In this document: positions 1 through 53,945 of the stretch, one piece after another
How positions within the stretch are numbered: the first letter of the stretch is position 1
Layout: every line of letters starts with the position of its first letter
Source: Candidatus Kryptoniota bacterium
Lineage (GTDB): Bacteria; Bacteroidota; Ignavibacteria; Kryptoniales; JAKASW01
Direction of reading: 5' to 3'
DNA length: 53,945 bases
Assembly (NCBI GenBank): GCA_049278975.1
Contig: JBAPNE010000059.1
Location: 1 to 53,945, forward strand
Program-made: the position numbers and the translations under genes
The notes under the pieces: generated by a model
Databases searched by the model: none
What the model was told of the DNA's origin: nothing
Seen by the model: the letters and a program-made list of their open reading frames with translations, nothing else

Positions 1-2
1 CG

Positions 3-419
3 GTGGATGCAACATTGAATTATTCCTCGACAAACGGTTGGGGAGGCAGTCTTGTATTCAGATTTGGCAGCGGGACTCCTTACACTCCGTCATCTGGCGA
101 GGTCGCGACGGTCGGAGAACTAGCTTACAATTCAGAATTAATGCCGGCGACATATGACATCGACGCACGTGTGTACAAAGATTTCAAGTTCGGATTGCAA
201 ACCTTCACGGTCTTTGCAAGAATTGACAACATTCTGGATACGAAGAATGCAAACAACGTATATGATGATAGCGGTCAGCCGGACTGGTCGCTTCAGGAGG
301 AGCACCTTCTCTCAAGTGTTGTGTACGAAAGGGTTGCAACAATTCAGGATTATTACACTAATCCCAGTTTCTACGCTCCGCCGCGTCGAATTCAATTTGG
401 CGTAACCTACTCCTTCTAA
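3..419 (+). CDS. C-terminal fragment of an outer-membrane beta-barrel protein (TonB-dependent-receptor-like); the 5' end lies outside the window
   Basis: The ORF is open from the window edge. It shows an alternating beta-strand-like pattern and ends ...RRIQFGVTYSF, with the terminal Phe typical of outer-membrane proteins. Confidence 0.55.
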   Translation: MDATLNYSSTNGWGGSLVFRFGSGTPYTPSSGEVATVGELAYNSELMPATYDIDARVYKDFKFGLQTFTVFARIDNILDTKNANNVYDDSGQPDWSLQEEHLLSSVVYERVATIQDYYTNPSFYAPPRRIQFGVTYSF

Positions 420-435
420 AGATAAAGGTAGAAAA

Positions 436-3400
436 ATGCGAAAAATTTTATTTCTTTGTCTTCTTATTGTAACAGGCAGTTCGAACATCATTGCACAGGG
501 CACTGATGATTTAATTCCATATGCTAAAACACATAGAGGCAACGCACTCTATGTGCGCTTCGGCATTCATGATGGCAATCGTGTCGCAATCACCTTCCGA
601 AACAGTGGGCAGATTGGCGGTACTGACCCGCAGGACATACGCGGTGCGTGGCCATATCCGATGACTCAGGATAGTTATATAGGGGATGTTACTCCGTTAG
701 TAGCCGTGGAATTACCGGGGACCTATCCAATCGGAGTTAGTTCGCAGGGAAGTACTATTTATGGCACTGTCCATTCTGTTACAATCTCGCCCGGCCCACG
801 AAATGGACAATCGGCAAAGGTGGATCCAACAGACGGTCACTTCCAGGGCGCTGAGCCAGAGCCGGGGTATGTTAACTTTGCGCAAGATACGGTCGCCTTA
901 AGCAATATCCCATCATCCTGGCCATCGTTTTGGCCGGATCATCCTGACTGGAAGGATTCAACGGGAGCGGTCCAATGGAATGGATATTTCGGAAGAAACC
1001 AATTCAGTGCAGATCAAGAAAGTTACTGGGTGATGGATGATGCCCCTGACAATAGTGTGCAGCAGCGGACGAATAACCAGTTTCATCCGGACTCAACTGA
1101 CACTACAAGAAACGGTATAGGGATCGTGGTCGCATGCAGAGGAATGCAGTGGTCTCAGGTGCAAGCACAGGATGTTCTCTTCTGGTTGTATGACATAACG
1201 AATATCGGCACAACAACGTACAGGAAAACAGACTTTGGTGAAATTGTCGGTGGCTGTGTAGGCGATGTCGGTCAGGACTATGTTGATTGTTCGGACGATC
1301 TCGGCTTTTTCGACGTCAACAACAACTTGACCTACTCGTGGGATTCCGATGATAAGACGGCGGACCCATTGTGGATTTGTTTGAGCACCGTCCTGACGGG
1401 TGTCAGGAACTGCATAGGCTATTGCGGCTACGCCTACTTGGAGAGCCCGGGTAACCCATATGATGGAATTGATAACGATAACGATGCAGTTGATCCAACC
1501 AGCCCGCAGTTTCAACAGACTGATTTTACTTTCAGTTCTGTCTCGAATTCATATGTTTCGTCGCGGACACTTTCCCGCACGAACGCCGGCAGCAACCCTA
1601 GTTGGCCAAACAATGAGATAATTTTGATTGATCCGGCAACCTACGCGAGACAGATCGTGTTGCTTGATACTTTGCTCAAGAGTGATACGGACACTGAGAC
1701 AGTCTATTCCCTTGGCGTACCATACAAGATTTATAACGGCGAAGTCTTAATTGATACGGTAAATAATGGTCTTGATGATAACTTGAATGGATTGATAGAT
1801 GAGAATTACAGCATTCATTATGAAAGAGTTTTCAAGACGACTACGGGAGTAGTTTACAGGACAGATCTCCGACCTCTTTATTACAAGGACTATTTCACGG
1901 GTGGGGGTTTGAACAACACCATGATAGACGAAAGTCGAAACAGTGGTCCGGGAACTATTGTAACCGGTTGGGTGCCTGACTACACGCAGCCAAGAGATCC
2001 AGTGACAGGCAAATATCCGGGGGTTGTAAAAACACACTGGTCCGGTGACGAAAATGGTAATTGGAATCCGAAGACGGACGATGTCGGAGCTGATGGTGAA
2101 CCGAACACCCACGATCTCGGTGAGGGAGATGGCATCCCGACTGAAGGGGAACCTGATTTCGACGAGAAGGATGTGAATGAGTCTGACCAAATTGGTTTGA
2201 CGAGTTTCAACTTCTTTAATCAAACTGCCTCTCCTCCAATGAATAACAGCGAAACATTATGGAGCAGGATGGTACCTGGATATTTCGATGTTATTCCGGC
2301 TCTTCCGCAGGATGGCGATTTCATTTACTCATCGGGGTACTTCCCGTTATTGCCGTTGCAGACTGAACGGTTCTCATTGGCGCTGGTATTCGGTGCGGAC
2401 TCAAATCATATTTTTCAGAACAAGCAGATTGTGCAGCGAATTTACGACAAGAATTATGACTTTGTTCAGCCCCCTCCGAAGCCACATGTGACGGCGGTTG
2501 CGGGAGACAAGAAAGTTACTCTCACATGGGATAATGGTGCCGAGAAAGCGGCGTCATTTGAAGGGTATAAGATTTACCGATCTACCGATCCAGGTTTCAC
2601 AGAAGCAGGTGGTGCAGCGATTGCAACTTTTGACCGGATTGATGAAGTGACTGGTTATTTTCTTCCGCCAAGTCAGGATATTGCTGGTCTGCCAACATTT
2701 TACCTCGGCAGTGACAATGGATTGGTACATACTTATACAGACAGCGGCCTCGAGAACGGTCAGGCTTACTACTACGCGGTTACCGCTTATACAACCGGTG
2801 ATGAACAATCCGACACATATCCCGCCGAGGATCCAAAATATGTTACTGTGGCTTCAAACGGGCAAGTGCGTACGGATGTCAACACCATATTTATTACTCC
2901 TCAGGCGCCAACCTCCGGATACCTCGGGCCGAATGTTGCAAGCTTACTTTCCCCTGTGGGTTATAATGAGGGGACTGGGAAAGTGTATTTATCGGTTGTC
3001 AACCCCAACGAAGTTCCTAACAGGACATTCAGAGTTGGATTTGTGGATACGTCGAACGGCATCGTTCCTGTGACGACTGGTTACTACGTTATTGATTATA
3101 CTCAGGCTTCTTCGCCTGACACAATTACTTTTTCGAATAACGGCGGCGCGTCGAAAATACGTCTTAGCTCTTCCCAGGTAGTCGGTGATATAGACGAGTT
3201 CGTCTTTGATGGAATGTACATTACAGTGAATAACGACTGGAACTGCGTCGTGAATGCTTCGGCTTCAGGATGGAGTACGACACATTCACTACCCAATTTA
3301 CCTTATACATTTGCGCCGCTAAAAATTTCGGGAATCAAAGAGACCGGAATCGCTTACCCAGAAGATTATCTCTTTGTGTTTGATTCTGCACCAAACGACG

Positions 3401-4140
3401 CAGACACATCTACCGCGATAACGCTAACCCGCATTAACACACTCACAGGAGCGGTAATCGGGCAAGCAACTCTACCAAAACTCCAATCGAACTTTAGAGT
3501 TTATGACCGCCATACTGGACTGCCAATTCCATACGGTTTTCAGGAACCGAATTGTGCCAATTTCGGCCAGGATTGTGGCGTATTGGCGCCGCTTGATCGT
3601 GTCTTTTTCTTTGTGAACGGGAAGACTTCGTCGGGACAGGATTCAACTTACTTTACATGGTTTCTTTCTGTCAATGGTCAGGATAGCACCAATCATCTTC
3701 CGAGTGGAGGCGATACATTGAGATTGGTAACCGCAAAACCGTTTGTCAGCACGGACCAACTTGAGGTAACAACCACGGCTGCTATCGTCAATGACAAACT
3801 TGCTTCGAACCAGTTAGACTTGATAAGAGTCGTTCCAAATCCTTATGTCGCGGCTACCAGTCAGGAACCTCCACTACCACCGACTATCACGAGTGGAAGA
3901 GGAACGCGCAAGATCTCGTTCATTCATCTGCCACCGAATTCAACTATTTACATATACACCTCACGCGGTGAGCTTGTGAAGAAACTTCAGATGCCGCCGG
4001 GGCAGAGTATAAGTGACGGTGACGTCGATTGGGATCTCACGACAAATGATAATCTCGAAGTTGCGTACGGTGTGTATTTCTTTTTGGTCGATGCACCCGG
4101 TGTTGGGCAGAAGACCGGTAAACTTGCGATTATAAAGTAG
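436..4140 (+). CDS. Large secreted protein (1234 aa) with Asp-rich Ca-binding-like runs, an FN3-like module and a T9SS-like C-terminal tail; function unknown
   Basis: Signal peptide MRKILFLCLLIVTGSSNIIAQG. Asp-rich runs include DGIDNDNDAVD, GLDDNLNGLIDEN and DDVGADGEPNTHDLGEGDGIPTEGEPDFDEKD. There is an FN3-like KVTLTWDNGAE...YKIYRS segment. The C-terminus VVPNPYV...GVYFFLVDA...KLAIIK resembles a sorting-domain beta-sandwich. Confidence 0.8.
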   Translation: MRKILFLCLLIVTGSSNIIAQGTDDLIPYAKTHRGNALYVRFGIHDGNRVAITFRNSGQIGGTDPQDIRGAWPYPMTQDSYIGDVTPLVAVELPGTYPIGVSSQGSTIYGTVHSVTISPGPRNGQSAKVDPTDGHFQGAEPEPGYVNFAQDTVALSNIPSSWPSFWPDHPDWKDSTGAVQWNGYFGRNQFSADQESYWVMDDAPDNSVQQRTNNQFHPDSTDTTRNGIGIVVACRGMQWSQVQAQDVLFWLYDITNIGTTTYRKTDFGEIVGGCVGDVGQDYVDCSDDLGFFDVNNNLTYSWDSDDKTADPLWICLSTVLTGVRNCIGYCGYAYLESPGNPYDGIDNDNDAVDPTSPQFQQTDFTFSSVSNSYVSSRTLSRTNAGSNPSWPNNEIILIDPATYARQIVLLDTLLKSDTDTETVYSLGVPYKIYNGEVLIDTVNNGLDDNLNGLIDENYSIHYERVFKTTTGVVYRTDLRPLYYKDYFTGGGLNNTMIDESRNSGPGTIVTGWVPDYTQPRDPVTGKYPGVVKTHWSGDENGNWNPKTDDVGADGEPNTHDLGEGDGIPTEGEPDFDEKDVNESDQIGLTSFNFFNQTASPPMNNSETLWSRMVPGYFDVIPALPQDGDFIYSSGYFPLLPLQTERFSLALVFGADSNHIFQNKQIVQRIYDKNYDFVQPPPKPHVTAVAGDKKVTLTWDNGAEKAASFEGYKIYRSTDPGFTEAGGAAIATFDRIDEVTGYFLPPSQDIAGLPTFYLGSDNGLVHTYTDSGLENGQAYYYAVTAYTTGDEQSDTYPAEDPKYVTVASNGQVRTDVNTIFITPQAPTSGYLGPNVASLLSPVGYNEGTGKVYLSVVNPNEVPNRTFRVGFVDTSNGIVPVTTGYYVIDYTQASSPDTITFSNNGGASKIRLSSSQVVGDIDEFVFDGMYITVNNDWNCVVNASASGWSTTHSLPNLPYTFAPLKISGIKETGIAYPEDYLFVFDSAPNDADTSTAITLTRINTLTGAVIGQATLPKLQSNFRVYDRHTGLPIPYGFQEPNCANFGQDCGVLAPLDRVFFFVNGKTSSGQDSTYFTWFLSVNGQDSTNHLPSGGDTLRLVTAKPFVSTDQLEVTTTAAIVNDKLASNQLDLIRVVPNPYVAATSQEPPLPPTITSGRGTRKISFIHLPPNSTIYIYTSRGELVKKLQMPPGQSISDGDVDWDLTTNDNLEVAYGVYFFLVDAPGVGQKTGKLAIIK

Positions 4141-5160
4141 ATGAGGCCTACGATGAGAAAAGGAATTCTGTCAGTTGCAATATTACTTACATTTTCAGGA
4201 CTCTTTGCCCAGAATAAAGTTGGTACGACCGCCGCACCGTTCCTGGGAATTGGGGCTGGTCCTAGAGCAATATCCATGGGCGGCGCATTTGTGGCCGTTG
4301 CCAGTGATCCTTCCGCGCTTTATTGGAATCCCGCAGGGATTTCGAGAGATGGGTTGACACAGGCATTTATGGAGCACACAAATTACCTTGTCGGTACGAG
4401 CTATAACTTCTTTGCTGCTGTTGTTGCTATCGATGAGGACGATGCGTTAGGGCTTAGTGTGACTAATCTTGCATACGGCAGCTCAGAGGTGACTACGGTT
4501 GCTGAACCGGATGGAACAGGAGAGACGTGGAATGCTAACGACTGGGCGATAGGAATATCGTATTCAAGGAATCTCACCGATCGCTTCTCCATTGCCGGCA
4601 CTGCAAAAATGATCATCCAGCAGATCTGGAGGGAGTCCGCGACAGGATTTGCGCTTGATGCGGGGCTACTGTATATAACGCCCCTCAATAATCTCAAGAT
4701 CGGGATGGAGATCGCAAACTTCGGCACCGAAATGCAGATGTCGGGTGAAGATCTCTTGATAACTGTCAGCCCGGATGCGTCAGTGGCAGGAGCAAACTCT
4801 AAGATTCCGGCTGAGTACACTACAGATTCGTATCCCATCCCATTGATTTTCAGGGTAGGTCTGGCTATGGATGTCATCAACTCTACAGACAATCGTCTGA
4901 CACTTGCCGCAGATGCAATTCACCCGAGTGATAATGTCCAATCTTTGAATGTTGGTGCCGAGTATTGCTGGGGGAATCTGGTATCGGCACGTGTCGGATA
5001 TAAGTCACTTTTTGTGCCTAACAGTGAAGAAGGGATTACTTTCGGGTTTGGTCTGAATTACGATGTTACAAATCATTTCAATGTGAAACTCGATTACGGT
5101 TTTGAAGACTACGGACTACTGAAAAATATTCAGGAGTTCGCATTGACTGCAGGGTTTTAG
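4141..5160 (+). CDS. PorV/PorQ-family (UPF0164-like) outer-membrane protein
   Basis: Signal peptide MRKGILSVAILLTFSGLFAQ (an alternative start at 4153 is possible). It carries the family-typical AAPFLGIGAGPRAISMGGAFVAVASDPSALYWNPAGI motif and ends in Phe. Its ATG directly abuts the upstream stop codon (gtagatg). Confidence 0.7.
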   Translation: MRPTMRKGILSVAILLTFSGLFAQNKVGTTAAPFLGIGAGPRAISMGGAFVAVASDPSALYWNPAGISRDGLTQAFMEHTNYLVGTSYNFFAAVVAIDEDDALGLSVTNLAYGSSEVTTVAEPDGTGETWNANDWAIGISYSRNLTDRFSIAGTAKMIIQQIWRESATGFALDAGLLYITPLNNLKIGMEIANFGTEMQMSGEDLLITVSPDASVAGANSKIPAEYTTDSYPIPLIFRVGLAMDVINSTDNRLTLAADAIHPSDNVQSLNVGAEYCWGNLVSARVGYKSLFVPNSEEGITFGFGLNYDVTNHFNVKLDYGFEDYGLLKNIQEFALTAGF

Positions 5161-5344
5161 AGAGGGATGGTTAAATGTTCCAATTGGGAATGATTAGTCA
5201 TGCTTTAATAAGGAGGTGGAACATCGGAACAACTAAGAAATGTACGCTACAAAAATCGGCTTCATGGATATGGTTCATGGATTCCGAAATATACGAATTA
5301 CATCATCAACTATTCAGTACACTAACAAAAAGAGGAGTAATAAC

Positions 5345-6904
5345 ATGTTAAAGCGGTTATTGGCTTTAGCGATTATGGCATTCGCGGTGACGTTGGCGGT
5401 CGGCGGTCCGGCGCAAGCAACCGAGAATGTCACGTTTCAAGTCCACATGGGGGCGTTAATGCAAACCGGCGCCTTCAATCCTGCTGTCGACAGCGTTCTC
5501 ATACGTGGCACTTTCCAGACTTTGGCGGGAGATTCGATAACCTGGGGTGGGAATAAGTTTGTCATGGCACCGTCCAATTCTAACGATTCCATCTACACAC
5601 TTACCGTGGCTTTTCCCGATTCAGCTGTAGGTGACACGATTCAGTATAAATATGTAATACACACCACCACTGACACGTGGGAAAGTATAGACAACCGTAC
5701 CTACACTATAACGAGCGCAGCAACTCAGCAGATTCCACTCGCTTATTTCGATAACGAGATGCCGGGCGTTGTGGCAACGGTTAATATCACATTTATTGCG
5801 AACGCCAGTGGCCTGCTCGCTGAAGGGTTCAATCCATCGATCGACTCCATTTATCTTGTCGGCGATGATCCGCCACTGCCAGCGGAATGGGGATGGGCGG
5901 CAGGAGAAACCATGGTCGCAAGCTTTGACAATCCCAGTCTATATGAGACAACTATACACGGAACCGGGGTTGTCGGGACGACTATCAACTTTAAGCTCTT
6001 CGGACAAGGCACTGATCCTTTCAGCAACGGCGGATACGAGAGCGGCAGCAACCACACATACCCGTTTCCTTCGGCTGATACGACGATCACTTGGACTCCC
6101 GATCTTCATGTAACCAAACCAAGTACCGTACCCGATACGGTTGTATTTCACGTCGATATGAACAACGCGTATGATGGTATCCATTATAAGCCCATCAGTC
6201 ACGTAAAAGGCGTTTGGATAACAGGTAGTGTAAGACCACTGAATTGGCCGCCGTCCGGCTGGCCTCTTGCTGACACCTTAAACGCTGATACGTCTGGTAC
6301 TATTGACACCACTGGCCAGCTTCACAGGATGCACGATGACGGTACACACGGCGACAGCCTTGCTGGAGACAACAGATGGACGATTACGTTAGTCTATAGT
6401 CCCGGTGTATCCTCATATGTTGAGTACAAATATGGAGCAATCTTTGACGGATACGACACCCTCACCGTCGATGGAGTTGTAAGTGGGGGAAGCCTCATTG
6501 ATAACGAGTCGGCGACAGGTGTAAACCACAGCTTTACATTGACCGGATCTAAACAATCCATCTATAACCATTTTGGGGACGAGGATCCAAACAATCCCGG
6601 AACCCCAACTGGCGTTCGCAAGAATCCCAATGGGGTGCCGTCGAAATATGACTTGACGCAGAACTATCCTAACCCGTTCAACCCTACCACACAAATCAAC
6701 TATTCATTAAAGGAAAATGGCTTTGCGACATTGAAGATATACAACGTCCTAGGCCAAGAAGTTGCGACTGTGTTCCAGGGTAATCAAAGGGCAGGGAGCT
6801 ATACGGCAACATTTGATGGTTCTCGGTTTGCCAGCGGCGTTTACTTCTATCGCTTACAGGCGGGAAATTTCTCCAGCGTCAAAAAGATGATAATGTTAAA
6901 GTAA
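5345..6904 (+). CDS. Secreted carbohydrate-binding-module-like protein with a T9SS C-terminal sorting domain
   Basis: I chose the internal ATG at 5345, which has a gaggag RBS upstream and gives the signal peptide MLKRLLALAIMAFAVTLAVGGPAQA; the ORF track starts at 5240. Repeated beta-sandwich segments of the type NVTFQVHM...VLIRGTF...YKYVI resemble starch/glycogen-binding CBMs. The tail is LTQNYPNPFNPTTQINYSL...GVYFYRLQAG...KKMIMLK. Confidence 0.7.
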   Translation: MLKRLLALAIMAFAVTLAVGGPAQATENVTFQVHMGALMQTGAFNPAVDSVLIRGTFQTLAGDSITWGGNKFVMAPSNSNDSIYTLTVAFPDSAVGDTIQYKYVIHTTTDTWESIDNRTYTITSAATQQIPLAYFDNEMPGVVATVNITFIANASGLLAEGFNPSIDSIYLVGDDPPLPAEWGWAAGETMVASFDNPSLYETTIHGTGVVGTTINFKLFGQGTDPFSNGGYESGSNHTYPFPSADTTITWTPDLHVTKPSTVPDTVVFHVDMNNAYDGIHYKPISHVKGVWITGSVRPLNWPPSGWPLADTLNADTSGTIDTTGQLHRMHDDGTHGDSLAGDNRWTITLVYSPGVSSYVEYKYGAIFDGYDTLTVDGVVSGGSLIDNESATGVNHSFTLTGSKQSIYNHFGDEDPNNPGTPTGVRKNPNGVPSKYDLTQNYPNPFNPTTQINYSLKENGFATLKIYNVLGQEVATVFQGNQRAGSYTATFDGSRFASGVYFYRLQAGNFSSVKKMIMLK

Positions 6905-6927
6905 TTCTTCTCCTTACGTTGATGTCA

Positions 6928-6959
6928 GCTGCGACTCGCACTTCGGAGTGAGTCGCAGC
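6928..6959 (+). terminator. Intergenic stem-loop (10-bp perfect stem), a possible terminator without a U-tract
   Basis: gctgcgactc (6928-6937) pairs with gagtcgcagc (6950-6959) just after the 6904 stop. No T-run follows. Confidence 0.35.
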
Positions 6960-7015
6960 ATGGCTATAGGCTTGTCAGGGCAGTTATGGTGGGGTGCAAT
7001 GAAAATTATTTAGGA

Positions 7016-10000
7016 ATGAAGATGCGCGGGATTATTTTATCAACGTTGGTAATTCTTTTTTTTGCAGGCTCAATACACGCTCAAGACAGTGTGGATGTAA
7101 CTTTTTATTATAAGCCCACCGACAAACCTGCCGTCGTTTACCTGCCCGGCGAATTCAATAATTGGGCGAACAATTCAAACGGAGTTATTCCTTCCGGCTC
7201 GCCGACTGCGATGACTAAAGATTCCTCAACGGGCATTTGGTCGAAAACGTACAGACTACAGGTTGGCGGGTCTCCACTAGCAAATAGCAGCGCGAACGGT
7301 GAAGTTGCGGGTGCTTATCAATACAAGTTTAATGAAAACGGGACTTCTACCGGCTGGTCTCCTGATCCTCTTAACCCTTATCAGAATTCTGCGAACAATA
7401 ATAATTCGATACTGTATGTGAATAGTCCGACCATCTTTCACTTCCTTCCGAATTCAGTATCCGGGATTGTCAACTCGCAACAGCCAGTGTTCTCTGCTTA
7501 TATCTTTCCATCGCTCGCGAGCGGTGTCGACACGTCAACTTTTGTAGTTCAGATCGACACCGCCTCTTATAAAATTCCCGGGACCGCATTTAATTCTTCT
7601 ACAAACCTTTTGAGTTTTCTTTGCCCCGTTTCTTTGCAAAATGGCACACACAAGTTGAAACTCGTGATGGATAATCTTTCGAGCAATCCGGTATCTGACT
7701 CAACTTCAATTATTGTGCAAAGTGGGGCAATTCGAATTCTGAACCAAGGTGGACAAGTTACAATTTATCCAAGCATTATTCTCGTCGGCGTTCTCGAAGA
7801 CACATCGATTCATAGCGTGAGGATCGTTCAGAATGGAACGGATACGTCAACGGAGGTTCCCGCAAACAACGGAAACTTTTCTTTTGACGCAAAGTATGTT
7901 GATGGACTGAACACTTTTGTCGCGATTGCAAAGGACAGCACAGGAGCAACAATTGTCTCAAGTCCATTCACCATGACATATTTTGTGAATCATTCTCCAA
8001 ATGCCGTCATTAGTTTTTCCAATGACGGTGGCTCGATAACAATCTCTGCACAAAACAGCACCGATCCGGATTCCGGACAGACAGCGGAGCTGACTTATTT
8101 GTGGGGTGTCGATGCAACGAATCCTTCCGTGGTGAGCGGAGTCCAAGGTTCGACATCGTCATCGATGGCTGTCTCGCGGCCGTCAAAGCCGGGTGAGTAT
8201 TATTTCTCGCTTATCGCCTTTGACCCGAATGGTAATAGAGACACAACGCGCTCTTATTTCACCATCGACAACTACGACTCCGTGACATTTCCAACTTACG
8301 CATCAAATCCGGAGTGGGCGAAGGTGGGACGAATCTATGAGCTCTTCTTCAATTCATTTACTCCGCAGAAGACAATTAATGCGGCGACTCAAAAGTTAGC
8401 TTATCTGCAGGAGATGGGTTTCAATATTATCTGGGTTATGCCGGTGATGAAGAACAATCAACCTATGGATAACGGCTCGAACACTGGATACAACATCGTG
8501 GATTTCTACACAGTCGCTCCCGAATATGGCACGAATGCGGATTTCAAAAATTTCGTCGATGCGGCTCACCAGCTCGGCATGAAAGTAATTCTTGATGTCA
8601 CTCCTAATCATACAAGTTTCAACCATCCGTTTGTCCTCGATGCGCGATTATTTAAATCTTATTCGTTTTACTGGAATTTTTACCAGCATCAGCTAATCAT
8701 AAACCCCAATTACCATCCGAATATTTCAGAGTCGATTACGAGCGATGGGTTCGTTTACTACAGCGGCTATAGCGACGAACTTTTGAATTATAGCTGGAGT
8801 GACGTTGATGCGCATGCTTACATGGATGGGGTTTATAAATGGTGGGTCCAGCAGATGGGTCTTGACGGATACAGATTCGATTCGTACTGGGGGCCGCACG
8901 ACCGCGCGGATAATGGAAATGGCGGCGAGAATGAGATGGGAACTCCAACGAGGATTTTGCTCAAGCATATCAAGCCCGATGTTTTCCTTCTTGGGGAAAC
9001 TGCAGGTACCGGCGTCGGAACGGAAGTTAATTATGCCGATGATGGAGGTGGGGTCGATGCCGCTTATGATTGGAACCTGCTTCACAATGCGATCCAATCT
9101 TTTAATTTTGGAAGTTCTTCGAGCGTCTCGACTTTGAATACCTACGTCACGAACTATGGTGGTACGCAAATGGGATTTGTCCCGGGTCCCAACACGTTAT
9201 TCATGCGCTGCATGGAAAATCAAGATGAAGATCGAATCGCCTATACCTACGGTTCTTATGTGAAGACAATGCCAATGGGAACGGTGATCTTTACTGTGCC
9301 GGGAATCCCGATGCTCTATTCAGGGCAGGAGGTCGGCTACGGGTTGGGTATTTCGGGCTCTGACCAAGCCGACCTTGATTTACGCCGCCGAGGTGTAATT
9401 GATTGGAACAGTGCTGGTAAATCCCTTTTGACTCCGCATTATCAAAGGCTCGCCTGGATACGCGCAACTTATCCTGTGTTTTCAACTCAATTGTTCGATG
9501 AGTTGACGACAGGAAACTCTTTCGTATACGGTTACACACGCCCATATGCCGATCAAAATGGCATTGCGCTCGAGAACTTTAGCGGCTCAGCTGCAACTGT
9601 GAACATTACCCTCGTCGGTACGGGCAGCGACGCGAATGTCATTTTTCCGGGCGGAGAGATGGACGGCAAGACTTACTATTTGAACGATGTTTATAATGAT
9701 TCATCTTCTGAAGTAACATTCTCAGGGGGGTCGTTAAATTTTAGTGCGACTCTTCCGGCATACGGCTCGGCGGTTTATGTCCTTAGCGACTCGCTAATAA
9801 AATTGTCGGTGCCTGTGTTAACATCGGTAAAAACAGGTGACGATAAAATCCCCACTAACTACATGCTGGAACAGAACTATCCGAATCCATTTAACCCGAC
9901 CACGACGATCGGCTATCAGCTGTCAGCGGCCGGCAAGGTGACATTGAAGGTTTACGATGTGCTTGGAAGAGAAGTCGAAACACTGGTGAGCCAAAGACAG

Positions 10001-10117
10001 AATGCAGGAAGCTATTTGGTCGGATTTGATGGTTCGCGTCTTTCGAGCGGCGTTTATTTCTATCGTCTCACCGCCGGAGGATTTACTGATGTGAAAAAGC
10101 TCATGCTTGTGAAATAA
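7016..10117 (+). CDS. GH13-family alpha-amylase-like enzyme with N-terminal CBM/Ig/PKD-like modules and a T9SS C-terminal sorting domain
   Basis: Signal peptide MKMRGIILSTLVILFFAGSIHAQ. GH13 region I is DVTPNHTS, region II GLDGYRFDSYWG and region III FLLGETAG. Region IV reads MENQDEDR, with Gln where His is usual. A PKD-like VNHSPNAVISFSNDGG...DPDSG segment is present. The tail is LEQNYPNPFNPTTTIGYQL...GVYFYRLTAG...KKLMLVK. Confidence 0.85.
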   Translation: MKMRGIILSTLVILFFAGSIHAQDSVDVTFYYKPTDKPAVVYLPGEFNNWANNSNGVIPSGSPTAMTKDSSTGIWSKTYRLQVGGSPLANSSANGEVAGAYQYKFNENGTSTGWSPDPLNPYQNSANNNNSILYVNSPTIFHFLPNSVSGIVNSQQPVFSAYIFPSLASGVDTSTFVVQIDTASYKIPGTAFNSSTNLLSFLCPVSLQNGTHKLKLVMDNLSSNPVSDSTSIIVQSGAIRILNQGGQVTIYPSIILVGVLEDTSIHSVRIVQNGTDTSTEVPANNGNFSFDAKYVDGLNTFVAIAKDSTGATIVSSPFTMTYFVNHSPNAVISFSNDGGSITISAQNSTDPDSGQTAELTYLWGVDATNPSVVSGVQGSTSSSMAVSRPSKPGEYYFSLIAFDPNGNRDTTRSYFTIDNYDSVTFPTYASNPEWAKVGRIYELFFNSFTPQKTINAATQKLAYLQEMGFNIIWVMPVMKNNQPMDNGSNTGYNIVDFYTVAPEYGTNADFKNFVDAAHQLGMKVILDVTPNHTSFNHPFVLDARLFKSYSFYWNFYQHQLIINPNYHPNISESITSDGFVYYSGYSDELLNYSWSDVDAHAYMDGVYKWWVQQMGLDGYRFDSYWGPHDRADNGNGGENEMGTPTRILLKHIKPDVFLLGETAGTGVGTEVNYADDGGGVDAAYDWNLLHNAIQSFNFGSSSSVSTLNTYVTNYGGTQMGFVPGPNTLFMRCMENQDEDRIAYTYGSYVKTMPMGTVIFTVPGIPMLYSGQEVGYGLGISGSDQADLDLRRRGVIDWNSAGKSLLTPHYQRLAWIRATYPVFSTQLFDELTTGNSFVYGYTRPYADQNGIALENFSGSAATVNITLVGTGSDANVIFPGGEMDGKTYYLNDVYNDSSSEVTFSGGSLNFSATLPAYGSAVYVLSDSLIKLSVPVLTSVKTGDDKIPTNYMLEQNYPNPFNPTTTIGYQLSAAGKVTLKVYDVLGREVETLVSQRQNAGSYLVGFDGSRLSSGVYFYRLTAGGFTDVKKLMLVK

Positions 10118-10137
10118 AATTTGAGTTCCTTTTTTAT

Positions 10138-12036
10138 TTGCGGCTGTTGCGGAATATTGAACATGATTCAGTTGATGAATATTTCCAAGTGAAGAAATTG
10201 AAAAAAAGAATTCGAGGGCTGCCTTTCTCCTTTGAGAGCCTGCTTGGAATGGGTGCGGGTTTTTTACTCTTGGCTTCTGTAACGTCCTCGCAAGCGTTTG
10301 CTCAAATCCGGGGCGATGCCGGGACGCGCAAAGTTGATACTCTCGCCGTCGTAAATGGCAAGCCTATAACGAGCGAAGACTTCAGAAATAGGTTCGACCT
10401 CTCTATATATCCCGGCGAAGATTATCGTGACACGACGAAGATGGAGTTTCTCTATTCTTTGATCGCAGAAAAACTTCTTTCTGAAGCGGCAACAGGGAGC
10501 TCTAATGCCGTCACCCCCGAAGAGAACGCAGTTGAAAAAGAGATGAGGGAAGTATTTCTCCGCGACGCACTTTACAGGTCGCAAGTTATGCCTGAAGCAA
10601 CAGCGACAGGACAAGAAATGTCAACCGGTTTGAGGCTATCCACCTATTCCTACATGGTGGACGCGTTCTATCTTCCCGGCAGCATAAATGCAGAGAGGTT
10701 CTACAGTATTCTAAACAGGGTAGGCAAGAACTACATATACAAGCTTGCCGATAGTCTTGCCATCAGCCATGATACACTAGAGATTAGCTACGGGGAATCC
10801 ACCCAGCTGATTGAAAATGCGTTCTTCGACCATACGGAGGGTTTCGTTTCAAAACCGGTTTTTACTGTTGACGGATGGATAGTTTTCAGAGTAATTGGCC
10901 GCAAAGTAAATTCAAAATTCGCCGGTGCTGCTCCCGAAGATAGAACCGAGATGGTACGCAAAATCATCGTGGAACGAAAAGAAAACATCCTCGGTGACAA
11001 ATATCTCCTCGATGTCATGAAAGGAGTGCGAGTAAGTGTAAATTATGCAATCTTCCGTCCGATGGTGTTTGCTATTCAAAAACTTATTATGAAGAAGCGG
11101 CCGGCCTCATTCGATCCTTATTATTACCTGGGGCCGGAAGATCTTCTCCAGATTAAAGAAGAGTTTGTTTCTGATCTCTCTCAACCGATGCTGAGTTTTG
11201 AAAAAAGTGGGATAAGCCTGGCGGGTGTTCTTGATGAGCTTCCGCTCACGGGATTTCATTGTATCGATACGACAATTCCGCAAATAACTGTCGCACTTCA
11301 TTCTGCCTTGAGATTTATCTCCCAGAATTATTTTCTTGCGAAGAGAGCGGTGCAGCTGGGATTGGAGAACTCCGGGGAAGTGAAATATAATGTTGAAATG
11401 TTTCTTGATGCGGTGAGGTCTTCAAGAATGGCAAAGGAAGTTACGGATACGGTTACTGTCACGCAGGATGAAGTTGACAAGTTTTTCGAGAAGCATCAGG
11501 ATGAAGTGCTGAACGGTGTTGAACTGAAGATAAAAAGGTTCGAGGCTTCGAGTGTGAACGACGCTGTAGATACTTATGACCGACTTTTGAAATTGCAGAA
11601 GGCTGGCCTTGTCGACACATCGGGAACATGGATGACGGCTTCGCGCCTCGGTGAAATCGGTGCGGTTCTTGCTGAGCAGCCGAATGGAACTATCTATGGG
11701 CCGGTTTTTAATGACAAGGAGTTTATGATTTATCAGGTGATCGACAAGAAATCCCAGATTACTAAAGATGCCATAGGTCATAGCATCGAAGTCGCAAGAG
11801 AAATGCTCCTCGAATCCAAGAAGGAAGAGGTGATGAACCGGTATATAGCAAATCTTGCCGACAAAGCGGGGATAAAATTCTTTTACGGAAATGTCCGTTC
11901 GCTTCAAATAACTCCAATCGAGATGCTGACATTCAGGTATATCGGTTTCGGCGGACGTATTCTCGCGGTTCCGATGCTTTATCCGCGCGAGGGCTGGATA
12001 AAATACTTCCAGACCAAGAAGCCGCCTGTGCCATGA
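10138..12036 (+). CDS. SurA/PpiD-like periplasmic chaperone (degenerate parvulin-type PPIase-like)
   Basis: N-terminal signal/anchor GMGAGFLLLASVTSSQAFAQ followed by LAVVNGKPITSEDFRNRF, which is typical of SurA-like N-domains. The start is uncertain: TTG at 10138, or GTG at 10189. Confidence 0.5.
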   Translation: MRLLRNIEHDSVDEYFQVKKLKKRIRGLPFSFESLLGMGAGFLLLASVTSSQAFAQIRGDAGTRKVDTLAVVNGKPITSEDFRNRFDLSIYPGEDYRDTTKMEFLYSLIAEKLLSEAATGSSNAVTPEENAVEKEMREVFLRDALYRSQVMPEATATGQEMSTGLRLSTYSYMVDAFYLPGSINAERFYSILNRVGKNYIYKLADSLAISHDTLEISYGESTQLIENAFFDHTEGFVSKPVFTVDGWIVFRVIGRKVNSKFAGAAPEDRTEMVRKIIVERKENILGDKYLLDVMKGVRVSVNYAIFRPMVFAIQKLIMKKRPASFDPYYYLGPEDLLQIKEEFVSDLSQPMLSFEKSGISLAGVLDELPLTGFHCIDTTIPQITVALHSALRFISQNYFLAKRAVQLGLENSGEVKYNVEMFLDAVRSSRMAKEVTDTVTVTQDEVDKFFEKHQDEVLNGVELKIKRFEASSVNDAVDTYDRLLKLQKAGLVDTSGTWMTASRLGEIGAVLAEQPNGTIYGPVFNDKEFMIYQVIDKKSQITKDAIGHSIEVAREMLLESKKEEVMNRYIANLADKAGIKFFYGNVRSLQITPIEMLTFRYIGFGGRILAVPMLYPREGWIKYFQTKKPPVP

Positions 12037-13265
12037 CGAGAGCTCTTCGGTTCTTCGCCGGGCTATTCTCTATTTTCTTTGTCTCCACGCTATTGGATTC
12101 CTGCGCCAAAAGCACACTCCAGGACCCGCACCAGATAGTAATCTGGCACACGATGCATGCTGATGAACGGGTGGCTCTCGATCAAGTATTGAATGAATTC
12201 ATGGCGCAAAATCCAGGCATAACAGTTACAGCTCTCTACAAAGAAACCGAGGAGCTAAGATCGGGTTTTCAGATTGCCGCGATTGGAGGTGCCGGTCCCG
12301 ATATTGTCTATGGCCCATCGGATCAGGTCGGGCCGTTCGAGGCGATGCAAATCGTCCTTCCGCTCGATACGCTATTCAGCAAGGAATATCTCGCCAAGCT
12401 CGATGCCAAGGCACTTGTTTACAGCCATGGCCACCTATACTCGATTGCGGATAAGATCGGCAACCATATCATGCTGATTTACAATAAGTCGCTTCTTCCC
12501 AATCCGCCTCAAACGATGGATGAACTTATTTCCGCAGGAGAGAAGTTTGACGCTACGTCAAACAGCCACGCTCTTGTTTGGAATTACACTGAACCATATT
12601 TCTTCATTCCGTTCCTGACCGCGTATGGTGGATGGGTGATGGACTCGCTGGGCAATCCGACGCTCGATACGCCGGCGATGGTGAACGCCCTGAAGTTCAT
12701 GAAGGACTTGCGCGACAAATATGAAATCATCCCGAAGTCGTGTGACTACGAAACTGCCGACGCACTTTTCAAGGAAGGCAAAGCCGAGATGATTATCAAT
12801 GGCCCATGGTCTTTCGGAGATTACAAAAGGGCAGGAATAAATTTCGGCGCCACAAGAATTCCTTTTATGAAACAAACGGGTTTGTGGCCGGCACCAATGG
12901 TTTCTCCTATTGGGTATTCGATAAATGCTTCAATTCCTTCATGGAAAATACCCGAGGTGGTTAAGCTGATAAAATTTCTTATGAGCAGGGATATCCAGCT
13001 CGAGTTCACGGCGCGTTTCAATACGATCCCAACGCGGACGGAGCTGTACGACGATCCGGTTGTGCAGGGAATGACGATCGTTAAGCAATCCGAATACCAG
13101 ATGGAAGTCGGAAAGCCAATGCCGATCGTGCCCGAGCTCAGGGCAATCTGGGATGCTATGAGGCCGAGCTATCAGGCGGTGCTTGGTGGAACGGAGACTC
13201 CCGAACAAGCGGCGCAGGAAATGCAAAGAAGTGCCGTACAGAAGATTAAGGAGATGAACGAATGA
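12033..13265 (+). CDS. ABC transporter sugar (maltodextrin-type) substrate-binding lipoprotein
   Basis: Lipobox-like LLDSC. The general pattern matches family-1 solute-binding proteins ([23 protein letters not shown]). It overlaps the upstream stop by 4 nt and lies directly upstream of two MalF/MalG-type permeases. Confidence 0.8.
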
Positions 13266-14158
13266 AGTTTGATTCGGAAAAATTATCTCCGAATGTCTTT
13301 GCATACGTTCTCATGATACCTGCAGCGGTCGTCATGTTTGGCGTCGTGATATATCCATTCTGTTACAACGTGGTACTCTCTTTTTCAAACATGAGTCTCA
13401 GGCATTTTAAAGACTGGCACATAATCGGCTTCGGGCAATACGAGCAGGTGTTTAACGAGAAGAACTTTTACGCGGTATTCTTTAAGACGATTATCTGGAC
13501 ATTCGTGAATATTTTCTTTCATGTTACCATTGGAGTCGCTCTTGCGATGGTACTGAATCGAAAGCTATTCGGGAAGACGGCACTCAGGACTTTATTGATT
13601 TTGCCCTGGGCAATACCGCAAGTGATTGTCGCATTGACATGGCGGAGCATGTTCAATTACCAATACGGCGCCATCAATTTGTTCATCGCGCAATATCTTC
13701 ATATGACGCCTGTTGAATGGCTTGGCAGGCCGCTCCAGGCGTTCAGCGCGTGCATTATCACGAATGTCTGGCTCGGCTTCCCGTTTATGATGACGATCGC
13801 GTTAGGCGGGCTCCAGAGCATTCCACAGGAGCTTTACGAAGCAGCGGACATCGATGGCGCATCGGGCTGGCAGAAGTTCTGGACGGTCACTGTACCACTA
13901 TTGCGGCCGGTGATGATTCCTGCGATCACGCTCGGAATCATCTGGACTTTCAATAATGTGAATATCATCTGGCTTGTTTCAAACGGAGGCGAGCCGTCGG
14001 ATCAGACCCACATACTTGTCTCTTATGTGTACAAAGCGGCGTTCAACCTTTACCGCTACGGTTACGCGGCGGCGTTGTCGATGGTGATCTTTGCGATTCT
14101 CCTAATATTTAGCTTGTTCTTTTTGAAGAGAACGAGAGCATCGGAGGCGGCGTACTGA
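13262..14158 (+). CDS. ABC sugar transporter permease (MalF-like)
   Basis: Multiple TM helices and an EAA loop, [27 protein letters not shown]. The start overlaps the upstream stop by 4 nt. Confidence 0.85.
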
Positions 14159-14217
14159 AGATGAATCGAAAACGATATGGTACAACAATGACTTTGTATA
14201 CCCGGAATGACATGTAG

Positions 14218-15090
14218 ATGGCGGTACGATCACTGAAAAGTCTTGACATGAAAAAGAAAACTCTTCCAAACAAAATTGTCGCGTTGGCTCTTTACTTTCT
14301 CCTGCTTGGATTCACTCTCGTGACGCTTTATCCGGTAATAAATGTTTTCAGTATCTCGCTGCGCCCATCCGACAGGCTTCTTTCAACTTCTTTAAAGATT
14401 ATTCCCGACGGCGCTTCATTAAACGCATACAAAACGCTTTTCACGCAGACTCCGTTTCTTCATTGGTTCTTAAACTCCATCATCATCGCTGTTGTCGTGA
14501 CGTTTACAGGCGTGATGCTGGCCTCTACCGCAGGCTACGCCTTCAGCCGGTTTAATTTCTACGGCAAGAAGAGTGCCATGGTCTCACTCCTGGTGACGCA
14601 GATGTTTCCACCGACAATGCTTTTACTTCCAATGTATATCATGCTTCTTCAGCTGCATCTGATAAACAGTTATTTAGGGATAATCGTTATCTATACTTCG
14701 ACCGCATTGCCATTCTGTGTCTGGCAGATGAAAGGATATTACGATACCATTCCGTTCAGCCTTGAAGAGGCGGCGCGCATTGACGGCTCGACACGGTGGG
14801 GAGCATTCACAAAAATCGTTTTGCCGCTTGCGGCACCGGCGCTCGTTATCACCGCGCTCTTCTCCTTCATGAGCGCGTGGGCGGAATATGTCGTCGCAGC
14901 TCAGGTGCTCCAGGATACCAGCCTGTTTACGCTTCCGCTGGGGTTGAAACAGTTTGAAGGAAGCATGTCTACCCAATGGGGACTTTATGCAGCGGGCTCA
15001 CTGATAATCAGTATACCGGCAGTAGCATTGTTCCTTTTCCTGAGCCGGTGGTTGATTTCAGGACTTACTCTTGGAAGTGTGAAAGGTTAA
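14218..15090 (+). CDS. ABC sugar transporter permease (MalG-like)
   Basis: EAA loop LEEAARIDGSTRWGAFTKIVLPLAAPAL and about 6 TM helices. An alternative start at 14248 (MKKKTLPNK) is possible. Confidence 0.85.
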   Translation: MAVRSLKSLDMKKKTLPNKIVALALYFLLLGFTLVTLYPVINVFSISLRPSDRLLSTSLKIIPDGASLNAYKTLFTQTPFLHWFLNSIIIAVVVTFTGVMLASTAGYAFSRFNFYGKKSAMVSLLVTQMFPPTMLLLPMYIMLLQLHLINSYLGIIVIYTSTALPFCVWQMKGYYDTIPFSLEEAARIDGSTRWGAFTKIVLPLAAPALVITALFSFMSAWAEYVVAAQVLQDTSLFTLPLGLKQFEGSMSTQWGLYAAGSLIISIPAVALFLFLSRWLISGLTLGSVKG

Positions 15091-15210
15091 CGATAACTCG
15101 TAGCTGATCTCTCATAGGCCATGGCTGATAGCTAAGAGAAATGATTTATTAATCTCCCTGCATAGTCTAGATTTTAGAATGTATATTAAGAATTCAAAAT
15201 TGAGAACTTA

Positions 15211-16698
15211 ATGAATAAGCCTCGCTTAAGCTTTTGGCAGATCTGGAACATGAGTTTCGGATTCCTCGGCATCCAATTCGGCTTCGCGCTTCAAAACGCA
15301 AATGTCAGCAGAATATTTGAAACGCTCGGCGCGAAGATCGACGCTATCCCGATCTTATGGATTGCCGCGCCTATCACCGGCTTGATAGTCCAGCCGATAA
15401 TCGGGCACATGAGCGACAAAACATGGAACAGGCTCGGCAGGCGACGCCCATATTTTTTGACCGGGGCGGTTTTAGCTTCTATCGCTTTGTTCATTATGCC
15501 GAACTCGCCAATCCTCTGGGTTGCGGCCGGGATGCTGTGGATCATGGATACATCAATAAACATCTCGATGGAGCCGTTCAGAGCATTCGTCGGCGACATG
15601 CTTCCGTCAGAACAAAGGACTTCCGGATTTGCGATGCAAAGTTTCTTCATCGGTGTCGGCGCGGTCGTCGCTTCGGCGCTGCCGTATATCATGACCAATT
15701 GGTTCGGCGTGAGTAATATCGCATCTGAGGGAATGATCCCCGCGTCGGTTAAACTGTCGTTCTACATCGGAGGAATGGTTTTCCTGGCTGCCGTTTTGTG
15801 GACTGTGATCAGCTCAAAGGAATATCCGCCTGAAAAGTTAAAGAAGTTTGCGGAAGGAGGTGCCTCTCCGCGCCACGATGAGGATCAGATTGCATATTCG
15901 AAATTTGTAAAGAACGGTTTGATCTGGGCGGCGATTGGTGTCGCACTGTTTCTGATCTTTTATCTTTTCATCTATATGGATTATGGTCTCGGAGTTTTCT
16001 TCGTCGGCATTGCGGCGTTCGGGCTATTGCAGATTGTTGCCGGTTTAATCTCTAAAAGAAATACCGTTTCAGGCGGACTCGTTGTCGTCATGAACGATCT
16101 TTTCAAGATGCCGAAGACCATGGTGCAGCTTGCTTACGTGCAGTTCTTCTCATGGTTTGCGCTATTCGCGATGTGGATTTACACAACGCCGGCCGTCACC
16201 CACCACATTTACGGTGCCAAAGACGCTGCTTCGGCATTATATAACGAAGGTGCAAACTGGGTTGGTGTCCTCATGTCGGTTTATAACGGCTTTGCGGCGG
16301 TCATGGCGTTTGCGCTGGTCTGGCTCGCAAGGAAGACGAGCAGGAAGACCGTTCATGAGGTCAGCTTGATTTGCGGCGCGCTCGGCTTGATGTCATTTTA
16401 TGTCATCCAGGATCCAAAGCTCCTTTTGATTTCGGAATTAGGAATTGGATTGGCGTGGGCGTCAATACTCGCGATGCCGTATGCAATCCTAACAGGCTCA
16501 CTGCCTGCTGAGAAAATGGGAACTTACATGGGTATATTCAATTTCTTCATCGTCATACCTCAGATTACTGCAGCAGCAATTCTCGGATTCTTCGTGAGGA
16601 GTCTTTTCCACGGCGAGGCTATTTATGCTTTGTTACTCGGTGGAGCGTCATTGGTTGTTGCGGCGCTGCTCGTTACGAGGGTTGATGATAAGGATTAA
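15211..16698 (+). CDS. MFS/GPH-type sugar:cation symporter (SLC45/sucrose-maltose-symporter-like)
   Basis: About 12 TM helices. The N-terminal part, [23 protein letters not shown]...[18 protein letters not shown], is characteristic of GPH/SLC45-like sugar symporters. Confidence 0.75.
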
Positions 16699-16776
16699 GG
16701 AGAGTGTCCTGAATGCGAAGCGAAGGGTTATCCTGATTTCATAAATGAATTCCGGACATGAACCCGGGTTGGCAGC

Positions 16777-17058
16777 TTACTCTTCTCTCTTTACTTCCTT
16801 CCCCAATTCCTTGATCTGCAGCGCGACCTTTTCGGTAACACTGTCTATTGTTTCCCCTTTCGCCAGCCTGACGCCCGACACGCGTACCGCTTCATCTATT
16901 GTCGGGATAGTGCCCATTAGGTAGCGATATATATGATAACCGAGCCTGTTGTTATCGTTGAATTCTCTTGTCGAGAATTGTTCGGCAATCTTATAAGCAA
17001 TTGCCTCCAAGCTGTCATCTGCAAACTTGTTCACCTGCGCCGGCGCTTTTGTCGTCAT
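16777..17058 (-). CDS. Small hypothetical protein (93 aa)
   Basis: A clean ORF with a protein-like composition. No motif was recognised. Confidence 0.45.
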   Translation of the reverse strand: MTTKAPAQVNKFADDSLEAIAYKIAEQFSTREFNDNNRLGYHIYRYLMGTIPTIDEAVRVSGVRLAKGETIDSVTEKVALQIKELGKEVKREE

Positions 17059-17210
17059 CTTGTCTCCAATCTTTACCGAAAATTAATTACTGCGGCTGAT
17101 ATCTTCAATATCTTACGGGCGGGAAGGGAGAGAGGCTCAAAAGCTCTAAGGTGCAGAGACACAAAGCGAAAAAGTGGAATGATGGTACGGAAAAAACAGG
17201 ACGGGCGAAG

Positions 17211-17416
17211 CGGCAATCCTAACGGCTGTACCACCAAATGACAGATTGCCCCCCTTGACCTTCCCAAAGAGGTTATGTCGTTCCCGCAAGTCGTTGGCGG
17301 GAATCCATTTGTTGATTTGTTCTGGGTTCCCGATGCGAACATTCGGGAACGACGAGGCAAATGTTTTTTCCCCTTGATGGAAAGGAGAAAGATATAAAAA
17401 TAACCCGTCATTGCGA
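17211..17416. repeat. Composite hairpin-rich repeat, copy A (left border of the accessory segment)
   Basis: Modules in order: ggcaatcc..tgtaccaccaa (17211-17242); hairpin gtcgTTCCCGc-N-gCGGGAAtcc (17277-17306); hairpin ggTTCCCGa-N-tCGGGAAcgac (17325-17353); gtcattgcga (17407-17416). The order is collinear with copy B at 32161-32374. Confidence 0.6.
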
Positions 17417-17551
17417 TCGGATCCCTCGGGAAGTGTCGCTTTGGGCATCCCGACATGTAAAAACTATTGACGGGACAATTCCAAACATGAAATCACTAAG
17501 ACAGAACCCCGAACACTTCTAAGGATTTGCTTAGAAATTCCGAAATACACA

Positions 17552-18079
17552 TTGATGAAGAAATTGTATTTGTTCATAATCGCCATAGGTTTGATGTTTG
17601 ATGGTTGCGGTGGAGGCCTTGACATGACGATGAAACCCAGCACCGGTTTTAAAAAGACTTCGTCGGTGGCAGTCGAAAGCGACAACTTTGACAGCGCAAA
17701 CCTTCGACCGAAAATTGAAGAAGCCTTATTTGCAAATGGCATCAACGTCATATCGCCTTCGATTGTTCAGACGGGTATTCAAGGTAATCTAACCAATCAA
17801 CTTTCAAATCAATCCTCACAGAGAGCAGCGGATTCTGCTTCGGCTCGCTCCTCTACACCTAATGGGCAGGGAAACGGGTCCGAGTACTTGTTGAAGTTTA
17901 CATATAATTTCGACTATACCTTCTTAGGGGAAGTGATTACAGATTTCTCGGCGGCGATAGTCGAACCCAAAACCGGAGAGGTTGTCGGAATAATGAGTTA
18001 TCATGGCGACGCCAAAGGGACCGCGCCGGACGAACTCGCAAATACCGTCGGCAAAAAACTTTCACAGCAGTTGAAGTGA
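17552..18079 (+). CDS. Hypothetical lipoprotein (175 aa)
   Basis: Lipoprotein signal MMKKLYLFIIAIGLMFDGCGGG. A stem-loop follows the stop codon. Confidence 0.6.
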   Translation: MMKKLYLFIIAIGLMFDGCGGGLDMTMKPSTGFKKTSSVAVESDNFDSANLRPKIEEALFANGINVISPSIVQTGIQGNLTNQLSNQSSQRAADSASARSSTPNGQGNGSEYLLKFTYNFDYTFLGEVITDFSAAIVEPKTGEVVGIMSYHGDAKGTAPDELANTVGKKLSQQLK

Positions 18080-18092
18080 CTTCATAAACAAA

Positions 18093-18113
18093 ACGACCTG
18101 AGCCTAAGGTCGT
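18093..18113 (+). terminator. Stem-loop after the lipoprotein gene
   Basis: acgacct (18093-18099) pairs with aggtcgt (18107-18113) across a 7-nt loop. There is no clear T-tract. Confidence 0.35.
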
Positions 18114-18417
18114 ACAGCCATCCTTTGATTAGTGCTTCTTTCACACGCAGCGGCTCGGCAAAAAGCCGAGGGGGGAGTTGTCAAACTCAAAAACTGACTC
18201 CTGACAACTAATCACTGTCGAAGATCCCGCTTGTCCCGAAGCGACTCCTTCGGAGCGGGAATAATTATTTATTGACTACCATTCCCTGTCTTCATAACGT
18301 TGAATCTGAAGTCCATGTCGCTTACTTTTAATCAACTTGTCCCGAAGGGATGCCTTTGGCAGAAAAAGAAGCGTGCTCAGAAATAGTCGATGAAGTCATT
18401 TATTCAGGTCGTGCGTC

Positions 18418-21171
18418 ATGAAGCCGGAAGAAGAAGCTCGAAGAATAATTGATGATTTACTTTCGGGGGCGGGCTGGGCAATTCAGGACTATCGCAAACT
18501 GAATCTTGGCGCTTCGCTTGGCATCGCAGTTCGAGAATTCCCCACGAAGACCGGTCCCGCTGACTATGTCCTCTTCGTAGATCGCAAAGCAGTTGGAGTG
18601 ATAGAGGCAAAGCCGGTCGGCACAACATTGAGCGGTGTTGCCGAGCAGTCGGCAGATTACATGAGCGACATGCCGGAAAACATTCCTCATATCCAGTTGC
18701 CCCTCCCATTCGGTTACGAAAGCACCGGCAAAGAAACTTTCTTCCGAGACATACGAGACCCTGACGCACGCTCGCGCCGGGTGTTTGCGTTCCACAAGCC
18801 GGAGACACTTGCTGAGTGGATTTCACAAGACGATACGCTTCGAGGAAGATTAAGGAATCTTCCGGAGCTAACGAAGGATAAATTGCGCGACTGCCAGTTC
18901 GAGGCAATTACGAATCTTGAAGAATCGTTCAGGGAGTCGAGGCCGCGTGCGCTAATTCAAATGGCGTCTGGAAGCGGTAAGACATATACTGGAGTAAGTT
19001 TCATCTATAGGCTCATCAAGTACGCGAACGCAAAGCGGGTTCTCTTCCTTGTTGACCGCAACAATCTTGGAAGGCAAACGAAACGAGAATTTGAACAGTA
19101 CATTACTCCGGACGACGGCAGGAAGTTTACTGAACTTTATAACATTCAACACCTCACGTCAAACACTATCGACCCCGTGCCCCGTGTTTGCATAACGACA
19201 ATCCAGCGACTCTACTCCATGCTGAAAGGCGAAAAAGAGTTCGACCCTGAAGCAGAGGAAGCTTCTCTGTTTTATTTAGCTCCACCTAATGGTCAGCCTA
19301 AAGATGTTGCATATAATCCTGACATTCCAATTGAGACGTTCGATTTCATAGTAACTGATGAATGCCATCGGTCAATTTACAATCTCTGGCGGCAGGTGCT
19401 GGAGTATTTTGACTGCTTCCTAATCGGGCTGACAGCAACACCATCGAAGCAGACGATCGGCTTTTTCGACAAGAACCTCGTAATGGAATATAACCACGAA
19501 CGCGCCGTCGCTGACGACGTGAATGTGGGATACGATGTCTATCGCATCCGCACAGACATCACTGAAAAGGGAAGCAAGGTGGAGGCAGGCTTCTATGTTG
19601 GCAAGCGCAATAAAAGAACACGCGAGACAATATGGGAACAGCTCGACGATGATTTCACATATCAATCGAACCAGCTTGACCGCGATGTGGTCGCGCCCGA
19701 CCAGATACGCACGGTTATTAAGACTTTCAAAGAGAAGCTGTTCACCGAAATATTTCCGGGACGGAAAGAAGTTCCGAAGACGCTGATCTTCGCCAAGGAT
19801 GACTCTCACGCCGAGGAGATAGTTCATATTGTCAGAGAAGAATTCGGGAAAGGCAACGATTTCTGCAAGAAGATCACGTACAAAACTCCAGGAGAGAAGC
19901 CGGAGGAATTGATACAGAGCTTCCGTAACTCGTTCTATCCTCGAATCGCAGTCACGGTCGATATGATAGCAACGGGAACCGACATCAAACCGCTTGAGTG
20001 CATTATCTTCATGCGCGATGTGAGATCGGTTGTCTATTTTGAGCAGATGAAAGGCCGTGGCACAAGAGTGATCGATTCAAACGATTTTCAGGCAGTCACT
20101 TACGACGCGAAGAATAAGACGCACTTTGTCGTCGTGGACGCTGTTGGAGTCTGCGAGTCCGACAAGACAGACAGCAGACCGTTGGAGAGAAAGCGAACGG
20201 TGCCGTTCGAGAAACTGGTCCAGTCCATCGCAGTTGGCGTCAGGGATGAAGACACCATCTCATCTCTTGCCGGTCGGCTCGCGCGATTGGAGCGAGAAAT
20301 AGGAGATCAAGATAGGAAAGAAATAGAAAAGCTTTCAGGCGGGAAAAGCATAAGAGAAATTGTGAACTCCCTTCTGGATGCGATTGACCCTGATATTCAA
20401 ATAAAACATGCAAAGCAGGAATTCAAAACTGACACTCCAACCGGCGAGCAATTGAAGAAGTCGGGAGAGCAGCTTGCCGCGAGAGCCTGCCTCCCGTTCG
20501 ATAATTCTTCTCTCCGCGAGACCATCATCGAGATACGAAAACGAAACGAGCAGGTCATAGACAGAGTGAGCGAAGACAAGCTCATCTTTTCTGGATTCGA
20601 CGAGAATGCGAAGGAGAAGGCAAAGAGCACAATTGAGACGTTCAAGAAGTTTATTGAAGATAACAAGAATGAGATTGATGCGCTTCAGTTGATATACAGG
20701 AAACCTTATGGCCAGCGACACCTGACATACGAGATGATAGAGAATCTAGCGGCAGCGATAAGAAAGCCGCCGTATCGTCTGACGGAAGAAGTGGTGTGGC
20801 ACGCTTATGAACAGCTTGAGAAATCTAAAGTTCGCGGGGCCGGTCCGGCGAAACTCATGACCGACATTATCGCATTGGTGCGCTACGCCATTGGAGCAAG
20901 CGATGTGCTTGAGCCGTTCCCTGAAATGGTTGAAGAGAAATTCAAGCGATGGATTGCGAGGCAGGAAGAGCAGGGACGTGAGTTCAAGCTGGAAGAGATG
21001 GCGTGGCTCACCATGATAAAGGACCACATCGCAACGTCCGCCGTTATCGGATGGGATGACTTCGACAACATTCCGTTCAGCGACAAGGGTGGAAGGGTTA
21101 AGGCGTACCAAATATTCGGAGACAAGTTGGAAGGCATCATGGTCGAATTGAATCGGGAGCTGGTGGCGTGA
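18418..21171 (+). CDS. hsdR: Type I restriction enzyme R subunit (EcoEI-like, with the C-terminal EcoEI_R_C-type domain)
   Basis: N-terminal PD-(D/E)xK nuclease region GPADYVLFVDRKAVGVIEAKPVG. Helicase motif I is MASGSGKT and motif II is VTDECHRS. The long helical C-terminal domain is typical of EcoEI-type HsdR. hsdS and hsdM lie downstream. Confidence 0.9.
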   Translation: MKPEEEARRIIDDLLSGAGWAIQDYRKLNLGASLGIAVREFPTKTGPADYVLFVDRKAVGVIEAKPVGTTLSGVAEQSADYMSDMPENIPHIQLPLPFGYESTGKETFFRDIRDPDARSRRVFAFHKPETLAEWISQDDTLRGRLRNLPELTKDKLRDCQFEAITNLEESFRESRPRALIQMASGSGKTYTGVSFIYRLIKYANAKRVLFLVDRNNLGRQTKREFEQYITPDDGRKFTELYNIQHLTSNTIDPVPRVCITTIQRLYSMLKGEKEFDPEAEEASLFYLAPPNGQPKDVAYNPDIPIETFDFIVTDECHRSIYNLWRQVLEYFDCFLIGLTATPSKQTIGFFDKNLVMEYNHERAVADDVNVGYDVYRIRTDITEKGSKVEAGFYVGKRNKRTRETIWEQLDDDFTYQSNQLDRDVVAPDQIRTVIKTFKEKLFTEIFPGRKEVPKTLIFAKDDSHAEEIVHIVREEFGKGNDFCKKITYKTPGEKPEELIQSFRNSFYPRIAVTVDMIATGTDIKPLECIIFMRDVRSVVYFEQMKGRGTRVIDSNDFQAVTYDAKNKTHFVVVDAVGVCESDKTDSRPLERKRTVPFEKLVQSIAVGVRDEDTISSLAGRLARLEREIGDQDRKEIEKLSGGKSIREIVNSLLDAIDPDIQIKHAKQEFKTDTPTGEQLKKSGEQLAARACLPFDNSSLRETIIEIRKRNEQVIDRVSEDKLIFSGFDENAKEKAKSTIETFKKFIEDNKNEIDALQLIYRKPYGQRHLTYEMIENLAAAIRKPPYRLTEEVVWHAYEQLEKSKVRGAGPAKLMTDIIALVRYAIGASDVLEPFPEMVEEKFKRWIARQEEQGREFKLEEMAWLTMIKDHIATSAVIGWDDFDNIPFSDKGGRVKAYQIFGDKLEGIMVELNRELVA

Positions 21172-21196
21172 GGCGGAGTTTTGAACCTCTCCCTGG

Positions 21197-21217
21197 CCCT
21201 CCCCTTTTAGGGGAGGG
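21197..21217. repeat. CCCTCCCCT-ttt-AGGGGAGGG palindrome (family copy 1)
   Basis: Perfect 9-bp arms. Related copies lie at 21705-21725 (CCTTCCCCT-gtt-AGGGGAAGG), 21788-21802 (TCCCCT-gtt-AGGGGA) and 21861-21875 (CCCCCT-aaa-AGGGGG). Confidence 0.8.
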
Positions 21218-21289
21218 AACGTATCCCCAAATTGTGAGGCGAGGAATAAGTTGTTCCCCTAGCAAAAGCACCGCACTAAATCCTGGTAT

Positions 21290-21317
21290 CCGCCTAAAAG
21301 GGGGATTATAGGGGGTT
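21290..21317 (+). repeat. 28-nt direct repeat, left copy, ending 3 nt before the DUF559 start codon
   Basis: ccgcctaaaagggggattatagggggtt compared with ccccctaaaagggggaccacagggggtt at 21861-21888: 24 of 28 positions identical by eye. Confidence 0.7.
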
Positions 21318-21320
21318 CCT

Positions 21321-21890
21321 ATGCCACGGTACTTCAAATACGCCAAAGGCTCGATTGACAAAGCCAGAAGACTCCGCCGCGCGATGACGGACGCGGAACG
21401 TAAGCTATGGTCGAAGCTGAGAAACGAACAGCTTGGCGTCCAGTTCAGAAGACAAGTCCCCGTCGGTCCTTACATAGTGGATTTTATTTGCATCAAGCGA
21501 GGGCTTGTCATCGAAGTGGACGGCGCTCAGCACTACACCGATGAAGGAATGGAATACGATAAGATTCGCACAACGTATCTGGAGAATGAAGGACTGACCG
21601 TAAAACGGTTCGGTAACCACGACGTGCTGACGAATATTGATGGAGTGGTACGGGAAATACTGGAGTTGCTGGAGAAGCAGGAAATCCGCAAACCTCATCC
21701 TGTCCTTCCCCTGTTAGGGGAAGGAACGAGTTCGCAACCAGCAGAGGAAACCCACTCTTCTGAGGATGAAAACACAAAAACAAACCGTCCCCTGTTAGGG
21801 GAAGGGACGAAATCTTCAAAGTCAAAGAGAGTCCCTGGTAGAGTTCCTGAAATAAACTGTCCCCCTAAAAGGGGGACCACAGGGGGTTGA
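21321..21890 (+). CDS. DUF559 (Vsr-like fold) endonuclease-domain protein with a repeat-derived C-terminal extension
   Basis: ARRLRRAMTDAERKLWSKLRNEQLGVQFRRQVPVGPYIVDFICIKRGLVIEVDGAQH...KRFGNHDV is the typical DUF559 core. Residues after about 120 (PLLGEGT twice, then PPKRGTTGG) are translations of the CCCCT..AGGGG palindromes. Confidence 0.8.
   Translation: MPRYFKYAKGSIDKARRLRRAMTDAERKLWSKLRNEQLGVQFRRQVPVGPYIVDFICIKRGLVIEVDGAQHYTDEGMEYDKIRTTYLENEGLTVKRFGNHDVLTNIDGVVREILELLEKQEIRKPHPVLPLLGEGTSSQPAEETHSSEDENTKTNRPLLGEGTKSSKSKRVPGRVPEINCPPKRGTTGG
21705..21725. repeat. CCTTCCCCT-gtt-AGGGGAAGG palindrome (family copy 2), inside the 3' part of the DUF559 ORF
   Basis: Perfect 9-bp arms with a 3-nt loop, followed by aacgag as in copy 1 (aacgta). 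Confidence 0.8.
21861..21888 (+). repeat. 28-nt direct repeat, right copy, ending at the DUF559 stop codon
   Basis: See 21290-21317. It contains the palindrome CCCCCT-aaa-AGGGGG. Confidence 0.7.
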
Positions 21891-21987
21891 TGAATCGCAT
21901 CGGCAATATATCATGGATAATCCGGCAAAATGGGAATCCGAGAGCAACGAAAATGATGGTATTATGCGGAGGAGTTGAAATAAAGCC

Positions 21988-24210
21988 ATGAAAATCAAAC
22001 TGGTCAAAGACTGGGACACAGGGATTCAACCACCAATCGGCAAATCAAAAGTGAAAGGACACTTTGCCGGAAGGAAAGATGAAGTAAGCAAGTTGACTAA
22101 TGATCTCCTCAATAGGGAAGAAGGCGCGATTTTGATCAGTGGCTACCGAGGTGTGGGAAAGACTTCCTTTGTTTACAAATGTCTATCGAACGCGCTAGTC
22201 AACGAAAAGGGTGCTCTCGTAGTCCTTCTCAATGCGCCCCAACTACAAGACGACGACGGTAAGGTTGTTAAGAATCTTATTCGTCGACTTTACTCGGCAA
22301 TCAAAAACGAAGATACCGTTAAAAGAAACCTTAAAGAAGATCTCGAAACCTTATATAGAAAAGCGGTCTCAAAGGAGTTCAGTCTCCAACAAGTTTTTCA
22401 AAAGCAGGCTGAGATGTCGGTTTCATCTAACAAGGAACAAGGAATCGATATCAGTATTTCCGAAAGAGATTGGAGAACAATTGTACTAATCACTTCTTGG
22501 TCATTGGCCATGATATTGCAGCTCTTTCCTGCCACAGACTGGAGTTGGTTTAACAAAATTGTTCCATTGCTACTTGCCCTACCTGTTCCTTTTGGATTTA
22601 GTCTCTGGTATAAAAAGAAGAAAGTTAAGGAAGAAAAGAAAAGTCTGTTCGGATCAGCTAAAGAGCTTTACGAATTTGACAACAGCGCGGGTAATTTAGA
22701 GTCGGATTTGCGTGATCTTCACGAGCAGTTGTATAATGGCGGACACAAGGTTGTATATGTGATAGATGAGTTGGATAAGTTGGCGAATGCTCAAGCAGCG
22801 TTAGACATCTTCAGCAAGCTAAAGAATCTCTTCACTCTTTCGAAAGCTCTTTTCATTATCATCGGCGATGAGGAACTGTATAGCAAGGCTAGCGTGAAAA
22901 CGAGTTCGCAAAATGGTTTTCGGGCAAAAGAATACACATACTTCACTCATAAGTATTTCATTGCGAGACCTTCATGGACTGACCTAAGTGATTATATCGA
23001 TGAAATAGTTGACAAGAAGGAGATTGACGAACCTAGTTACAGCAATTTAAAGCATGCATTGCTTTTTGAATCTCAAAACGATTTCTTTGACCTTCTTGAA
23101 AGGATTAGAGACAGGATCACTTCTTATGATGGTCGTCAACCCGTAATTGAGTTCGAAGCGCTCTCAGACGAGGATGTCAAGAAAGCAAAATTGCACAAGG
23201 CAGTCGTCTTAGTATTCGAAGAGAAATACAAAAGCGAAATGATTTCAAAATGGCAGGAGAACGAACTAATCATTCGCCATCTTCTCGCACATGCGAAAGG
23301 GATTGCAGAAGACTATGTTGGGTTCGAGATTCAAGATGGTCAATCAATAGATATGTTGGACTCAGCAAAGAGGAACTTTAATGGACTGCTTTCGCGAATC
23401 GGAGCGTTGACCGTGATTCAAGAAGATACCTGCAACGTGAGTGGATCGTCCGTCCGAGTAAATAAATACAGATACGAAGGTTTGGTGCCGCGAGACCCAC
23501 CGAAACACTTAACTGAACCCAGCGAACTGGAGCTAAAATTTCTGGATGCTTTTGGGCGATATTGCGATTACATCGTGTCAATTATCAACTCATTTCATAT
23601 TCCAACCGGAAAGCCAACACTTTCGAGACATGAACTGCTTGAACATCCGACTGAATATCTTGAAGAATTGAGATCTCCACAAACAGATGTGAGTAATCCA
23701 TTCAGTAGCGGGCGAGAAATTTATCTTAACCTGACCACCAAACTGCCGCCCACAGTTTACAAAAGAGACCAGATAGAGCAAGCCACATCGAATGTCTTGA
23801 ATCAAACCAAAAACCTTCTTGCCAACATTCGATTGATCTTTATGCATATGATTAAAAGGTTCAATTCCAATGAATTACAGGATCAGTTGCTTTCATCAAA
23901 CAATAACTTGTTTGTGGGCTCGGCTCAGGAGATCAGAAATTTCCTAGGAGCTTTTCAACATATCGTCGTCTTTAAGCGCGACTTATCAAAGCAACTATTG
24001 ATTCTTGAAAAGACTGATGCTAGCGGCGAGAAGATTCGGCAGGTACAGGGAATCATATTGACACTCACAGACAAATTCATGATTTTAGTGATCGGTGCCG
24101 GTGCTAAACCTATTGATGACGTTTTGAACGTAACAACTGATTCTCCTGACGAATTGCGGAAGACAGGGATGGATGCGGTGGGCCAAATAAGAGACTTTTT
24201 CGGGCTCTGA
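21988..24210 (+). CDS. P-loop NTPase with two TM helices inserted between Walker A and Walker B (KAP-like topology) and a C-terminal region of about 470 aa with no recognised motif
   Basis: FAGRKDEVSKLTNDLL...AILISGYRGVGKTSFV carries Walker A (22141-22167). The hydrophobic segments TIVLITSWSLAMILQLF and IVPLLLALPVPFGFSLWY (22474-22611) are followed by KKKKVKEEKK. Walker B is VVYVIDELDKL (22750-22776). The stop TGA shares one base with the hsdS ATG. Confidence 0.75.
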   Translation: MKIKLVKDWDTGIQPPIGKSKVKGHFAGRKDEVSKLTNDLLNREEGAILISGYRGVGKTSFVYKCLSNALVNEKGALVVLLNAPQLQDDDGKVVKNLIRRLYSAIKNEDTVKRNLKEDLETLYRKAVSKEFSLQQVFQKQAEMSVSSNKEQGIDISISERDWRTIVLITSWSLAMILQLFPATDWSWFNKIVPLLLALPVPFGFSLWYKKKKVKEEKKSLFGSAKELYEFDNSAGNLESDLRDLHEQLYNGGHKVVYVIDELDKLANAQAALDIFSKLKNLFTLSKALFIIIGDEELYSKASVKTSSQNGFRAKEYTYFTHKYFIARPSWTDLSDYIDEIVDKKEIDEPSYSNLKHALLFESQNDFFDLLERIRDRITSYDGRQPVIEFEALSDEDVKKAKLHKAVVLVFEEKYKSEMISKWQENELIIRHLLAHAKGIAEDYVGFEIQDGQSIDMLDSAKRNFNGLLSRIGALTVIQEDTCNVSGSSVRVNKYRYEGLVPRDPPKHLTEPSELELKFLDAFGRYCDYIVSIINSFHIPTGKPTLSRHELLEHPTEYLEELRSPQTDVSNPFSSGREIYLNLTTKLPPTVYKRDQIEQATSNVLNQTKNLLANIRLIFMHMIKRFNSNELQDQLLSSNNNLFVGSAQEIRNFLGAFQHIVVFKRDLSKQLLILEKTDASGEKIRQVQGIILTLTDKFMILVIGAGAKPIDDVLNVTTDSPDELRKTGMDAVGQIRDFFGL

Positions 24211-25661
24211 TGGAAAGCCCGTCTAACGTGGAACATTGCCTGCCGAACGGTTGGGTGCGTACAACCCTCGGTAGTGTGCTTAGTTTCGTAAAAGGGAAAA
24301 AGCCTTTGAATCTTGGAAGCAAATTAGACAATAGCTTCCTTCCATACGTCAACATTGAGGCATTTGAAAAAAAGATACTTTCGCAGTACGCCAGGGCTGA
24401 TGGCCATCCAACATGTAACAAAGACGATGTATTAATTGTCTGGGACGGCGCAAGATGCGGATTGGTCGGAAGAGGTGTTGATGGAATAATAGGATCAACT
24501 CTTGCAAAGCTTCCTTACGACGAAATGGACGGTTCGTTCATCTTTTATTTCCTGCAATCGAAATATAATTTGATAAACAAGAGACCAAGGGGTGTAGGTA
24601 TCCCTCATGTTGAACCAAATCTATTCTGGAGCATCGTTTTTCCTCTTCCTCCACTTCCCGAGCAGCATCGCATCGTCGCGAAGATAGAAGAGCTGTTCTC
24701 CGACTTGGACGCGGGCATCGAGGCGCTGAAGAAAGTCAAAGCTGAACTGAAGCGATACAGGCAATCAGTGCTCAAGGCAGCCGTGGAAGGAAAACTCACT
24801 GCTCCATGGCGTGAGGCTAACAAAGGGAAGGTGGAGCCCGCGGCGGTACTTCTTGAGCGAATACGAGCGGGACGAGATTCTGTAAGGGCACGGCATGCCG
24901 TGCCCCAACGACAGGCAAAAGACCTTCCACCAATCGATACGTCCGAGTTGCCAAAGTTGCCGGAAGGGTGGGAGTGGACAAGAGTTGGTACGGTTGCCGA
25001 GACGTGCCTGGGGAAGATGCTTGACAAGGTGAAAAACAAAGGTGAGTATCAACCATATCTCCGCAACATAAATGTTCGATGGGGAGGGTTTGATCTAAGC
25101 GATTTGAGTCAAATGAAGTTTGAACAAGATGAAGAACAAAGGTATGGGTTGCTCCATGGCGACCTCGTTGTGTGTGAAGGTGGAGAACCGGGGCGAGCCG
25201 CTGTCTGGACTGGTACACCCGGCATGAAGATTCAAAAGGCGCTTCATCGAGTTCGCTTTGTGGCAAATACCGTGACGGCCGAATTCCTCCAATCTTACTT
25301 GGAACACGCTGCCAAAAACGGAATCTTGGAGAAATATTTTACTGGAACCACCATTAAACACTTCACCGGAGTCAGACTGGCTGAGTTTGTTCTTCCGTTG
25401 CCACCATGCCAAGAGCAACTTCAAATCGTCTCCGAAGTCGAGCGGCGACTCTCGGCTGCCGACGAAGTAGGGACATATTGCGATATGTCCCTACGGCAGG
25501 CGGAACGGTTGAGGCAGAGCATTTTGAAAAGGGCGTTTGAAGGGAAGTTGGTGCCGCAGGACCCGACGGATGAACCTGCATCGGTTTTATTGGAGAATAT
25601 AAAGAGGAAAAAAATAGAAGAAAAAGCGATAAAAAGTTCAAATAAAAGAGGTAAAAAATGA
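24210..25661 (+). CDS. hsdS: Type I R-M specificity subunit with two target-recognition domains
   Basis: Two TRDs are separated by conserved helices: LPPLPEQHRIVAKIEELFSDLDAGIEALKKVKAELKRYRQSVLKAA and LPPCQEQLQIVSEVERRLSAADE...RQSILKRAFEGKLV. Confidence 0.9.
   Translation: MESPSNVEHCLPNGWVRTTLGSVLSFVKGKKPLNLGSKLDNSFLPYVNIEAFEKKILSQYARADGHPTCNKDDVLIVWDGARCGLVGRGVDGIIGSTLAKLPYDEMDGSFIFYFLQSKYNLINKRPRGVGIPHVEPNLFWSIVFPLPPLPEQHRIVAKIEELFSDLDAGIEALKKVKAELKRYRQSVLKAAVEGKLTAPWREANKGKVEPAAVLLERIRAGRDSVRARHAVPQRQAKDLPPIDTSELPKLPEGWEWTRVGTVAETCLGKMLDKVKNKGEYQPYLRNINVRWGGFDLSDLSQMKFEQDEEQRYGLLHGDLVVCEGGEPGRAAVWTGTPGMKIQKALHRVRFVANTVTAEFLQSYLEHAAKNGILEKYFTGTTIKHFTGVRLAEFVLPLPPCQEQLQIVSEVERRLSAADEVGTYCDMSLRQAERLRQSILKRAFEGKLVPQDPTDEPASVLLENIKRKKIEEKAIKSSNKRGKK
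24886..24905. repeat. Perfect 20-nt palindrome GGGCACGGCATGCCGTGCCC inside hsdS, read in frame as ARHAVP
   Basis: Read directly from the sequence. A sister copy lies at 27159-27178 in hsdM. Confidence 0.9.
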
Positions 25662-25688
25662 GATTAATATCGATGAAAAACGTTATTT

Positions 25689-25717
25689 AAAAGTCTCATT
25701 TTAACGAAATGACTTTT
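25689..25717 (+). terminator. Imperfect hairpin after hsdS
   Basis: aaaagtctcattt / aaatgactttt with one bulge, followed by an AT-rich tract (ttattat). Confidence 0.35.
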
Positions 25718-25737
25718 ATTATATTATAACTACTTAT

Positions 25738-25765
25738 AATTTAGTTTCGAGCGTGAAACTAAATT
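25738..25765. promoter_or_regulatory. 11-bp perfect inverted repeat AATTTAGTTTC-N6-GAAACTAAATT upstream of fic
   Basis: Read directly. The arm shares AGTTTCGA with the downstream tandem repeats. Confidence 0.45.
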
Positions 25766-25780
25766 ATGGGAATCTATAAT

Positions 25781-25840
25781 AAAGTTTCGATATCGAAAAT
25801 AGAGTTACGATATCACAAATAAAGTTTCAATATCAGAGAA
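25781..25840 (+). promoter_or_regulatory. Three head-to-tail 20-bp repeats (possible operator or iteron-like sites) ending 18 nt before the fic start
   Basis: aaagtttcgatatcgaaaat / agagttacgatatcacaaat / aaagtttcaatatcagagaa, with the core GTTnCnATATC at an exact 20-bp period. Confidence 0.5.
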
Positions 25841-25858
25841 AGTCAAAAATAAGGAAAA

Positions 25859-26992
25859 ATGGACTTCAAAGAGTTCACAGCCGGAACGTACACTCAACAG
25901 TATCAGTACAAGAGCTTCGGCCCATCAACGATAAATCACGAGTGGACGTGGTCTGATCCTAAAATCAATATCCTCCTAGCCGATGCCAGTCGAAAATTGG
26001 GTGAACTTAACGCCTTTGCAGCGTCGGTTCCTGATGTCGACATTTTCGTAAGGATGCATGTGGCGAAAGAAGCGACCAAGTCGAGCGCAATCGAAGGGAC
26101 AAGAACCGAGATCGAAGAGGTTGTTTTGCAGGAACAAGATGTTCTTCCAGAGAAGCGAGACGACTGGAATGAAGTCCAGAATTATATCTCCGCGATGAAC
26201 ACTGCCATTGAACGGCTGAAAGAAATGCCGCTCTCCACCAGAACGTTGAAGGAAACTCATCGTACGCTACTCCAGGATGTCCGGGGAGAACACAAGACTC
26301 CAGGCGAATACCGCACAAGTCAGAATTGGATCGGCGGTGCAACGCTGGATGATGCAACGTTTGTCCCACCTCATCATTCTGAAGTCAATGCGTTGATGGG
26401 TGACCTTGAAAATTTTCTTCACAATCCGAACATCGATGTTCCGAGACTGGTTAGAATTGCGATAGCGCATTATCAGTTTGAAACTATTCATCCGTTCCTC
26501 GACGGCAACGGGAGAATCGGTCGGTTATTAATAACGCTTTATCTTGTGAGTGAAGGGCTTCTCTCTAAACCGACTCTCTATCTCTCTGACCATTTAGAAA
26601 GACACAAGACTTTATATTATGACAATCTCATGCTTGTCAGAACTCGGAACGACATAGGCCAGTGGGTGAAGTTCTTGCTCGCCGCCGTAATGGAGACCTG
26701 CGACAAAGGAATTGAGACCTTCAGAAAAATACTCAAACTGAAAGATGAAATTGAAGGCAATAGGCTTGTGACTCTCGGCAGGAAAACGAAGATTGCGAAG
26801 TCCTTCTTGAATCATCTTTACAGTAATCCTGCTACCGACGTTGCGAGGGTGAAGGAAGTTCTGAACTTGAGTCAAGCATCGGCGAATTCGCTTGTGGCGG
26901 ACTTTGAAAGGCTCGGGATTCTTAAAGAAATCACTGGGTTCAAGCGCAACAGGTACTTTCTGTTTTCGGAATACATAAACCTCTTCAAATAG
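25859..26992 (+). CDS. fic: Fic-domain protein (AMPylase-type) with an N-terminal inhibitory-helix motif and a C-terminal wHTH-like region
   Basis: Fic motif HPFLDGNGRIGR (26489-26524). An SxxxEG motif, SSAIEG, lies at about 26081-26098. The stop is 9 nt before the hsdM ATG. Confidence 0.9.
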   Translation: MDFKEFTAGTYTQQYQYKSFGPSTINHEWTWSDPKINILLADASRKLGELNAFAASVPDVDIFVRMHVAKEATKSSAIEGTRTEIEEVVLQEQDVLPEKRDDWNEVQNYISAMNTAIERLKEMPLSTRTLKETHRTLLQDVRGEHKTPGEYRTSQNWIGGATLDDATFVPPHHSEVNALMGDLENFLHNPNIDVPRLVRIAIAHYQFETIHPFLDGNGRIGRLLITLYLVSEGLLSKPTLYLSDHLERHKTLYYDNLMLVRTRNDIGQWVKFLLAAVMETCDKGIETFRKILKLKDEIEGNRLVTLGRKTKIAKSFLNHLYSNPATDVARVKEVLNLSQASANSLVADFERLGILKEITGFKRNRYFLFSEYINLFK

Positions 26993-27001
26993 CGAATCCA
27001 A

Positions 27002-28471
27002 ATGTCTAATGAATCATCCACGATAGTTCAGCGTCTCTGGAACTACTGCAACGTCCTCCGCGACGACGGCGTAAGCTATGGCGACTACGTCGAGCAGTTG
27101 ACGTATCTCCTTTTCCTCAAGATGGCTGATGAACAAACGAAGCCGCCATTTCGTGTCGGGGCACAGCATGCTGTGCCCATACCAGATGGTCTCGACTGGG
27201 AAAGTCTTATCAAGAAAGACGGCGACGAGCTTGAGGTTCATTACCGACATGTCCTCGATTCTCTCGGCAAGGGATCTGGAATGCTTGGCGTGATATTCAG
27301 AAAATCTCAGAATAGAATTCAAGACCCTGCCAAACTTAAGAGGCTTGTCGAATTGATCAACGATGAGACCTGGATGGGTTTGGACGTCGACATTAAAGGT
27401 GAGATTTACGAAGGCTTGTTGCAGAAGAACGCTGAAGACGTGAAGAGTGGCGCGGGACAGTATTTCACTCCGCGACCGCTGATTAAGGCCATGGTTGATG
27501 TCACTCGTCCTGAATCCATGATGACAATTTGTGACCCCGCATGTGGGACCGGTGGCTTTTTCCTTGCCGCACACAATCACCTTGAGCACAAGCAGCTCGA
27601 CAAGAAACAGAAAGATTTCTTGAAGGCAAAGACTTTCAAAGGCTGGGAGATTGTAGATAGCGCGGCAAGGCTTTGCGTAATGAATCTTTACCTCCATGGC
27701 ATCGGAGGTGAAGAGAGTCCGATTACCGTAGCTGACAGTTTGGCATCGGAACCAAGCGAGCACTTCGATACTGTCCTAACAAATCCGCCTTTCGGCAAGA
27801 AGAGCAGCATCACGATAGTGAATGGAGAAGGAAAGGCCGACAAAGAATCCATCATGTATGAGAGGCAGGACTTTTGGGCTACGACTTCCAACAAACAGCT
27901 AAACTTTCTACAGCACGTGAGATCGCTTCTAAAACAAAATGGGAAAGCAGCAATCGTCGTTCCCGATAATGTTCTCTTTGAAGGCGGTGCAGGCGAGACA
28001 GTCAGGAGAAAGTTATTGCATGATTGCGACGTGCATACACTCCTTAGACTTCCGACTGGTATTTTCTATGCACAAGGTGTGAAAGCAAACGTACTTTTCT
28101 TCGAGAGAAAGCCCGCCAGCGAAAAGCCATGGACTGAGAAACTCTGGATATACGACTTGCGAACGAACACACATTTTACTTTGAAAACGAACACCCTCAA
28201 GTACGAAGACCTCAAAGATTTCATAGACTGTTACAATTCGGACAACCGTCGAGATCGTAAGGAATCCGAGCGGTTCAAAGTATTCACGTATGAAGAGCTT
28301 ATGCAGCGCGATAAAGCCAGTCTCGACATATTCTGGCTGAAGGATGACAGCCTTGAAGACTCCGCGAATCTACCCGACCCCGATGTAATTGCGCAAGACA
28401 TCGCAGAAAATCTTGAGGCTGCGTTAGAGCAGTTCAAGAGCGTTAGGGAAGGACTAGAGAACGGGAAGTAG
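27002..28471 (+). CDS. hsdM: Type I R-M N6-adenine DNA methyltransferase subunit
   Basis: HsdM N-terminal domain LWNYCNVLRDDG...YVEQLTYLLFLKMADE. AdoMet motif DPACGTGGF and catalytic motif TNPPFG. Confidence 0.92.
   Translation: MSNESSTIVQRLWNYCNVLRDDGVSYGDYVEQLTYLLFLKMADEQTKPPFRVGAQHAVPIPDGLDWESLIKKDGDELEVHYRHVLDSLGKGSGMLGVIFRKSQNRIQDPAKLKRLVELINDETWMGLDVDIKGEIYEGLLQKNAEDVKSGAGQYFTPRPLIKAMVDVTRPESMMTICDPACGTGGFFLAAHNHLEHKQLDKKQKDFLKAKTFKGWEIVDSAARLCVMNLYLHGIGGEESPITVADSLASEPSEHFDTVLTNPPFGKKSSITIVNGEGKADKESIMYERQDFWATTSNKQLNFLQHVRSLLKQNGKAAIVVPDNVLFEGGAGETVRRKLLHDCDVHTLLRLPTGIFYAQGVKANVLFFERKPASEKPWTEKLWIYDLRTNTHFTLKTNTLKYEDLKDFIDCYNSDNRRDRKESERFKVFTYEELMQRDKASLDIFWLKDDSLEDSANLPDPDVIAQDIAENLEAALEQFKSVREGLENGK
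27159..27178. repeat. Perfect 20-nt palindrome GGGCACAGCATGCTGTGCCC inside hsdM, read in frame as AQHAVP
   Basis: Read directly. It differs from the hsdS copy only at the symmetric pair G..C versus A..T, so the palindrome is preserved. Confidence 0.9.
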
Positions 28472-28530
28472 AATAAATAGTGTGGCCGCCCCTTTCGGAG
28501 CGACCAACACGTGATGGATCCTACTTACGG

Positions 28531-29233
28531 TCAGTCCGTCAACGTAAGTGAGCTTGAAAGCGTGCCGGAATACTTAACCGGTTTGCCCGCCGCATCGAGG
28601 GTCAGCAGCGCCAGTAGGATTGTCCTACCGGAGTAGCTTCCAATGCTCGCCGCATCCTGACCCGACAACGCGATGTTGAAGGTGAGTGCGTTGTTGAGAT
28701 CAACCGGCTTCGAGTCCGACGTTCCCGATGCGAACAGGAACTCAGGATAGGTCTCGTTCGAAGGGTTCGTCAGGCTCAGCACGTAAGCCATCTTAGCGTT
28801 CGGCTCTTTAGTTACGTCGATGCCGGCGGCACTTCCAATCGTCGCCATCGCGACCGCTATGGCGTTTCCCGTAAGGCTTGCGCTGGTGCAGCTGACCCCG
28901 AAGCTGTGCTCAGGGACTATCGTCGTAAGGTCGGAGACCGAGCTTGGGTTCACGATCAGGATGTTTTCCTGTACCATGAAATTGAACGTTGTCATCCCGC
29001 TTGGTGTCAGGGGCTGCCAAAATCCGGCAAGCTCGGGGACGGAATAGATCGCCTGAGCGAGCTTGGCCGAGAACTTGAAACGGGCCCTTCGGTCTATCGA
29101 CCCCCTGGTCGTCGGGGGGAGCGTAGCGGCCTGGCCGCGTCCCCACGAAGTTCTTGCCGTTGCGTTGGCGGAATACAGTGTCGCCGATTCTTCCGCTGAA
29201 TCTGCCGAGTACGGCTTTTGTTAGTTCTGCCAT
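28531..29233 (-). pseudogene. Frameshifted gene (about 234 aa if repaired) resembling the Bacteroidota DUF6266 type of hypothetical protein
   Basis: The two minus-strand ORFs 28910-29233 and 28531-28995 are in different frames. My translation upstream of 28995 continues as ...LPPTTRGSIDRRARFKFSAKLAQAIYSVPELAGFWQPLTPSGMTTFNF. The frames meet at a 6-nt homopolymer (plus-strand G6, 29114-29119), and deleting one base joins them. The N-terminus is LGRFSGRIGDTVFRQRNGKNFVGTRP. Confidence 0.55.
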
Positions 29234-29642
29234 TGAAATTGTCCTTTCATTTTGTTTTGTAATGGCAAATTAGTTAATTAGTTACAGAGCGAGTCAGTGC
29301 GGATGCATCTCTTCGTGAGAGGCGCCATGGAGCATCTCATTTCCGGGAAGCAGGCTCAACCGAGAGATAACCGGGAGATAGCCGAGAATGAAGCGTCGGC
29401 TCTCTGTGCGCTGACTTCGTTTCTCTGAATATTATTACTCACTACTAAACATATTTTGCCATTAACAAATATTTTTTCCCGACGGCAAAATCGGGCTTTT
29501 TGTGAGTAATAAGTAGTAGAAGAAGCATGAAGGTAAATTTGATACATACTTATGAGAATTCACTATGGTGCGCTTCTAAAACGTAGGAGGACAGAAATGA
29601 CACTCAGACAAATTGATTTCGCAGTAAAATCAGGGAGTGAAA

Positions 29643-30305
29643 ATGGGGACAGAGGATGATTGTAAAAAAATAGGGCTTATTGAAAGTTTCGTAAGAGATA
29701 AAAATAGACTTGAGAAGGTTGTTGCAATAGCGGAAAGGCTGTTGAGATGGAATGAAGACGGCAGCTCTTGTAGCTATGGAGAGTCTGAACGGGCAGTGAC
29801 CGCAGAATGTATCGTGCATGAACTGGTGGCTGATGCTTTGTGCGGAACCCGTAAATGGAATATTAAAGAAATGCCGGAATTTGACGGCTGGATAATAACC
29901 CAATTAAAAAGCAAGAAATGGAATCTTGTTCGTGAGCTGCTTCGCCCTTTGCCTTCTAAAAGAAAGGCTAACAACGAAGAGGCTACCGACGATCCGGACG
30001 AAAATTATTTCAGACCGACTGTTTCTTTACAAGAGGAGATCGAGAAAAATGGGTTTGATCCGCCCGGCGATCATGACTACGTCCGAGATTACGAGGATGA
30101 TGAATTTGTCAAGGTTTTGAAACGTGAACTTGAGGGCCGGGTAATCGACTACTTTGTGCTTGAGGGAGTATTAGATAAACAAGGTAACATAGAAATCGCT
30201 TCTGATTTGAAAATAAAAGTGAGTGAGGTCGTGAATGCCAAAAAGAGAGTCGGTCGAGTGATCGACGAGTTGAAAAGAGGAAGAAGCAACGATCGTTCGA
30301 AATGA
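29643..30305 (+). CDS. Divergent sigma-70-family (ECF-like) protein
   Basis: Region-2-like AECIVHELVADALCGTRKWN...FDGWIITQLKSKKWNLVRE and region-4 HTH-like YFVLEGVLDKQGNIEIASDLKIKVSEVVNAKKRVGRVIDEL. A gggag RBS precedes the ATG at 29643; the ORF track starts at GTG 29637. Confidence 0.5.
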   Translation: MGTEDDCKKIGLIESFVRDKNRLEKVVAIAERLLRWNEDGSSCSYGESERAVTAECIVHELVADALCGTRKWNIKEMPEFDGWIITQLKSKKWNLVRELLRPLPSKRKANNEEATDDPDENYFRPTVSLQEEIEKNGFDPPGDHDYVRDYEDDEFVKVLKRELEGRVIDYFVLEGVLDKQGNIEIASDLKIKVSEVVNAKKRVGRVIDELKRGRSNDRSK

Positions 30306-30700
30306 GTCTGCACGTCTTGGAGATCGACCGGTTTAAAAGTTAGAACAAATAATCAGCAAGAAGAAAAGGACAAACGCTTAATATCTTATGAAGGTACCTA
30401 TGACTAGTATTTCGGTATCTTCGTTCCAGAGGCCGTTATGAGGAGCACGCTGTCAGTTAGTAGGTTTATCGTCTCATCTTATCATGACACCAACGAAGTT
30501 GTGTCTAAGAGAATTTGTGGTACACCGCTTTTCCCTGCGTATCTATTCTATCCTATAGATAAGTATTTCCTTCTCAGGAAGCCGTCTGGAAAAATAAGAC
30601 TCGGAACTTTGCATCAAAGAAGGTTAAGATGGCACATGCCCGGGACGGAAATGCTGATAAAACTTGCCATGTGTTTTAAGAATTAATCAGGCAATAAAAT

Positions 30701-31093
30701 ATGGAGGAACAAATGGACCGAGAAGCTTTCATGGATTTCTACTTGGACAACAGCGATGAAGATCCGGAGTATATTCATGAGTATCTCGTCAAGGAAGGTA
30801 TTGATATCGATGGGCTTCAAGCGAGGTTGTTGGAGTTGATTGCAAAACGTAAGGCCGAACAAAAGTTGGTGGAAGGGAAAAAGTTCAAATCAGCATATGA
30901 GGAGATGAAGCGGAAAGCGGATTCAATATTTGGAAAGAAAGTCAGCGAGGAAGTGAACACAACAGCAGTTGCTTACAGGAAACACCAAGGGGAATCTGAA
31001 GAGGATGCAACGGAAAGTGTTGATGACGCTAAAAAGTTAGCAATGATTAAACAGGCGAAGGAATCTTTATCTAATGGAAAGAAGGCAAAGTGA
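30701..31093 (+). CDS. Hypothetical acidic/Lys-rich helical protein (130 aa)
   Basis: A clean ORF with a ggagg RBS (aatatggaggaacaaatg). No motif was recognised. Confidence 0.5.
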   Translation: MEEQMDREAFMDFYLDNSDEDPEYIHEYLVKEGIDIDGLQARLLELIAKRKAEQKLVEGKKFKSAYEEMKRKADSIFGKKVSEEVNTTAVAYRKHQGESEEDATESVDDAKKLAMIKQAKESLSNGKKAK

Positions 31094-31134
31094 AAGTCGG
31101 AGAAGTGCGTTGTGTCCTGCGAGCCGACTACCGG

Positions 31135-31268
31135 CCATTGCGAGGAGGGCGACCAGCGAAGCGGACGGACGACGCGGCAATCTCGATCATGGCTGATGGA
31201 CGAAGGGCTTTCTATGTCCGCATCGTGGACAAGTGGAAGATGAGATTGCCTCGCTTTGCTCGCAAAGG
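31135..31268. repeat. Composite long-hairpin repeat of the CATTGCGAG...GGCAATCTC // GAGATTGCC...CTCGCAAAGG type
   Basis: The outer arms ccattgcgag (31135-31144) and ctcgcaaagg (31259-31268) match at 9 of 10 positions. The inner arms ggcaatctc (31176-31184) and gagattgcc (31242-31250) match at 9 of 9. Confidence 0.6.
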
Positions 31269-31333
31269 CGAATTCGTGGCTTATTATCCAAGCTCCGACA
31301 ATACGAGCCACGAAGGAAACAGGAAAGAAACTG

Positions 31334-32098
31334 ATGACCGCATTAGCTGAAGGAAGAGCGCGTGAGCTGCTGAACGCCTACTGTATCAAATCTCCGGAAG
31401 GACTAAAGAACTTAGATGAGATCGCGAACGCCGAGGGTCTAATAGTGGAAGACGCAGACTTAAGTAATTGCCAGGGGAAAATCGCATATGAAGAGACCAT
31501 GGGGCTTATCAAGGTAAGCACTGCTGTACGTGAGCCGGGAGCGAGAAGGTTCGTGATCGCGCATGAGATGGGACACTTCTTTAACGAGAAGTCGAAGCTG
31601 AATAGATGTGCGTCGCAAGATATGCTGCCGGTAAAGTCAAAGAAAGTCGGCGAGGACGATGCAAATGCTTTCGCCGTCGAGCTTTTGATGAAGAAGGAAT
31701 GGTACTCCGAATTCGTGAAGGACAAGGATCCGGGCATCGAAGCCATTAGAAAAGCCGCGGAATACTTCGGAGTTTCGCTCAGCGCGGCTGCAATTCGATA
31801 TTCGCAGGCAGGAAACTTTCCTGTCGCGGTAATCATGACGCATAAGCGTAAAGTGTCCTGGAGTTCAATAAGCGAACTTTTCCCGTACCAGTATGTCGGC
31901 AAACATCATCCTGTCAACAGTTACTCCGAGGCAGAAGCGTTTTATAGCGGAACGAAGGTGGACACTGCGCCTCACTCTGTTCTCGCCGACTCGTGGTTCT
32001 TAGAAGACCGCAGCTTCCGGCGAAACCATTCTCTTGTCGAGCAAATCCTGCCAATGCCGAATTATGATTCGCTGCTCGCGGTTGTGTGGGAGGGGTAG
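31334..32098 (+). CDS. ImmA/IrrE-family (DUF955/COG2856-like) zinc metallopeptidase with an unassigned C-terminal domain
   Basis: HEMGH zinc motif at 31562-31576. The N-terminal part ARELLNAYCIKSPEGLKNLDEIANAEGLIVEDADL is typical of ImmA. I chose the start at ATG 31334, which has an aggaaa RBS; the ORF track starts at 31256, inside the repeat. Confidence 0.75.
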   Translation: MTALAEGRARELLNAYCIKSPEGLKNLDEIANAEGLIVEDADLSNCQGKIAYEETMGLIKVSTAVREPGARRFVIAHEMGHFFNEKSKLNRCASQDMLPVKSKKVGEDDANAFAVELLMKKEWYSEFVKDKDPGIEAIRKAAEYFGVSLSAAAIRYSQAGNFPVAVIMTHKRKVSWSSISELFPYQYVGKHHPVNSYSEAEAFYSGTKVDTAPHSVLADSWFLEDRSFRRNHSLVEQILPMPNYDSLLAVVWEG

Positions 32099-32160
32099 CT
32101 CGCGTCTCATCGATCAGTCATCGCGAAGAACCCCGCCTCGCGGGGTAAACTCCGGCCTGT

Positions 32161-32374
32161 GGCAATCTCAATCTGGTGTACCACCAAGCGACGTGCGAGG
32201 ACTGAGGCTGAGCTTCAGAAGGAGGAAAAGAAAACATAGGTTCCCGCCACGAGCACGCGGGAACGACAGTTGGGTGGTGAGCATCGTCATGGTACTCGTT
32301 TGAATCAAGCGAGTCATGGCCCAGGCAATGAACGGATCGCTACGTGATGCTGAAGCGCCTCTCGCAATGACAGG
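32161..32374. repeat. Composite hairpin-rich repeat, copy B (right border of the accessory segment)
   Basis: Modules in order: ggcaatctc..tgtaccaccaa (32161-32192); hairpin ggTTCCCGc-N-gCGGGAAcgac (32239-32267); ctcgcaatgacagg (32361-32374). A CCCCGC-ctc-GCGGGG hairpin also lies just upstream at 32131-32145. Confidence 0.6.
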
Positions 32375-32526
32375 AGGCTGAAGATGGTAGAGCACCATTC
32401 CTTCGGGCAAGATGATGATCGTATCGCCTGTACCATGAAGCAATAAACTGGCAAGCGACGCTAACACATCTTGTGCCGCAAGTGTGATCTGTCTCTCTCT
32501 GTCTCCAAAAAAGTGTACCACATTGC

Positions 32527-32554
32527 TTGACAATTAATAATAAAGGCTTATATT
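32527..32554 (+). promoter_or_regulatory. Sigma-70-like promoter candidate for the ATP-grasp/GNAT/KamA operon
   Basis: TTGACA (32527-32532), a 16-nt spacer, then TATATT (32549-32554). A 7-bp hairpin, CAATGAA-cgc-TTCATTG, lies at 32564-32580 in the leader. Confidence 0.3.
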
Positions 32555-32642
32555 TAACGCAAGCAATGAACGCTTCATTGACATATCGAAGAGCCTCCTG
32601 CAAGCGGGAGAAGCTCCGGCGAGACAAACTGAAGTCGCACCA

Positions 32643-33737
32643 GTGTCGGAAGACCTTATGAACGTTGCTCTTGTCTTTAACATTAAAAGAGAGAGCACCA
32701 TGGAGGCTGACGCTAATCTTATCTCTTCTCCTTCCAAAACCACCTCAACATCTCAATCGAAACTCTCCTACGAAGGAAAGGTCATCGATAAGTATGCAGA
32801 GTGGGACACCGCCGAGACGATCGACGCCGTAGCCCGCGCTTTATCGCTGTACCACGATGTTACGTTTGTTGAAGCTGACGAGAACGCCTACGACAGGCTT
32901 CGCGGCGGAGAGTTTGACATCGCCTTCAACATCGCCGAAGGGATGAATGGCGTCAGCCGGGAAGCGCAAATCCCCGCCATGCTTGAATTCCTAGGAATAC
33001 CTTATACCGGTTCCGACCCGCTTACTCTGGCAACCTGCCTGGATAAGTCAAGGACAAAAGAAATTTTGAGTTATCACAGGATACCTACTTCGAAATTTGT
33101 CGTTGCAGATTCATTTGAAGAAGCATCGAAAGCATCATTGCGTTACCCACTTTTTGTTAAGCCGCTCCACGAAGGTTCGAGCAAGGGAATCTATAACTCT
33201 TCCTATGTCGTGAACCAAGCAGCGCTCCAAAAAGAAGTTGAACGAATACTAAATGATTACGAGCAGCCCGCACTTGTAGAAGAATACTTGCCCGGGAGGG
33301 AATTCACCGTAGCACTGCTTGGTAATGGGAATGAATTGAAAGTCCTGCCACCCGTTGAAATAACTTTCGATTCACTGCCATCAGAGGCACTGCCTGTTTA
33401 TTCTTATGAGGCCAAATGGCTTTGGGATACAAAAGATTCCCCTATTGAAGTTTTCAAATGTCCGGCACCAATCAGCGATTCTCTGAACACAAAAATTGAG
33501 AATGTGTGCAGGAAGGCATTTGAAGTTCTAAATTGCCGCGACTGGAGCAGGATTGATGTGCGCCTTGATGCTGAAGGCGAGCCTAATATAATCGAAATCA
33601 ATCCGCTGCCAGGAATTTTACCAGATCCGGAAGAGCATTCATGTTTCCCGATGGCTTCGAGAGCCGCGGGCCTGGACTATGGTCAAATGATGAATGCGGT
33701 CCTAGATGCGGCAATCAAGAGAATAGGTAAGTCATAG
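32643..33737 (+). CDS. ATP-grasp ligase of the D-alanine--D-alanine ligase family (paralog 1)
   Basis: Overall Ddl-like pattern: FNIAEG..G.SREAQIPAMLEFLGIPYTGSDPLTLATCLDKSRTKEIL, PLFVKPLHEGSSKGI, EEYLPGREFTVALLGN and IEINPLPG. The start is more likely ATG 32658 (MNVALVFNIK) than GTG 32643. Confidence 0.8.
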   Translation: MSEDLMNVALVFNIKRESTMEADANLISSPSKTTSTSQSKLSYEGKVIDKYAEWDTAETIDAVARALSLYHDVTFVEADENAYDRLRGGEFDIAFNIAEGMNGVSREAQIPAMLEFLGIPYTGSDPLTLATCLDKSRTKEILSYHRIPTSKFVVADSFEEASKASLRYPLFVKPLHEGSSKGIYNSSYVVNQAALQKEVERILNDYEQPALVEEYLPGREFTVALLGNGNELKVLPPVEITFDSLPSEALPVYSYEAKWLWDTKDSPIEVFKCPAPISDSLNTKIENVCRKAFEVLNCRDWSRIDVRLDAEGEPNIIEINPLPGILPDPEEHSCFPMASRAAGLDYGQMMNAVLDAAIKRIGKS

Positions 33738-33778
33738 CTCGTAACTTATTGTGCATGTTTAACTTATAAAGGCGGCTT

Positions 33779-34873
33779 ATGTCAAGAAAATTACCACGTA
33801 GCGGAATCCAAGAGACGGGAAAAAAGCTTTGTGTTGTCTATGACGAGGCGGCGTTAGACATCAGATCGGAACTTGAATTAGCTTTTAATGGAAAACTATC
33901 TTCCGAGGCAACAGCTTCATTGATTGATACTTCCACAACGAGTGTCATCGAGCAAGTCGATACAGTGGTGTCGGTATTATCCGAAGCCGGTTATAATGTT
34001 TCGACAATCATCACAAGCTCGGATATGAAACAGCTTATCCATAAGCTTCGCGAAGAAAAACCCGACATGATCTTTAACTTCTGCGAATCTATCGAAGGTG
34101 ATTCTTTCCAGGAAATGAACGTTGCAGGTTTGTATGAGCTGCTTCGATTGCAATATACCGGAAGCAGCCCTCTCACACTTGGAAGCTGCTTGAATAAGGT
34201 GAGAACAAAAGAGATTTTAACTTTCCATAAAATAAATGTACCATCCTATCGGGTTTTTAATTCGCCCGATGAAGTGTCGAGAAAAAAAATAGGATTTCCT
34301 GCGATTGCAAAACCGATACATGAAGATGCGAGCATCGGTATTTCAAATGTTTCTGTTGTATATGATCGTGACCACTTACAGGTCTTGCTTGCCGACATGC
34401 TGAAGAAATTCAAACAGCCGATCCTTGTCGAGCAATTTGTAGATGGAAGGGAGTTTAATGTTGCGATCGTCGGAAATGATGAGGTCGTCGCGCTTCCCGT
34501 TTCCGAAATAGATTTTAGTACCATGCCTTCAGGTTTTCATCACATTGTTTCGTATGAAGCAAAGTGGATGCCCGATAGTGTGGAATACAAATCAACGGTG
34601 CCGATTTGTCCTGCAAAAATAAGTCGTCGGCTCGAACAGAAAATTCAGAATACTGCAATCAAAGCCTATCAGGCGATGAGATGCAGAGACTACGCCAGAG
34701 TTGATATGAGAGTCGATAAAACAGGAAAGGTATTCATATTGGAAGTGAATCCAAATCCTGACCTATCGCCAACCGGTTCGGGCTTTTCTAGAAGCGCCGC
34801 GGCATTCGGCTGGTCTTACAGCCAGCTCATAAATAATATTGTCCAATCAGCTTTTAAGAGAAGGCTTGGTTAG
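33779..34873 (+). CDS. ATP-grasp ligase of the D-alanine--D-alanine ligase family (paralog 2)
   Basis: Same architecture: FNFCESIEGDSFQEMNVAGLYELLRLQYTGSSPLTLGSCLNKVRTKEIL, AIAKPIHEDASIGI, EQFVDGREFNVAIVGN and LEVNPNPD. Confidence 0.8.
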   Translation: MSRKLPRSGIQETGKKLCVVYDEAALDIRSELELAFNGKLSSEATASLIDTSTTSVIEQVDTVVSVLSEAGYNVSTIITSSDMKQLIHKLREEKPDMIFNFCESIEGDSFQEMNVAGLYELLRLQYTGSSPLTLGSCLNKVRTKEILTFHKINVPSYRVFNSPDEVSRKKIGFPAIAKPIHEDASIGISNVSVVYDRDHLQVLLADMLKKFKQPILVEQFVDGREFNVAIVGNDEVVALPVSEIDFSTMPSGFHHIVSYEAKWMPDSVEYKSTVPICPAKISRRLEQKIQNTAIKAYQAMRCRDYARVDMRVDKTGKVFILEVNPNPDLSPTGSGFSRSAAAFGWSYSQLINNIVQSAFKRRLG

Positions 34874-35345
34874 GATCCGACCCACTATCCGGGAAGATCA
34901 CGGCTCTATCCTGGACATCCTGAAGAGGACAGATAATTTCACGGCAGAAGAAATAGAAATTGCTGATGAACTATTGAACACGTACTTCACTCAATCTTTT
35001 GAGAGCGGATACTGGACTTACACGGCAGCGAATGATAAAATTGCAGGCTATATATGTTACGGACCTACGCCTTTGACAGTCGGGACCTACGACATTTATT
35101 GGATCGCTGTTGATCCGGCTCTGCAGGGGAAGGGGATCGGAACTGAATTATTAAATTTTGCCGAAGACGATATATCGAAGCACAAGGGAAGGTTGATAAC
35201 GGTTTATACGAGTTCGCAGGAGAAATATTCTCTAACACGGAGTTTTTATTTCAAACGAGATTATCACGAAGGTGCGAGGATAAGTGATTATTATCGGCCG
35301 GGAGATGATCTCGTAATATATGTTAAACAAATATCGGAGGACTAA
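34839..35345 (+). CDS. GNAT-family N-acetyltransferase
   Basis: Acetyl-CoA motif A, IAVDPALQGKGIGTELLNFAEDD. The ORF overlaps the upstream gene's 3' end; an alternative TTG start lies at 34866. Confidence 0.75.
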   Translation: MSNQLLREGLVRIRPTIREDHGSILDILKRTDNFTAEEIEIADELLNTYFTQSFESGYWTYTAANDKIAGYICYGPTPLTVGTYDIYWIAVDPALQGKGIGTELLNFAEDDISKHKGRLITVYTSSQEKYSLTRSFYFKRDYHEGARISDYYRPGDDLVIYVKQISED

Positions 35346-35348
35346 TTT

Positions 35349-36557
35349 ATGGAACTGTGGCAGCAGATGCTGAGGCAGAGTATCGATAGCGCTGATGACC
35401 TTGTCAAAAAATTCAACTTTGATAAAGAGACTGCCGAAAGGCTTAACAGCCTTTTCCACATCAGAATCAATCCGTACTATTTAAATCTCATTCGTTACCC
35501 GGGTGACCCGATCTGGCTTCAAAGTATTCCCGATGGGAAAGAACTTGAAGAAGATGGTTTGCCCTTGGATCCGCTGAATGAGGACAACGATAGCCCGGTT
35601 CCAAGTATTACGCACCGTTATCCCGATAGAGTTTTATTTCTTGTTACGAGCCAGTGCTCGATGTACTGCAGGTTCTGCACAAGAAAAAGAAAAGTCAGTG
35701 ACTCGACGAAGATCAGCATGAAGTACATCCAGGATGGCTTGGATTATATCAAAGCGCATACTGAAGTCAGAGACGTTATCGTTTCCGGCGGCGATCCGCT
35801 TATGCTGACCGATGTCATGCTGGAGAAGGTGCTTAAAGGTCTCCGAGAAATTCCGCACGTCGAAATAATTCGCGTGCATACAAAGATGCCGTGCGTGCTG
35901 CCGCAAAGGATTACGCCGCAGCTTGTTGAAATGATGAAGAAGTATCATCCCATTTATGTCAACGTCCATTTTAATCATCCGTGGGAATGCACTCCTGAAG
36001 CAAAACAAGCGTGTGATCTTCTTGCGAACGCCGGTTTCCCGCTCGGCAATCAGATGGTGTTGATGAAAGGCGTCAATGACGATCCGGAAGTCGTCAAGGA
36101 ACTTAATCGCAAGCTGCTCATGATGCGAGTGAAACCATATTACATTTATCAGGCAGATATGGTAAAGAGCACGAATCATTTCAGGACTCCGATTCGCGTC
36201 GGACTAGAAATCATGGACAAGCTGCGCGGCCACACTTCGGGACTCGCGGTCCCATATTTTGTAATCGACGCTCCCGGCGGCGGCGGCAAAATTCCGATTC
36301 TCCCACAGTATGTGCTGTACCATGATGACGAGAAAATGGTCGTCCGCAATTATAAGTACGAAGTTTTCGAGTATGCCGAGGCAAAAGATGAACAGGAACC
36401 TGTTCACGACGATATTGATTCTCGCTTCTTAAGAAAATCACCTGTTGTCATCAGGGAGAGAAAGCGGAGAATTTCTAAACCGAATACTAGAGCAAATGTA
36501 AAAGTAGAATTAGAAAAGCAGTCGCTTGTCGACGAAACCGTAAGCGAAAAAGAATAG
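35349..36557 (+). CDS. KamA-family radical-SAM aminomutase (lysine 2,3-aminomutase-like)
   Basis: The CSMYCRFCTRKR CxxxCxxC cluster, with family-typical ITHRYPDRVLFLVT, VIVSGGDPL, VNVHFNHP and YYIYQAD. The ATG lies 3 nt after the GNAT stop. Confidence 0.88.
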   Translation: MELWQQMLRQSIDSADDLVKKFNFDKETAERLNSLFHIRINPYYLNLIRYPGDPIWLQSIPDGKELEEDGLPLDPLNEDNDSPVPSITHRYPDRVLFLVTSQCSMYCRFCTRKRKVSDSTKISMKYIQDGLDYIKAHTEVRDVIVSGGDPLMLTDVMLEKVLKGLREIPHVEIIRVHTKMPCVLPQRITPQLVEMMKKYHPIYVNVHFNHPWECTPEAKQACDLLANAGFPLGNQMVLMKGVNDDPEVVKELNRKLLMMRVKPYYIYQADMVKSTNHFRTPIRVGLEIMDKLRGHTSGLAVPYFVIDAPGGGGKIPILPQYVLYHDDEKMVVRNYKYEVFEYAEAKDEQEPVHDDIDSRFLRKSPVVIRERKRRISKPNTRANVKVELEKQSLVDETVSEKE

Positions 36558-36568
36558 ATTTCTGGTTT

Positions 36569-36591
36569 GTGCCGGAGTTCACCTCCGGCAC
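36569..36591 (+). terminator. Stem-loop terminator candidate after the aminomutase gene
   Basis: GTGCCGGAG-ttcac-CTCCGGCAC, a perfect 9-bp stem starting 12 nt after the stop. Only a weak T-run follows (tgaactttt). Confidence 0.55.
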
Positions 36592-36610
36592 TGAACTTTT
36601 CCTAAGAAGT

Positions 36611-36708
36611 TGTCATTGCAACGAGCAATTCGACGAAGCAATCTCGTCTTTCATAGGAGCTAATGGATAAGTAGAGGCTGAGATTACTTTCCTTCGTTCG
36701 CGACGACA
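36611..36708. repeat. Degenerate copy of the CATTGC...GCAATCTC // GAGATT... composite hairpin repeat
   Basis: tgtcattgcaacgagcaattcgacgaagcaatctc (36611-36645) and gagattactttccttcgttcgcgacgaca (36680-36708). Confidence 0.5.
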
Positions 36709-36862
36709 GCTCAGGTAAACTGCTATCGGCAAAGTCATTGCTCCCTCGCCACTGCCGCAGTCGGTGGGTCTCTACTTCGTGTTAAAGTAAACTCCTAAGA
36801 ACATTCCTCTCTCTTCACATCAAGTTTCTCGCTTGGGAACCTCAAATTCGCCATAATTGGAA

Positions 36863-36948
36863 AAAGTTTTGCAATAACTGCCGATAACTTTATTTGAGGT
36901 TAGCATTTACTAAAGTTCGTGCAAGAATTACCGATAATTCTATTTGAG
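36863..36948 (+). promoter_or_regulatory. Two direct repeats of about 36 nt, 50 nt apart, upstream of the 1246-aa gene
   Basis: aaagttttgcaataactgccgataactttatttgagg compared with aaagttcgtgcaagaattaccgataattctatttgaga, sharing the core CCGATAAnTnTATTTGAG. Confidence 0.45.
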
Positions 36949-37005
36949 AAGCTGAATAGCGCCTCATAAAGGGGCAAGGATGCCCTAATCATTAATCATA
37001 AACAC

Positions 37006-40000
37006 ATGGAGGTAGTTATGTGTAAATTTAGGTTTAGTGTTTTCTTCCTTTTGTTGTTTTGGGGTGCATTAGCATATGCACAACCGGTGCTACAAGTGCC
37101 TACAAAAACAACCACAACTTTTTTAACCACAAGACATCCAACATTTAAATGGAGTCAAGTGTTAAGTGCTACTTCGGGATACGAAATCTATATTACAACG
37201 TCTACCGCAGATACAACTCTTGCAAACAGAGCATCGGTTCCTGCTGCGGCAAGTGTGAACAAATCAGATAGATATGTATCCGTGGGAGCAGCGGCAACAG
37301 ACACAACCTATACTTTGGCTGACACACTTTTGTTGAAGAATACAATTTATTTCTGGAAAGTCAGAGTAAAGGGAGGAACATGGGCATATCCATATTCCTA
37401 TTTTAAAATCGGTGCGCCGGTATACACGATGTCTAATGCGAATGCATGGATTCAATTTAATCACGATACCTTGGGTGCTATTACAGGCGTTAAGTACGTG
37501 CAAGGATCGGGTCAAGAGATATTGGACACTGCCTACAATGCGACGAATCTATATGGAATAGGAGGCAATGGTGCTCAAAAAGATACGGTAATATCATGGT
37601 ACACTTCCGCGAATACCGACACGAATATTTTCACATATCAAAATGCCACAAAATATGGAATGACCGGTTCAAAGGTTATGACAGTTTCCCGTGGGACGAA
37701 TGGTATTACGGCAAATATAGCCCTAACACTTGAAACTGGAAAAGCTGTAAACATAGCAACAGCATGGAAACCCGGTGGCGATGTTAGCGGCTCTGGTATT
37801 GACAATGTCCTGTTGGTAAAAAATTCGCCTGTTAAGACACCGTTAACTTATCCATCAAGTGCAGCGTGGTTTGGTGCTGATAGTATTACTTTATCAGCGA
37901 TGTATGACAATAGGTACAATGAATATTTTGGGATCAAGTCATCCTCACTTGTTGCAGTTACGGACACTCAAAAGACAGGTATGTTGAAACAAGTATTGTC
38001 TTTTAACAATACAACAGGATCAAATGCAACATATACATTCGGTTTTGCTGTGCGGAATTCAAGACTTAATTATTTTGATACGTGGGCTAATGACAGGCCG
38101 ATGATTATATCAAAACCGGCAGCGGGCGATTCTTTAACATCCACAAGTAAAAAGATAGTTTGGGAATCGTTTGGTGCGAGTCCGTCTTCTATTAGCTTTT
38201 CTAGTGATGGTGGAACGACGTTTGGCAATAGTGCAACTATTGTGACGGATACCAGTTCAATTGACAGCGTTTCGTATACTATGCCTAGTGGTCCACCCCG
38301 AAATACTTGCGTGGTGGAACTATCAACATCCAAAGGCGATGTAGCCCAGTCTGGTGTCTTTAAACTCGTTGCACCTTATGCGGCTATTACTTCTCCGAAG
38401 ACAGGTGACAGCTTAACAATAGGCCAACATGAAATTAAGTGGGTCAATCAAGTTGGTGATATACTTACTAACGCTGCTTTTTCTTTGGATTCAGGAAAAA
38501 CATGGTCCGGAGCAATTTCGCTCAGTACAGCGGACACGACAAATGATAGCGTGTCGTTTAACTTTTATGGTGCAAAGAACGTATCTAATTATGCTGCTGT
38601 AAAAGTTTACGGCTCGACCGATACGATAGTATCGTCATTTTTCAAAGTCGAAAAGCGTTACGCTACTGTTACCACTCCGGCATCTGGTGCTAGTTTGTCA
38701 ATTGGCAAGAGTTATGTCGTTTGGACTAACTTAACAGGTTCTGCCGTTACCTACGTTGATTGTTCCTTGGACTCAGGAAAAACGTGGGTTGGGCCAGACA
38801 CTCTAAGTCCAGTGTCAACAGCAACCAAAGACAGCGTGTTATATGATTTCCTTGGTGGAAAAACTTCTTCGAGCAATACTGCGGTAAGGATTCGCACGAC
38901 TGCCGGAGCTGACACAGCACAATCAGGTTTCTTTACTTTAGGAAACGGCGGTGCGGTATTCTCCATTCCCACCGTTATTGGTAATCCTGGCGCAGCCGTA
39001 GTTGTCTCGATTAGAGCCAAAGATTATATGTCGGGTGACTCAATTAAATCATTTGATGTCGACATGACATTTGACACTACATATGCCCATTTCGATTCCT
39101 TGAATTATGCTCCTCTGTTGCTGGGTAACAACTGGATAACAACGATGGATTCGAGCAATTATAAAACTACGACCGCAAATTATGTGAGGTTAGCTGGTTT
39201 TATGTATCAAGGTAAGGGAATCAAAGATTCTGCGATTGCTGAACTGTTCTTTACAATAAAGAATAAACAGTCTATTATTGGGAGTACAAGTTCGCTCGTA
39301 TTAAAAAATTCGGTTCTTGCTGCTTCCGGCAATGGTGCATACTCATTGGATGTTTCCGGTTCAACGAATGGCACTCTTAAAATCTATTCAAGTATCTCAG
39401 GAAGCCTTCATTACTTGCATGAGGATACTATAGCAGCTAGTTATAATATATCCGGAGATAATTTGATAGTCTATCGCGATTTTGCCGATACGCTGAATAA
39501 CACATCGTTCGACGTTGCTAGTGGACAATTCGATTTGACGAATAGAGAGCCGAACGATAGCATCACTTTCTGTCCTTCCGCAAGCATCTATACGACGGCT
39601 GGCTGGAATTCTATTACTGTCGCTGACGCAAGGCTTGCTTTCTTGGATTTCTATGACACTCTTAGCGCTCGAGCAAAAATTGCAGCGGATGTCAATGGAG
39701 ATGGAGTTGTCAATGCAACTGATGCCCAGGCAATCATGGAAATCTCGGTTGATTCGACATATCTAAAAGGGATTGGTCTATCTAATTGGATATTTATCGA
39801 TTCAACATCCCTCGTGGGCTTTGAACATGCAAGTGATTCAATGACAGCATGGTACACAGGACAACAACACTCTGATTCTTATACACTGACAAGCCAACGG
39901 ACACATCAAGATTTCTTTGGTGTATTACGTGGAAATGTCACTTTCAGTTATGGCAGTACACAGGATGTTAATACAGCGAAGACAATGAAGAATCCAATGG

Positions 40001-40746
40001 AGAGAACAAATTCTTCCAGTCCTATATTATTTAGCACAAATGCTAATATTAATGTTCGTCCTGGAGACACAGTGTGGATTCCTTTAAATATTAATCCTGG
40101 TGATACCGTCATAGGTGGTTTCAACGCGAGCATGCAAGTGGACCCGAAGATTTTGAACTATACTGGTCAATTCAAAATGGGTCAAACCATGCCGCAAAAT
40201 AAAAATTGGTTCACCGCTGCTAAAAGCGATGCCAAGGGTAATTTGAGAGTAGCCTCAACAGACTTTTCTACCGTTATTACTCCGATTGTAAATAATGGAA
40301 CAGCACTTCTGTTTGAGTTTGTTGTGAGCAAGAATGTCCAGCTTGGAACTTCTAGCTCTATTGCGATCCAGACGCAGTCTGTAGTCGATACGAAAATGCG
40401 CAAGATCGCAAGTCTGACAGAGAGCGGGCAAGTACAAATTTCAAGTATGGGATCGGCAGTTGCCACACACTACGAACTGTCACAGAATTATCCGAACCCA
40501 TTCAATCCATCGACAACAATTCAATTTGCTGTACCGATGGACAGTAAAGTGGACATCGTCATATACAATATCCTCGGTCAAAAAGTAGCCACGCTGGTTA
40601 GTGGAACTATAACCGCGGGTTATCACGATATAGTATGGAATGCAACCAACTATAGTTCGGGAGTTTACTTCTCTGTGATGAAAGGTTCTTCTCTCTCTAC
40701 TGGAGAAAGTTTCAAAATGGTGAAGAAACTTATGCTTGTGAAGTAG
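37006..40746 (+). CDS. Large secreted protein (1246 aa) with three Asp-box-containing repeats, two cohesin-like modules, a dockerin-like EF-hand segment and a T9SS C-terminal sorting domain
   Basis: Signal peptide FRFSVFFLLLFWGALAYAQ. Three repeats of about 90 aa each carry S(S/L)D(G/S)G(T/K)TW. Cohesin-like segments are AVFSIPTVIGNPGAAVVVSIRAKD...FDVDMTFD and VRPGDTVWIPLNINPGD..GGFNASMQVD. ADVNGDGVVNATDAQAIMEISVD is dockerin-like. The tail is LSQNYPNPFNPSTTIQF...GVYFSV...KKLMLVK. Confidence 0.8.
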   Translation: MEVVMCKFRFSVFFLLLFWGALAYAQPVLQVPTKTTTTFLTTRHPTFKWSQVLSATSGYEIYITTSTADTTLANRASVPAAASVNKSDRYVSVGAAATDTTYTLADTLLLKNTIYFWKVRVKGGTWAYPYSYFKIGAPVYTMSNANAWIQFNHDTLGAITGVKYVQGSGQEILDTAYNATNLYGIGGNGAQKDTVISWYTSANTDTNIFTYQNATKYGMTGSKVMTVSRGTNGITANIALTLETGKAVNIATAWKPGGDVSGSGIDNVLLVKNSPVKTPLTYPSSAAWFGADSITLSAMYDNRYNEYFGIKSSSLVAVTDTQKTGMLKQVLSFNNTTGSNATYTFGFAVRNSRLNYFDTWANDRPMIISKPAAGDSLTSTSKKIVWESFGASPSSISFSSDGGTTFGNSATIVTDTSSIDSVSYTMPSGPPRNTCVVELSTSKGDVAQSGVFKLVAPYAAITSPKTGDSLTIGQHEIKWVNQVGDILTNAAFSLDSGKTWSGAISLSTADTTNDSVSFNFYGAKNVSNYAAVKVYGSTDTIVSSFFKVEKRYATVTTPASGASLSIGKSYVVWTNLTGSAVTYVDCSLDSGKTWVGPDTLSPVSTATKDSVLYDFLGGKTSSSNTAVRIRTTAGADTAQSGFFTLGNGGAVFSIPTVIGNPGAAVVVSIRAKDYMSGDSIKSFDVDMTFDTTYAHFDSLNYAPLLLGNNWITTMDSSNYKTTTANYVRLAGFMYQGKGIKDSAIAELFFTIKNKQSIIGSTSSLVLKNSVLAASGNGAYSLDVSGSTNGTLKIYSSISGSLHYLHEDTIAASYNISGDNLIVYRDFADTLNNTSFDVASGQFDLTNREPNDSITFCPSASIYTTAGWNSITVADARLAFLDFYDTLSARAKIAADVNGDGVVNATDAQAIMEISVDSTYLKGIGLSNWIFIDSTSLVGFEHASDSMTAWYTGQQHSDSYTLTSQRTHQDFFGVLRGNVTFSYGSTQDVNTAKTMKNPMERTNSSSPILFSTNANINVRPGDTVWIPLNINPGDTVIGGFNASMQVDPKILNYTGQFKMGQTMPQNKNWFTAAKSDAKGNLRVASTDFSTVITPIVNNGTALLFEFVVSKNVQLGTSSSIAIQTQSVVDTKMRKIASLTESGQVQISSMGSAVATHYELSQNYPNPFNPSTTIQFAVPMDSKVDIVIYNILGQKVATLVSGTITAGYHDIVWNATNYSSGVYFSVMKGSSLSTGESFKMVKKLMLVK

Positions 40747-40777
40747 ATAATTAGTAGATAATCACAAGTAAGCATCT

Positions 40778-40816
40778 AAAAGGTGCACGATTCATCGGGA
40801 ATTGTGCACCTTTTTT
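40778..40816 (+). terminator. Rho-independent terminator
   Basis: aaaaGGTGCAC-N15-GTGCACCtttttt, about 30 nt after the stop. Confidence 0.75.
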
Positions 40817-40974
40817 GTTGTTTATGATCCCGCGCTGGAACTATCGCTTTCTCAACTTGAGACACGGTTACAAAAACGTTTGGTGGATTTGCGAACTGTG
40901 ATCAATTTATGTATAATAATTACCTCAATAGAGAATTAGAATGAAACTTCTCGTGTTTAGCAAAAAGGGTTGCC

Positions 40975-42750
40975 GTGAAAAATTTTAAATTTGTTGCTGT
41001 CACAATCGCGATTTGTACCACTATATGTCAAGCTCAAGTTCATGTTCCCGATTGGGCGAAGAAAGCCGTTTGGTATCAGATCTTTCCCGAGCGGTTCCGC
41101 AATGGAGATTCCACAAATGATCCCACTGCGAGCGACGCACAAGTTACCGGCCGTGATTGGCACATATCTCCATGGACGGGCGATTGGTACAAGTTGCAGC
41201 CCTGGGAAGAAACATTTTCAAATAAATTCTACGACGTTGTTTTCGACAGGAGATACGGCGGGGATTTAGAAGGAGTCATCGACGAATTGCCGTATCTAAG
41301 GAATCTTGGGATCAACTCGATCTATCTCAATCCTATATTTGAATCGCCGTCGCTACACAAGTACAACACGGCGACTTACATTCATGTAGATCATAACTTT
41401 GGGCCGGATCCCGCGGGCGATTTGAAAATTATGTCTGAAGAAAACCCTGCTGATCCTTCAACATGGAAGTGGACTTCCGCGGATAAAGAGTTTTTAAAAC
41501 TTGTGAAGAAAGCCCACGAGCTGGGAATACGGGTGATCATCGACGGCGTGTTCAACCATGTGGGCACAGACTTCTGGGCGTTCAAAGATGTCGTGAAGTA
41601 TCAGCAGAAGTCGAAGTATAAAGATTGGTTTGTAATTAAGAACTGGGATGATTCTGTAAAGGGGACTAAGTTTGATTACAATGGCTGGTGGGGAATTAAG
41701 TCATTGCCGGTTTTCAGGAAAGATTCCATCACAGGCCTTGTGCATGGTCCCTACGAACACATCATGGAAATAACGAAGCGGTGGATGGCACCAAATGGAA
41801 ATCCTAAAGATGGTGTCAACGGATGGCGTTTAGATGTCCCAAACGAGGTACCACATCCCTTTTGGAGAAACTGGCGGAAGCTTGTGAAGAGCATTAATCC
41901 TGAGGCATATTTGGTCGGTGAAATATGGGACACCGCGACACCATGGCTGCAAGGCGATGAGTTCGATGCGGTGATGAATTATCAATTTGCAAAGACTGTC
42001 GTGAAATTTTTCATTAACAAAAAGCTGGCGATTACTCCAGTACAATTTGACTCGACTCTAAAGGCGGTTCGTGATTCGTATCCCGACAGTGTCAACTACG
42101 CAATGCAAAATCTCTTAGACAGCCACGATACCGACCGACTTGAGTCTATGATCGCAAATCCCGATCGCGATTACAACTCCGGTGACAGCCCAAGGAATAA
42201 TCCACAATACAATATTTCTAAACCAGACGCAGCCGCGATTCAACACCAAGAGTTGATCGTCCTTTTCCAGATGACGTATGTGGGTGCACCGATGATTTAT
42301 TACGGAGATGAAGCAGGGATGTGGGGCGCAACCGACCCTGATGAAAGGAAACCGATGTTGTGGCCGGATTTGAAATATGAAGACGAGAAAAGCAGTCCAG
42401 TATCTGAAATTAGTAGGTCGGATGACAAAAACATTTTCAATAAAAGTCTGTTCGATTACTATAGGAAGCTGGTATATGAGCGCGAATCAAATTCGGCGCT
42501 GACTATCGGCAGTTACAAAACTCTCATCGCTGACAATTTGAAAAAAGTATTTGTGTTCGAAAGGGAATCAGGGAATCAAATTGCGATTGTCGGATTCAAT
42601 TTGTCAGGTGCGAGACAAGTTGTGGATGTACCTTTGGATAAAGAAGTGAAGGCGTTCAGAGACGTGATAAGCTCGAAAATTTTAACTGTGAAGAATGGTA
42701 CATTGCATATCGAAATAAATTCTAACCGGGGTGTCTTACTCGCGAATTAA
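40975..42750 (+). CDS. GH13 alpha-amylase-family enzyme (neopullulanase/cyclomaltodextrinase-like), secreted
   Basis: Signal peptide VKNFKFVAVTIAICTTICQAQ from a GTG start. Motifs include WYQIFPERFRNGD, region I DGVFNHVG, region II NGWRLDVPNEV, region III LVGEIWD and region IV LLDSHDTDR. Confidence 0.85.
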   Translation: MKNFKFVAVTIAICTTICQAQVHVPDWAKKAVWYQIFPERFRNGDSTNDPTASDAQVTGRDWHISPWTGDWYKLQPWEETFSNKFYDVVFDRRYGGDLEGVIDELPYLRNLGINSIYLNPIFESPSLHKYNTATYIHVDHNFGPDPAGDLKIMSEENPADPSTWKWTSADKEFLKLVKKAHELGIRVIIDGVFNHVGTDFWAFKDVVKYQQKSKYKDWFVIKNWDDSVKGTKFDYNGWWGIKSLPVFRKDSITGLVHGPYEHIMEITKRWMAPNGNPKDGVNGWRLDVPNEVPHPFWRNWRKLVKSINPEAYLVGEIWDTATPWLQGDEFDAVMNYQFAKTVVKFFINKKLAITPVQFDSTLKAVRDSYPDSVNYAMQNLLDSHDTDRLESMIANPDRDYNSGDSPRNNPQYNISKPDAAAIQHQELIVLFQMTYVGAPMIYYGDEAGMWGATDPDERKPMLWPDLKYEDEKSSPVSEISRSDDKNIFNKSLFDYYRKLVYERESNSALTIGSYKTLIADNLKKVFVFERESGNQIAIVGFNLSGARQVVDVPLDKEVKAFRDVISSKILTVKNGTLHIEINSNRGVLLAN

Positions 42751-43621
42751 TCTGGGTAATAATCACTCCGCCTATTGTAACGAGTGCACCAAACGCAAAT
42801 GTTAATGTAATGCCTTGTTTCAAAAAAATGTAAGCGAGGATCGCTGTAATTACCGGCTGGCCATTAGTAAACACCGCTACTTTGCTTGCCTCGATCTTGC
42901 TCAAGGCATAGTACCACAGCACGTAACCCGCTATTGATGTGCCGAGTGCTAAGTAGAGAACTTCCATCCATTGCCCGCTCGATAATGAAGTGTATTTATA
43001 TCCGATGGATGACCATATTCCGATGGGCGCGAACATAACCGTTCCAATCAGGGCAGTAAATACCGTACTGTTGATCGCTCCATGTCTTATAACCAATTTC
43101 CTTCCGAGTGTTGTGTAAACAGCCCACGCCATTACCGCCATGAAAATGAATGCGTCTCCTTTTATGTGCGACATTCCAATTTGAAATCCATTTCCCCCGA
43201 TGGACCCTTTCGACAAGACTATTACTGCCACACCGGCGAACGCCATGATCGTTCCCATTGTCTTTCCCATCGTGATTTTTTCATTCAAGTAAGTTCTCGA
43301 TAGGAGCATTACAAAAATCGGTGTGAGCGCATAAAGGAGGGCAGCTTCAGTCGCCGTTGTAAATTTTATTCCGTAAAGAAAGCCGAATTGATTTAGCGAA
43401 ACGGAAACAAGACTTAAAAATAGAAGAAGTTTCAGGTCGCGTCCCTTGTACCTGAAGGGCAACTCCGCATAAAACATGTAGAGAACATAGACGACGCCGG
43501 AGATCAACGTCCTTAAGAATGTAAGGTTCGCGGGCGGGATCGTTTGAGTTGCATCGTTTGCAATGATGTAATTACAGCCGGAAAGGAGAAGCTGGATGAC
43601 TAGAATTATGTACGGATTCAT
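42722..43621 (-). CDS. DMT-superfamily (EamA-like) transporter
   Basis: About 10 TM helices in two EamA-like halves. Its 3' end overlaps the convergent GH13 gene by 29 nt. Confidence 0.8.
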   Translation of the reverse strand: MNPYIILVIQLLLSGCNYIIANDATQTIPPANLTFLRTLISGVVYVLYMFYAELPFRYKGRDLKLLLFLSLVSVSLNQFGFLYGIKFTTATEAALLYALTPIFVMLLSRTYLNEKITMGKTMGTIMAFAGVAVIVLSKGSIGGNGFQIGMSHIKGDAFIFMAVMAWAVYTTLGRKLVIRHGAINSTVFTALIGTVMFAPIGIWSSIGYKYTSLSSGQWMEVLYLALGTSIAGYVLWYYALSKIEASKVAVFTNGQPVITAILAYIFLKQGITLTFAFGALVTIGGVIITQINSRVRHPG

Positions 43622-43640
43622 GGTGAGCTTGTCGAAGCAA

Positions 43641-45041
43641 TCACCGGAAATTTTCTATAATTCCGGAAAGAGTATCCATCTTGAAGCCGCTATCTATCGC
43701 ATCAGTCAATAGCCGCTCATAAATTTTCTTGTAGCCCGGGAAATCAATAGGATCGGCGAGGGAATTGTGGAAAAGAACCGATGCCGCTCCGTGCGCAGGT
43801 TTCGTTTCATCAATCAGGGTCTTCATCTTGTCAATGGTTTGGTCCGTGGTCAGGTTTCGATTATTTGCGAACGTGTCGTCCATGATGAGAAGTGGTAATT
43901 CCGTCACGGTTGAAATTCTGTCTTGTTTGAAATTATATAAAGGGAAGGGAAAGGCGACACTGTTTCGGAAACCTGCTTTACGTGAAAAGCCGAGAGTGCT
44001 ATCGTATTTCATGGCGGCATTTTCCCAAACGCCAACGGTTTTACCGGCAGTGAATTTCAGATAATGCTGGCGAACGGAATTGATTTCTCTTCCAATAACT
44101 TTTTCAAGTCTTGTCTTTTCAGTAATGAATTGTTTGTCATCAAGATAGGTATTCATACTCGGATGGATGCCAATCTCGAACCCGAGGCCAATCAAAGAAT
44201 CGACAAAATTTTTCATCGATCGTGAGCGATAATTGTAATTCATGTCCTGCTTTGCGGTTGAGCCGGTTTTTATAAAAAATGTTGACTTGAGTTCGCTCTG
44301 AGTTTCTATGCTTCTCAAGAATTTTAATCCGTATTTTGGAGGATTATATCCCGCAATTGCGAGAAACGGATAGAGAAGTTTCATGGCACGTTCATTCGGG
44401 GTAAGGTCGCCGTTGTTGAGAATTGCATGGCCGAAGACATTCCTCCTTATCATCTTCAGATTGAGCGAGCTGGTATAATCGACATCGTGGGTCAGGGCCA
44501 ATCCATGATCGGCACCATCATATTGTTTCAGTCCGATCTTGACGTTGAAGAAATCCTCTAGTTTCTTTTTCAGCAACATGGAGTAATAATTGACGACCGG
44601 GAAATCTAAGACGCCGAGCTTGTCCTGCAATGAATCCATGGCGCGGAGTCTGTCGAACTCGTCTCTTTCAAGGCTGACTAAATCCTGGAATTCAGATGCG
44701 AGCATGAATGTCGCCGCGGCGATATCAAAATCGAAAACGGCGCCGGAAATCGGAAATAACTTCGGTAGTTTTTTGCCGGCAAAATCAAACCAGCTAAGAT
44801 GTGAAATATCGGGAAGTCTTGAATCTGTAATGCAATCTTCAAACTCACTTGATGGATTCAAGCAAAGGGCTTTTCCCTTACCAAACAATGGACCGTCCCC
44901 GTAAGCGATGTTAATCGCATTTTCCAGAAATTCATCGGAAAAAATAATTTCCGCCCGAAGGGGTTGAAACAGGAGATTGAAACCGTACTTTATTTTTTGC
45001 CTGAGACGTTCACCGGCCTTGACGACGATATTGATTCTCAT
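43641..45041 (-). CDS. Hypothetical protein, possibly a divergent polysaccharide-deacetylase-like hydrolase
   Basis: LALTHDVDY, FEIGIHPS and VRQHYLKF are spaced like metal-binding motifs of deacetylase-like folds, but this is a weak call made by eye. There is a 4-nt overlap with the upstream gene. Confidence 0.4.
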   Translation of the reverse strand: MRINIVVKAGERLRQKIKYGFNLLFQPLRAEIIFSDEFLENAINIAYGDGPLFGKGKALCLNPSSEFEDCITDSRLPDISHLSWFDFAGKKLPKLFPISGAVFDFDIAAATFMLASEFQDLVSLERDEFDRLRAMDSLQDKLGVLDFPVVNYYSMLLKKKLEDFFNVKIGLKQYDGADHGLALTHDVDYTSSLNLKMIRRNVFGHAILNNGDLTPNERAMKLLYPFLAIAGYNPPKYGLKFLRSIETQSELKSTFFIKTGSTAKQDMNYNYRSRSMKNFVDSLIGLGFEIGIHPSMNTYLDDKQFITEKTRLEKVIGREINSVRQHYLKFTAGKTVGVWENAAMKYDSTLGFSRKAGFRNSVAFPFPLYNFKQDRISTVTELPLLIMDDTFANNRNLTTDQTIDKMKTLIDETKPAHGAASVLFHNSLADPIDFPGYKKIYERLLTDAIDSGFKMDTLSGIIENFR

Positions 45042-46204
45042 GCAAAGAAAAGTTTCATCACGTCAATAATTAGCGTCGGATGTTTTATAACTGCCTGCTT
45101 AAAAAGGTTGCCGAGAGTTTGCTGGGTTTCCGGCAGCTTGGTGATCTCATCGGCTATCGAATTGAGGTCGTTGTCTTTGAATTTGTAGATCACTTTTTTG
45201 ATTTTATAATATCGATCATGACGGCTGCCAAGTGAGTCCTTCCACTCCTTCTCGTAGTGTGCCATCAAGCTCATCTCATTTTGCCTGACAATTTCTGCGG
45301 CGACCATCCCGGCAATTTTCCCACCTATCATTCCGCTAATTATTCCACCGCCGGAAACAGGATTAACCTGGTGCGCCGCATCTCCGACCAGCATCAGTCC
45401 GGGCAGTGTCATTTTCTCGAGTGATTCCGCGCAAGGAACCCCGCCTGCAAGTTTTGTGAGGATAGAAGCCTCAGGAAAAGTTTCTTGCATGAACTCATCA
45501 AGAAATCTTAGTGCGTGCTTTTTCTTGCTCTCGTCCGCCGCGACGCCAAGTCCGATGTTTGCCGTCTTGTTTCCTTTCGGAAAGATCCATAAATATCCTC
45601 CAGGTGCGTATTTCTGTCCGAAATAGAAATAGCATGTGTCATCTTCGACGTCGATATTTGCTGCTGTGACCTGTGCCGCTGATTCCATGTCGTGCATCGA
45701 GACGGTCGTGTCTATTCCCGCCCATCTTCCGACTCTCGATTCGACGCCGTCCGCACCGATTACAATTTTGCTTTTGATTGTAAGCCGTTCGCCGTGATAT
45801 TGAACAGAAATGCCGGTCACTGTGCCATCATCTCTAGTGACTCCATCGACATAGGCTTTTGTAACTACTTCCGCACCTTCGTCTGCGGCAATCCGTGCTA
45901 ATTCATAATCGAAAACTTTTCTATCTAAGACATAGCCGACGCCTTCGATATTCGGTTTGACGACTTTTCCGTTCGGCGCAACCAATTTAAAATTCCTAAT
46001 TTCTGCCGCAACAAATTTTTTGTTAGGCTGGAGAAACTGCACAAGTCCTTCATGATCGACAGCCTCGCCGCAACGAACCGGCACGCCGACTTCCCGGTCC
46101 TTTTCCAGCACCAGAACTTTTGCTCCTCCGTTTGCAGCAAATCGCGCTGCGGTGGCGCCGGCGGGGCCTGCGCCGACCACGATGACATCGTAAGAATCTT
46201 TCAT
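45038..46204 (-). CDS. FAD-dependent geranylgeranyl-reductase-family oxidoreductase
   Basis: YDVIVVGAGPAGATAARFAANGGAKVLVLEK dinucleotide fold, RCGE, and LVGDAAHQVNPVSGGGI, which is typical of GGR/BchP/ChlP-like enzymes. Confidence 0.8.
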   Translation of the reverse strand: MKDSYDVIVVGAGPAGATAARFAANGGAKVLVLEKDREVGVPVRCGEAVDHEGLVQFLQPNKKFVAAEIRNFKLVAPNGKVVKPNIEGVGYVLDRKVFDYELARIAADEGAEVVTKAYVDGVTRDDGTVTGISVQYHGERLTIKSKIVIGADGVESRVGRWAGIDTTVSMHDMESAAQVTAANIDVEDDTCYFYFGQKYAPGGYLWIFPKGNKTANIGLGVAADESKKKHALRFLDEFMQETFPEASILTKLAGGVPCAESLEKMTLPGLMLVGDAAHQVNPVSGGGIISGMIGGKIAGMVAAEIVRQNEMSLMAHYEKEWKDSLGSRHDRYYKIKKVIYKFKDNDLNSIADEITKLPETQQTLGNLFKQAVIKHPTLIIDVMKLFFA

Positions 46205-46431
46205 GCAACAACTCCTGTACGCGGGATCTCAGACTTTCCAGCGAGGTGTTCCATCTTATCGCGTTTGAACTCGAACACTTCAAAGGGGCAAGCCCACTCG
46301 CATTTTCGGCAGTTTGTGCAGATTTCGTGGATGATCGAAATCCGGTTCTCGGTCAAATCGATGCAGTTCTCCGGGCAAACACCAACACAGCAGCCGCATA
46401 AGTCGCATTTATCTTCAAGTATCTCGATCAT
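46201..46431 (-). CDS. 2x[4Fe-4S] ferredoxin (76 aa)
   Basis: CDLCGCCVGVCP and CTNCRKCEWACP. There is a 4-nt overlap with the reductase gene. Confidence 0.8.
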   Translation of the reverse strand: MIEILEDKCDLCGCCVGVCPENCIDLTENRISIIHEICTNCRKCEWACPFEVFEFKRDKMEHLAGKSEIPRTGVVA

Positions 46432-46472
46432 TTCCTATCTCTTAGTTGTTAGCTTTGAGCCATGAGCCGCAG

Positions 46473-48335
46473 CTATCGCGCTTCCTGTGAATTTTTCAAA
46501 GCCTGAAAATATTGTTCGAACAGGTTTTTATCTCTTGTTTCGGAGAGAAAGTTTTTTCTGTTCACACATTCTCGGTATTGCAAGTCGAGATCATCGGTAG
46601 AGATTCCTTTTCTTTCCGCATCTAATGTCCTCACGTTTAAGATCTTCATCTTTTGTTCGATCTGTTCGACTTCAAATGAAATCAAAAGCTGTGAAATCCA
46701 CTTGAGATAATCCGGCGTTTCGCTTCCGGGCCGGATATCTTCCCATCCTTTGCTCCTTTGCGGAGTTGCGAACGATAATTCCGCAAAAATCTTTCTAACA
46801 TTTTCATTTGATAAGTCATCGATGATTGCCGACAATTCATTACCGGAGAGTCTTGTTTGTAAAATTTTTTGAATGATCTCTTTGCTAATCGGATTCTGAA
46901 TATCGAGCCTGTCAATTTGATTTGCGATAACCTCCAAAAGCGATTGGTCCACATTAACCAAAATGCTGACTAGGTTACGATCTGTCGTCGATAGCTCGTA
47001 ATAAATAGCGGGTGGTTGGGAGTTGATATTTGATTGACGAGAGCCGGCCGCATGCTTCTTCTTTTTCAACTCTTGATAAATTGCTTCTTCTTGCAGCCCA
47101 AATTTATCGGCAAGGTCCTTCACATATAGATTCACTTTGATGGCATCGCTAATTTTTGACAACGACTCGACTATAGATTGAATGATGGTGATCTGGTTGC
47201 GCGGTGCGTCGCTCCGTCTCTGGAGAAGGGAAGCTTTGAACTCGACCATGTTCATCGCATCATGGAGCAGTCGCATAAACTCTTCACTGCCTTGAGACAG
47301 GACGAATGTATCGGGATCTTCGCCTGCGGGGAGCTCTACGATAAAAACGTTCATTCCTTGTTCGAGAAGAATGTCGGCTCCGCGCAGCGTCGCGTCTTGT
47401 CCTGCCGTGTCCGCATCGTAAACCAAATAGACATTTTGTGTGTAACGCGAGATATATTGGATTTGCTCGACTGTCAGCGCCGTCCCGCTCGACGCAACGA
47501 CATTTTTTATTCCTGCTTGATGAAGTGCGATAAGGTCAGCGTATCCTTCGACAAGTACCGCCGAGTCTTTCTCGATAATCGCATCTTTCGCATGATAAAT
47601 TCCGAAGAGAGTTTTTCCTTTTATGTATGCCGCAGTCTCCGGTGAATTAATATATTTTGCTTTCTCATCTTGTTTCAGTGTTCGACCGCCGAATGCAATT
47701 ATTCTTCCACTCGGCGATTGGACGGGGAACATAACGCGCGCTCGGAACCTATCGTAATATCCCGTTCCATCTTGTCGCTTGAGAATCAATCCGGACTTTT
47801 CCATAACCTTTTCGTCGACTCCTTTTTTCCTGAGATAATTCAGGAGTCCATCCCATCTGTCGAGTGCATAACCAAGCATGAATTTTTCAATAGTCTCCTC
47901 GGTAAACTGTCTTTTTTCCCGCAAGTAGGATATTGCATCGTTACCTTCGTCGGAATGAAGCATATCCCGGTAATACTTGTTTGCCTTTTCATTTATGTCG
48001 AGAACTTCATCGACTTCACTTTGCTTCTCATTGTTGTAAGATGGAAGCGAAATATTTGCGCGAGCAGCAAGCTGTCTGAGTGCTTCACCGAAAGAGATTT
48101 TTTCGTACTGTGTCAAGAACGTAAAAACGTTTCCACCGACGCCGCAGCCGAAACAGTGGTACAAGCCTTTTTCGCGATTCACGGTAAACGATGGGGTTTT
48201 CTCCGTGTGAAACGGACAAAGCCCAAGATAATTCTTCCCGCGTTTTTGCAGGCGAACATACTGCGAAATGACATCCACGATGTCTGTTGCTTGCCTAACT
48301 TCTTCTACGACGCTGTCGGAATTAAACTTTGCCAT
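46473..48335 (-). CDS. dnaG: DNA primase
   Basis: Zinc finger CPFHTEKTPSFTVNREKGLYHCFGCGVGG. TOPRIM motifs VEGYADLIALHQAG and YDADTAGQ. Confidence 0.92.
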   Translation of the reverse strand: MAKFNSDSVVEEVRQATDIVDVISQYVRLQKRGKNYLGLCPFHTEKTPSFTVNREKGLYHCFGCGVGGNVFTFLTQYEKISFGEALRQLAARANISLPSYNNEKQSEVDEVLDINEKANKYYRDMLHSDEGNDAISYLREKRQFTEETIEKFMLGYALDRWDGLLNYLRKKGVDEKVMEKSGLILKRQDGTGYYDRFRARVMFPVQSPSGRIIAFGGRTLKQDEKAKYINSPETAAYIKGKTLFGIYHAKDAIIEKDSAVLVEGYADLIALHQAGIKNVVASSGTALTVEQIQYISRYTQNVYLVYDADTAGQDATLRGADILLEQGMNVFIVELPAGEDPDTFVLSQGSEEFMRLLHDAMNMVEFKASLLQRRSDAPRNQITIIQSIVESLSKISDAIKVNLYVKDLADKFGLQEEAIYQELKKKKHAAGSRQSNINSQPPAIYYELSTTDRNLVSILVNVDQSLLEVIANQIDRLDIQNPISKEIIQKILQTRLSGNELSAIIDDLSNENVRKIFAELSFATPQRSKGWEDIRPGSETPDYLKWISQLLISFEVEQIEQKMKILNVRTLDAERKGISTDDLDLQYRECVNRKNFLSETRDKNLFEQYFQALKNSQEAR

Positions 48336-48361
48336 TTTCTAAGTGACTAATGAAAAATTAA

Positions 48362-48413
48362 AAGTGAAAAGTTAATTACCTTTTTCCCATTGCTCACTAT
48401 TAACTTTTCACTT
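48362..48413. promoter_or_regulatory. 15-bp perfect inverted repeat in the divergent dnaG / DUF2064-like intergenic region
   Basis: AAGTGAAAAGTTAAT (48362-48376), 22 nt, then ATTAACTTTTCACTT (48399-48413). Confidence 0.35.
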
Positions 48414-48523
48414 GATAAAACATAATCAAGAGCAGGGTGAGATTCAACTTTCGGAATCGGCTATAAAAAATGATTCTCCAGCTTTCTTGAATATTATTCG
48501 CATGGGTGATAACTTTTTACGAC

Positions 48524-49219
48524 ATGATAGAAAGATCACTATTAGTTATTTCGCGGACGCCGCTTCCGAAGGAGGTTGGTGCTAATCTTGTACCACCGTT
48601 GACTCACGAGGAAGCTGCTGAGTTTCACGCTTCGCTTCTTTATGATATCGTGGAACGTGCTGCGCTTCAGTTGCATCTCCAGCCTTACGTGTATTTCGAC
48701 CCGGCCGATGCTCGTCCCGATTTCGAGCACATTTTCCGGCATGCCGGATTTGAATACAAACTGAAGCCTGCAATCGGAGGCAAGCTTTCGATTAAAATTG
48801 CTAATGCGGTTGAAAATATTTTTTCGGATGGCGTAAAAAAACTTGTCTATTTAGATCTCGATGCGGCGCTCATGTCGTCGGAGGCAATAAAACAAGTTTA
48901 CGAGTTGATGAGTCTCGACGATGACGTTGTCGTCCTTGCGCCTGACTATGTGGACCAGCTATGTCTTGTCGGTTTGAAAAAACCGCACACGCAGATTTTC
49001 GACGCACTTAATGCGAAGGATCAGTTTGAGGTTGCGATGAAAATTTCCTCTCCGCTTTCAACGATGATGTTCACATTAGATAGGATTCATTGCATTAGAG
49101 ATATGTCCGGTCTGAGAAAACTTTACAAAGCCTTCGTGGAAAATGGCCAGGTGATTGAGCATGCTCATCGCACAACCGGCTTCTTGAACGGTTTGAAAGG
49201 GAAGTACGGCTCACTTTAA
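48524..49219 (+). CDS. DUF2064-like (glycosyltransferase-fold) protein
   Basis: LLVISRTPLPKEVGANLVPPLTHEEAAEFHASLLYDIV resembles the DUF2064/TIGR04282 N-terminal pattern. I chose the ATG start at 48524; the ORF track starts at 48506. Confidence 0.45.
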   Translation: MIERSLLVISRTPLPKEVGANLVPPLTHEEAAEFHASLLYDIVERAALQLHLQPYVYFDPADARPDFEHIFRHAGFEYKLKPAIGGKLSIKIANAVENIFSDGVKKLVYLDLDAALMSSEAIKQVYELMSLDDDVVVLAPDYVDQLCLVGLKKPHTQIFDALNAKDQFEVAMKISSPLSTMMFTLDRIHCIRDMSGLRKLYKAFVENGQVIEHAHRTTGFLNGLKGKYGSL

Positions 49220-49815
49220 TGTCTGAAATGCCTTCTGAAAAGGTTGGCATTTTCGGCGGCACGTTTAACCCGCCTCATGTTGCGCATCTTGTGGCCGCCG
49301 AGAATGTATGCGATCATTTAAAGTTAGATCGGGTGCTTTTTGTTCCGGCTGCGATTCCCCCTCACAAGTTGAATGAAAAAATAATTTCTGCAGAACTTCG
49401 TCTCCAAATGGTTAAACTCTCGATAAGAGACAATTCGAAGTTTGAAGTTTGTGACATCGAGCTTCGGAGGAGCGGCCCGTCTTACTCGATCGATACTATT
49501 GTTGAATTGAAAGGGAAATTTCCTGGCGATGATTTCTTTTTCATAATGGGAATAGATCTCCTCACTGATTTCTATTCGTGGAAAAATCCCGACAAAATCT
49601 TGAACGAATGCAACGTCGTGGTGATGGACCGGCCTGGTTTTGCTCTTGCGTCTGTTGACAAAGAATTACTTCGACGAGTCGAGGTAGTGAATGTTCCAAG
49701 CATGGATATATCCTCCTCTGATATTCGCAGACGCGTGAAGTCCGGCAAGTCTATTAAATTTCTGGTCCCACCGGCTGTCGAAGATTATATTTATGCTAAC
49801 TCCATTTATCGTTGA
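49219..49815 (+). CDS. nadD: Nicotinate-nucleotide adenylyltransferase
   Basis: GIFGGTFNPPHVAHL (the (H/T)xGH-type motif) and a C-terminal ISSSDIRRRV. The start overlaps the upstream stop by 1 nt. Confidence 0.88.
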   Translation: MSEMPSEKVGIFGGTFNPPHVAHLVAAENVCDHLKLDRVLFVPAAIPPHKLNEKIISAELRLQMVKLSIRDNSKFEVCDIELRRSGPSYSIDTIVELKGKFPGDDFFFIMGIDLLTDFYSWKNPDKILNECNVVVMDRPGFALASVDKELLRRVEVVNVPSMDISSSDIRRRVKSGKSIKFLVPPAVEDYIYANSIYR

Positions 49816-49996
49816 GTAATTTTAGGAAGTAAGAAGCCATAGCCGCAGCGCTAAAGTCAAAACTTGAGTCAAGTTATTTTTGAGTTGTGGATTTCTGTTT
49901 CATCATCTCGATATCCGAACCGCAGGATTGGAAATACGTCGATGGAATTTTATATTACACATTGTAATTTAGCATAACTTTTAAATGGAGTATTAA

Positions 49997-51421
49997 ATGA
50001 AAAACTACAGAATACTGGCAATCATGGTTGCCGTTATTGCTGTCTCATTTGCGTTTGTCGGGTTCGAATGTTCATCTGCGGAGCTGACAAGCGCCAAGTT
50101 GTATTATAGCAAAAGTGAGTGGGATAAGGCAGAAGCCCAGCTTCAGAAAGATTTGAATAATAACCCTCAGGACGAGGAAGCATGGTATCTTTTAGGAAGA
50201 GTTAGGGCACAAAAGCAAAATTGGTCCGGAATGTTGGATGCTTTTCAACATGCATTAAAGATTTCCGATGTTGACAAAAAAGATATTGATGCAGTTACCG
50301 AGCATTATTGGGTGCAATTCTACACCGAGGGTGCCAAATATTTGCAATCAGGTAAGGATTCGAGTGATGCTTATGCGAAAGCAGTAATCGCGTTCAATAA
50401 CGCCATCCTTCTTGAGCCTGACAGTTTGATAAATTACAAAGGCATGGCCTACGCTTACCTGAACATGAATTACAACGACAGCGCGATAGGTCCGCTTAAC
50501 ATCCTATGGACAAAACAGAAGGACGAAGATGCCGCGAAGTTTCTGTCCGAGATTTATTTAGAGAACGGTCGGAAGCTGAAAAGCGATTTTCAAAATGACA
50601 ACGGCGGGAAATTAGATACGCTGAAGAATGTAAATTCGATTGAGCAAGGTGTGAGCGAAGAAGAAGTTAGTGCGACATTGGGTCAGCCCGATCAAAAGAA
50701 TTCCTTGCAGCCAACCAAGGCAAAAGTGAAAAAGAAAGCCGTAACCCAGAACGCTTCGTCGGATGTTTGGACATATAAGACTTACGGATTGACTCTTACT
50801 TTTGAAAGTGACAGGATAACGGAAAAGAAAGTCGATTTTGTTTATAACCCGCAAATCGATTCTTCGAAATATCAGTTGGCGATGGTGCAATTTGACAGTG
50901 CACTTAGCATTCTTGTTCCGGCGTCGAAGATATATCCGGAGGATCAGACGCTGATAACTCTTTTAACGAATACATACATTGCGGCCGAAAAGACACTGGA
51001 AGCTACCGACGCATTCAAAGTTGCCGCCGAAAAAAATCCGGATAACAAAGATTATCAGTACGATTATGGAGTGATTCTTCTTAAGGGAAATAGTTTTCAA
51101 GGAGCAATTGATCAGTTCACAAAAACTCTTAAGATTGATCCTCAGTATTGGAATGCCGTTTACAACTTGGGGGCCACCTACGTTAATTGGGGTGTTCAAA
51201 TTCAGGGTGTAGCTTCTCAAAGCAGTGATCCCGATTCGTTGCACAAAGCAGTGAGCGCTAAGTTTGAGCAGTCGATTCCATATTTAGAGAAATACTCGAC
51301 GTACAAAAATGATGATCCGAATCTTTGGGAGTTACTTGCAAAGGTTTATGCTTTCATGAATAACACTCAAAAAGCACAAGATGCGATTCAAAAATCAGAT
51401 TCTCTGAGACAGGTTCATTAA
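49997..51421 (+). CDS. TPR-repeat protein with a signal/lipoprotein-like N-terminus
   Basis: N-terminus MKNYRILAIMVAVIAVSFAFVGFEC. Several TPR-like helices are present (EAWYLLGRV..., YNLGATYVNWG...). Confidence 0.7.
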   Translation: MKNYRILAIMVAVIAVSFAFVGFECSSAELTSAKLYYSKSEWDKAEAQLQKDLNNNPQDEEAWYLLGRVRAQKQNWSGMLDAFQHALKISDVDKKDIDAVTEHYWVQFYTEGAKYLQSGKDSSDAYAKAVIAFNNAILLEPDSLINYKGMAYAYLNMNYNDSAIGPLNILWTKQKDEDAAKFLSEIYLENGRKLKSDFQNDNGGKLDTLKNVNSIEQGVSEEEVSATLGQPDQKNSLQPTKAKVKKKAVTQNASSDVWTYKTYGLTLTFESDRITEKKVDFVYNPQIDSSKYQLAMVQFDSALSILVPASKIYPEDQTLITLLTNTYIAAEKTLEATDAFKVAAEKNPDNKDYQYDYGVILLKGNSFQGAIDQFTKTLKIDPQYWNAVYNLGATYVNWGVQIQGVASQSSDPDSLHKAVSAKFEQSIPYLEKYSTYKNDDPNLWELLAKVYAFMNNTQKAQDAIQKSDSLRQVH

Positions 51422-51446
51422 AATATTCCTGCAAGTGTTGTGATAT

Positions 51447-51488
51447 GCCGCCATGCATGTTGGGTTTCAACTGTGTGGCGGTTTTTCT
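51447..51488 (+). terminator. Terminator candidate after the TPR gene
   Basis: GCCGCCA-N22-TGGCGG followed by TTTTTC. The loop is large, so this is only moderate support. Confidence 0.4.
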
Positions 51489-51691
51489 TTTAATTGTGTT
51501 CAAAAGCTAATTACCGTGAAGTAAGTTGTTGTAACAATCATGTCTAAACGCTATTCTTTTGCGGAAGTTTTTATAACGGTTTTGAGCCACCATAGAATTG
51601 AGCGCGATTGTGTGAGAAAGAAAGTGTTGATGATCCAAAACCAAAGAACAACTTTAACAATTTAGTGTCATTTAAGAATTCAGGAGAAGAA

Positions 51692-52006
51692 ATGCCAGAA
51701 GAAAAAAATGTTCCACAGCAAATTAACATCGAGCTTGGCGATAAGGAAGCGGAAGGAATTTACTCGAACCTCGCAATCATTTCTCATTCGCCGGCAGAGT
51801 TTATCATTGACTTCACTCGTCTTTTGCCGGGCGTGCCGAAAGCAAAAGTGTTTGCTAGAATTATAATGACACCGCAACATGCTAAGATGCTTCTCAGTGC
51901 CTTGCGGGAAAATGTTGAGAAGTACGAGCACAACTTTGGTGAGATAAAAGTATTCGCGGGCCCCGTGCCGAATGGACCGTTCGGATTTCAGCCGCCGGGA
52001 GCATGA
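51692..52006 (+). CDS. DUF3467-domain protein
   Basis: INIELGDKEAEGIYSNLAIISHSPAEFIIDFTRLLPG...ARIIMTPQHAKMLLSALRENVEKYE. An aggagaag RBS precedes the ATG at 51692; the ORF track starts at 51608. Confidence 0.7.
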   Translation: MPEEKNVPQQINIELGDKEAEGIYSNLAIISHSPAEFIIDFTRLLPGVPKAKVFARIIMTPQHAKMLLSALRENVEKYEHNFGEIKVFAGPVPNGPFGFQPPGA

Positions 52007-52314
52007 GAATAGTAGGTGATCAGCAATAAGTAAGTATGTGGTAAGCAGTGGATGACTGTCTATAGTCAGTCGTGTAAATTTAAAATTGGCGGGCAAAAGT
52101 AGCGGGTAAAGTCTTACGGCGTTCTTCCGATATAACAATATCGAGTAAATTAAAATCGGCGGCGGAGAGTTATGTGTTTTTCGGTGCTTGTTACTTGTTG
52201 TTGAATTCTAATCGCTGTGACTAAGATCAATTTCTTTTTGATCAGGCTTGGTTATGTTGAAGTGGAAGTGCAGGAGGAGGTTGGCAATTCACATTTTAAT
52301 GGAAGGAGATATTA

Positions 52315-53940
52315 ATGAGGAAGGGAATAATCGGTTTATCGGTTGTTGTTTCTCTTCTGATATTTTCGAGATGTTCGAACTGGAAGGCTGGCTCGTTCGT
52401 GATGCCGTCATGGGACACACAGCTTGCAGCGCCGATTTTCAATCGATCGTACACTCTTGAAGAGATTCTATGGAAAGACTTAACGACAGTTTCAAACGGG
52501 GATACGACGTTCTTAAATCCGGTCGGCTCAATAAGTGTGTTTTCGCTTTTTCGAACACAGCCAGTGACAGGGGTATCGTTTGCAGGGCAACTTAAGATTG
52601 AATCGGCGGGGATAAATTATGGAGAGACAAACCCGGCATTGCCGGCAGCTGGGTCATTAGCTGCTGTTCCTCCAATCCCGTCACAGAATTTTACTCGAGA
52701 CTCATCGTTTGAAAATTTTCAATCCGCAACAATAAGCAGCGGGACATTGAATATCATGATAAAAAATGATTATCCGGCAACCATAATTGTATCGAACATC
52801 AGTGTACTAGATCCTTCCAATAACCGTTTTATACTCAGCGTCCCGATCCCCGGTAACTCATTAGCTCCTAACCAATCAGATAGTTTAAGCCAATCTCTTG
52901 CAGGAATTACTTTACCAAACAATCCGGAAGTCTCTTTCACATACAGTTCTCCCGGCGACCCCACACCTCGAATTTTTCAATCGGAAACTGTGGTGGAGGT
53001 TTCATTGAACATGTCGGATATCGTGGTTTCATCGGCTACCGGTCAGATTCAGCTGAAGGATCCGATCAGTATTGCAACCGACACACAAACAGTAAATCTC
53101 GGAGATTTCAAGACGAAGTTTCATGGAACAGTAGTGTTCAGCCCATCGACAAAGCTGACATTAAATATCAACTTGAGCGGTGGATTTCCGACATTGGCGC
53201 ATCTCGTGTTAACGCCGGCGAATAGTAATGTGAACAACGGCCCGATCTATGCCGATTCAGTCGATCAGATGATATATCCGGCCCAGAATAACTCCGTTGA
53301 TTTTGGATCGAACTTTGCAACAGCTCTTAATTCTTATTCAGCAGCGACTAATACTATCCCTGATGAATTCATAATAAGTGGTTATGCGATTGTTAATCCG
53401 GGTCCGCCTTACGCCGCGTACGCTGACGGAACAATCACCAACAATGACGGGGTTGCTGGTACAGGGACGTTATCGATACCGCTTGATTTGGGTATCACGA
53501 ATGGAGTGTTTATTGACACGTCGAACTCTCCAGTGATCAAAGACTCGAGTACGTCAACGAAACTCGCTAACGTTGACAGCGGAGAAGTTACTTTTGAAAT
53601 TAACAATGGATTGCCGTTACGATTATCTTTCATAACCCAATTGATCGACACTACGACCCACAGGGTGATAATGACATTTCCGCAGGACAGCATCGTAATT
53701 CCGGCGGCAACGCAATTCAACGCCGATGGTACAGTCAGCTCACCTATGTACAGCAAAAACGAGGTTCCGCTTACTCACGATCAGGCGATGGCACTTGGTC
53801 ATTCATATATGAAGTTTACTTTTGGGATGCTGACTTCTCCCGACCAAAGTACCGTTGCGTTCACTAAGAACAACACAATCTCCCTGAAGGTTTATGCGAA
53901 CCTTGTCTTCAAGGTTGATAAAAACTTGGTCGGCAAGTGA
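52315..53940 (+). CDS. Hypothetical lipoprotein (541 aa)
   Basis: Signal/lipobox MRKGIIGLSVVVSLLIFSRCS and a beta-rich composition. No motif was recognised. Confidence 0.6.
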   Translation: MRKGIIGLSVVVSLLIFSRCSNWKAGSFVMPSWDTQLAAPIFNRSYTLEEILWKDLTTVSNGDTTFLNPVGSISVFSLFRTQPVTGVSFAGQLKIESAGINYGETNPALPAAGSLAAVPPIPSQNFTRDSSFENFQSATISSGTLNIMIKNDYPATIIVSNISVLDPSNNRFILSVPIPGNSLAPNQSDSLSQSLAGITLPNNPEVSFTYSSPGDPTPRIFQSETVVEVSLNMSDIVVSSATGQIQLKDPISIATDTQTVNLGDFKTKFHGTVVFSPSTKLTLNINLSGGFPTLAHLVLTPANSNVNNGPIYADSVDQMIYPAQNNSVDFGSNFATALNSYSAATNTIPDEFIISGYAIVNPGPPYAAYADGTITNNDGVAGTGTLSIPLDLGITNGVFIDTSNSPVIKDSSTSTKLANVDSGEVTFEINNGLPLRLSFITQLIDTTTHRVIMTFPQDSIVIPAATQFNADGTVSSPMYSKNEVPLTHDQAMALGHSYMKFTFGMLTSPDQSTVAFTKNNTISLKVYANLVFKVDKNLVGK

Positions 53941-53945
53941 GAGGA

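Follow-up and report, generated by a model that had tools for sequence, protein, structure and literature searches.

The 53,945-nt stretch of DNA analysed here (the window) carries a complete and intact type I R-M system plus three extra genes, and both of its inter-subunit junctions are probably exchangeable slots for defence or selfish genes that travel as autonomous cargo. Slot 1 would be the hsdR-hsdS junction and slot 2 the hsdS-hsdM junction. As the original prediction had stated, six genes lie on one strand, and all were recovered as + strand ORFs whose Pfam assignments agree with the gene labels: hsdR, DUF559, a KAP-type NTPase, hsdS, a SoFic-type Fic and hsdM. The successive gaps are 149, 97, -1, 197 and 9 nt, which bears out the earlier description of a DUF559 ORF set about 150 and 100 nt from its neighbours, of overlapping NTPase and hsdS genes (the last base of the NTPase TGA is the first base of the hsdS ATG) and of a 9-nt fic-hsdM spacing. 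The hsdS-fic gap is AT-rich and repeat-bearing as described, but measures 197 nt rather than 198 nt. The complete system with three additional genes stands, whereas the proposed splitting of the locus into two units and a conserved passenger set do not: hsdR, hsdS, hsdM is the native order of this EcoAI/EcoEI-like family, found as R..S..M in all relatives.

The restriction subunit gene hsdR (18418..21171, + strand, 917 aa; Pfam ResIII, SWI2_SNF2, Helicase_C and EcoEI_R_C) encodes intact PD-(D/E)xK (D49...E63-x-K65) and DECH motifs. HsdR shares the EcoEI_R_C domain with the type IB enzymes EcoAI and EcoEI and matches the NCBIfam models PRK11448 and EcoAI/FtnUII, both below their equivalog cut-offs (406 versus 729 and 196 versus 550), and is therefore a family-level relative of EcoAI/EcoEI and not an orthologue; the gene order and the embedded cargo of the window also differ from theirs. 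The specificity gene hsdS (24210..25661, + strand, 483 aa) encodes two target-recognition domains, with Pfam Methylase_S in two stretches, and matches the PADLOC model Specificity_I at 1e-112. The N6-adenine methyltransferase gene hsdM (27002..28471, + strand, 489 aa; Pfam HsdM_N and N6_Mtase) retains DPACGTG and NPPF, and homologues of HsdM at E < 1e-100 exceed 8000 in number; the 120 matches listed are 78-92% identical and come from Bacteria and Archaea. Two REP-like palindromes lie in frame within these genes. The first, a perfect 20-bp palindrome (GGGCACGGCATGCCGTGCCC, 24886..24905), is located in the hsdS linker, where it is an insertion relative to locus L082, and the same palindrome occurs within the RAYT (REP-associated Y1 transposase) gene of L185. 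The second copy (GGGCACAGCATGCTGTGCCC, 27159..27178) falls in a variable HsdM loop that exceeds those of homologues by 4-5 aa.

Close relatives all keep this scaffold (HsdR 84-95% identical where compared, HsdM 87-91%), while the R-to-S and S-to-M cargo differs. The nearest relative, L181 (HsdR 95% and HsdM 91% amino acid identity), carries an 82-aa ORF and the DUF559 cassette in slot 1 and an unknown 534-aa protein in slot 2; the NTPase and Fic are absent from it. In L183 (HsdR 84%, HsdM 90%), slot 1 holds RAYT and PDC-M34B-like genes and slot 2 a short Fic, and in L185 (HsdM 87%) the corresponding contents are RAYT with PDC-M24A/B and Fic with a 188-aa protein. The order R-..-S-..-M is found in L017, L034, L181, L183 and L185, L017 carrying an AAA_21-type ATPase that the window lacks. 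L084, L085 and L087 have the order R-NTPase-S-M, with the NTPase as the only cargo in L085 and L087. No wholly passenger-free locus was found among the relatives examined. Most comparison loci are metagenome-assembled, so some gene fragmentation, such as the fragmented hsdR of L185 or the frameshifted NTPase of L080, may reflect assembly error.

At the DNA level, the window matches L181 at 90% identity over 18419-21303 and 93% over 21270-21930, not at all over 21931-24639, at 98% over 24640-25594, not at all over 25595-26999, and at 80% over 27000-28453. The 5′ part of hsdS, encoding the first target-recognition domain, is thus unmatched in L181, and the gene is 98% identical from 24640 on. 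From these mosaic boundaries only, we infer that cargo would be exchanged by homologous recombination in conserved flanks, namely the 3′ end of hsdR together with a RAYT relic, the conserved middle of hsdS around 24640, the 3′ end of that gene, and the 5′ end of hsdM around 27000. A comparable layout is known from Campylobacter jejuni, of the genus invoked originally for an R-x-S-y-M order, which gives R-x-S-M a precedent: the type I locus of strain M1 reads hsdR-rloA-rloB-hsdS-hsdM, and C. jejuni loci share with the window a one-strand R-x-S-(y)-M order and strain-variable inter-subunit ORFs of unknown function (PMC2928727). The window appears to differ in its cargo proteins, the AAA_21-type ATPase of L017 being the one that recalls the C. 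jejuni cargo, and it differs in its R-M family, the EcoEI_R_C type, which is spread over Bacteria and Archaea.

In slot 1, the DUF559 ORF (21321..21890, + strand, 189 aa; Pfam DUF559, 124 bits) has a Vsr-like endonuclease fold, with the domain in codons 13-117 and with codons 125-189 running through hairpin repeats. A C-run/G-run hairpin (CCCTCCCCTTTTAGGGGAGGG, 21197..21217) just 3′ of the hsdR stop codon is the first of the hairpins around this cassette and has a homologous counterpart at position 5915 of L181; three more (21703-21725, 21785-21805 and 21859-21877) lie in the 3′ tail of the ORF, and hairpins of this kind are 12-fold enriched beside DUF559. A 29-nt direct repeat also flanks the gene, its left copy (21289..21317, + strand) ending 3 nt before the ATG and its right copy (21860..21888, + strand) ending at the stop codon; the copies are 86% identical, and two are present in the window against none expected. 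The DNA immediately downstream (21891..21951, + strand) is the relic of a RAYT gene and derives from its 3′ end: a 42-nt stretch matches the end of this gene in L185 at 93% identity, with RQYIMDNPAKWESESNE aligned to RQYIMDNPAKLKLNDRE in tblastn. In relatives, the RAYT gene is located directly 3′ of hsdR, with an intact ORF in L183 and L185, and these alignments indicate that the DUF559 cassette took the place of the transposase gene. DUF559 also occurs in other phyla in unrelated operons (paa, hpa, the dnaG region, and between a TRAP transporter and nirK), and it looks like a hairpin-bracketed, selfish cassette.

The same region provides the case for regarding the passengers as decaying insertions without current function, with only the R-M genes mattering: the last 65 codons of the DUF559 ORF traverse repeat DNA, the RAYT relic records an earlier gene destruction in the slot, the L080 NTPase is frameshifted and the L183 Fic is 5′-truncated. 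We regard this as highly improbable. All three passenger ORFs of the window have their full length and keep their catalytic motifs, and the NTPase is intact here as well as in L081, an independent short-read assembly. Codons 1-124 of DUF559 differ from L181 by 29 synonymous and 4 non-synonymous changes, and the domain is, on that count, under purifying selection; codons 125-189 show 0 synonymous and 2 non-synonymous changes.

The second gene of slot 1 encodes a KAP-type P-loop NTPase (21988..24210, + strand, 740 aa; Pfam KAP_NTPase at 38 bits against a cut-off of 20, and AAA_16). Walker A (GYRGVGKT, intact) occupies aa 52-59 and Walker B approximately aa 257-264; between them, at about aa 160-210, a hairpin of two predicted hydrophobic helices is kept in 23 of 24 family members, in line with the earlier label of a membrane NTPase. 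The family has 44 invariant columns over these 24 diverse members. AF2 modelled the entire protein at a pLDDT of 82.8 and its C-terminal module at 91.1. In fold searches, Orc1/Cdc6 and BrxC matched only the N-terminal ATPase, and the 410-aa C-terminal module (aa 328-740) had no match in the PDB. The placement of the two helices is that of Tmn, a KAP-family membrane NTPase defence with two transmembrane helices between Walker A and B (bioRxiv 10.1101/2022.08.21.504612), but the PADLOC Tmn model gave no match even at E <= 10; other PADLOC models produced only weak P-loop matches, and no NCBIfam model matched. F-plasmid PifA (741 aa) is of similar length, but the likeness is confined to the P-loop motifs (hhalign probability 30%), and PifA lacks the hydrophobic hairpin.

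The NTPase gene directly precedes hsdS in 9 of 36 loci, the window included, with overlapping or nearly overlapping codons (gaps of -4 to +28 nt). The adjacency, recorded in the window, L082, L085, L087, L089, L002, L101, L102, L104 and L106, spans two type I families that are not related to each other, one of the EcoEI_R_C type and the other of the HindI-like T1RH-like_C type. This recurrent position favours a functional link of some sort with HsdS over chance cargo, and in the window the overlap of the NTPase stop codon with the start of hsdS makes co-translation of the NTPase with HsdS probable. The NTPase might accordingly be a partner of HsdS/HsdM that the methyltransferase complex keeps inactive at the membrane until an anti-restriction protein of the Ocr or ArdA type disables the R-M system and releases it to cause abortive infection, an ATPase counterpart of PrrC with EcoprrI or of RonA with Ronin. 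In Ronin (HsdMS-RonA), a membrane effector is silenced by HsdMS and freed by anti-restriction proteins (bioRxiv 10.1101/2023.04.06.535777), and both precedents, like the window, have an additional gene within a type I hsd locus; the conserved hairpin and the R-M context of 10 of the 11 inspected relatives with at least 42% identity point the same way. The resemblance to Ronin, a predicted membrane-anchored protein coupled to hsdS, is one of position only; the window lacks both an anticodon-nuclease domain and a RonA-like 61-aa peptide, and its hsdR is present and intact. We consider such a guard role unlikely, given that the NTPase is missing from the closest R-M relatives (L181, L183 and L185), that hsdS does not adjoin it in 27 of the 35 non-redundant loci whose downstream sequence extends far enough, that type III-like or type IIG systems, HerA/DpnI or non-defence, housekeeping genes are the neighbours of some copies, and that the protein has no recognisable effector domain.

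Slot 2 contains the fic gene (25859..26992, + strand, 377 aa; Pfam Fic_N and Fic), whose product combines Fic_N, the Fic core and a C-terminal winged-helix-like domain. Its earlier designation as an AMPylase is upheld by a full-length PADLOC match to SoFic (6.4e-120); the score against the NCBIfam SoFic model, 162 bits, is below the equivalog cut-off of 550. The Fic motif (HPFLDGNGRIGR) and the class II inhibitory helix motif (SSAIEG) are intact, and a C-terminal domain is likewise present in EcSofic of the Shewanella/E. coli single-gene defence, for which toxicity and a defence role are described (PMC12249575). Two features differ from SoFic: hsdM follows after 9 nt in place of an AS1-like small gene, and fic is enclosed in an R-M operon, where a spacer with repeats precedes it. 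SoFic-type genes are found alone on plasmids, and Fic genes recur beside R-M genes in other loci, as had been anticipated. The 237-aa Fic of L183 is 73% identical and is also encoded 9 nt 5′ of hsdM, with about 75% DNA identity across the junction; because this spacing is kept, Fic and M may be an older unit than the word cargo implies.

The spacer itself (25662..25858, + strand) is non-coding, with no + strand ORF of at least 20 aa. It contains a terminator-like hairpin after the hsdS stop codon, an inverted repeat with 27-nt arms (25722-25781), a -10/-35-like match (25753-25780) and, directly 5′ of the fic ribosome-binding site, 2.9 copies of a 20-nt tandem repeat (25778-25835) that includes the palindrome TTTCGATATCGAAA; its RNA is predicted to fold at -44.5 kcal/mol (z = -4.5). 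These elements, with the 9-nt fic-hsdM junction of the window and L183, favour the original view of the six genes as one layered defence with two separately controlled units, R-DUF559-NTPase-S and Fic-M. That reading is nevertheless quite unlikely. The passenger set is conserved in no relative, DUF559 alone of the three being present in L181, the NTPase alone in L085 and L087 and other cargo in L183 and L185; DUF559 behaves as a selfish cassette also found in non-defence operons; and each passenger occurs by itself elsewhere, the hitch-hiking that the original prediction had set against its own reading. A clean division between restriction and modification is doubtful because methylation requires HsdS, which falls in the upstream part. 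Promoter-like matches are not above shuffles (16 versus 13.9 +/- 3.5), and the sigma-70 consensus may not fit the probable FCB-group host. Finally, S, cargo and M are closely packed in most relatives (gaps of -4 to 6 nt where measured), so the spacer, which has no counterpart in L181, is specific to the lineage of the window.

We therefore return to exchangeable slots as the preferred explanation. The arrangement is of a known kind, and its membrane-anchored ATPase cargo is an uncharacterised member. Slot 1 would here hold the DUF559 cassette, which overwrote the RAYT gene, and the membrane-anchored NTPase, and slot 2 a SoFic-type AMPylase that arrived with its own structured upstream region. 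The R-M system would provide first-line restriction, and SoFic and the NTPase would form a second line of self-contained, abortive-infection-type defences, the former by AMPylating targets, as known for SoFic, and the latter by working at the membrane, as proposed for Tmn and for KAP NTPases, the latter as proteins that would exclude phage there (PMC3387028). DUF559 would be a selfish passenger rather than a defence layer. For SoFic and the NTPase, residence in a highly mobile operon would bring the benefit of being transferred and expressed together with it.

All six ORFs of the locus (18418-28471) lie on the plus strand where the original prediction had placed them, and its labels, in the order hsdR, DUF559, NTPase, hsdS, fic and hsdM, were borne out by Pfam. 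The intergenic gaps measure 149, 97, 197 and 9 nt, and the NTPase stop and the hsdS start have one base in common. HsdR carries the N-terminal PD-(D/E)xK nuclease motif (D49...E63-x-K65) and DECH, together with the Pfam domains HSDR_N, ResIII, SWI2_SNF2, Helicase_C and EcoEI_R_C. HsdM contains DPACGTG and NPPF motifs with N6_Mtase (7e-71) and HsdM_N, and HsdS has two Methylase_S stretches, corresponding to two target-recognition domains (TRDs), with a PADLOC Specificity_I match of 1e-112 over aa 9-473. HsdR, HsdM, Fic and the NTPase all retain intact catalytic motifs. A PADLOC run on the contig, as had been suggested, agreed with these assignments by calling R, S and M as type I components and Fic as a full-length SoFic. 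Judged by their sequences, HsdR, HsdM and HsdS have the features of a type I R-M system and are predicted to restrict and methylate DNA. Compared with EcoAI/EcoEI (type IB), HsdR carries the EcoEI_R_C domain but fails the NCBIfam equivalog cut-offs (PRK11448, 406 vs 729 bits; restrict_EcoAI, 196 vs 550). Assignment to MADS was rejected, with MADS2 at 122.6 against an NCBIfam cut-off of 720, MADS5 at 30.7 against 400, and a PADLOC match to mad8 of only 1.6e-3. Scans of the window for tRNAs and Rfam families gave zero matches.

At E < 1e-100, more than 8000 proteins are homologous to HsdM, and among the 120 matches listed identity ranges from 78 to 92% across Bacteria and Archaea; homologues in such number and from both domains indicate that this R-M family is highly mobile. 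We aligned the window with the three closest HsdM relatives located on long contigs, designated L181, L183 and L185, and assigned the cargo of the latter two by PADLOC. In L181 (HsdR 95%, HsdM 91% identical), the hsdR-to-hsdS junction holds an 82-aa ORF and DUF559 (97% identical), and the hsdS-to-hsdM junction encodes a 534-aa unknown protein; this locus has neither the NTPase nor Fic. In L183 (HsdR 84%, HsdM 90%), the first junction is occupied by a REP-associated Y1 transposase (RAYT) gene and PDC-M34B-like genes, and the second by a 237-aa Fic that is 73% identical to the window Fic and likewise lies 9 nt upstream of hsdM. In L185 (HsdM 87%; hsdR is fragmented and yields no HsdR identity), a RAYT gene and PDC-M24A/B occupy the first junction, and a distant Fic and a 188-aa protein the second. 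At the DNA level the window is a mosaic relative to L181, with 90-93% identity up to 21930, 98% at 24640-25594 and 80% across hsdM, interrupted by segments without any match at 21931-24639 (NTPase and hsdS TRD1) and 25595-26999 (spacer and fic). Two more distant loci, L017 and L034, again carry other cargo between S and M, including a 1440-aa KAP-kinase-FHA protein. The latter, in L034 (8525-12847), is a fusion of a KAP/AAA_16 NTPase, a Ser/Thr kinase and FHA, followed by two unknown genes; the same locus has a PIN gene between R and S and McrBC after hsdM.

Since the scaffold is conserved and the cargo differs among relatives, the two internal junctions appear to be cargo slots. The reading with most support is that of a type I R-M scaffold that is itself mobile and has two cargo slots delimited by recombination. 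In this genome the first slot would carry a selfish DUF559 cassette together with a KAP-type membrane NTPase that is coupled to hsdS, and the second a SoFic gene that is coupled to hsdM. The original observation is thus confirmed and its interpretation borne out in part. The prediction of a split R-M locus found no support, as R..S..M is the native gene order, and that of an integrated, layered defence module fared no better: its passengers are not co-inherited among relatives, and each is found independently elsewhere. In the comparison with related genomes that it had called for, the scaffold was kept and the passenger set was not conserved with it; of the three passengers, L181 has DUF559 only. 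Embedded extra genes in type I R-M operons are already known, and the architecture is not new; the parts worth pursuing are the NTPase family, which is uncharacterised, and the hairpin cassettes with DUF559.

Small repeats also mark the locus. A perfect 20-bp palindrome, GGGCAC(R)GCATGC(Y)GTGCCC, is present in only two copies in the window, both in frame, at 24886-24905 (hsdS linker) and 27159-27178 (HsdM loop). Both copies are insertions relative to homologues, each encodes an A(R/Q)HAVP stretch, and together they flank hsdS TRD2, fic and the 5′ end of hsdM. The palindrome is probably a REP element, because it also lies inside the RAYT gene of L185. The hsdS linker of another comparison locus, L082, has a 66-nt G-rich tandem insertion (GGGGACGGGGGGACTCGGAGAC-like units, ~3085-3150) that is absent from the window, and small repeats seem to insert into this linker with particular frequency. 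Locus L080 (ENA ERZ25039540) is 99.95% identical to the window over 18422-31270 and diverges abruptly after 31270, downstream of the R-M genes. At this junction (compared with L080 12851-13967), L080 continues into an aminotransferase gene and the window has a Peptidase_M78 (IrrE-like) ORF at 31256-32098; the junction is strain-variable. Further on, the segment 32643-36557 contains a tandem pair of D-Ala-D-Ala-ligase-like ATP-grasp genes and, after them, a lysine-2,3-aminomutase-like radical SAM gene; the three may form a small cluster that modifies peptides or amino acids and is unrelated to the R-M locus.

The DUF559 gene in the first slot has the marks of a selfish cassette. Its 189-aa product scores 124.3 bits (cut-off 20.6) for DUF559 (PF04480, a Vsr-like endonuclease fold) at aa 13-117. 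Two copies of a 29-nt direct repeat frame the ORF, the left one ending 3 nt upstream of the ATG and the right one at the stop codon, and C-run/G-run hairpins of the form CCCTCCCC-loop-GGGGAGGG surround it (21197-21890). Relative to L181, substitutions in the domain number 29 synonymous and 4 non-synonymous, and those in the last 65 codons 0 and 2, respectively, a pattern indicating that the domain is a selected protein and that the tail is conserved as a DNA repeat. Immediately 3′ of DUF559, at 21891-21951, lies a relic of a RAYT 3′ end (the last 40-60 nt of the gene). RAYT-type Y1 transposase genes directly follow hsdR and overlap its stop in L183 (4635-5222) and L185 (4664-5266), which indicates that the cassette overwrote a RAYT gene.

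Spacers of unrelated operons also house DUF559 in 11 further loci, which come from the relative L181 and from Alpha- and Gammaproteobacteria, Deinococcota and Cyanobacteria; the sites include paaD-paaZ, an hpa cluster, the region 5′ of dnaG, and a spacer with a TRAP transporter on one side and nirK on the other. Perfect C-run/G-run hairpins were found within 260 nt of the gene in 8 of the 11, and hairpin density is 3.6 per kb near DUF559 vs 0.3 per kb elsewhere. Bracketing of the CCTCCCC-loop-GGGGAGG type is seen in the window and in L176, L177, L178, L181, L187, L188, L190 and L191; for the copy within the paa operon of Deinococcus psychrotolerans, it takes the form of a perfect terminal inverted repeat of ~45 nt. 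On two cyanobacterial plasmids (L191 1825-4349; L179 1-6330), the DUF559 cassette lies within or beside the DUF1156 methylase gene of a DUF499/DUF1156 system, and in Synechocystis B12 the DUF1156 gene is seemingly split by it. A search for DUF559 relatives on viral contigs found none, and a literature search found no published account of the association between DUF559 and hairpins. We tentatively propose, as a possibility that is still rather doubtful, that small DUF559 genes bracketed by CCTCCCC...GGGGAGG hairpins are cross-phylum mobile endonuclease cassettes with intergenic spacers as their homing sites.

The 740-aa NTPase matches KAP_NTPase (PF07693) with 38.0 bits against a cut-off of 20, as well as AAA_16. 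Walker A (GYRGVGKT) is located at aa 52-59 and Walker B at about aa 257-264, with D260 and E261 invariant in 24 sequences. Between them, hydropathy and the AlphaFold (AF2) model place two hydrophobic helices (~aa 159-179 and 186-229) followed by a lysine-rich stretch; two hydrophobic windows and then a basic stretch recur in 23 of 24 diverse family members. A hydrophobic helix pair between Walker A and B is the hallmark of the KAP family, and the NTPase is accordingly modelled as a KAP protein with predicted transmembrane helices inside its P-loop domain. Its family, drawn from uncultivated Bacteria and Archaea, numbers at least 159 proteins of ~750 aa. The AF2 model is confident (pLDDT 83 overall and 91 over the C-terminal 413 aa), and a fold search found Orc1/Cdc6 and BREX BrxC likeness, at low TM-score, for the N-terminal ATPase. 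The C-terminal module (~410 aa) returned zero matches from Pfam, NCBIfam and a PDB profile search; with Foldseek on the AF2 model its best PDB match was Kpn2I (E = 0.09, TM ~0.2), which is not meaningful. A conserved ExExR/K stretch in this module was dropped as a candidate nuclease motif because it is located at a helix start.

Searches for a known defence family gave little. No NCBIfam model matched the NTPase family, and PADLOC yielded only weak P-loop matches to PifA and mad8. Membership in Tmn was rejected, given that PADLOC at E <= 10 with four family members returned only PifA, mad8 and PDC candidates; PADLOC-DB 2.0 presumably holds a tmn model. PifA, the best PADLOC match of the NTPase (7e-6), was also rejected as the family: the match covers aa 45-122 only, hhalign gave a probability of 30% over 97 columns, and PifA is without the hydrophobic hairpin. 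F-plasmid PifA (T7 exclusion) is the same size as the NTPase, but homology beyond the P-loop is not demonstrable.

By analogy with PrrC (EcoprrI) and Ronin, abortive effectors held silent by Hsd proteins, it is possible that the NTPase is not simply cargo and is functionally tied to HsdS/HsdM. Like those effectors, it is encoded within a type I hsd locus, where it lies between hsdR and hsdS, coupled to the latter, and its relatives are repeatedly placed just 5′ of hsdS. Those at 68%, 42% and 43% identity belong to compact operons of the order hsdR-NTPase-hsdS-hsdM, from which DUF559 and Fic are absent, and the 75% relative (L082) is followed by hsdS and then by a different, non-orthologous Fic. 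A second, unrelated type I family with a HindI-like HsdR has the order hsdM-(MNT/HEPN)-NTPase-hsdS-(OLD-like)-hsdR. Among the 35 non-redundant loci whose downstream sequence is long enough, 8 have hsdS directly 3′ of the NTPase (9/36 including the window), with gaps of -4 to +28 nt; L101 is a ninth such locus besides the window, but has 637 nt of downstream sequence only. Against such a tie, the gene is missing from the nearest R-M relatives, and its absence from L181, L183 and L185 weakens the idea of a conserved fourth R-M subunit. Many copies also occur in non-hsdS settings: in a type III-like locus, beside a type IIG methyltransferase, between HerA and DpnI genes, near a PLD nuclease, near a SMODS gene, or among housekeeping genes. 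Joint movement of the NTPase and hsdS TRD1 as one block, considered from the L181 comparison, is doubtful, as L082 has the NTPase at 79% DNA identity and not TRD1. Both the window and the short-read assembly L081 encode an unbroken NTPase; in L080 (3567-5790) one indel breaks it into 580-aa and 122-aa ORFs, reflecting either a long-read error or real inactivation. We consider it improbable, though worth stating, that the ~750-aa NTPase is a widespread, undescribed R-M companion of uncultivated Bacteria and Archaea, which would be co-translated with HsdS, dock on HsdM2S and act as a membrane-level abortive-infection effector once anti-restriction proteins disable the enzyme. If true, it would be the ATPase counterpart of PrrC and Ronin.

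In the second slot, the 377-aa Fic (Pfam Fic_N and Fic) aligns over its full length with the PADLOC SoFic profile PDLC03963 (6.4e-120; aa 13-376 vs 4-358 of 361), and falls below the NCBIfam ProtAdlyltaseSoFic equivalog cut-off (161.7 vs 550 bits). It has the active-site motif HPFx(D/E)GN(G/K)RxxR (HPFLDGNGRIGR at aa 211) and the class II inhibitory (S/T)xxxE(G/N) helix motif (SSAIEG at aa 75). SoFic is described as a toxic AMPylase acting in abortive infection, and its E. coli version has a small downstream antitoxin, AS1 (PMC12249575). The SoFic-AS1 pair has a ~47-aa antitoxin gene directly 3′, whereas the window fic has none and is followed by hsdM after 9 nt; nor does the hsdS-fic spacer contain a plus-strand ORF of at least 20 aa that could encode a small antitoxin. 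Elsewhere, SoFic-type genes stand alone on plasmids; one, in Synechocystis, belongs to a type I locus but is on the opposite strand, and another, in Thermus, adjoins a DUF1156 methylase. The spacer itself contains a 20-nt tandem repeat (2.9 copies) and an inverted repeat with 27-nt arms, and its fold is stabler than that of shuffled sequences (z = -4.5). No similar repeats were found 5′ of other SoFic genes, and binding of the 20-nt repeats by the Fic C-terminal domain is pure speculation. For separate transcription of the two sides, a possibility raised by the original prediction, a sigma-70 promoter and terminator scan gave counts not clearly above shuffles, although this consensus may not suit the host, which, given a T9SS sorting domain at 37006-40746, is probably of the FCB group with different promoters.

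The R-M family would thus act as a carrier with two defined slots, and several relatives' cargoes match the PADLOC candidates PDC-M24 and PDC-M34, so these slots may offer a cheap mining ground for new defence genes. For DUF559, long a domain of unknown function, the hairpin-associated selfish-cassette signature in several phyla suggests a testable function, and the repeated site of the NTPase family just 5′ of hsdS leads to a concrete hypothesis of R-M-coupled backup immunity.

Follow-up and report, generated by a model that had tools for sequence, protein, structure and literature searches.

A rare KAP-clan P-loop NTPase encoded within a type I restriction-modification operon: a candidate membrane-associated anti-phage defence

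Introduction

What is the role of a P-loop NTPase, with hydrophobic helices inside its NTPase domain, whose gene lies among the subunit genes of a type I restriction-modification (R-M) system? The question is raised by a locus of a Candidatus Kryptoniota bacterium (GCA_049278975.1, contig JBAPNE010000059.1, positions 1-53,945, forward strand), the whole stretch of 53,945 nucleotides being referred to here as the window. PifA of the F plasmid, the founding bacterial KAP member, excludes phage T7, and the KAP paper is reportedly that of Aravind et al. 2004. Most of the genes nested in type I R-M operons serve defence, embedding itself predicting a defence function, and one effector, PrrC, is found almost only within type I R-M (bioRxiv 10.1101/2024.01.29.577857), while TgvAB are GmrSD-like defence genes embedded in a type I R-M operon (PMC11411939). 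Tmn, a P-loop NTPase with inserted transmembrane (TM) helices, brings about plasmolysis upon sensing a phage protein (PMC13001434). Single-gene KAP fusion proteins with C-terminal regions of unknown function protect against phage, neither Walker B nor the C-terminal region being dispensable for protection by one of them, EF_KAP (PMC13552941).

A sequence-only reading of the locus had proposed an effector of a kind not recognised as described. That claim is not supported, as TM-inserted P-loop NTPases and R-M-embedded genes are already known defences (PMC13001434, PMC13552941, bioRxiv 10.1101/2024.01.29.577857, PMC11411939), represented by Tmn, the KAP fusion proteins and 'guilt by embedding'. 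For the family itself and its linkage to restriction, no description was found in the literature searched.

Results

Organization of the operon

HsdR, HsdM and HsdS are all present, on one strand and intact by sequence, with strong Pfam and PADLOC matches which bear out the earlier placement of the NTPase gene inside a type I R-M operon. The gene order in the window, on the plus strand, is hsdR-DUF559-NTPase-hsdS-Fic-hsdM:

18418..21171, +, hsdR, type I restriction subunit, 917 aa, EcoEI/EcoAI-like (Pfam EcoEI_R_C 5.8e-40, ResIII 4.9e-36 and HSDR_N; PADLOC REase_I 2.4e-50)
21321..21890, +, DUF559 passenger gene (Vsr-like endonuclease fold), 189 aa (Pfam DUF559 2.5e-36; NCBIfam DUF559 2e-24, below its cut-off)
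21988..24210, +, KAP-type P-loop NTPase gene, 740 aa (Pfam KAP_NTPase 38 bits, AAA_16 40 bits; 161 homologues of ~750 aa; AF2 pLDDT 83, pTM 0.74)
24208..24212, +, TGATG stop/start overlap of the NTPase gene and hsdS (direct sequence reading)
24210..25661, +, hsdS, specificity subunit, 483 aa (Pfam Methylase_S, two stretches; PADLOC Specificity_I 1.1e-112)
25859..26992, +, SoFic-like Fic/DOC passenger gene, 377 aa (PADLOC SoFic 6.4e-120; Pfam Fic_N and Fic)
27002..28471, +, hsdM, methyltransferase subunit, 489 aa (Pfam N6_Mtase 7.3e-71 and HsdM_N; PADLOC MTase_I 8.1e-198)

The TGA of the NTPase gene overlaps the hsdS ATG as had been claimed, and no convincing plus-strand terminator was detected between the hsd genes in a promoter/terminator scan whose counts approximated the shuffled expectation and whose promoter models do not include Bacteroidota. 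The small ORFs flanking the operon have no Pfam match. GC3 is 44% in the NTPase gene versus 55-57% in hsdR and hsdM. The best explanation of this arrangement is that the NTPase gene is cargo of the type I R-M operon, with which it shares a transcript, and that its translation is coupled to that of hsdS. Assignment to a MADS system was rejected, since the operon has a normal hsdR and the resemblances of hsdM and hsdS to MAD2 and MAD5, and of the NTPase to mad8 (1.6e-3), are weak and lie far under the cut-offs.

The NTPase and its family

The ORF at 21988-24210 begins with ATG, is preceded by GGAGG 13-17 nt upstream and encodes the 740 aa previously read from it, with the following features on the plus strand:

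22141..22167, +, Walker A GYRGVGKTS, residues 52-60 (G52, R54, G55, V56, G57, K58 and T59 invariant in 40 homologues)
22477..22527, +, hydrophobic helix 1 TIVLITSWSLAMILQLF, residues 164-180, predicted TM span (Kyte-Doolittle 1.69 in the query; AF2 helix 159-179)
22558..22611, +, hydrophobic, proline-rich helix 2 IVPLLLALPVPFGFSLWY, residues 191-208 (conserved PLLLAxPxPF; Kyte-Doolittle 1.0-2.05; marginal as an independent TM span)
22612..22641, +, KKKKVKEEKK, directly after helix 2 (sequence)
22750..22776, +, Walker B VVYVIDELD, residues 255-263 (Y257, D260, E261, D263 and K264 invariant in 40 homologues)
22945..24207, +, family-specific C-terminal module, residues 320-740 (420 aa), with a helical and winged-helix-like part, a helical bundle and a terminal alpha/beta domain (AF2 pLDDT 91.6, pTM 0.87)

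Walker A at 22141-22167, and Walker B after the helices at 22750-22776, lie exactly where they were first placed. The invariance of these residues among 40 homologues suggests that the ATPase is probably active.

The KAP-like assignment also holds, Pfam KAP_NTPase (PF07693) scoring 38 bits against a curated cut-off of 20 with residues 40-316 aligned to profile positions 11-212 of 293, an alignment which spans the hydrophobic insert. AAA_16 scores as highly (40 bits, cut-off 32.6), thus placement inside the clan is not exclusive. Most homologues bear a precomputed KAP_NTPase match. The family is rare and its architecture fixed, with ~137 clusters among 1.84 billion representatives, sparsely and patchily spread over Bacteria and Archaea, and no member was detected on 72,556 plasmids and 50,697 phage records, which yielded one distant match to the NTPase domain only. 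NCBIfam provides no family name for the whole protein, the Pfam YobI-like NTPase and PADLOC tmn models do not match it at E<=0.01, and none of the PADLOC v2 HEC/PDC models matches. PrrC is likewise unmatched in Pfam and PADLOC, and with the same resources neither an ABC-type ATPase N-domain nor an anticodon-nuclease C-domain was found, the fold being of the KAP/ORC/STAND type. The only PADLOC matches are to PifA (7.3e-6) and mad8, both weak, the PifA model aligning residues 45-122 to positions 39-110 (72 of 720) with 22.8 bits, a match restricted to the Walker A region. By sequence comparison, the gene product belongs to a rare family of KAP-clan P-loop NTPases that has no name.

The hydrophobic pair

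Two hydrophobic helices at 22474-22611, followed by KKKKVKEEKK, had been described previously; both helices are present as claimed but the start was placed one codon early, the correct position being 22477. The pair forms the most hydrophobic part of the protein and is located between Walker A and Walker B in 40/40 aligned homologues (29-75% identity), conservation across the alignment indicating that it is not due to chance. With the usual TM threshold of 1.6 on the Kyte-Doolittle scale, helix 1 reaches the threshold in 38 of the 40 members, the query lying just at it, while helix 2 does so in about half. Summed Hessa energies range from -3.6 to +5 for helix 1, several being strongly negative and the query at +3.1, and from +4 to +9 for helix 2. 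TM prediction here is based on these simple hydropathy scales. On hydropathy, the KAP trait of hydrophobic helices inside the NTPase domain, in the Walker A-to-B interval, is present with helix 2 marginal.

In the AF2 model, the pair sits at the tip of two long helices, residues 113-151 and 199-231. Its flanks, a short aromatic loop, DWSWFNK, and a lysine run after helix 2, are consistent with both ends being cytoplasmic. A two-span membrane hairpin is plausible on hydropathy, and, with helix 2 marginal, re-entrant or monotopic membrane association is also possible.

The C-terminal module

The earlier observation that the remaining ~470 aa carry no placeable motif was upheld by Pfam, in which residues 320-740 returned only noise at E<=10, by NCBIfam, and by comparison of the family profile with PDB sequences, in which the C-terminal part was unmatched and only the Walker A region hit ORC4 and Cdc6. 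The module is confined to this architecture (137 representatives). A fold search of its model against PDB and BFVD returned nothing at E<=0.001, the top matches being weak: restriction endonuclease Kpn2I (E = 0.1, probability 0.38, TM ~0.2) and a marseillevirus ATPase (E = 0.024). Neither Pfam nor the PDB/BFVD fold searches revealed an effector domain that could be recognised. A nuclease reading of the module was dropped, as the last domain lacks a conserved acidic/lysine triad; no position past residue 597 is 90% conserved.

With the whole model, the fold search detected BrxC, ORC/Cdc6, CED-4/NLR and RdrA, switch-type ATPases of immunity and replication. The best matches were to BrxC of BREX (9zll_B, 9zdx_C; E ~1e-3, TM 0.22-0.29) and to ORC/Cdc6. 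Residues 419-496, AF2 helices followed by a beta hairpin, appear to us winged-helix-like in the order of secondary structure elements.

Genomic context of the homologues

Context was compiled from 33 distinct full-length loci, 27 of them informative, using HMMs built from several loci together with Pfam, as phmmer with the Hsd proteins of the window detects few of the hsdS and hsdM genes that belong to other families. R-M or other defence genes are nearby in 20/27 informative loci: type I genes in 12, type III or N6_N4 methylases in 3, and type II, IIG or IV enzymes or other defence genes in 5. The other 7 have no recognisable defence neighbour, and near some family members no methyltransferase was identified. 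Type I adjacency was observed in 12/27 family loci versus 4/67 loci of other P-loop NTPases used as controls (Fisher p = 3e-5), in agreement with the expected enrichment of homologues beside R-M genes.

Nesting within a type I hsd operon was observed at 12 distinct loci. The tight coupling to hsdS recurs in the relatives: in 10 of the 12 the NTPase gene lies directly upstream of hsdS, the two being separated by -4 to +24 nt, in two unrelated operon layouts, R-KAP-S-M and M-KAP-S-R, and the NTPase tree tracks the layout. Type I systems are missing from the surroundings of some members: P0036 adjoins SLATT/SMODS (CBASS-like) genes and Tsp45I, L112 adjoins HerA and DpnI, and L116 adjoins EcoO109I. 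HerA genes flank both L004 and L112. In close relatives of the R-M system of the window, the same slots hold other cargo and the NTPase gene is absent. Two loci, L087 and L117, have an intact NTPase gene beside a fragmented hsdM, for which assembly errors could account. Integrase genes are located near some archaeal loci.

Discussion

We consider that there is about an even chance that the gene encodes a KAP-type, membrane-associated, co-expressed second layer of anti-phage defence, autonomous from but embedded in the R-M operon. In such a layer, the hydrophobic hairpin, on its helical stalk between Walker A and Walker B, would anchor the ATPase to the membrane on its inner side and the conserved 420-aa C-terminal module would be the sensor or partner-binding part. 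Nucleotide-dependent oligomerisation could then convert the membrane-embedded part into an effector, letting ions or small molecules leak or making cell physiology collapse in the manner of Tmn/PifA, so that phages escaping or inhibiting restriction would be stopped. Members without a type I system, other cargo in the same slots and the GC3 contrast favour autonomy, and members without a type I system argue against strict dependence on type I R-M; the independence of the protein from the R-M enzyme is our interpretation of these patterns. However, functional coupling to R-M would account at least equally well for the strict site upstream of hsdS and the layout-tracking tree. Also weighing against the reading are the marginal helix 2 and the helix 1 of the query just at threshold, the failure of Pfam and the fold searches to reveal an effector domain, matches to known defence models that do not go past the Walker A region, and the seven informative loci lacking a defence neighbour.

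Among the closest known systems are the KAP fusion proteins, with which the NTPase shares a KAP_NTPase domain containing at least one TM helix (predicted here), a C-terminal region of >300 aa without a known domain or structural match, and the occurrence of a single polypeptide among defence genes. Unlike EF_KAP, which has one N-terminal TM helix and one inside the NTPase domain, the protein has two adjacent helices inside the domain. The KAP fusion proteins, set apart from it by description, lie beside small serine recombinases in Bacillota and gut metagenomes, whereas the present family is associated with R-M operons and its C-terminal module is limited to its own ~137 clusters. With Tmn it shares a single-gene organization and two TM helices, predicted here, inserted in the P-loop domain; sensor arms outside the ATPase and ATP turnover tied to a membrane-level effect may be shared as well. 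Unlike in Tmn, the YobI and tmn models do not match and the C-terminal module is different, Tmn is carried in P2/P4 hotspots rather than R-M operons, and a decamer and Mg2+ export are demonstrated for Tmn only. PifA likewise belongs to the KAP clan and has been linked to the exclusion of phage, with effects at the membrane, but similarity to it is limited to the Walker A region, and PifA itself reportedly has no TM helices (PMC13001434). The operon orientation, nesting among hsd genes and co-expression are those of PrrC/RloC, TgvAB and the HEC/PDC candidates, although there is no homology with PrrC, an ABC-type ATPase with an anticodon nuclease, or with the GmrSD-like TgvAB. BrxC and the ORC/Cdc6-clade AAA+ proteins provide the closest whole-model folds, an ATPase followed by helical and probably winged-helix modules, and an association with methylation-based immunity; TM-scores are low (0.2-0.45), however, and those proteins lack the hydrophobic hairpin.

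That the protein is instead a dedicated membrane-acting partner of the R-M enzyme, co-translated with HsdS, which would monitor the methyltransferase-specificity module or position and activate the R-M complex at the membrane, we regard as unlikely. In the PrrC-like guard form, the idea put forward in the sequence-only reading and one which we hold to be similarly unlikely, contact with HsdS/HsdM would keep the NTPase inactive until the R-M enzyme is blocked or taken apart by an anti-restriction protein of a phage, whereupon the NTPase would fire at the membrane. hsdM and hsdS normally require balanced co-expression, and insertion between them has been tolerated repeatedly. This, the site just ahead of hsdS that recurs across two unrelated type I families, the tree which follows operon layout and the precedent of PrrC, an effector almost confined to type I R-M, argue for a guard, whereas members beside type III, II, IIG and IV enzymes, beside CBASS-like genes or without any R-M gene have no subunit in common to contact. 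There is also no similarity to PrrC or RloC in Pfam and PADLOC, and L087 and L117 retain an intact NTPase gene beside a broken hsdM, subject to the assembly errors mentioned.

It is improbable that the protein is a soluble STAND/ORC-like switch ATPase, in which the hairpin would be an oligomerisation or autoinhibitory element and the C-terminal module an unrecognised enzymatic effector, for example a degenerate nuclease fold. The proline-rich helix 2 with its positive energies, the value for helix 1 of the query, the AAA_16 score, and the fold matches to CED-4, plant NLRs and RdrA are consistent with a soluble protein, as is the weak top C-terminal match to Kpn2I. Conflict systems are known in which Orc/Cdc6 ATPases have REase inserts and HerA partners (PMC10853773), and HerA is found at two loci here. 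However, helix 1 exceeds the TM threshold in nearly all members (38/40), with several strongly negative energies, and the short aromatic loop and lysine run suit a membrane hairpin. The Kpn2I match is of low probability and TM, no conserved PD-(D/E)xK-like triad is visible in the last domain and 90% conservation is not reached at any position past residue 597.

An accessory R-M subunit, that is a BrxC/MtsA-like ATPase which would tether the complex at the membrane site of DNA entry, or load or regulate the methyltransferase-specificity module on DNA, we judge quite improbable. The best whole-model folds, BrxC and the ORC/Cdc6 DNA-loading ATPases, our winged-helix-like reading of the AF2 model and the general association with several types of methylation-based system point in this direction, and in MANTIS an AAA+ ATPase is required for methyltransferase loading (bioRxiv 10.64898/2026.09.23.753747). 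Against this, the fold TM-scores are just 0.2-0.3, close relatives of the same R-M system carry other cargo in the slot, and some members have no methyltransferase identified nearby. The type I families concerned function as R2M2S1 and are not known to need extra subunits, which also argues against an accessory role. Membership of BREX was ruled out, its partners PglZ, BrxB and PglX being absent from the operon by Pfam and PADLOC.

A role outside defence, in maintenance, addiction or another function of a mobile island bearing the R-M system, for which the archaeal integrase genes and the patchy phyletic spread could speak, is very improbable, as homologues are absent from the plasmid and phage records save the one distant NTPase-domain match, and neighbours are overwhelmingly restriction or defence genes and not transfer or replication genes.

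If the gene is active, the small group of P-loop NTPase defences associated with the membrane, at present made up of Tmn, PifA and the KAP fusion proteins, would gain a further family. If the dedicated-partner reading were true, it would represent a coupling of R-M with a KAP-clan ATPase, of which no description was found, conserved in Bacteria and Archaea and in two type I families. The family is a useful test case, combining a confidently folded putative sensor/effector module without a structural match, presence in Bacteria and Archaea and a consistent address upstream of hsdS. That consistent site provides a clean system in which to ask if embedded genes merely share regulation or communicate with the host R-M system, and 'guilt by embedding' extends here to families too rare in RefSeq for current defence databases.

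Operon organization

The NTPase gene is a real ORF of 740 aa with an ATG start and a GGAGG 13-17 nt upstream. Walker A, GYRGVGKTS, and Walker B, VVYVIDELD, lie at 22141-22167 and 22750-22776, respectively, as the sequence-only reading had placed them. The two hydrophobic stretches it had reported at 22474-22611 are present, at 22477-22527 and 22558-22611, the original start being one codon early, and the lysine-rich run KKKKVKEEKK directly follows the second. Its stop codon, TGA, overlaps the ATG of hsdS by one base (TGATG, 24208-24212), as described, and the gene was correctly assigned to a type I restriction-modification (R-M) operon, which encodes an intact system and carries three passengers, that is, extra genes embedded in it:

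18418-21171, + strand, hsdR, EcoEI_R_C type
21321-21890, + strand, DUF559 gene (Vsr-like endonuclease fold)
21988-24210, + strand, NTPase gene, 740 aa
24210-25661, + strand, hsdS
25859-26992, + strand, SoFic-like Fic/DOC gene (PADLOC SoFic, 6.4e-120)
27002-28471, + strand, hsdM

The Fic gene is a second known single-gene defence embedded in this operon. In the closest named relative, P0002 (locus L166, GCA_023381855.1; 75% identity), a Fic gene likewise follows hsdS, at a distance of two genes, and NTPase, hsdS and Fic genes thus seem to move as one block. P0002 is labelled a Thaumarchaeota/Nitrososphaerota MAG, whereas the genes flanking the operon in the window (for T9SS Por_Secre_tail proteins and for a DnaG primase of bacterial type) indicate a bacterial, probably Bacteroidota-like host; this discrepancy points to either recent inter-domain transfer or a mis-binned 4.6-kb contig. 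The DUF559 gene is absent in the relatives P0008, P0009 and P0003, in which the NTPase gene comes straight after hsdR.

Downstream of hsdM, at 28531-32098, a series of small ORFs lacking Pfam matches precedes a Peptidase_M78 (ImmA/IrrE-like) gene (31256-32098). This stretch could mark the boundary of a mobile or defence island; neither an integrase nor a tRNA gene was detected in the window. Tandem D-Ala-D-Ala-ligase-like ATP-grasp genes (32643-33737 and 33779-34873, + strand) and a lysine-2,3-aminomutase-like radical SAM gene (35349-36557, + strand) may be a small cluster for peptide or amino-acid modification, with no relation to the NTPase.

Protein family and predicted structure

The KAP-like assignment is borne out by Pfam KAP_NTPase, scoring 38 bits against a curated cut-off of 20 over residues 40-316, with AAA_16 scoring about equally. 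PADLOC defence-gene models returned a PifA match confined to the Walker A region and a marginal mad8 match, and nothing else, and NCBIfam holds no family name for the protein. A search of 5.8 billion proteins recovered 161 relatives from MAGs of both Bacteria and Archaea, nearly all of ∼750 aa and alignable over their full length at 29-75% identity, those few with a name being termed 'ATP-binding protein', 'P-loop NTPase fold protein' or 'Cdc6-like ATPase'. An alignment of 40 sequences shows no variation in the residues of Walker A and Walker B, in W9 and D10, or at several C-terminal positions, D365, N425 and Y494 among them. The hydrophobic pair occupies the same position in all 40; by simple hydropathy scales, on which our topology reading is based, helix 1 reaches the Kyte-Doolittle threshold of at least 1.6 in 38 sequences while helix 2, with a conserved PLLLAxPxPF motif, is only marginally hydrophobic. 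The short aromatic loop and the lysine run after helix 2 would fit a hairpin with both ends cytoplasmic.

AF2 modelling of the full-length protein gave a confident prediction (pLDDT 83, pTM 0.74), in which the hydrophobic helices (159-179 and 186-197) sit atop long ones (113-151 and 199-231) as a stalk within the P-loop domain. In PDB the whole model most resembles BrxC (BREX), ORC/Cdc6, CED-4, plant NLRs and RdrA, all with low TM-scores, and a profile search of PDB sequences retrieved ORC4 and Cdc6 only, around Walker A. Residues 320-740, modelled alone, fold with very high confidence (pLDDT 91.6, pTM 0.87), have no PDB or BFVD structural match at E<=0.001 and no Pfam match. From the order of secondary structure elements, this region would comprise a lid and winged-helix-like part (∼330-500), a helical bundle (513-625) and a terminal alpha/beta domain (630-740). 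Only 137 proteins match it at E<=0.001 (phmmer, 1.84 billion representatives), always from residue ∼320-370 of 700-900-aa proteins, shorter matches appearing to be fragments. This small number and uniform position indicate a rare NTPase family of fixed architecture.

Genomic context of relatives

Loci were gathered by genome scan, metagenome scan and individual protein look-ups, and neighbours were annotated with Pfam and HMMs built from several loci. Six of 33 distinct full-length loci were on contigs too short to judge, leaving 27 informative. The anticipated R-M enrichment was observed, strong type I matches occurring in 12/27 loci compared with 4/67 control loci from the same scans holding other P-loop NTPases (Fisher p = 3e-5), a comparison that leans somewhat toward the NTPase family as the HMMs were built from its loci. 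The 12 type I loci represent two unrelated operon layouts. The first, R-NTPase-S-M with an EcoEI_R_C-type HsdR, is found in the window, P0008, P0009, P0002 and P0003; the second, M-(small genes)-NTPase-S-(x)-R with a HindI-like HsdR, in Archaeoglobus L001/P0015, L002, P0019, L090, L089, L092 and L087. The NTPase gene is directly upstream of hsdS in 10 of the 12, with gaps of -4 to +24 nt, the contig ending before the hsdS position in the other two (L087 and L168). Two truncated loci outside the 33, L105 and L119, have the order M-S-NTPase. In a neighbour-joining tree the NTPases form two type I-embedded clades following operon layout, the R-first clade also containing a type III context.

Type III or N6_N4 methylases neighbour the gene in three loci (L008, L169, L005) and other restriction or defence genes in five: L007 (Eco57I-like), L112 (HerA and DpnI), L116 (EcoO109I), L084 (Tsp45I with SLATT/SMODS) and L004 (HerA, AAA_15 and a large methylase). 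The remaining seven of the 27 informative loci have no defence neighbour recognisable by Pfam or the locus-built HMMs. The HerA/DUF87 ATPase genes adjoining family members in L004 (12365-14089, Promethearchaeia MAG) and L112 (4640-6346, Anaerolineales contig) recall the HerA-Orc/Cdc6 conflict systems (PMC10853773). Archaeal M-NTPase-S loci carry small toxin-antitoxin-like genes between hsdM and the NTPase gene, including MNT/NTP_transf_2 with HepT in L080 (7353-8004). An OLD-family AAA_15/TOPRIM gene between hsdS and hsdR in L002 (9039-9986) is another instance of multi-passenger embedding.

Several points favour the NTPase gene being cargo of the R-M system: in the closest relatives of the window's R-M genes (hsdR, 933-1057 bits) these slots are taken by other genes, family members also occur without type I systems, and the gene is compositionally distinct (GC 41.7%, GC3 44%) from hsdR and hsdM (48-49% and 55-57%), weak evidence as the whole window varies widely. 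Proteins with a KAP domain but differing architecture are met repeatedly among these related R-M systems. In L030 (8525-12847, Anaerolineales MAG) the gene separating hsdS from hsdM encodes a 1440-aa KAP_NTPase-Ser/Thr kinase-FHA protein; in L018 (Cyclobacteriaceae MAG) an AAA_21 gene takes this position and an 8xMP membrane protein and a 450-aa KAP_NTPase follow hsdM (8428-11314).

Discussion

The NTPase had been considered of a kind not recognised as described, a view which no longer holds as Tmn, KAP fusions and R-M-embedded defence genes are already published. Tmn, a decameric P-loop NTPase with two TM helices inside its domain, senses T2 RIIB and arrests infection via ATP turnover, Mg2+ export and plasmolysis (PMC13001434). 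In Enterococcus, phage protection is conferred by KAP NTPases with a fused C-terminal region of no known function; it depends on both Walker B and that region, and its authors report no abortive infection (PMC13552941). Genes embedded in type I R-M, BREX and DISARM systems are largely defence genes, more than half being unassigned (bioRxiv 10.1101/2024.01.29.577857), with TgvAB a worked example (PMC11411939). KAP together with hsdR and hsdS occurred in no paper found in the literature searched. The NTPase family, unnamed and rare, is a new family of an already known kind.

KAP-type and embedded in an R-M operon, the NTPase is a good defence candidate, and we give roughly even odds to an autonomous, membrane-associated, co-expressed second-line defence. 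Its location, kept strictly upstream of hsdS across two type I families, its tolerance between hsdM and hsdS and a phylogeny that follows operon layout favour some functional tie to the R-M system. Such a tie could make it a PrrC-like guard of R-M, which we consider unlikely. A soluble switch of STAND/ORC-like type, whose effector would have escaped recognition, is less likely still; ATPases of the ORC/Cdc6 clade paired with HerA have been predicted to be conflict systems (PMC10853773). An R-M accessory or tether is marginally less probable again, even with MANTIS as a precedent in which an AAA+ ATPase can be required for methyltransferase loading (bioRxiv 10.64898/2026.09.23.753747). A non-defence function of the island is very improbable.

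Upstream of an intact family member, hsdM is in three reading-frame fragments in two metagenome contigs (L087, 3-1245; L117, 2023-3357), reflecting either R-M decay with the NTPase kept or assembly errors, an observation that bears on NTPase dependence on the R-M enzyme. The family stands out from the routine by pairing a module that folds confidently, yet resembles no known structure, with a reproducible address next to hsdS in both Bacteria and Archaea.

Follow-up and report, generated by a model that had tools for sequence, protein, structure and literature searches.

Two perfect palindromes in the hsdS and hsdM genes of a type I restriction-modification (RM) operon, together with a third hairpin in hsdS, are very probably (we put the probability at about 0.8) solo, double-foot, GTAG-tagged REP elements that were seeded by an operon-resident REP-associated tyrosine transposase (RAYT, or TnpA-REP), later lost. 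The operon lies in a window of 53,945 nt, the whole stretch of DNA that was analysed. For the restriction enzyme the elements most likely serve no dedicated function, and their co-occurrence in hsdS and hsdM is better explained by a RAYT gene formerly present in the operon. Intragenic REPs (PMC3733652) and REPs embedded in RAYT genes (PMC6006769) have already been published; what is unusual about the window is that elements of a known kind reside in a type I RM operon, and no paper linking RAYTs with such operons was found in the literature.

Hairpin elements in hsdS and hsdM

All genes of the operon lie on the + strand. hsdR (18418–21171; 917 aa; Pfam HSDR_N, ResIII, Helicase_C and EcoEI_R_C) is followed by a DUF559 cassette (21293–21889), whose DUF559 gene (21321–21890) lies between direct repeats of about 26 nt, by the 3′ remnant of a RAYT gene (21888–21978), and by a passenger gene for a KAP/AAA-type P-loop NTPase (21988–24210) that overlaps the start of hsdS (24210–25661; 483 aa; Pfam Methylase_S). 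fic (25859–26992; Fic_N and Fic) separates hsdS from hsdM (27002–28471; 489 aa; HsdM_N and N6_Mtase).

The hsdS palindrome, GGGCACGGCATGCCGTGCCC (24886–24905), and the hsdM palindrome, GGGCACAGCATGCTGTGCCC (27159–27178), are both perfect over 20 nt and differ solely at the symmetric positions 7 and 14, G..C in the former and A..T in the latter. Each starts at codon position 2 ((24886 − 24210) mod 3 = 1; (27159 − 27002) mod 3 = 1), and they are translated as (V)RARHAVPQ and (V)GAQHAVPI, respectively. The coordinates, palindromy, symmetric difference, phase and A(R/Q)HAVP peptides given in an earlier, sequence-only reading were thus all confirmed on the sequence, the open reading frames and their translations, as was its view that the palindromes are beyond chance: allowing up to 3 mismatches, 100 dinucleotide-preserving shuffles gave no match to the 20-mer. 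Its further contention that the same phase in two subunits cannot be chance was overstated. Because an intact GTAG foot puts TAG in one frame, only two frames are open, and the phase agreement is a 1-in-2 coincidence and weak evidence.

The full unit is 28 nt with degenerate feet. REP-A (24882–24909, no strand assigned; GTAA-GGGCACGGCATGCCGTGCCC-CAAC, VRARHAVPQ) lies in the linker between the two TRDs of hsdS, and REP-A′, of the A..T subfamily (27155–27182, no strand assigned; GTCG-GGGCACAGCATGCTGTGCCC-ATAC, VGAQHAVPI), in the N-terminal domain of hsdM; their single-stranded DNA hairpins have predicted energies of −10.1 and −9.0 kcal/mol. In an AlphaFold model of HsdS, REP-A falls at the end of helix 211–228 and runs into the internal segment with the lowest confidence.

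To these two initially noticed copies a third can be added. REP-B (25467–25494, no strand assigned; GTAG-GGACATATTGCGATATGTCC-CTAC, VGTYCDMSL) is also a double-foot element, from a different subfamily (hairpin −10.7 kcal/mol, z −8.4), and is a like-for-like exchange of exactly 28 nt in the C-terminal coiled-coil helix of HsdS; the corresponding REP-B-empty sequence of the relative L136 is GTTGAGAAGACTGTGGAAACGGGCCTCA. The proposal that such repeats are tolerated in loops suits the first two copies but not REP-B, which sits within the confidently predicted helix 400–443 (pLDDT 96–97). Three elements of the exact 28-nt family architecture occupy one 4.3-kb cassette, against only about 8 genome-wide. 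At the 5′ edge of this third site, the relative L127 carries a natural GTAG (Val-Glu codons).

Lineage-specific gains

The hsdM site is empty in 117 of 120 homologues, which read KPPFNK-----PSTIP, and REP-A′ brings a net gain of 4 codons (+12 nt); REP-A adds about 8 codons (+24 nt) to the hsdS linker, which in the REP-A-empty L136 gene reads LLERIRTERAKDGKAKTIPPID, and most HsdS homologues are without hairpin elements. As judged from these alignments, the hsdS and hsdM elements are shown to be lineage-specific in-frame additions or replacements, which bears out the earlier suggestion of in-frame insertion of a small palindromic mobile repeat. The hsdM of L126 has the G..C form at the same site as REP-A′ with identical feet, and that of L127 has a different GTAG hairpin there, in another reading frame and with a net gain of 15 nt. 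L125, whose hsdS contains three REPs, and G017 have the hsdS copy, with an uncompensated mutation, and an empty hsdM site; the insertions in hsdS and hsdM were therefore independent.

A widespread GTAG-tagged family

Within the 3.36-Mb assembly the palindrome-A 20-mer occurs twice (up to 4 mismatches), both times in the window. Elsewhere the family unit GTAG-GGGCACGGCATGCCGTGCCC(-CTAC) is common and so not specific to the RM system: palindrome A was found at at least 120 loci in Acidobacteriota, Chloroflexota, Planctomycetota, Omnitrophota, Cyanobacteria, Proteobacteria and one archaeon, reaching 294 (in Bryobacterales), 176, 151, 137, 121 and 82 copies in some genomes, with doublets spaced 130–160 bp among the high-copy ones. 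Flanks are unrelated except for GTAG/CTAC; GTAG stands on 142 of 284 sides, and 94 of 142 copies have one tag. Copies are rarer in long open frames (≥250 aa) than random positions are (32% vs 67%). The variable stem pair is G..C in 113 copies, A..T in 25 and asymmetric in 5, and among unascertained copies all stem pairs are kept in 9/13 with two mismatches and 18/24 with four. The compensated G..C/A..T change is the normal mode of variation in this REP family.

A resident RAYT and its remnant

The RAYT remnant of the window, of the type-A lineage, reads NRI, a 1-nt deletion and RQYIMDNPAKWESESNEN through to the stop. It lies between hsdR and hsdS, where G008, L128, G022 and G024 have their intact RAYTs, is identical to the G008 gene at 31 of 33 nt over RQYIMDNPAK, and recurs at the start of L125; it is short, and the match has local tblastn E values of 2e-5 to 2e-4 but genome-wide values of only 0.2–1.9, not significant alone. 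The right DUF559 repeat abuts the remnant, so the DUF559 cassette probably truncated the RAYT.

In G008, of the same genus, the homologous operon runs HsdR (83%)–RAYT–HsdS–Fic-like–HsdM (87%), and the RAYT gene contains the exact palindrome A, in frame; all palindrome-A copies in genus relatives lie inside RAYT genes. L128, G022 and G024 share the HsdR–RAYT order, and their RAYT genes embed a REP-B/B′ hairpin cognate to REP-B. The enzymes of G008, L128, L023 and L078 are 195–204 aa long with HuH motifs (NHVH, NHMH, DHIH), WQ, and YIxNNP-like tails (YIINNP, YIMDNP). Against NCBIfam REP_Tyr_transpos (cut-off 80), the L128 RAYT scores 80.5 bits and that of G008 64.6 bits; a PDB sequence search with the latter gave no match. 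Among metagenome RAYT relatives, 63 of 80 have an intragenic hairpin, which is palindrome A in 9 of these. Type I RM genes flank 7 of 80 RAYT loci and 0 of 120 control loci (Fisher P = 0.0014), in a test whose query alignment contained two RM-resident RAYTs and whose control set was imperfect.

Origin of the elements

REP hairpins would be moved, in single-stranded form, by REP-associated tyrosine (HUH/Y1) transposases, which in the present case would belong to TnpA-REP subclass 2.4, and a RAYT resident in this mobile type I RM cassette probably put its cognate hairpins into the adjacent hsd genes by local hopping. The survivors would be those events that spared the reading frame and the protein fold (net +24, +12 and 0 nt in the window; +15 nt in L127). 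The DUF559 cassette would later have destroyed the RAYT, leaving the REPs as translated fossils, and the change from G..C to A..T may be due to pressure, or to self-templated correction, by which the hairpin stem stays paired. Within the genome, this RAYT clade is represented by two remnants and no intact gene; one remnant lies in the window and the other on C150. The events may therefore have occurred earlier, in a previous host of the cassette. We infer the insertion mechanism, and a simple insertion model leaves unexplained both the equal-length exchange at site 3 and the net gains of 12 and 15 nt when the unit measures 24–28 nt. To our knowledge, REP transposition has never been directly observed in vivo anywhere.

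The REPs might instead be working sites of the cassette-resident RAYT, whose cleavage and rejoining where modules meet (upstream of TRD1, between the two TRDs, downstream of TRD2 and at the hsdM N-terminus) would drive exchange of TRDs or hsd modules between cassettes, analogous in function to recombinase-driven hsdS shufflons. RAYTs do turn up repeatedly within type I RM operons, in several families, TRD boundaries in this cassette lineage carry REPs (hsdS of L125 has three), the one hsdM site has received different REPs in different frames, site 3 is a like-for-like swap, and RAYT genes of the genus are repeatedly broken exactly at the embedded REP. We nonetheless regard this as unlikely: hsdS is single-copy, with no further hsdS genes or silent TRD copies in the genome, the REP subfamily differs from boundary to boundary, the edge of the TRD1 exchange that separates the window from L125 (~24640) falls in the conserved region, with the closest REP 245 nt away, and the operon is still intact with its RAYT dead. 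Metagenome contigs, a weak test, showed no joints and no sign of the recombination between the hsdS and hsdM copies that the sequence-only reading had also raised.

That reading had further offered a shared operator for a dimeric regulator, or RNA or DNA hairpins tuning the hsdS:hsdM ratio, and selected cis-elements of this kind appear very unlikely. Both palindromes are perfect, in subunits that must assemble as M2S1, the compensated change preserves the stem, and the single-stranded hairpins are stable (−9 to −10.7 kcal/mol). Yet the 20-mer recurs in other phyla, in unrelated contexts and with as many as 294 copies in a genome, is missing from nearly all close HsdM and most HsdS homologues, and carries the uncompensated mutation in hsdS of L125 and G017; the elements lie 680 and 160 nt inside their open reading frames, outside promoter regions, and there is no gene for a controller (C-protein). 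Between the window and L126 the hsdM element is identical at 8 of 9 third-codon positions (background 49%, P = 0.018), and its conservation at 26 of 28 nt between genes only 79% identical, which is not significant (P about 0.05–0.08), could hint at selection at the DNA level, but 7.8% of the gene's 28-nt windows are conserved equally well.

Although a quasi-palindrome can be made perfect by template switching, which could also yield compensated changes, and a natural GTAG does stand at site 3 in L127, formation in place, by chance or by such switching unrelated to mobile REPs, is effectively refuted by the cross-genome identity of the 20-mer, found with GTAG feet in hundreds of copies in other phyla and in same-genus RAYT genes, and is at odds with a chance expectation of none and the three family-architecture elements in one cassette.

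Relation to known systems

Among known systems, a close enzymatic counterpart is TnpA-REP subclass 2.4, whose REPs are double-foot and can lie in frame within the tnpA-REP gene itself (Quentin et al., 2018, PMC6006769), equivalent to RAYT group 4 of Bertels et al. (2017). The G008, L128, L023 and L078 enzymes resemble it in size and in their HuH, WQ and tail motifs; here, however, the RAYT sits inside a type I RM operon, and the window keeps a 3′ stub only. The E. coli REPtron, TnpA-REP/YafM with REP/BIME, cleaves and strand-transfers single-stranded REPs in vitro (PMC3479197; PMC8266576). It shares the HUH/Y1 enzyme, the folded single-stranded hairpin and the guide-like GTAG tetranucleotide, but belongs to subclass 2.2, and its REPs, which number hundreds per genome, lie outside genes and are imperfect and bulged.

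Rickettsia palindromic elements (RPEs), which Ogata et al. are said to have described in 2000, are reportedly selfish, in frame in protein-coding genes and translated as extra surface peptides. The window REPs are likewise selfish palindromic DNA, in frame within coding genes and translated, but are units of 24–28 nt with a cognate RAYT, whereas RPEs are ~100–150 bp and Rickettsia-specific, and we know of no transposase for them.

Phase-variable type I RM shufflons, with hsdS inversion and a resident recombinase (e.g., PMC7394358), also place a gene for a DNA-rearranging enzyme within the locus and repeats in hsdS at TRD boundaries; the window cassette differs in being without duplicate or silent hsdS, a tyrosine or serine recombinase, or inverted repeats common to hsdS copies. 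The GTAG super-family comprises hairpin repeats of 20–40 bp with a GTAG foot, whose subfamilies differ by complementary stem changes and some of which lie in frame within known genes, where they are argued to occupy linkers or loops (Di Nocera, De Gregorio and Rocco, 2013, PMC3733652). The window REPs share hairpin size, foot, stem changes and in-frame copies with it, but its listed hosts are DNA repair and replication genes rather than type I RM S and M subunits, the window genome is almost without other copies, and one window element swaps helix residues with length unchanged. In recB of two Xanthomonas species different REPs occupy about the same site (PMC3733652), a parallel to the hsdM hot spot of this cassette.

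Palindromes in the Type I RM Operon

The operon in question is ordered hsdR (18418..21171), a DUF559 gene (21321..21890), a KAP/AAA NTPase gene (21988..24210), hsdS (24210..25661; 483 aa, Pfam Methylase_S), fic (25859..26992) and hsdM (27002..28471; 489 aa, HsdM_N and N6_Mtase). The two 20-nt palindromes singled out by a sequence-only reading, REP-A (GGGCACGGCATGCCGTGCCC; 24886-24905) inside hsdS and REP-A' (GGGCACAGCATGCTGTGCCC; 27159-27178) inside hsdM, lie exactly where that reading placed them, and ORF coordinates confirm that both start at codon position 2. Its contention that the pair is not random reflects a real observation: a scan of the window allowing up to 3 mismatches recovered just these 2 matches, and 100 dinucleotide-preserving shuffles gave 0. 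A search of the full 3.36-Mb assembly, as the same reading had proposed, returned only these two copies, both genic, and no other with up to 4 mismatches; the palindrome was thus rejected as a genome-wide repeat of its own genome.

A census of the genome counted about 8 GTAG-headed perfect hairpins, 3 of them in the 4.3-kb cassette, and revealed a third element, also in hsdS, that the reading had missed, REP-B (GTAGGGACATATTGCGATATGTCCCTAC; 25467-25494), translated as VGTYCDMSL. The elements of the window have stems of 8-12 bp and fold as single-stranded DNA at -9.0 to -10.7 kcal/mol (z -3.0 to -8.4). Elsewhere in the genome, solo double-foot GTAG elements of other subfamilies occur at C192:1143-1170 (GTAGGGGCGAATCATGATTCGCCCCTAC) and C279:3557-3584 (GTAGAGGTTTGAACGATCAAACCTCTAC), the former being a compensated variant of the hairpin in a remnant, on contig C150, of a gene for a REP-associated tyrosine transposase (RAYT or TnpA-REP). 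The NTPase gene (21988-24210) encodes 740 aa with a KAP/AAA-type P-loop, and ends in a stop that overlaps the beginning of hsdS; the sister operons L136/L137 lack this gene and have DUF6978 and DUF1828/1829 in its place, and it is likewise missing from G008, a relative in the same genus, and L128.

A GTAG-Tagged REP Family

With the palindrome as query against one genome per prokaryotic species, at least 120 loci were found in the genomes of other species (about 9 expected by chance), disposing of the possibility that the motif occurs nowhere else. Among the matches listed, the copies come from Acidobacteriota (especially Bryobacterales), Chloroflexota, Planctomycetota, Omnitrophota, Cyanobacteria, Proteobacteria and one Methanosarcinales archaeon, and their flanks are unrelated except for a 5' GTAG and/or a 3' CTAC. 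Again among the matches listed, GTAG was present on 142 of 284 sides, the runners-up being GCAG (8) and GTAA (7), and of 142 copies 94 had one tag, 24 both and 24 none. This pattern indicates a 24-nt repeat unit in which GTAG precedes the 20-mer, often extended to 28 nt by a second foot. REP-B has an exact GTAG...CTAC, and the feet of the window REP-A copies are each one mismatch off (GTAA...CAAC in hsdS, GTCG...ATAC in hsdM). Whole-genome copy numbers reach 294, 176, 151, 137, 121 and 82, with 1-6 in other genomes and 18-294 per genome in 9 of the 14 sampled. Listed copies are rarer in long open frames than are random positions of the same loci, a relative comparison only, as the crude stop-to-stop ORFs used overestimate coding overlap in GC-rich genomes. 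In one Acidobacteriota genome (G048:C2, 36-90 kb), dozens of palindrome A doublets spaced at 130-160 bp within about 55 kb constitute a REPIN-like arrangement in a local hot region.

This high-copy, ORF-avoiding palindrome fits the definition that Di Nocera et al. (2013; PMC3733652) gave of a GTAG-tagged REP family: it is a palindrome within 20-40 bp that can form a single-stranded stem-loop, and it has a conserved GTAG foot, subfamilies with complementary stem changes and an association with a cognate RAYT (REPtron). The dispersed, mostly extragenic, multi-copy distribution of such families is seen in other genomes but not in that of the window, with its 2 genic copies. Rickettsia palindromic elements differ in being about 100-150 bp long and Rickettsia-specific, whereas the elements described here are 24-28 nt and occur in many phyla. 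A literature search found no papers on the 20-mer or on peptides such as VGARHAVPL, GTACRAPT and GHGMPCPY; for annotation purposes, VGARHAVPL, RGTACRAPT and VGTYCDMSL are marks of translated REPs, not functional motifs.

The compensated G..C/A..T difference between the two palindromes is real and common across the family, with 113 G..C, 25 A..T and 5 asymmetric pairs among the matches listed. Every stem pair was kept in 9 of 13 unascertained copies (those not selected by the search pattern) with two mismatches and in 18 of 24 with four, while a random second mutation would restore pairing in about 1 of 57 cases. Complementary stem subfamilies are a described property of REPs (PMC3733652), and such changes fit recognition of the folded single strand by RAYT enzymes (PMC3479197; PMC8266576). 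Both G..C/A..T changes are CpG transitions. The common reading phase in hsdS and hsdM was also correctly observed but carries little weight as evidence: because an intact GTAG foot puts TAG in one frame, only VGARHAVPL and RGTACRAPT can be read, and two survivors would agree with probability 1/2. Both readable frames are observed in RAYT genes.

Insertions in hsdM and hsdS

Alignment of 120 HsdM homologues, 78-92% identical to that of the window and drawn from records named Candidatus Methanoperedens, Micrarchaeia, Syntrophales, Nitrospirae, Patescibacteria and others, gave KPPFNK-----PSTIP at the hsdM site (site 2) in 117. The three deviating proteins are window HsdM (KPPFRVGAQ-HAVPIP), P0002 from locus L126 (KPPFSVGARHAVPIP) and P0001 from locus L127 (KPPFSRGMSIHAPAIP). 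In the L126 DNA, the GTCG/ATAC feet found in the window enclose the canonical G..C palindrome, so that the same insertion is occupied by different subfamilies and a subfamily switch must have taken place in situ; this could reflect a pair of mutations constrained by the stem, correction templated by the hairpin, or re-seeding. L127 contains a different GTAG hairpin (GTAGGGGCATGTCGATACATGCCCC) in another reading frame, indicating an independent hit on the same hsdM site.

At the hsdS site of REP-A (site 1), window HsdS and P0122 (locus L125) read LLERIRAGRDSVRARHA(V/M)PQRQAKDLPPID, compared with LLERIR(A/T)ERAK-(D/N)(G/A)K(A/G)K-(T/K)(I/L)PPID in the nearest homologues, a net gain of about 8 residues in a linker whose length is in any case variable. 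The L125 copy has one uncompensated change (GTG to ATG), and the same hsdS state is seen in G017, a genome of the same genus. Since the hsdM site of L125 is empty, the hsdS and hsdM insertions were separate events. Together with the identity of the REP family, these alignments bear out the first explanation offered by the sequence-only reading, in-frame insertion of a small palindromic mobile repeat. In the window the net length changes are +24, +12 and 0 nt at sites 1, 2 and 3, respectively, and the change in L127 is +15 nt; simple insertion of a 24-28-nt unit accounts for neither the +12 and +15 nt gains nor the 28-for-28 replacement. Of the 9 synonymous positions in the hsdM palindrome 8 are conserved, where the background is 49% (P = 0.018), but an equal degree of conservation is found in 7.8% of 28-nt windows, and extra synonymous-site conservation is therefore not significant.

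REP-B is an equal-length substitution. At site 3 the ancestral 28 nt, GTTGAGAAGACTGTGGAAACGGGCCTCA (EVEKTVETGLKQ), preserved in the empty-site orthologue L136, have been exchanged for the 28-nt element (EVGTYCDMSLRQ); for the ancestral 28-mer the folding energy is only -2.3 kcal/mol. AlphaFold modeled HsdS with confidence (mean pLDDT 90.9) and placed the REP-B residues midway along the C-terminal helix 400-443 (pLDDT 96-97), and those of REP-A at the end of helix 211-228, running into the lowest-confidence internal segment; the HsdM model reached a mean pLDDT of 40, its alignment being too shallow. The suggestion that such insertions are tolerated in loops thus suits site 1 from the HsdS model and site 2 from the alignment but not site 3, which is mid-helix.

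The inter-TRD linker of hsdS, which joins the target recognition domains (TRDs), appears from the alignments to absorb several kinds of insertion. In the L128 hsdS (5543-7099) the position of window REP-A is occupied by a short tandem repeat, GGAGACAGGAGACAGGAGACGGGAGACAGGA, translated ETGDRRRETG, and P0125 and P0128 show similar GD/GT-rich expansions.

RAYT Enzymes Carrying the Hairpin

When relatives were searched with Pfam Y1_Tnp, G008 yielded a weak match beside the sole palindrome A copy of that genome. The 200-aa ORF, which lies on the minus strand at L138 8878-9480 and reads ...MPDHIHGIVVIVGKS-VGARHAVPL-QNN...VWQRNYYEHIIRD...RQYIMDNPAK, is a predicted RAYT in which the palindrome is translated directly past the HuH strand. 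All four palindrome A copies in genus relatives (G008, G006 twice and G016) are within RAYT genes, as are copies in Dehalococcoidia, Anaerolineae and Planctomycetales MAGs, and RAYT genes that contain palindrome A or have it alongside occur in G008, G006, G016, L023, L078, L035, L142, L144, L145, L151, L153, L155, L158 and L176. Among 80 metagenomic RAYT relatives, 63 contain an embedded GTAG hairpin, exactly palindrome A in 9, and more than 20 have the same hairpin again nearby; it is read after the HuH strand in both open frames, as VGARHAVPL and RGTACRAPT.

With the NCBIfam model REP_Tyr_transpos, the L128 homologue scored 80.5 bits (cut-off 80) and the G008 protein 64.6 bits, below the cut-off; a PDB sequence search with the latter gave no match. 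The enzymes, of 195-204 aa, have HuH motifs MPNHVHG (L023), MPNHMHG (L128) and MPDHIHG (G008) together with VWQRNYYEH and YIINNP/YIMDNP, in accordance with the NH[IFV]H, WQ, catalytic Y and YIxNNP tail of subclass 2.4 (about 194 aa), and have an in-frame REP between HuH and Y and double-foot REPs. In motifs, length and REP type they match TnpA-REP subclass 2.4/RAYT group 4, for which Quentin et al. (2018; PMC6006769) described in-frame REPs within tnpA-REP genes and double-foot REPs. In vitro assays have covered the cleavage of single-stranded REP by TnpA-REP and the ensuing strand transfer (PMC8266576).

RAYT Genes in Sister Operons and Remnants in This Genome

In G008 a RAYT gene occupies the slot between hsdR and hsdS, the order being HsdR (83%)-RAYT-HsdS (54%)-Fic-like-HsdM (87%). 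In L128/G022 and G024 a second RAYT type (45% identical) follows HsdR directly and has embedded hairpins GGGCGTATCGCAATACGCCC and GGGCATATCGCAATATGCCC, of which the latter is one compensated pair apart from window REP-B, with the G024 copy as a half-converted intermediate, and the former also occurs near the N-terminus of L125 hsdS. The hsdR-hsdS slot of the window contains the DUF559 and NTPase genes instead. Directly after the right DUF559 repeat, however, a RAYT 3' stub (21888-21978) reads (NRI, one-base deletion) RQYIMDNPAKWESESNEN-stop and is identical to the G008 RAYT tail at 31 of 33 nt. The match is short (local E 2e-5 to 2e-4; genome-wide E 0.2-1.9), but its position, the DNA identity and the recurrence of this stub where L125 begins make a convincing case for a remnant of type-A RAYT, the lineage whose own hairpin is palindrome A.

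A second remnant lies on the minus strand at C150:21807-22127, where an embedded palindrome, GTAGGGGCGATTCATGAATCGCCCC (GAIHESPL), follows immediately on the N-terminal strand RRSIRLKDYDYS...YFVT; as the HuH segment is gone, the deletion ends at the hairpin. In searches of the window and its genome for an intact subclass 2.4 RAYT, only the 3' stub and the C150 remnant were found, which leaves the window with REPs but no cognate enzyme. In the genus relatives, RAYT genes at L139 (G006:C2, ~225.5 kb), L140 (G006:C2, ~280 kb) and L141 (G016:C161) are frameshifted or truncated right after embedded palindrome A. Breakage in C150 and L139-L141 suggests that the embedded REP may be a fragile or cleavage point of the RAYT gene.

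A direct repeat, CCTAAAAGGGGGAYYAYAGGGGGTT, about 26 nt long, flanks the DUF559 gene on both sides (21293-21318 and 21866-21889), its right-hand copy abutting the RAYT stub. CCCCT...AGGGG palindromes lie around and within the 3' part of the gene, and its ORF of 189 aa is extended relative to the 148 aa in L136/L137. The gene and its repeats look like a small mobile cassette.

Origin of the Elements and Relationship to RM Operons

Type I RM genes flank RAYT in 7 of 80 metagenome loci and in 0 of 120 control loci (Fisher P = 0.0014), an enrichment that is suggestive but not definitive, as the controls were picked solely for palindrome presence and the query alignment for the 80 loci included two RM-resident RAYTs. 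The seven include distant RM families, 26-68% identical to the window subunits, and L144 is a classical REPtron (HsdR, REP-A doublet, RAYT, REP-A). No paper linking RAYTs to RM operons, or describing their nesting in type I RM operons, was found in the literature. The elements themselves belong to a published kind, comprising intragenic GTAG REPs (PMC3733652), subclass-2.4 RAYTs and double-foot REPs; it is the setting, a type I RM cassette with a present or former RAYT, for which no description was found.

With a cognate RAYT in the homologous slot of a sister operon and its remnant here, hsdS and hsdM probably received their hairpins from a RAYT resident in the cassette, which would have placed them close by while the DNA was single-stranded, and selection would have retained only frame-preserving, fold-compatible outcomes (+24, +12 and 0 nt, and +15 nt in L127). 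The DUF559 cassette probably destroyed the RAYT later, leaving the REPs as translated fossils. A striking sequence oddity thereby becomes an explained case and an unusually clean natural record of REP behavior: one operon combines datable, independent in-frame gains with their empty counterparts, while a sister operon has the cognate transposase gene, of which this one keeps a dead stub. For the unsolved question of how REPs spread, the record offers one hsdM site hit by two REPs in different frames, an exact 28-nt replacement instead of an addition, and RAYT genes in the genus repeatedly broken at their own embedded hairpin.

That the palindromes form a selected operator or expression hairpin of the RM operon, as the earlier reading had allowed, is unlikely given that the element is absent from nearly all orthologues, is found in hundreds of unrelated contexts elsewhere, is located inside ORFs and has decayed in L125; an RM controller (C-protein) operator is likewise not indicated, the palindromes being intragenic and the operon Pfam matches including no controller gene. 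Placement of REPs at TRD boundaries and the recurrence of RAYTs in RM operons would suit working RAYT-dependent exchange sites, a long shot in our estimation, since the genome has just one hsdS, more than one subfamily is represented among the boundary REPs and no REP lies at the TRD exchange edge. Exchange boundaries at REPs were rejected on the 98%-identity block shared by the window and L125, which spans 24640 to 25594 with neither end at a REP. Logan contigs from four metagenome runs span each palindrome and contained no recombination joints or variants between the two copies, a weak test that covers contigs only. A phase-variable hsdS shufflon has several hsdS genes or half-genes, shared inverted repeats and a site-specific recombinase, whereas one hsdS is present here.

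A more ambitious form of the exchange proposal, which we regard as very improbable, has mobile type I RM cassettes keeping subclass-2.4 RAYTs, along with their double-foot REPs, as partners maintained by selection, with boundary hairpins in hsdS and hsdM as cut-and-rejoin points for swapping 28-nt slots, specificity domains or whole hsd modules, and the RM cassette carrying RAYT/REP across phyla. It would explain identical 20-mers from Acidobacteriota to the lineage of the window, different REPs at one hsdM site, the 28-nt like-for-like helix replacement and RAYT genes broken exactly at the embedded REP. De novo origin of the palindromes in place is excluded by the identical 20-mer across genomes.

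RAYT/REP systems are usually regarded as vertically inherited. Window-type HsdM proteins at least 78% identical occur in both archaeal and bacterial records (among them Candidatus Methanoperedens, Micrarchaeia, Patescibacteria, Nitrospirae and Syntrophales), from which the cassette must be exceptionally mobile across domains, and such widely moving type I RM operons suggest a route for horizontal RAYT/REP spread. At L187 (4215-4340 and 8952-9389), the two hairpins embedded in the RAYT gene (GGGCGCAATTCATTGCGCCC and GGGCGTGATTAATCACGCCC) turn up again in the hsdR-hsdS interval of that operon, a further type I RM operon, unrelated to this one, in which the RAYT appears to have seeded its neighbors.

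Follow-up and report, generated by a model that had tools for sequence, protein, structure and literature searches.

A Four-Gene Module of Two Ddl-Derived ATP-Grasp Ligases, a GNAT and a KamA-Type Aminomutase: Candidate Pathway to an Acetylated Beta-Lysine Peptide

The Locus and Its Flanking Signals

The window, a stretch of 53,945 nucleotides from a Candidatus Kryptoniota bacterium, carries four closely spaced genes on its forward strand, encoding ATP-grasp ligase A (32643..33737), ATP-grasp ligase B (33779..34873), a GNAT acetyltransferase (34839..35345) and a KamA-type radical-SAM aminomutase (35349..36557). The four open reading frames were found where an earlier, sequence-only reading had placed them, and the tight packing it described is borne out: the GNAT, read from TTG 34866, overlaps the 3' end of B by 8 nt, and KamA begins 3 nt downstream of the GNAT stop codon. 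The set is flanked by a promoter-like site on its 5' side and a strong hairpin on its 3' side, both of which had been noticed in that reading.

The conserved promoter and leader region (32514..32585, forward strand) contains TTGACA-N16-TATATT at 32527-32554, the best sigma-70-like match within 32000-37100 (11/12), and a 7-bp palindrome, CAATGAA-cgc-TTCATTG, at 32564-32580, which occurs once in the whole window and is a candidate operator. The leader of about 70 nt hardly varies among four Kryptoniota genomes, where the adjoining DNA is 72-77% identical, and this conserved leader would act as a promoter or operator. At the other end, a 9-bp GC-rich hairpin on the forward strand (36569..36591; stem GTGCCGGAG/CTCCGGCAC) lies 12 nt past the KamA stop codon. 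Its predicted RNA fold has an energy of -20.6 kcal/mol (z = -5.6); of 200 shuffled sequences, none was as stable. It is likely a terminator with a weak T-tract; it is absent from the terminator-scan list because only four T come after the stem.

The Two ATP-Grasp Ligases

Ligases A and B are paralogs (39% identical) and both match the Pfam family Dala_Dala_lig_C (E 2.2e-38 for A and ~2e-38 for B), in keeping with the Ddl-like pair first proposed. Ligase A likely starts at ATG 32658 or GTG 32643; a start at 32700 in window coordinates, taken from the gene call on a related contig, was rejected because a conserved N-terminal strand sits upstream of it. In fold, and in every one of the ATP/Mg and transition-state residues, the ligases agree with the Ddl/VanA family. 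K97, K144, E180, E187, K215, R255, D257, E270 and N272 show 100% conservation in both A and B. Since all the ATP/Mg catalytic residues checked are retained, both ligases should be catalytically active.

Their substrate sites, however, differ from those of Ddl. H63E, Y216W and a change at L282 (to C in A, to G in B) are found in both, while E68R is confined to A, and S150A and G276D to B, in which an NPNPD motif is invariant. Both proteins fall under the cut-offs of all Ddl models, the best giving 192 bits for A and 175.6 bits for B against a cut-off of 243. As had been claimed, they also sit away from any mur/ftsQ context, with no such gene among the larger open reading frames of the window. 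Because the Ddl cut-offs are failed and several Ddl substrate-site residues are replaced, neither protein has the look of a housekeeping Ddl.

The Aminomutase

The KamA-family radical-SAM/PLP protein matches Radical_SAM and LAM_C (Pfam) and carries the CSMYCRFCTRK cluster, previously noted, at residues 103-113. It aligns with the lysine 2,3-aminomutase 2A5H (E 1.2e-116) and keeps the equivalents of C125, C129, C132, R134, D293, D330 and K337, and the lysine-pocket residues are conserved across all three lineage groups. Among the NCBIfam models, it passes the KamA subfamily model and scores 455.1 for AblA (cut-off 525.4), 426.2 for glutamate 2,3-aminomutase (650) and 237.7 for EpmB (369.3); a deltaproteobacterial module member, at 526 bits, clears the AblA cut-off. 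We therefore predict that the window protein acts as a lysine 2,3-aminomutase. Assignment as an EpmB-type enzyme was considered and rejected, as the EpmB score is far under its cut-off, AblA is closest and the lysine-binding Asp pair is kept.

The LAM_C match covers Pfam positions 1-69 of 127, and the window protein has no counterpart to the far C-terminal portion of canonical lysine 2,3-aminomutases. The C-terminal domain is also missing from EpmB/YjeK, where its loss is a listed feature (PMC2821294). The K/R-rich C-terminal extension reported for the window protein is real, and relatives from three lineages bear tails of similar character.

The GNAT and Its Fusions with Ligase B

The small GNAT (Acetyltransf_1, Pfam) likely begins at TTG 34866, the start used in relatives, giving a protein of 159 aa. 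It has no match to the AblB model in NCBIfam, where its only matches are RimI-like and sub-threshold, and this upholds the earlier view that the locus is not a plain ablAB system. It matches PDB 2R7H (Dde_3044) by sequence (E 4.9e-30), and its predicted model (pLDDT 92.7) superposes on the same entry with a Foldseek TM of 0.96. By sequence and predicted fold, then, the GNAT is outside the AblB family and within that of 2R7H, which is itself a crystal structure without an assigned function. The nearest characterised structural neighbours include protein N-terminal acetyltransferases such as RimI, and polyamine and aminoglycoside acetyltransferases; as these span several substrate classes, the structure does not fix the substrate class.

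Among the best 150 GNAT representatives, 25 are 490-545 aa long. All four of the long proteins scanned with Pfam have an N-terminal Ddl-type ATP-grasp domain, and one fusion protein aligned with the window proteins is of the B type, carrying the NPNPD motif.

Conservation and the Deacetylase-Like Partner

Conservation of the cluster had been set beforehand as a test, and all four genes are present in 59 fetched loci. The order A-B-GNAT-KamA is kept in 56 of them, all from Ignavibacteriota and Kryptoniota (FCB group), the median gaps between genes ranging from -4 to 18 nt. The order is rearranged in other lineages: KamA-A-B-GNAT with overlapping genes in Dehalococcoidia, KamA-A-B-GNAT followed by a deacetylase-like gene in Desulfovibrio mangrovi, KamA-A-B-deacetylase-GNAT on one 3.7-Mb contig, and a set of the type KamA-A-B-(deacetylase)-GNAT in a Woeseia MAG and two unassigned contigs. 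A genome scan in which each species was represented by a single genome gave at least 594 loci with relatives of B. An arrangement kept in dozens of species is not a chance juxtaposition, and judged from these loci the four-gene module is conserved across several bacterial phyla. In Ignavibacteriota and Kryptoniota it looks vertically conserved: KamA is ~70-75% identical across the two groups, the Ignavibacteria copies lie between recG and dnaG, and the GC content of the module resembles that of the surrounding DNA. Neither a description of the four-gene module nor experiments on any of its members were found in the literature searched. Groundwater, soil and hot springs are the sources of many hosts, and such habitats lend no obvious support to a salt-stress role.

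The deacetylase-like partner domain is closer to acetylpolyamine amidohydrolases (E 1e-64 to 1e-66) than to single-domain protein deacetylases (~1e-33), which favours a small-molecule N-acetyl-aminoalkyl substrate. In the lineages that have it, this gene points to a small molecule with an acetylated aminoalkyl group. No deacetylase gene lies within about 7 kb of the FCB-group loci, and the deltaproteobacterial variants have no GNAT nearby; acetylation may be dispensable for the core chemistry.

Proposed Pathway and Alternative Readings

The analysis shows directly which families the enzymes belong to, that their catalytic residues are intact, that the aminomutase pocket is of the lysine type and that the ligase substrate sites depart from those of Ddl; it also shows the conservation of the module and the B+GNAT fusions. 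We consider it somewhat better than an even chance that the four genes form a dedicated pathway that makes beta-lysine from lysine, forms two amide bonds at the expense of ATP and adds a reversible N-acetylation, giving a small acetylated peptide. How the steps follow one another, where the acetyl group goes, which co-substrates are used and what the pathway is for are inferred, and we propose the following scheme. KamA would convert L-lysine to beta-lysine through radical-SAM/PLP chemistry. The GNAT would place an acetyl group on a primary amine, either of beta-lysine itself or of the peptide made from it, and most likely at the epsilon-aminoalkyl end. Ligases A and B would each form one amide bond via an acyl-phosphate intermediate, sequentially or as a heteromer, with B acting beside the GNAT step, and the product would be a beta-lysine-containing di- or tripeptide that bears an N-acetyl group. 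In lineages with the amidohydrolase, the acetyl group could be removed again, serving as a protecting group or recycling handle. This agrees with the beta-amino-acid peptide pathway first suggested by the sequence-only reading, and the conservation of the cluster, the type of the aminomutase and the non-housekeeping character of the ligases all support it. Further support, which the reading did not have, comes from the fusions of B with the GNAT and from the acetylpolyamine-amidohydrolase-like partner. Counting against the pathway are the KamA score under the AblA equivalog cut-off and the absence of the far C-terminal part, as in EpmB/YjeK, along with the mixed substrate classes of the GNAT's structural neighbours, the lack of a nearby deacetylase or GNAT in some lineages and, for a salt-stress role, the habitats of many hosts.

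An unlikely alternative is that iterative ligases would build a beta-lysine oligomer or polymer, a nitrogen-rich reserve or polycation with a cyanophycin-like logic, which the GNAT caps or neutralises and the amidohydrolase helps to mobilise. A is always paired with a following B, which would suit one enzyme making a backbone bond and the other a branch bond, and several loci have amino-acid permease genes nearby. Sigma-54-type -24/-12 motifs lie 5' of KamA in D. mangrovi and contig L096, and in D. mangrovi an enhancer-binding-protein gene adjoins the module, together fitting nitrogen-linked control; but a scan of 12 upstream regions revealed such motifs in just 2, the inspected loci have no consistently linked degrading peptidase, and Ddl-type ATP-grasps are known as single-turnover dipeptide ligases. 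Blasticidin S-type pathways, in turn, combine an aminomutase with an ATP-grasp ligase, a GNAT and a deacetylase together make up a classical pro-drug pair, and acetyltransferases that confer tabtoxin and phosphinothricin resistance are among the GNAT's structural neighbours. We nevertheless think it quite improbable that the product is a bioactive peptide (antibiotic or signal) with acetylation and deacetylation for self-protection and activation, given the seemingly vertical conservation in Ignavibacteriota/Kryptoniota with the recG-dnaG site in Ignavibacteria, the matching GC content, and the lack of a linked exporter, NRPS/PKS or immunity gene.

That the ligases place beta-lysine on a protein, as an ATP-grasp counterpart of EpmA on EF-P or by RimK-like tailing of ribosomal proteins, with the GNAT and deacetylase acting upon it, appears very doubtful. 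The ancestry of both ligases lies in Ddl, which joins small molecules, rather than in the RimK or TTL families; the EpmB score is well under its cut-off, no inspected locus has efp or epmA adjoining the module, and the partner deacetylase is nearest to acetylpolyamine amidohydrolases. This reading draws on the KamA proteins without the far C-terminal part (a loss in the YjeK feature list, PMC2821294), their K/R-rich tails in three lineages, the RimI-like matches of the GNAT, and an rRNA-methyltransferase-like gene after the pair in one deltaproteobacterial locus. Strongly disfavoured, and highly improbable, is the view that nothing here is new, with KamA and the GNAT as an ordinary N-epsilon-acetyl-beta-lysine osmolyte pair beside cell-wall D-Ala-D-Ala (or variant) ligases. 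KamA adjoining a GNAT is indeed the AblA/AblB pattern, and 'D-alanine-D-alanine ligase' is the name that several sources give to the ligases; against this, the AblB model gives no match to the GNAT, every Ddl cut-off is failed with Y216, H63, L282, G276 and S150 changed, and the linkage, B+GNAT fusions included, outlasts gene-order rearrangement in distant lineages.

Relation to Known Systems

A close likeness to the module is AblA/AblB of methanogens and some bacteria, which makes N-epsilon-acetyl-beta-lysine with a KamA-type lysine 2,3-aminomutase beside a GNAT. The module KamA keeps the lysine-binding residues and AblA is its top-scoring equivalog model, but the window protein is under that cut-off and shortened, the GNAT is smaller and of another subfamily, and the module adds two obligatory ATP-grasp ligases and, in some lineages, the amidohydrolase-like enzyme. 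In EpmB/EpmA, too, a KamA-family enzyme feeds beta-lysine to an ATP-dependent ligase, yet that ligase is LysRS-like and the module ligases are ATP-grasps. The Bacillus subtilis yodT-yodS-yodR-yodQ-yodP-kamA operon unites KamA, a GNAT and a deacetylase, as do the module lineages with the partner; it has no ATP-grasp ligases, its YodP GNAT is AblB-like and its deacetylase is M20-type, whereas the module has ATP-grasp ligases, a non-AblB GNAT and an HDAC/APAH-type deacetylase. N-acetylglutaminylglutamine amide (NAGGN) is reportedly made, according to Sagot et al. in 2010, by Ngg, a bifunctional GNAT plus ATP-grasp, together with AsnO. It resembles the module in logic, with acetyl-CoA-dependent N-acetylation, an ATP-grasp peptide bond and ATP-grasp+GNAT fusions; it involves no beta-amino acid or aminomutase, the module ATP-grasp domains are Ddl-derived, and no AsnO-like amidotransferase was seen near the inspected module loci.

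The module would be a variation on known beta-lysine pathways, one without a description in the literature searched, and our guess is that its product may serve anaerobes as a cytoplasmic solute or nitrogen-rich reserve, and not as an antibiotic.

Conservation and Organization of the Module

Linkage of the two Ddl-derived ATP-grasp ligases (A and B), the small GNAT and the KamA-type radical-SAM aminomutase outlasts rearrangement of the gene order, and fusions of ligase B with the GNAT exist, which shows that the module is a functional unit. In a genome scan, where the ligase B profile was searched against a collection holding one genome per species, at least 594 loci with ligase B relatives were found. 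The best 80 of these belong to Ignavibacteriota, Kryptoniota, "Bacteroidota" MAGs, the cultured Rosettibacter primus and Deltaproteobacteria/Thermodesulfobacteriota. The four window proteins were mapped by tblastn onto every fetched locus, with identities of about 70-75% (KamA), 52-60% (A), 41-48% (B) and 40-52% (GNAT). The sequence-only reading had taken the four genes as one operon, and the survey bears this out, as all four are present at 59 fetched loci, 56 of them in the order A-B-GNAT-KamA with median intergenic gaps of -4 to 18 nt.

Other lineages carry the same genes in different arrangements. In Dehalococcoidia the order is KamA-A-B-GNAT, with overlapping genes. The complete genome of Desulfovibrio mangrovi bears a sigma-54 activator gene, then KamA-A-B-GNAT, followed by a gene whose 585-aa product has a histone-deacetylase-family domain. 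One 3.7-Mb contig has the order KamA-A-B-deacetylase-GNAT, and a Woeseia MAG bears these genes as well, with B fragmented. Ligase A lies 5' of B in every module arrangement inspected. In deltaproteobacterial MAGs, KamA and B adjoin and an A-type gene lies about 5 kb upstream; no GNAT was found near KamA-B at these loci. Sigma-54-type -24/-12 motifs lie 5' of KamA at the D. mangrovi locus (L092:4457-4472, TGGCAT-N5-TTGCT), where an enhancer-binding-protein gene is directly upstream, and on contig L096 (2495-2510, TGGCAC-N5-TTGCT). The motifs were seen in these two lineages only, with none in the window, and are a hint of nitrogen-linked control there.

Named database matches assign the window to Candidatus Kryptoniota. 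In the window, an ORF was found for each of the four genes, all on the forward strand, including ligase A at 32643-33737 and ligase B at 33779-34873 (both Pfam Dala_Dala_lig_C/ATP-grasp, E about 2e-38), the GNAT at 34839-35345 (Pfam GNAT family) and KamA at 35349-36557 (Pfam Radical_SAM and LAM_C). The GNAT had been described as overlapping or abutting both neighbours, and this stands: TTG at 34866, the start in relatives, gives an 8-nt overlap with the end of ligase B, and 3 nt separate the GNAT stop from the KamA start. The start of ligase A is most probably ATG 32658 or GTG 32643. A start at 32700, mapped from the gene call of L001, a related contig encoding an identical KamA protein, was rejected because it would lose a conserved N-terminal strand.

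The two flanking signals of the sequence-only reading were likewise recovered. The promoter-like TTGACA-N16-TATATT upstream (32527-32554) is the top sigma-70-like match of the region, and the 9-bp hairpin 3' of KamA (36569-36591) has a folding energy of -20.6 kcal/mol (z = -5.6). A non-coding stretch of about 70 nt (32514-32585) is near-invariant in four Kryptoniota genomes, whereas the flanking DNA is just 72-77% identical. Within this stretch lie both promoter-like hexamers and, a short way 3' of the -10 hexamer, the 7-bp palindrome CAATGAA-cgc-TTCATTG (32564-32580). The palindrome has no second copy in the window and may act as an operator or as a 5' RNA hairpin. No riboswitch or leader RNA was matched in Rfam at gathering thresholds in the window and nine module loci.

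Contig L001 matches the window from 32726 onward only (L001:758-1518 compared with window 31966-32726) and has a reverse-transcriptase (RVT_1) ORF upstream of the match; hence L001 has other sequence in place of the ligase A 5' end, which may reflect a mobile-element insertion or a chimeric assembly. A type I restriction-modification locus spans 18418-28471, with hsdR (18418-21171), a specificity subunit (24210-25661) and a methylase (27002-28471), broken up by DUF559, KAP-family NTPase and Fic genes. Short ORFs lacking annotation and an ImmA/IrrE-type peptidase (31256-32098) come next, and the whole resembles a defence or mobile island that was inserted close to the module, on its 5' side. 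Starch-utilisation and type IX secretion genes occupy 436-16698 and 37006-42750, including PorV-like, CBM20 and Por_Secre_tail proteins, two alpha-amylases, an ABC sugar transporter and an MFS transporter. No Pfam match was obtained for a 1234-aa ORF (436-4140) or for the ORFs at 48506-49219 (237 aa) and 52315-53940 (541 aa).

The Aminomutase

The window KamA aligns with the lysine 2,3-aminomutase of Clostridium subterminale (structure 2A5H) at E 1.2e-116, with equivalents of the CxxxCxxC radical-SAM cluster cysteines, R134, D293, D330 and K337 all present. In 2A5H, R134 and the Asp pair D293/D330 bind lysine, the pair holding its epsilon-ammonium, and K337 is the PLP lysine; the residue numbering was checked against the alignment. 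Ruzicka and Frey reportedly described in 2007 that the Asp pair is replaced in glutamate 2,3-aminomutase. The cluster and pocket residues are kept in 58 relatives of the FCB-group (module loci of Ignavibacteriota and Kryptoniota), 8 deltaproteobacterial and 3 Chloroflexi relatives.

Among four NCBIfam models, the window KamA scores best against AblA, the lysine 2,3-aminomutase (455.1 bits, cut-off 525.4), followed by glutamate 2,3-aminomutase (426.2, cut-off 650), arginine 2,3-aminomutase (327.4, cut-off 600) and EpmB (237.7, cut-off 369.3). It clears the broader KamA subfamily model (305.8 vs 199.2). Other FCB-group KamA proteins score 453-473 bits against AblA, a deltaproteobacterial module KamA reaches 526.0, barely above the cut-off, and EpmB scores in the relatives are 237-262 bits. 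No efp or epmA was found among the neighbour genes inspected. The sequence-only reading had set lysine, glutamate, arginine and EpmB types side by side; by model scores and pocket residues, the window KamA is predicted to be lysine-type, in a clade of its own, and not EpmB. An EpmB identity was rejected on its score, the lysine-type pocket and the missing efp/epmA neighbours, and the glutamate and arginine identities on sub-cut-off scores and the retained Asp pair.

Structurally, KamA lacks the full C-terminal multimerisation domain, as only positions 1-69 of 127 of Pfam LAM_C are covered and the alignment to 2A5H stops at residue 368 of 416. The Lys/Arg-rich C-terminal extension seen earlier was found in place of this far C-terminal part, as a cysteine-free tail of residues about 345-402 (36380-36557). 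Such tails recur in FCB-group, deltaproteobacterial and Chloroflexi members, with no conservation of their sequence. Loss of the C-terminal domain is a trait of YjeK/EpmB (PMC2821294), and this likeness is a caveat on the non-EpmB reading.

The Two Ligases

Ligases A and B are 39% identical over about 308 residues, and their nearest structures are Ddl (E 1e-29 to 1e-34), in agreement with the paralogous, Ddl-like pair first described. Their Ddl model scores of 192 (A) and 175.6 bits (B) fall under the cut-off of 243 and below every Ddl cut-off. For residue comparison, 60 A-type, 74 B-type and 16 lone paralogs were aligned with E. coli DdlB, with the numbering checked against the 4zqi alignment. 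The ATP/Mg and transition-state residues (K97, K144, E180, E187, K215, R255, D257, E270 and N272) are 100% kept in A and B. H63E and Y216W occur in all aligned A, B and lone paralogs; E68R and L282C are specific to the substrate site of A, and S150A, L282G and G276D, the last within an invariant NPNPD motif, to that of B. A loss of the Ddl residue E15 is not claimed, since in this region the N-termini of A and B align poorly, with conserved acidic residues nearby in both.

With catalytic residues intact and substrate sites changed, A and B are very probably active carboxylate-amine ligases for substrates other than D-Ala. Acidic residues gained at these sites (E63 in both ligases, D276 in B) would suit cationic substrates such as beta-lysine. 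A housekeeping Ddl identity was rejected as improbable on the scores and on the altered D-Ala site residues H63, S150, Y216, G276 and L282. Ignavibacteria carry A, B and a third, lone B-like paralog, all with non-Ddl residues. The third paralog (L076:5449-8050; also at loci L047, L057, L066 and L086) has the NPNPD motif and intact catalytic residues, is always divergent from a gene for a 278-aa protein (weak Peptidase_C39_2 match) and an isochorismatase-family gene, and may represent a separate or recycling system.

The Acetyltransferase and Its Partners

The module had been read as differing from plain ablAB, and in the NCBIfam scan its GNAT matched no AblB model, only RimI (43.7 vs 86.4) and PRK03624; an AblB identity was rejected on this ground. 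Its closest structural relative is PDB 2R7H (phmmer E 4.9e-30 over residues 10-155; Foldseek TM 0.96 and rmsd 1.0 for the predicted fold). This is Dde_3044 of Desulfovibrio G20, a crystal structure released in 2007 with its function unassigned by the depositors. The other Foldseek matches are generic GNATs only (PaiA, RimI, AAC(6'), tabtoxin and phosphinothricin acetyltransferases). When the GNAT was searched exhaustively against 1.84 billion representatives, 60 relatives were obtained at E <= 1e-30. Among the best 150 representatives, 25 are longer proteins (490-545 aa) that end in the GNAT. The N-terminus was a Ddl-type ATP-grasp domain in all four scanned with Pfam, and the one that was aligned with the window proteins bears the B-type NPNPD motif.

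A deacetylase-like partner accompanies the module in D. mangrovi, Woeseia and contig L096, and near the Dehalococcoidia locus. It is a fusion of about 580 aa (L092:8629-10386, L096:6268-8004), with a weakly GNAT-like N-terminal part of about 250 aa followed by a domain that matches acetylpolyamine amidohydrolases (APAH) at E 1e-64 to 1e-66. Because single-domain protein deacetylases match far worse, a small-molecule substrate with an N-acetyl-aminoalkyl end, as in N-epsilon-acetyl-beta-lysine, is favoured for the partner. No deacetylase gene was found among the larger window ORFs or within about 7 kb at FCB-group loci.

Proposed Pathway and Alternatives

Beyond family membership and residue conservation, we infer the function, in the reading with the most support, as follows. 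KamA would convert lysine to beta-lysine, ligase A would form one ATP-dependent amide bond and ligase B a second, and the GNAT, closely coupled to B, would acetylate the product. Carriers of the amidohydrolase could take the acetyl group off again. The predicted end product is a di- or tripeptide that contains beta-lysine and is N-acetylated. Known systems share parts of this logic, namely KamA and a GNAT in AblA/AblB, and a GNAT with an ATP-grasp enzyme in NAGGN synthesis, likened by domain architecture; the module is a member of neither. The physical coupling of GNAT and ATP-grasp in the NAGGN-type synthase recurs in the module through the B+GNAT fusions, and no AsnO (asparagine-synthase-like) neighbour appears in the Pfam lists of the inspected loci.

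An accidental meeting of ablAB with Ddl genes is effectively excluded by the conserved linkage and the fusions. Protein beta-lysylation is an unlikely rival to which the EpmB-like truncation of KamA lends some likeness; the low EpmB score, the neighbour genes inspected and the APAH-like partner speak against it. With low probability, the product is a bioactive peptide. Inheritance of the module appears to be vertical in Ignavibacteriota and Kryptoniota, its neighbours in Ignavibacteria are the housekeeping genes recG and dnaG, and no exporter gene is linked to it, which argues for a physiological metabolite over an antibiotic. An iteratively built polymer is a further rival of low probability. 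Several Ignavibacteria, and also Dehalococcoidia, have amino-acid permease genes no more than a few kb away from the module (loci L003-L008 and L089-L091); these genes are just ~25% identical to one another, so the linkage may be chance.

Significance

The module is undescribed in the full-text literature searched on aminomutase, ATP-grasp/Ddl, acetyltransferase and host-taxon topics. We hold it to be an evenly balanced proposition that KamA, two Ddl-derived ligases and a GNAT, with or without an APAH-like deacetylase, make an unrecognised class of metabolites, namely peptides or short oligomers that contain beta-lysine and are N-acetylated. The module occurs across Ignavibacteriota, Kryptoniota, Dehalococcoidia and Desulfovibrio, and in at least one Woeseia MAG. 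A direct test is possible, since Desulfovibrio mangrovi, Oleidesulfovibrio alaskensis G20 and Rosettibacter primus are carriers in culture.

In bacteria and archaea, beta-lysine is mainly an osmolyte precursor, a lysine-fermentation intermediate, a modifier of EF-P and a constituent of a few antibiotics. A conserved operon coupling its synthesis to two peptide-forming ligases would add to these a new fate, in lineages that are widespread, mostly anaerobic and for the most part uncultured. If true, this would be the first function for the 2R7H GNAT family and for a large branch of orphan Ddl-family enzymes. It would supply context for the 2R7H crystal structure, and hundreds of genes that at present carry the annotation "D-alanine-D-alanine ligase" or "RimI-like acetylase" would gain a function.
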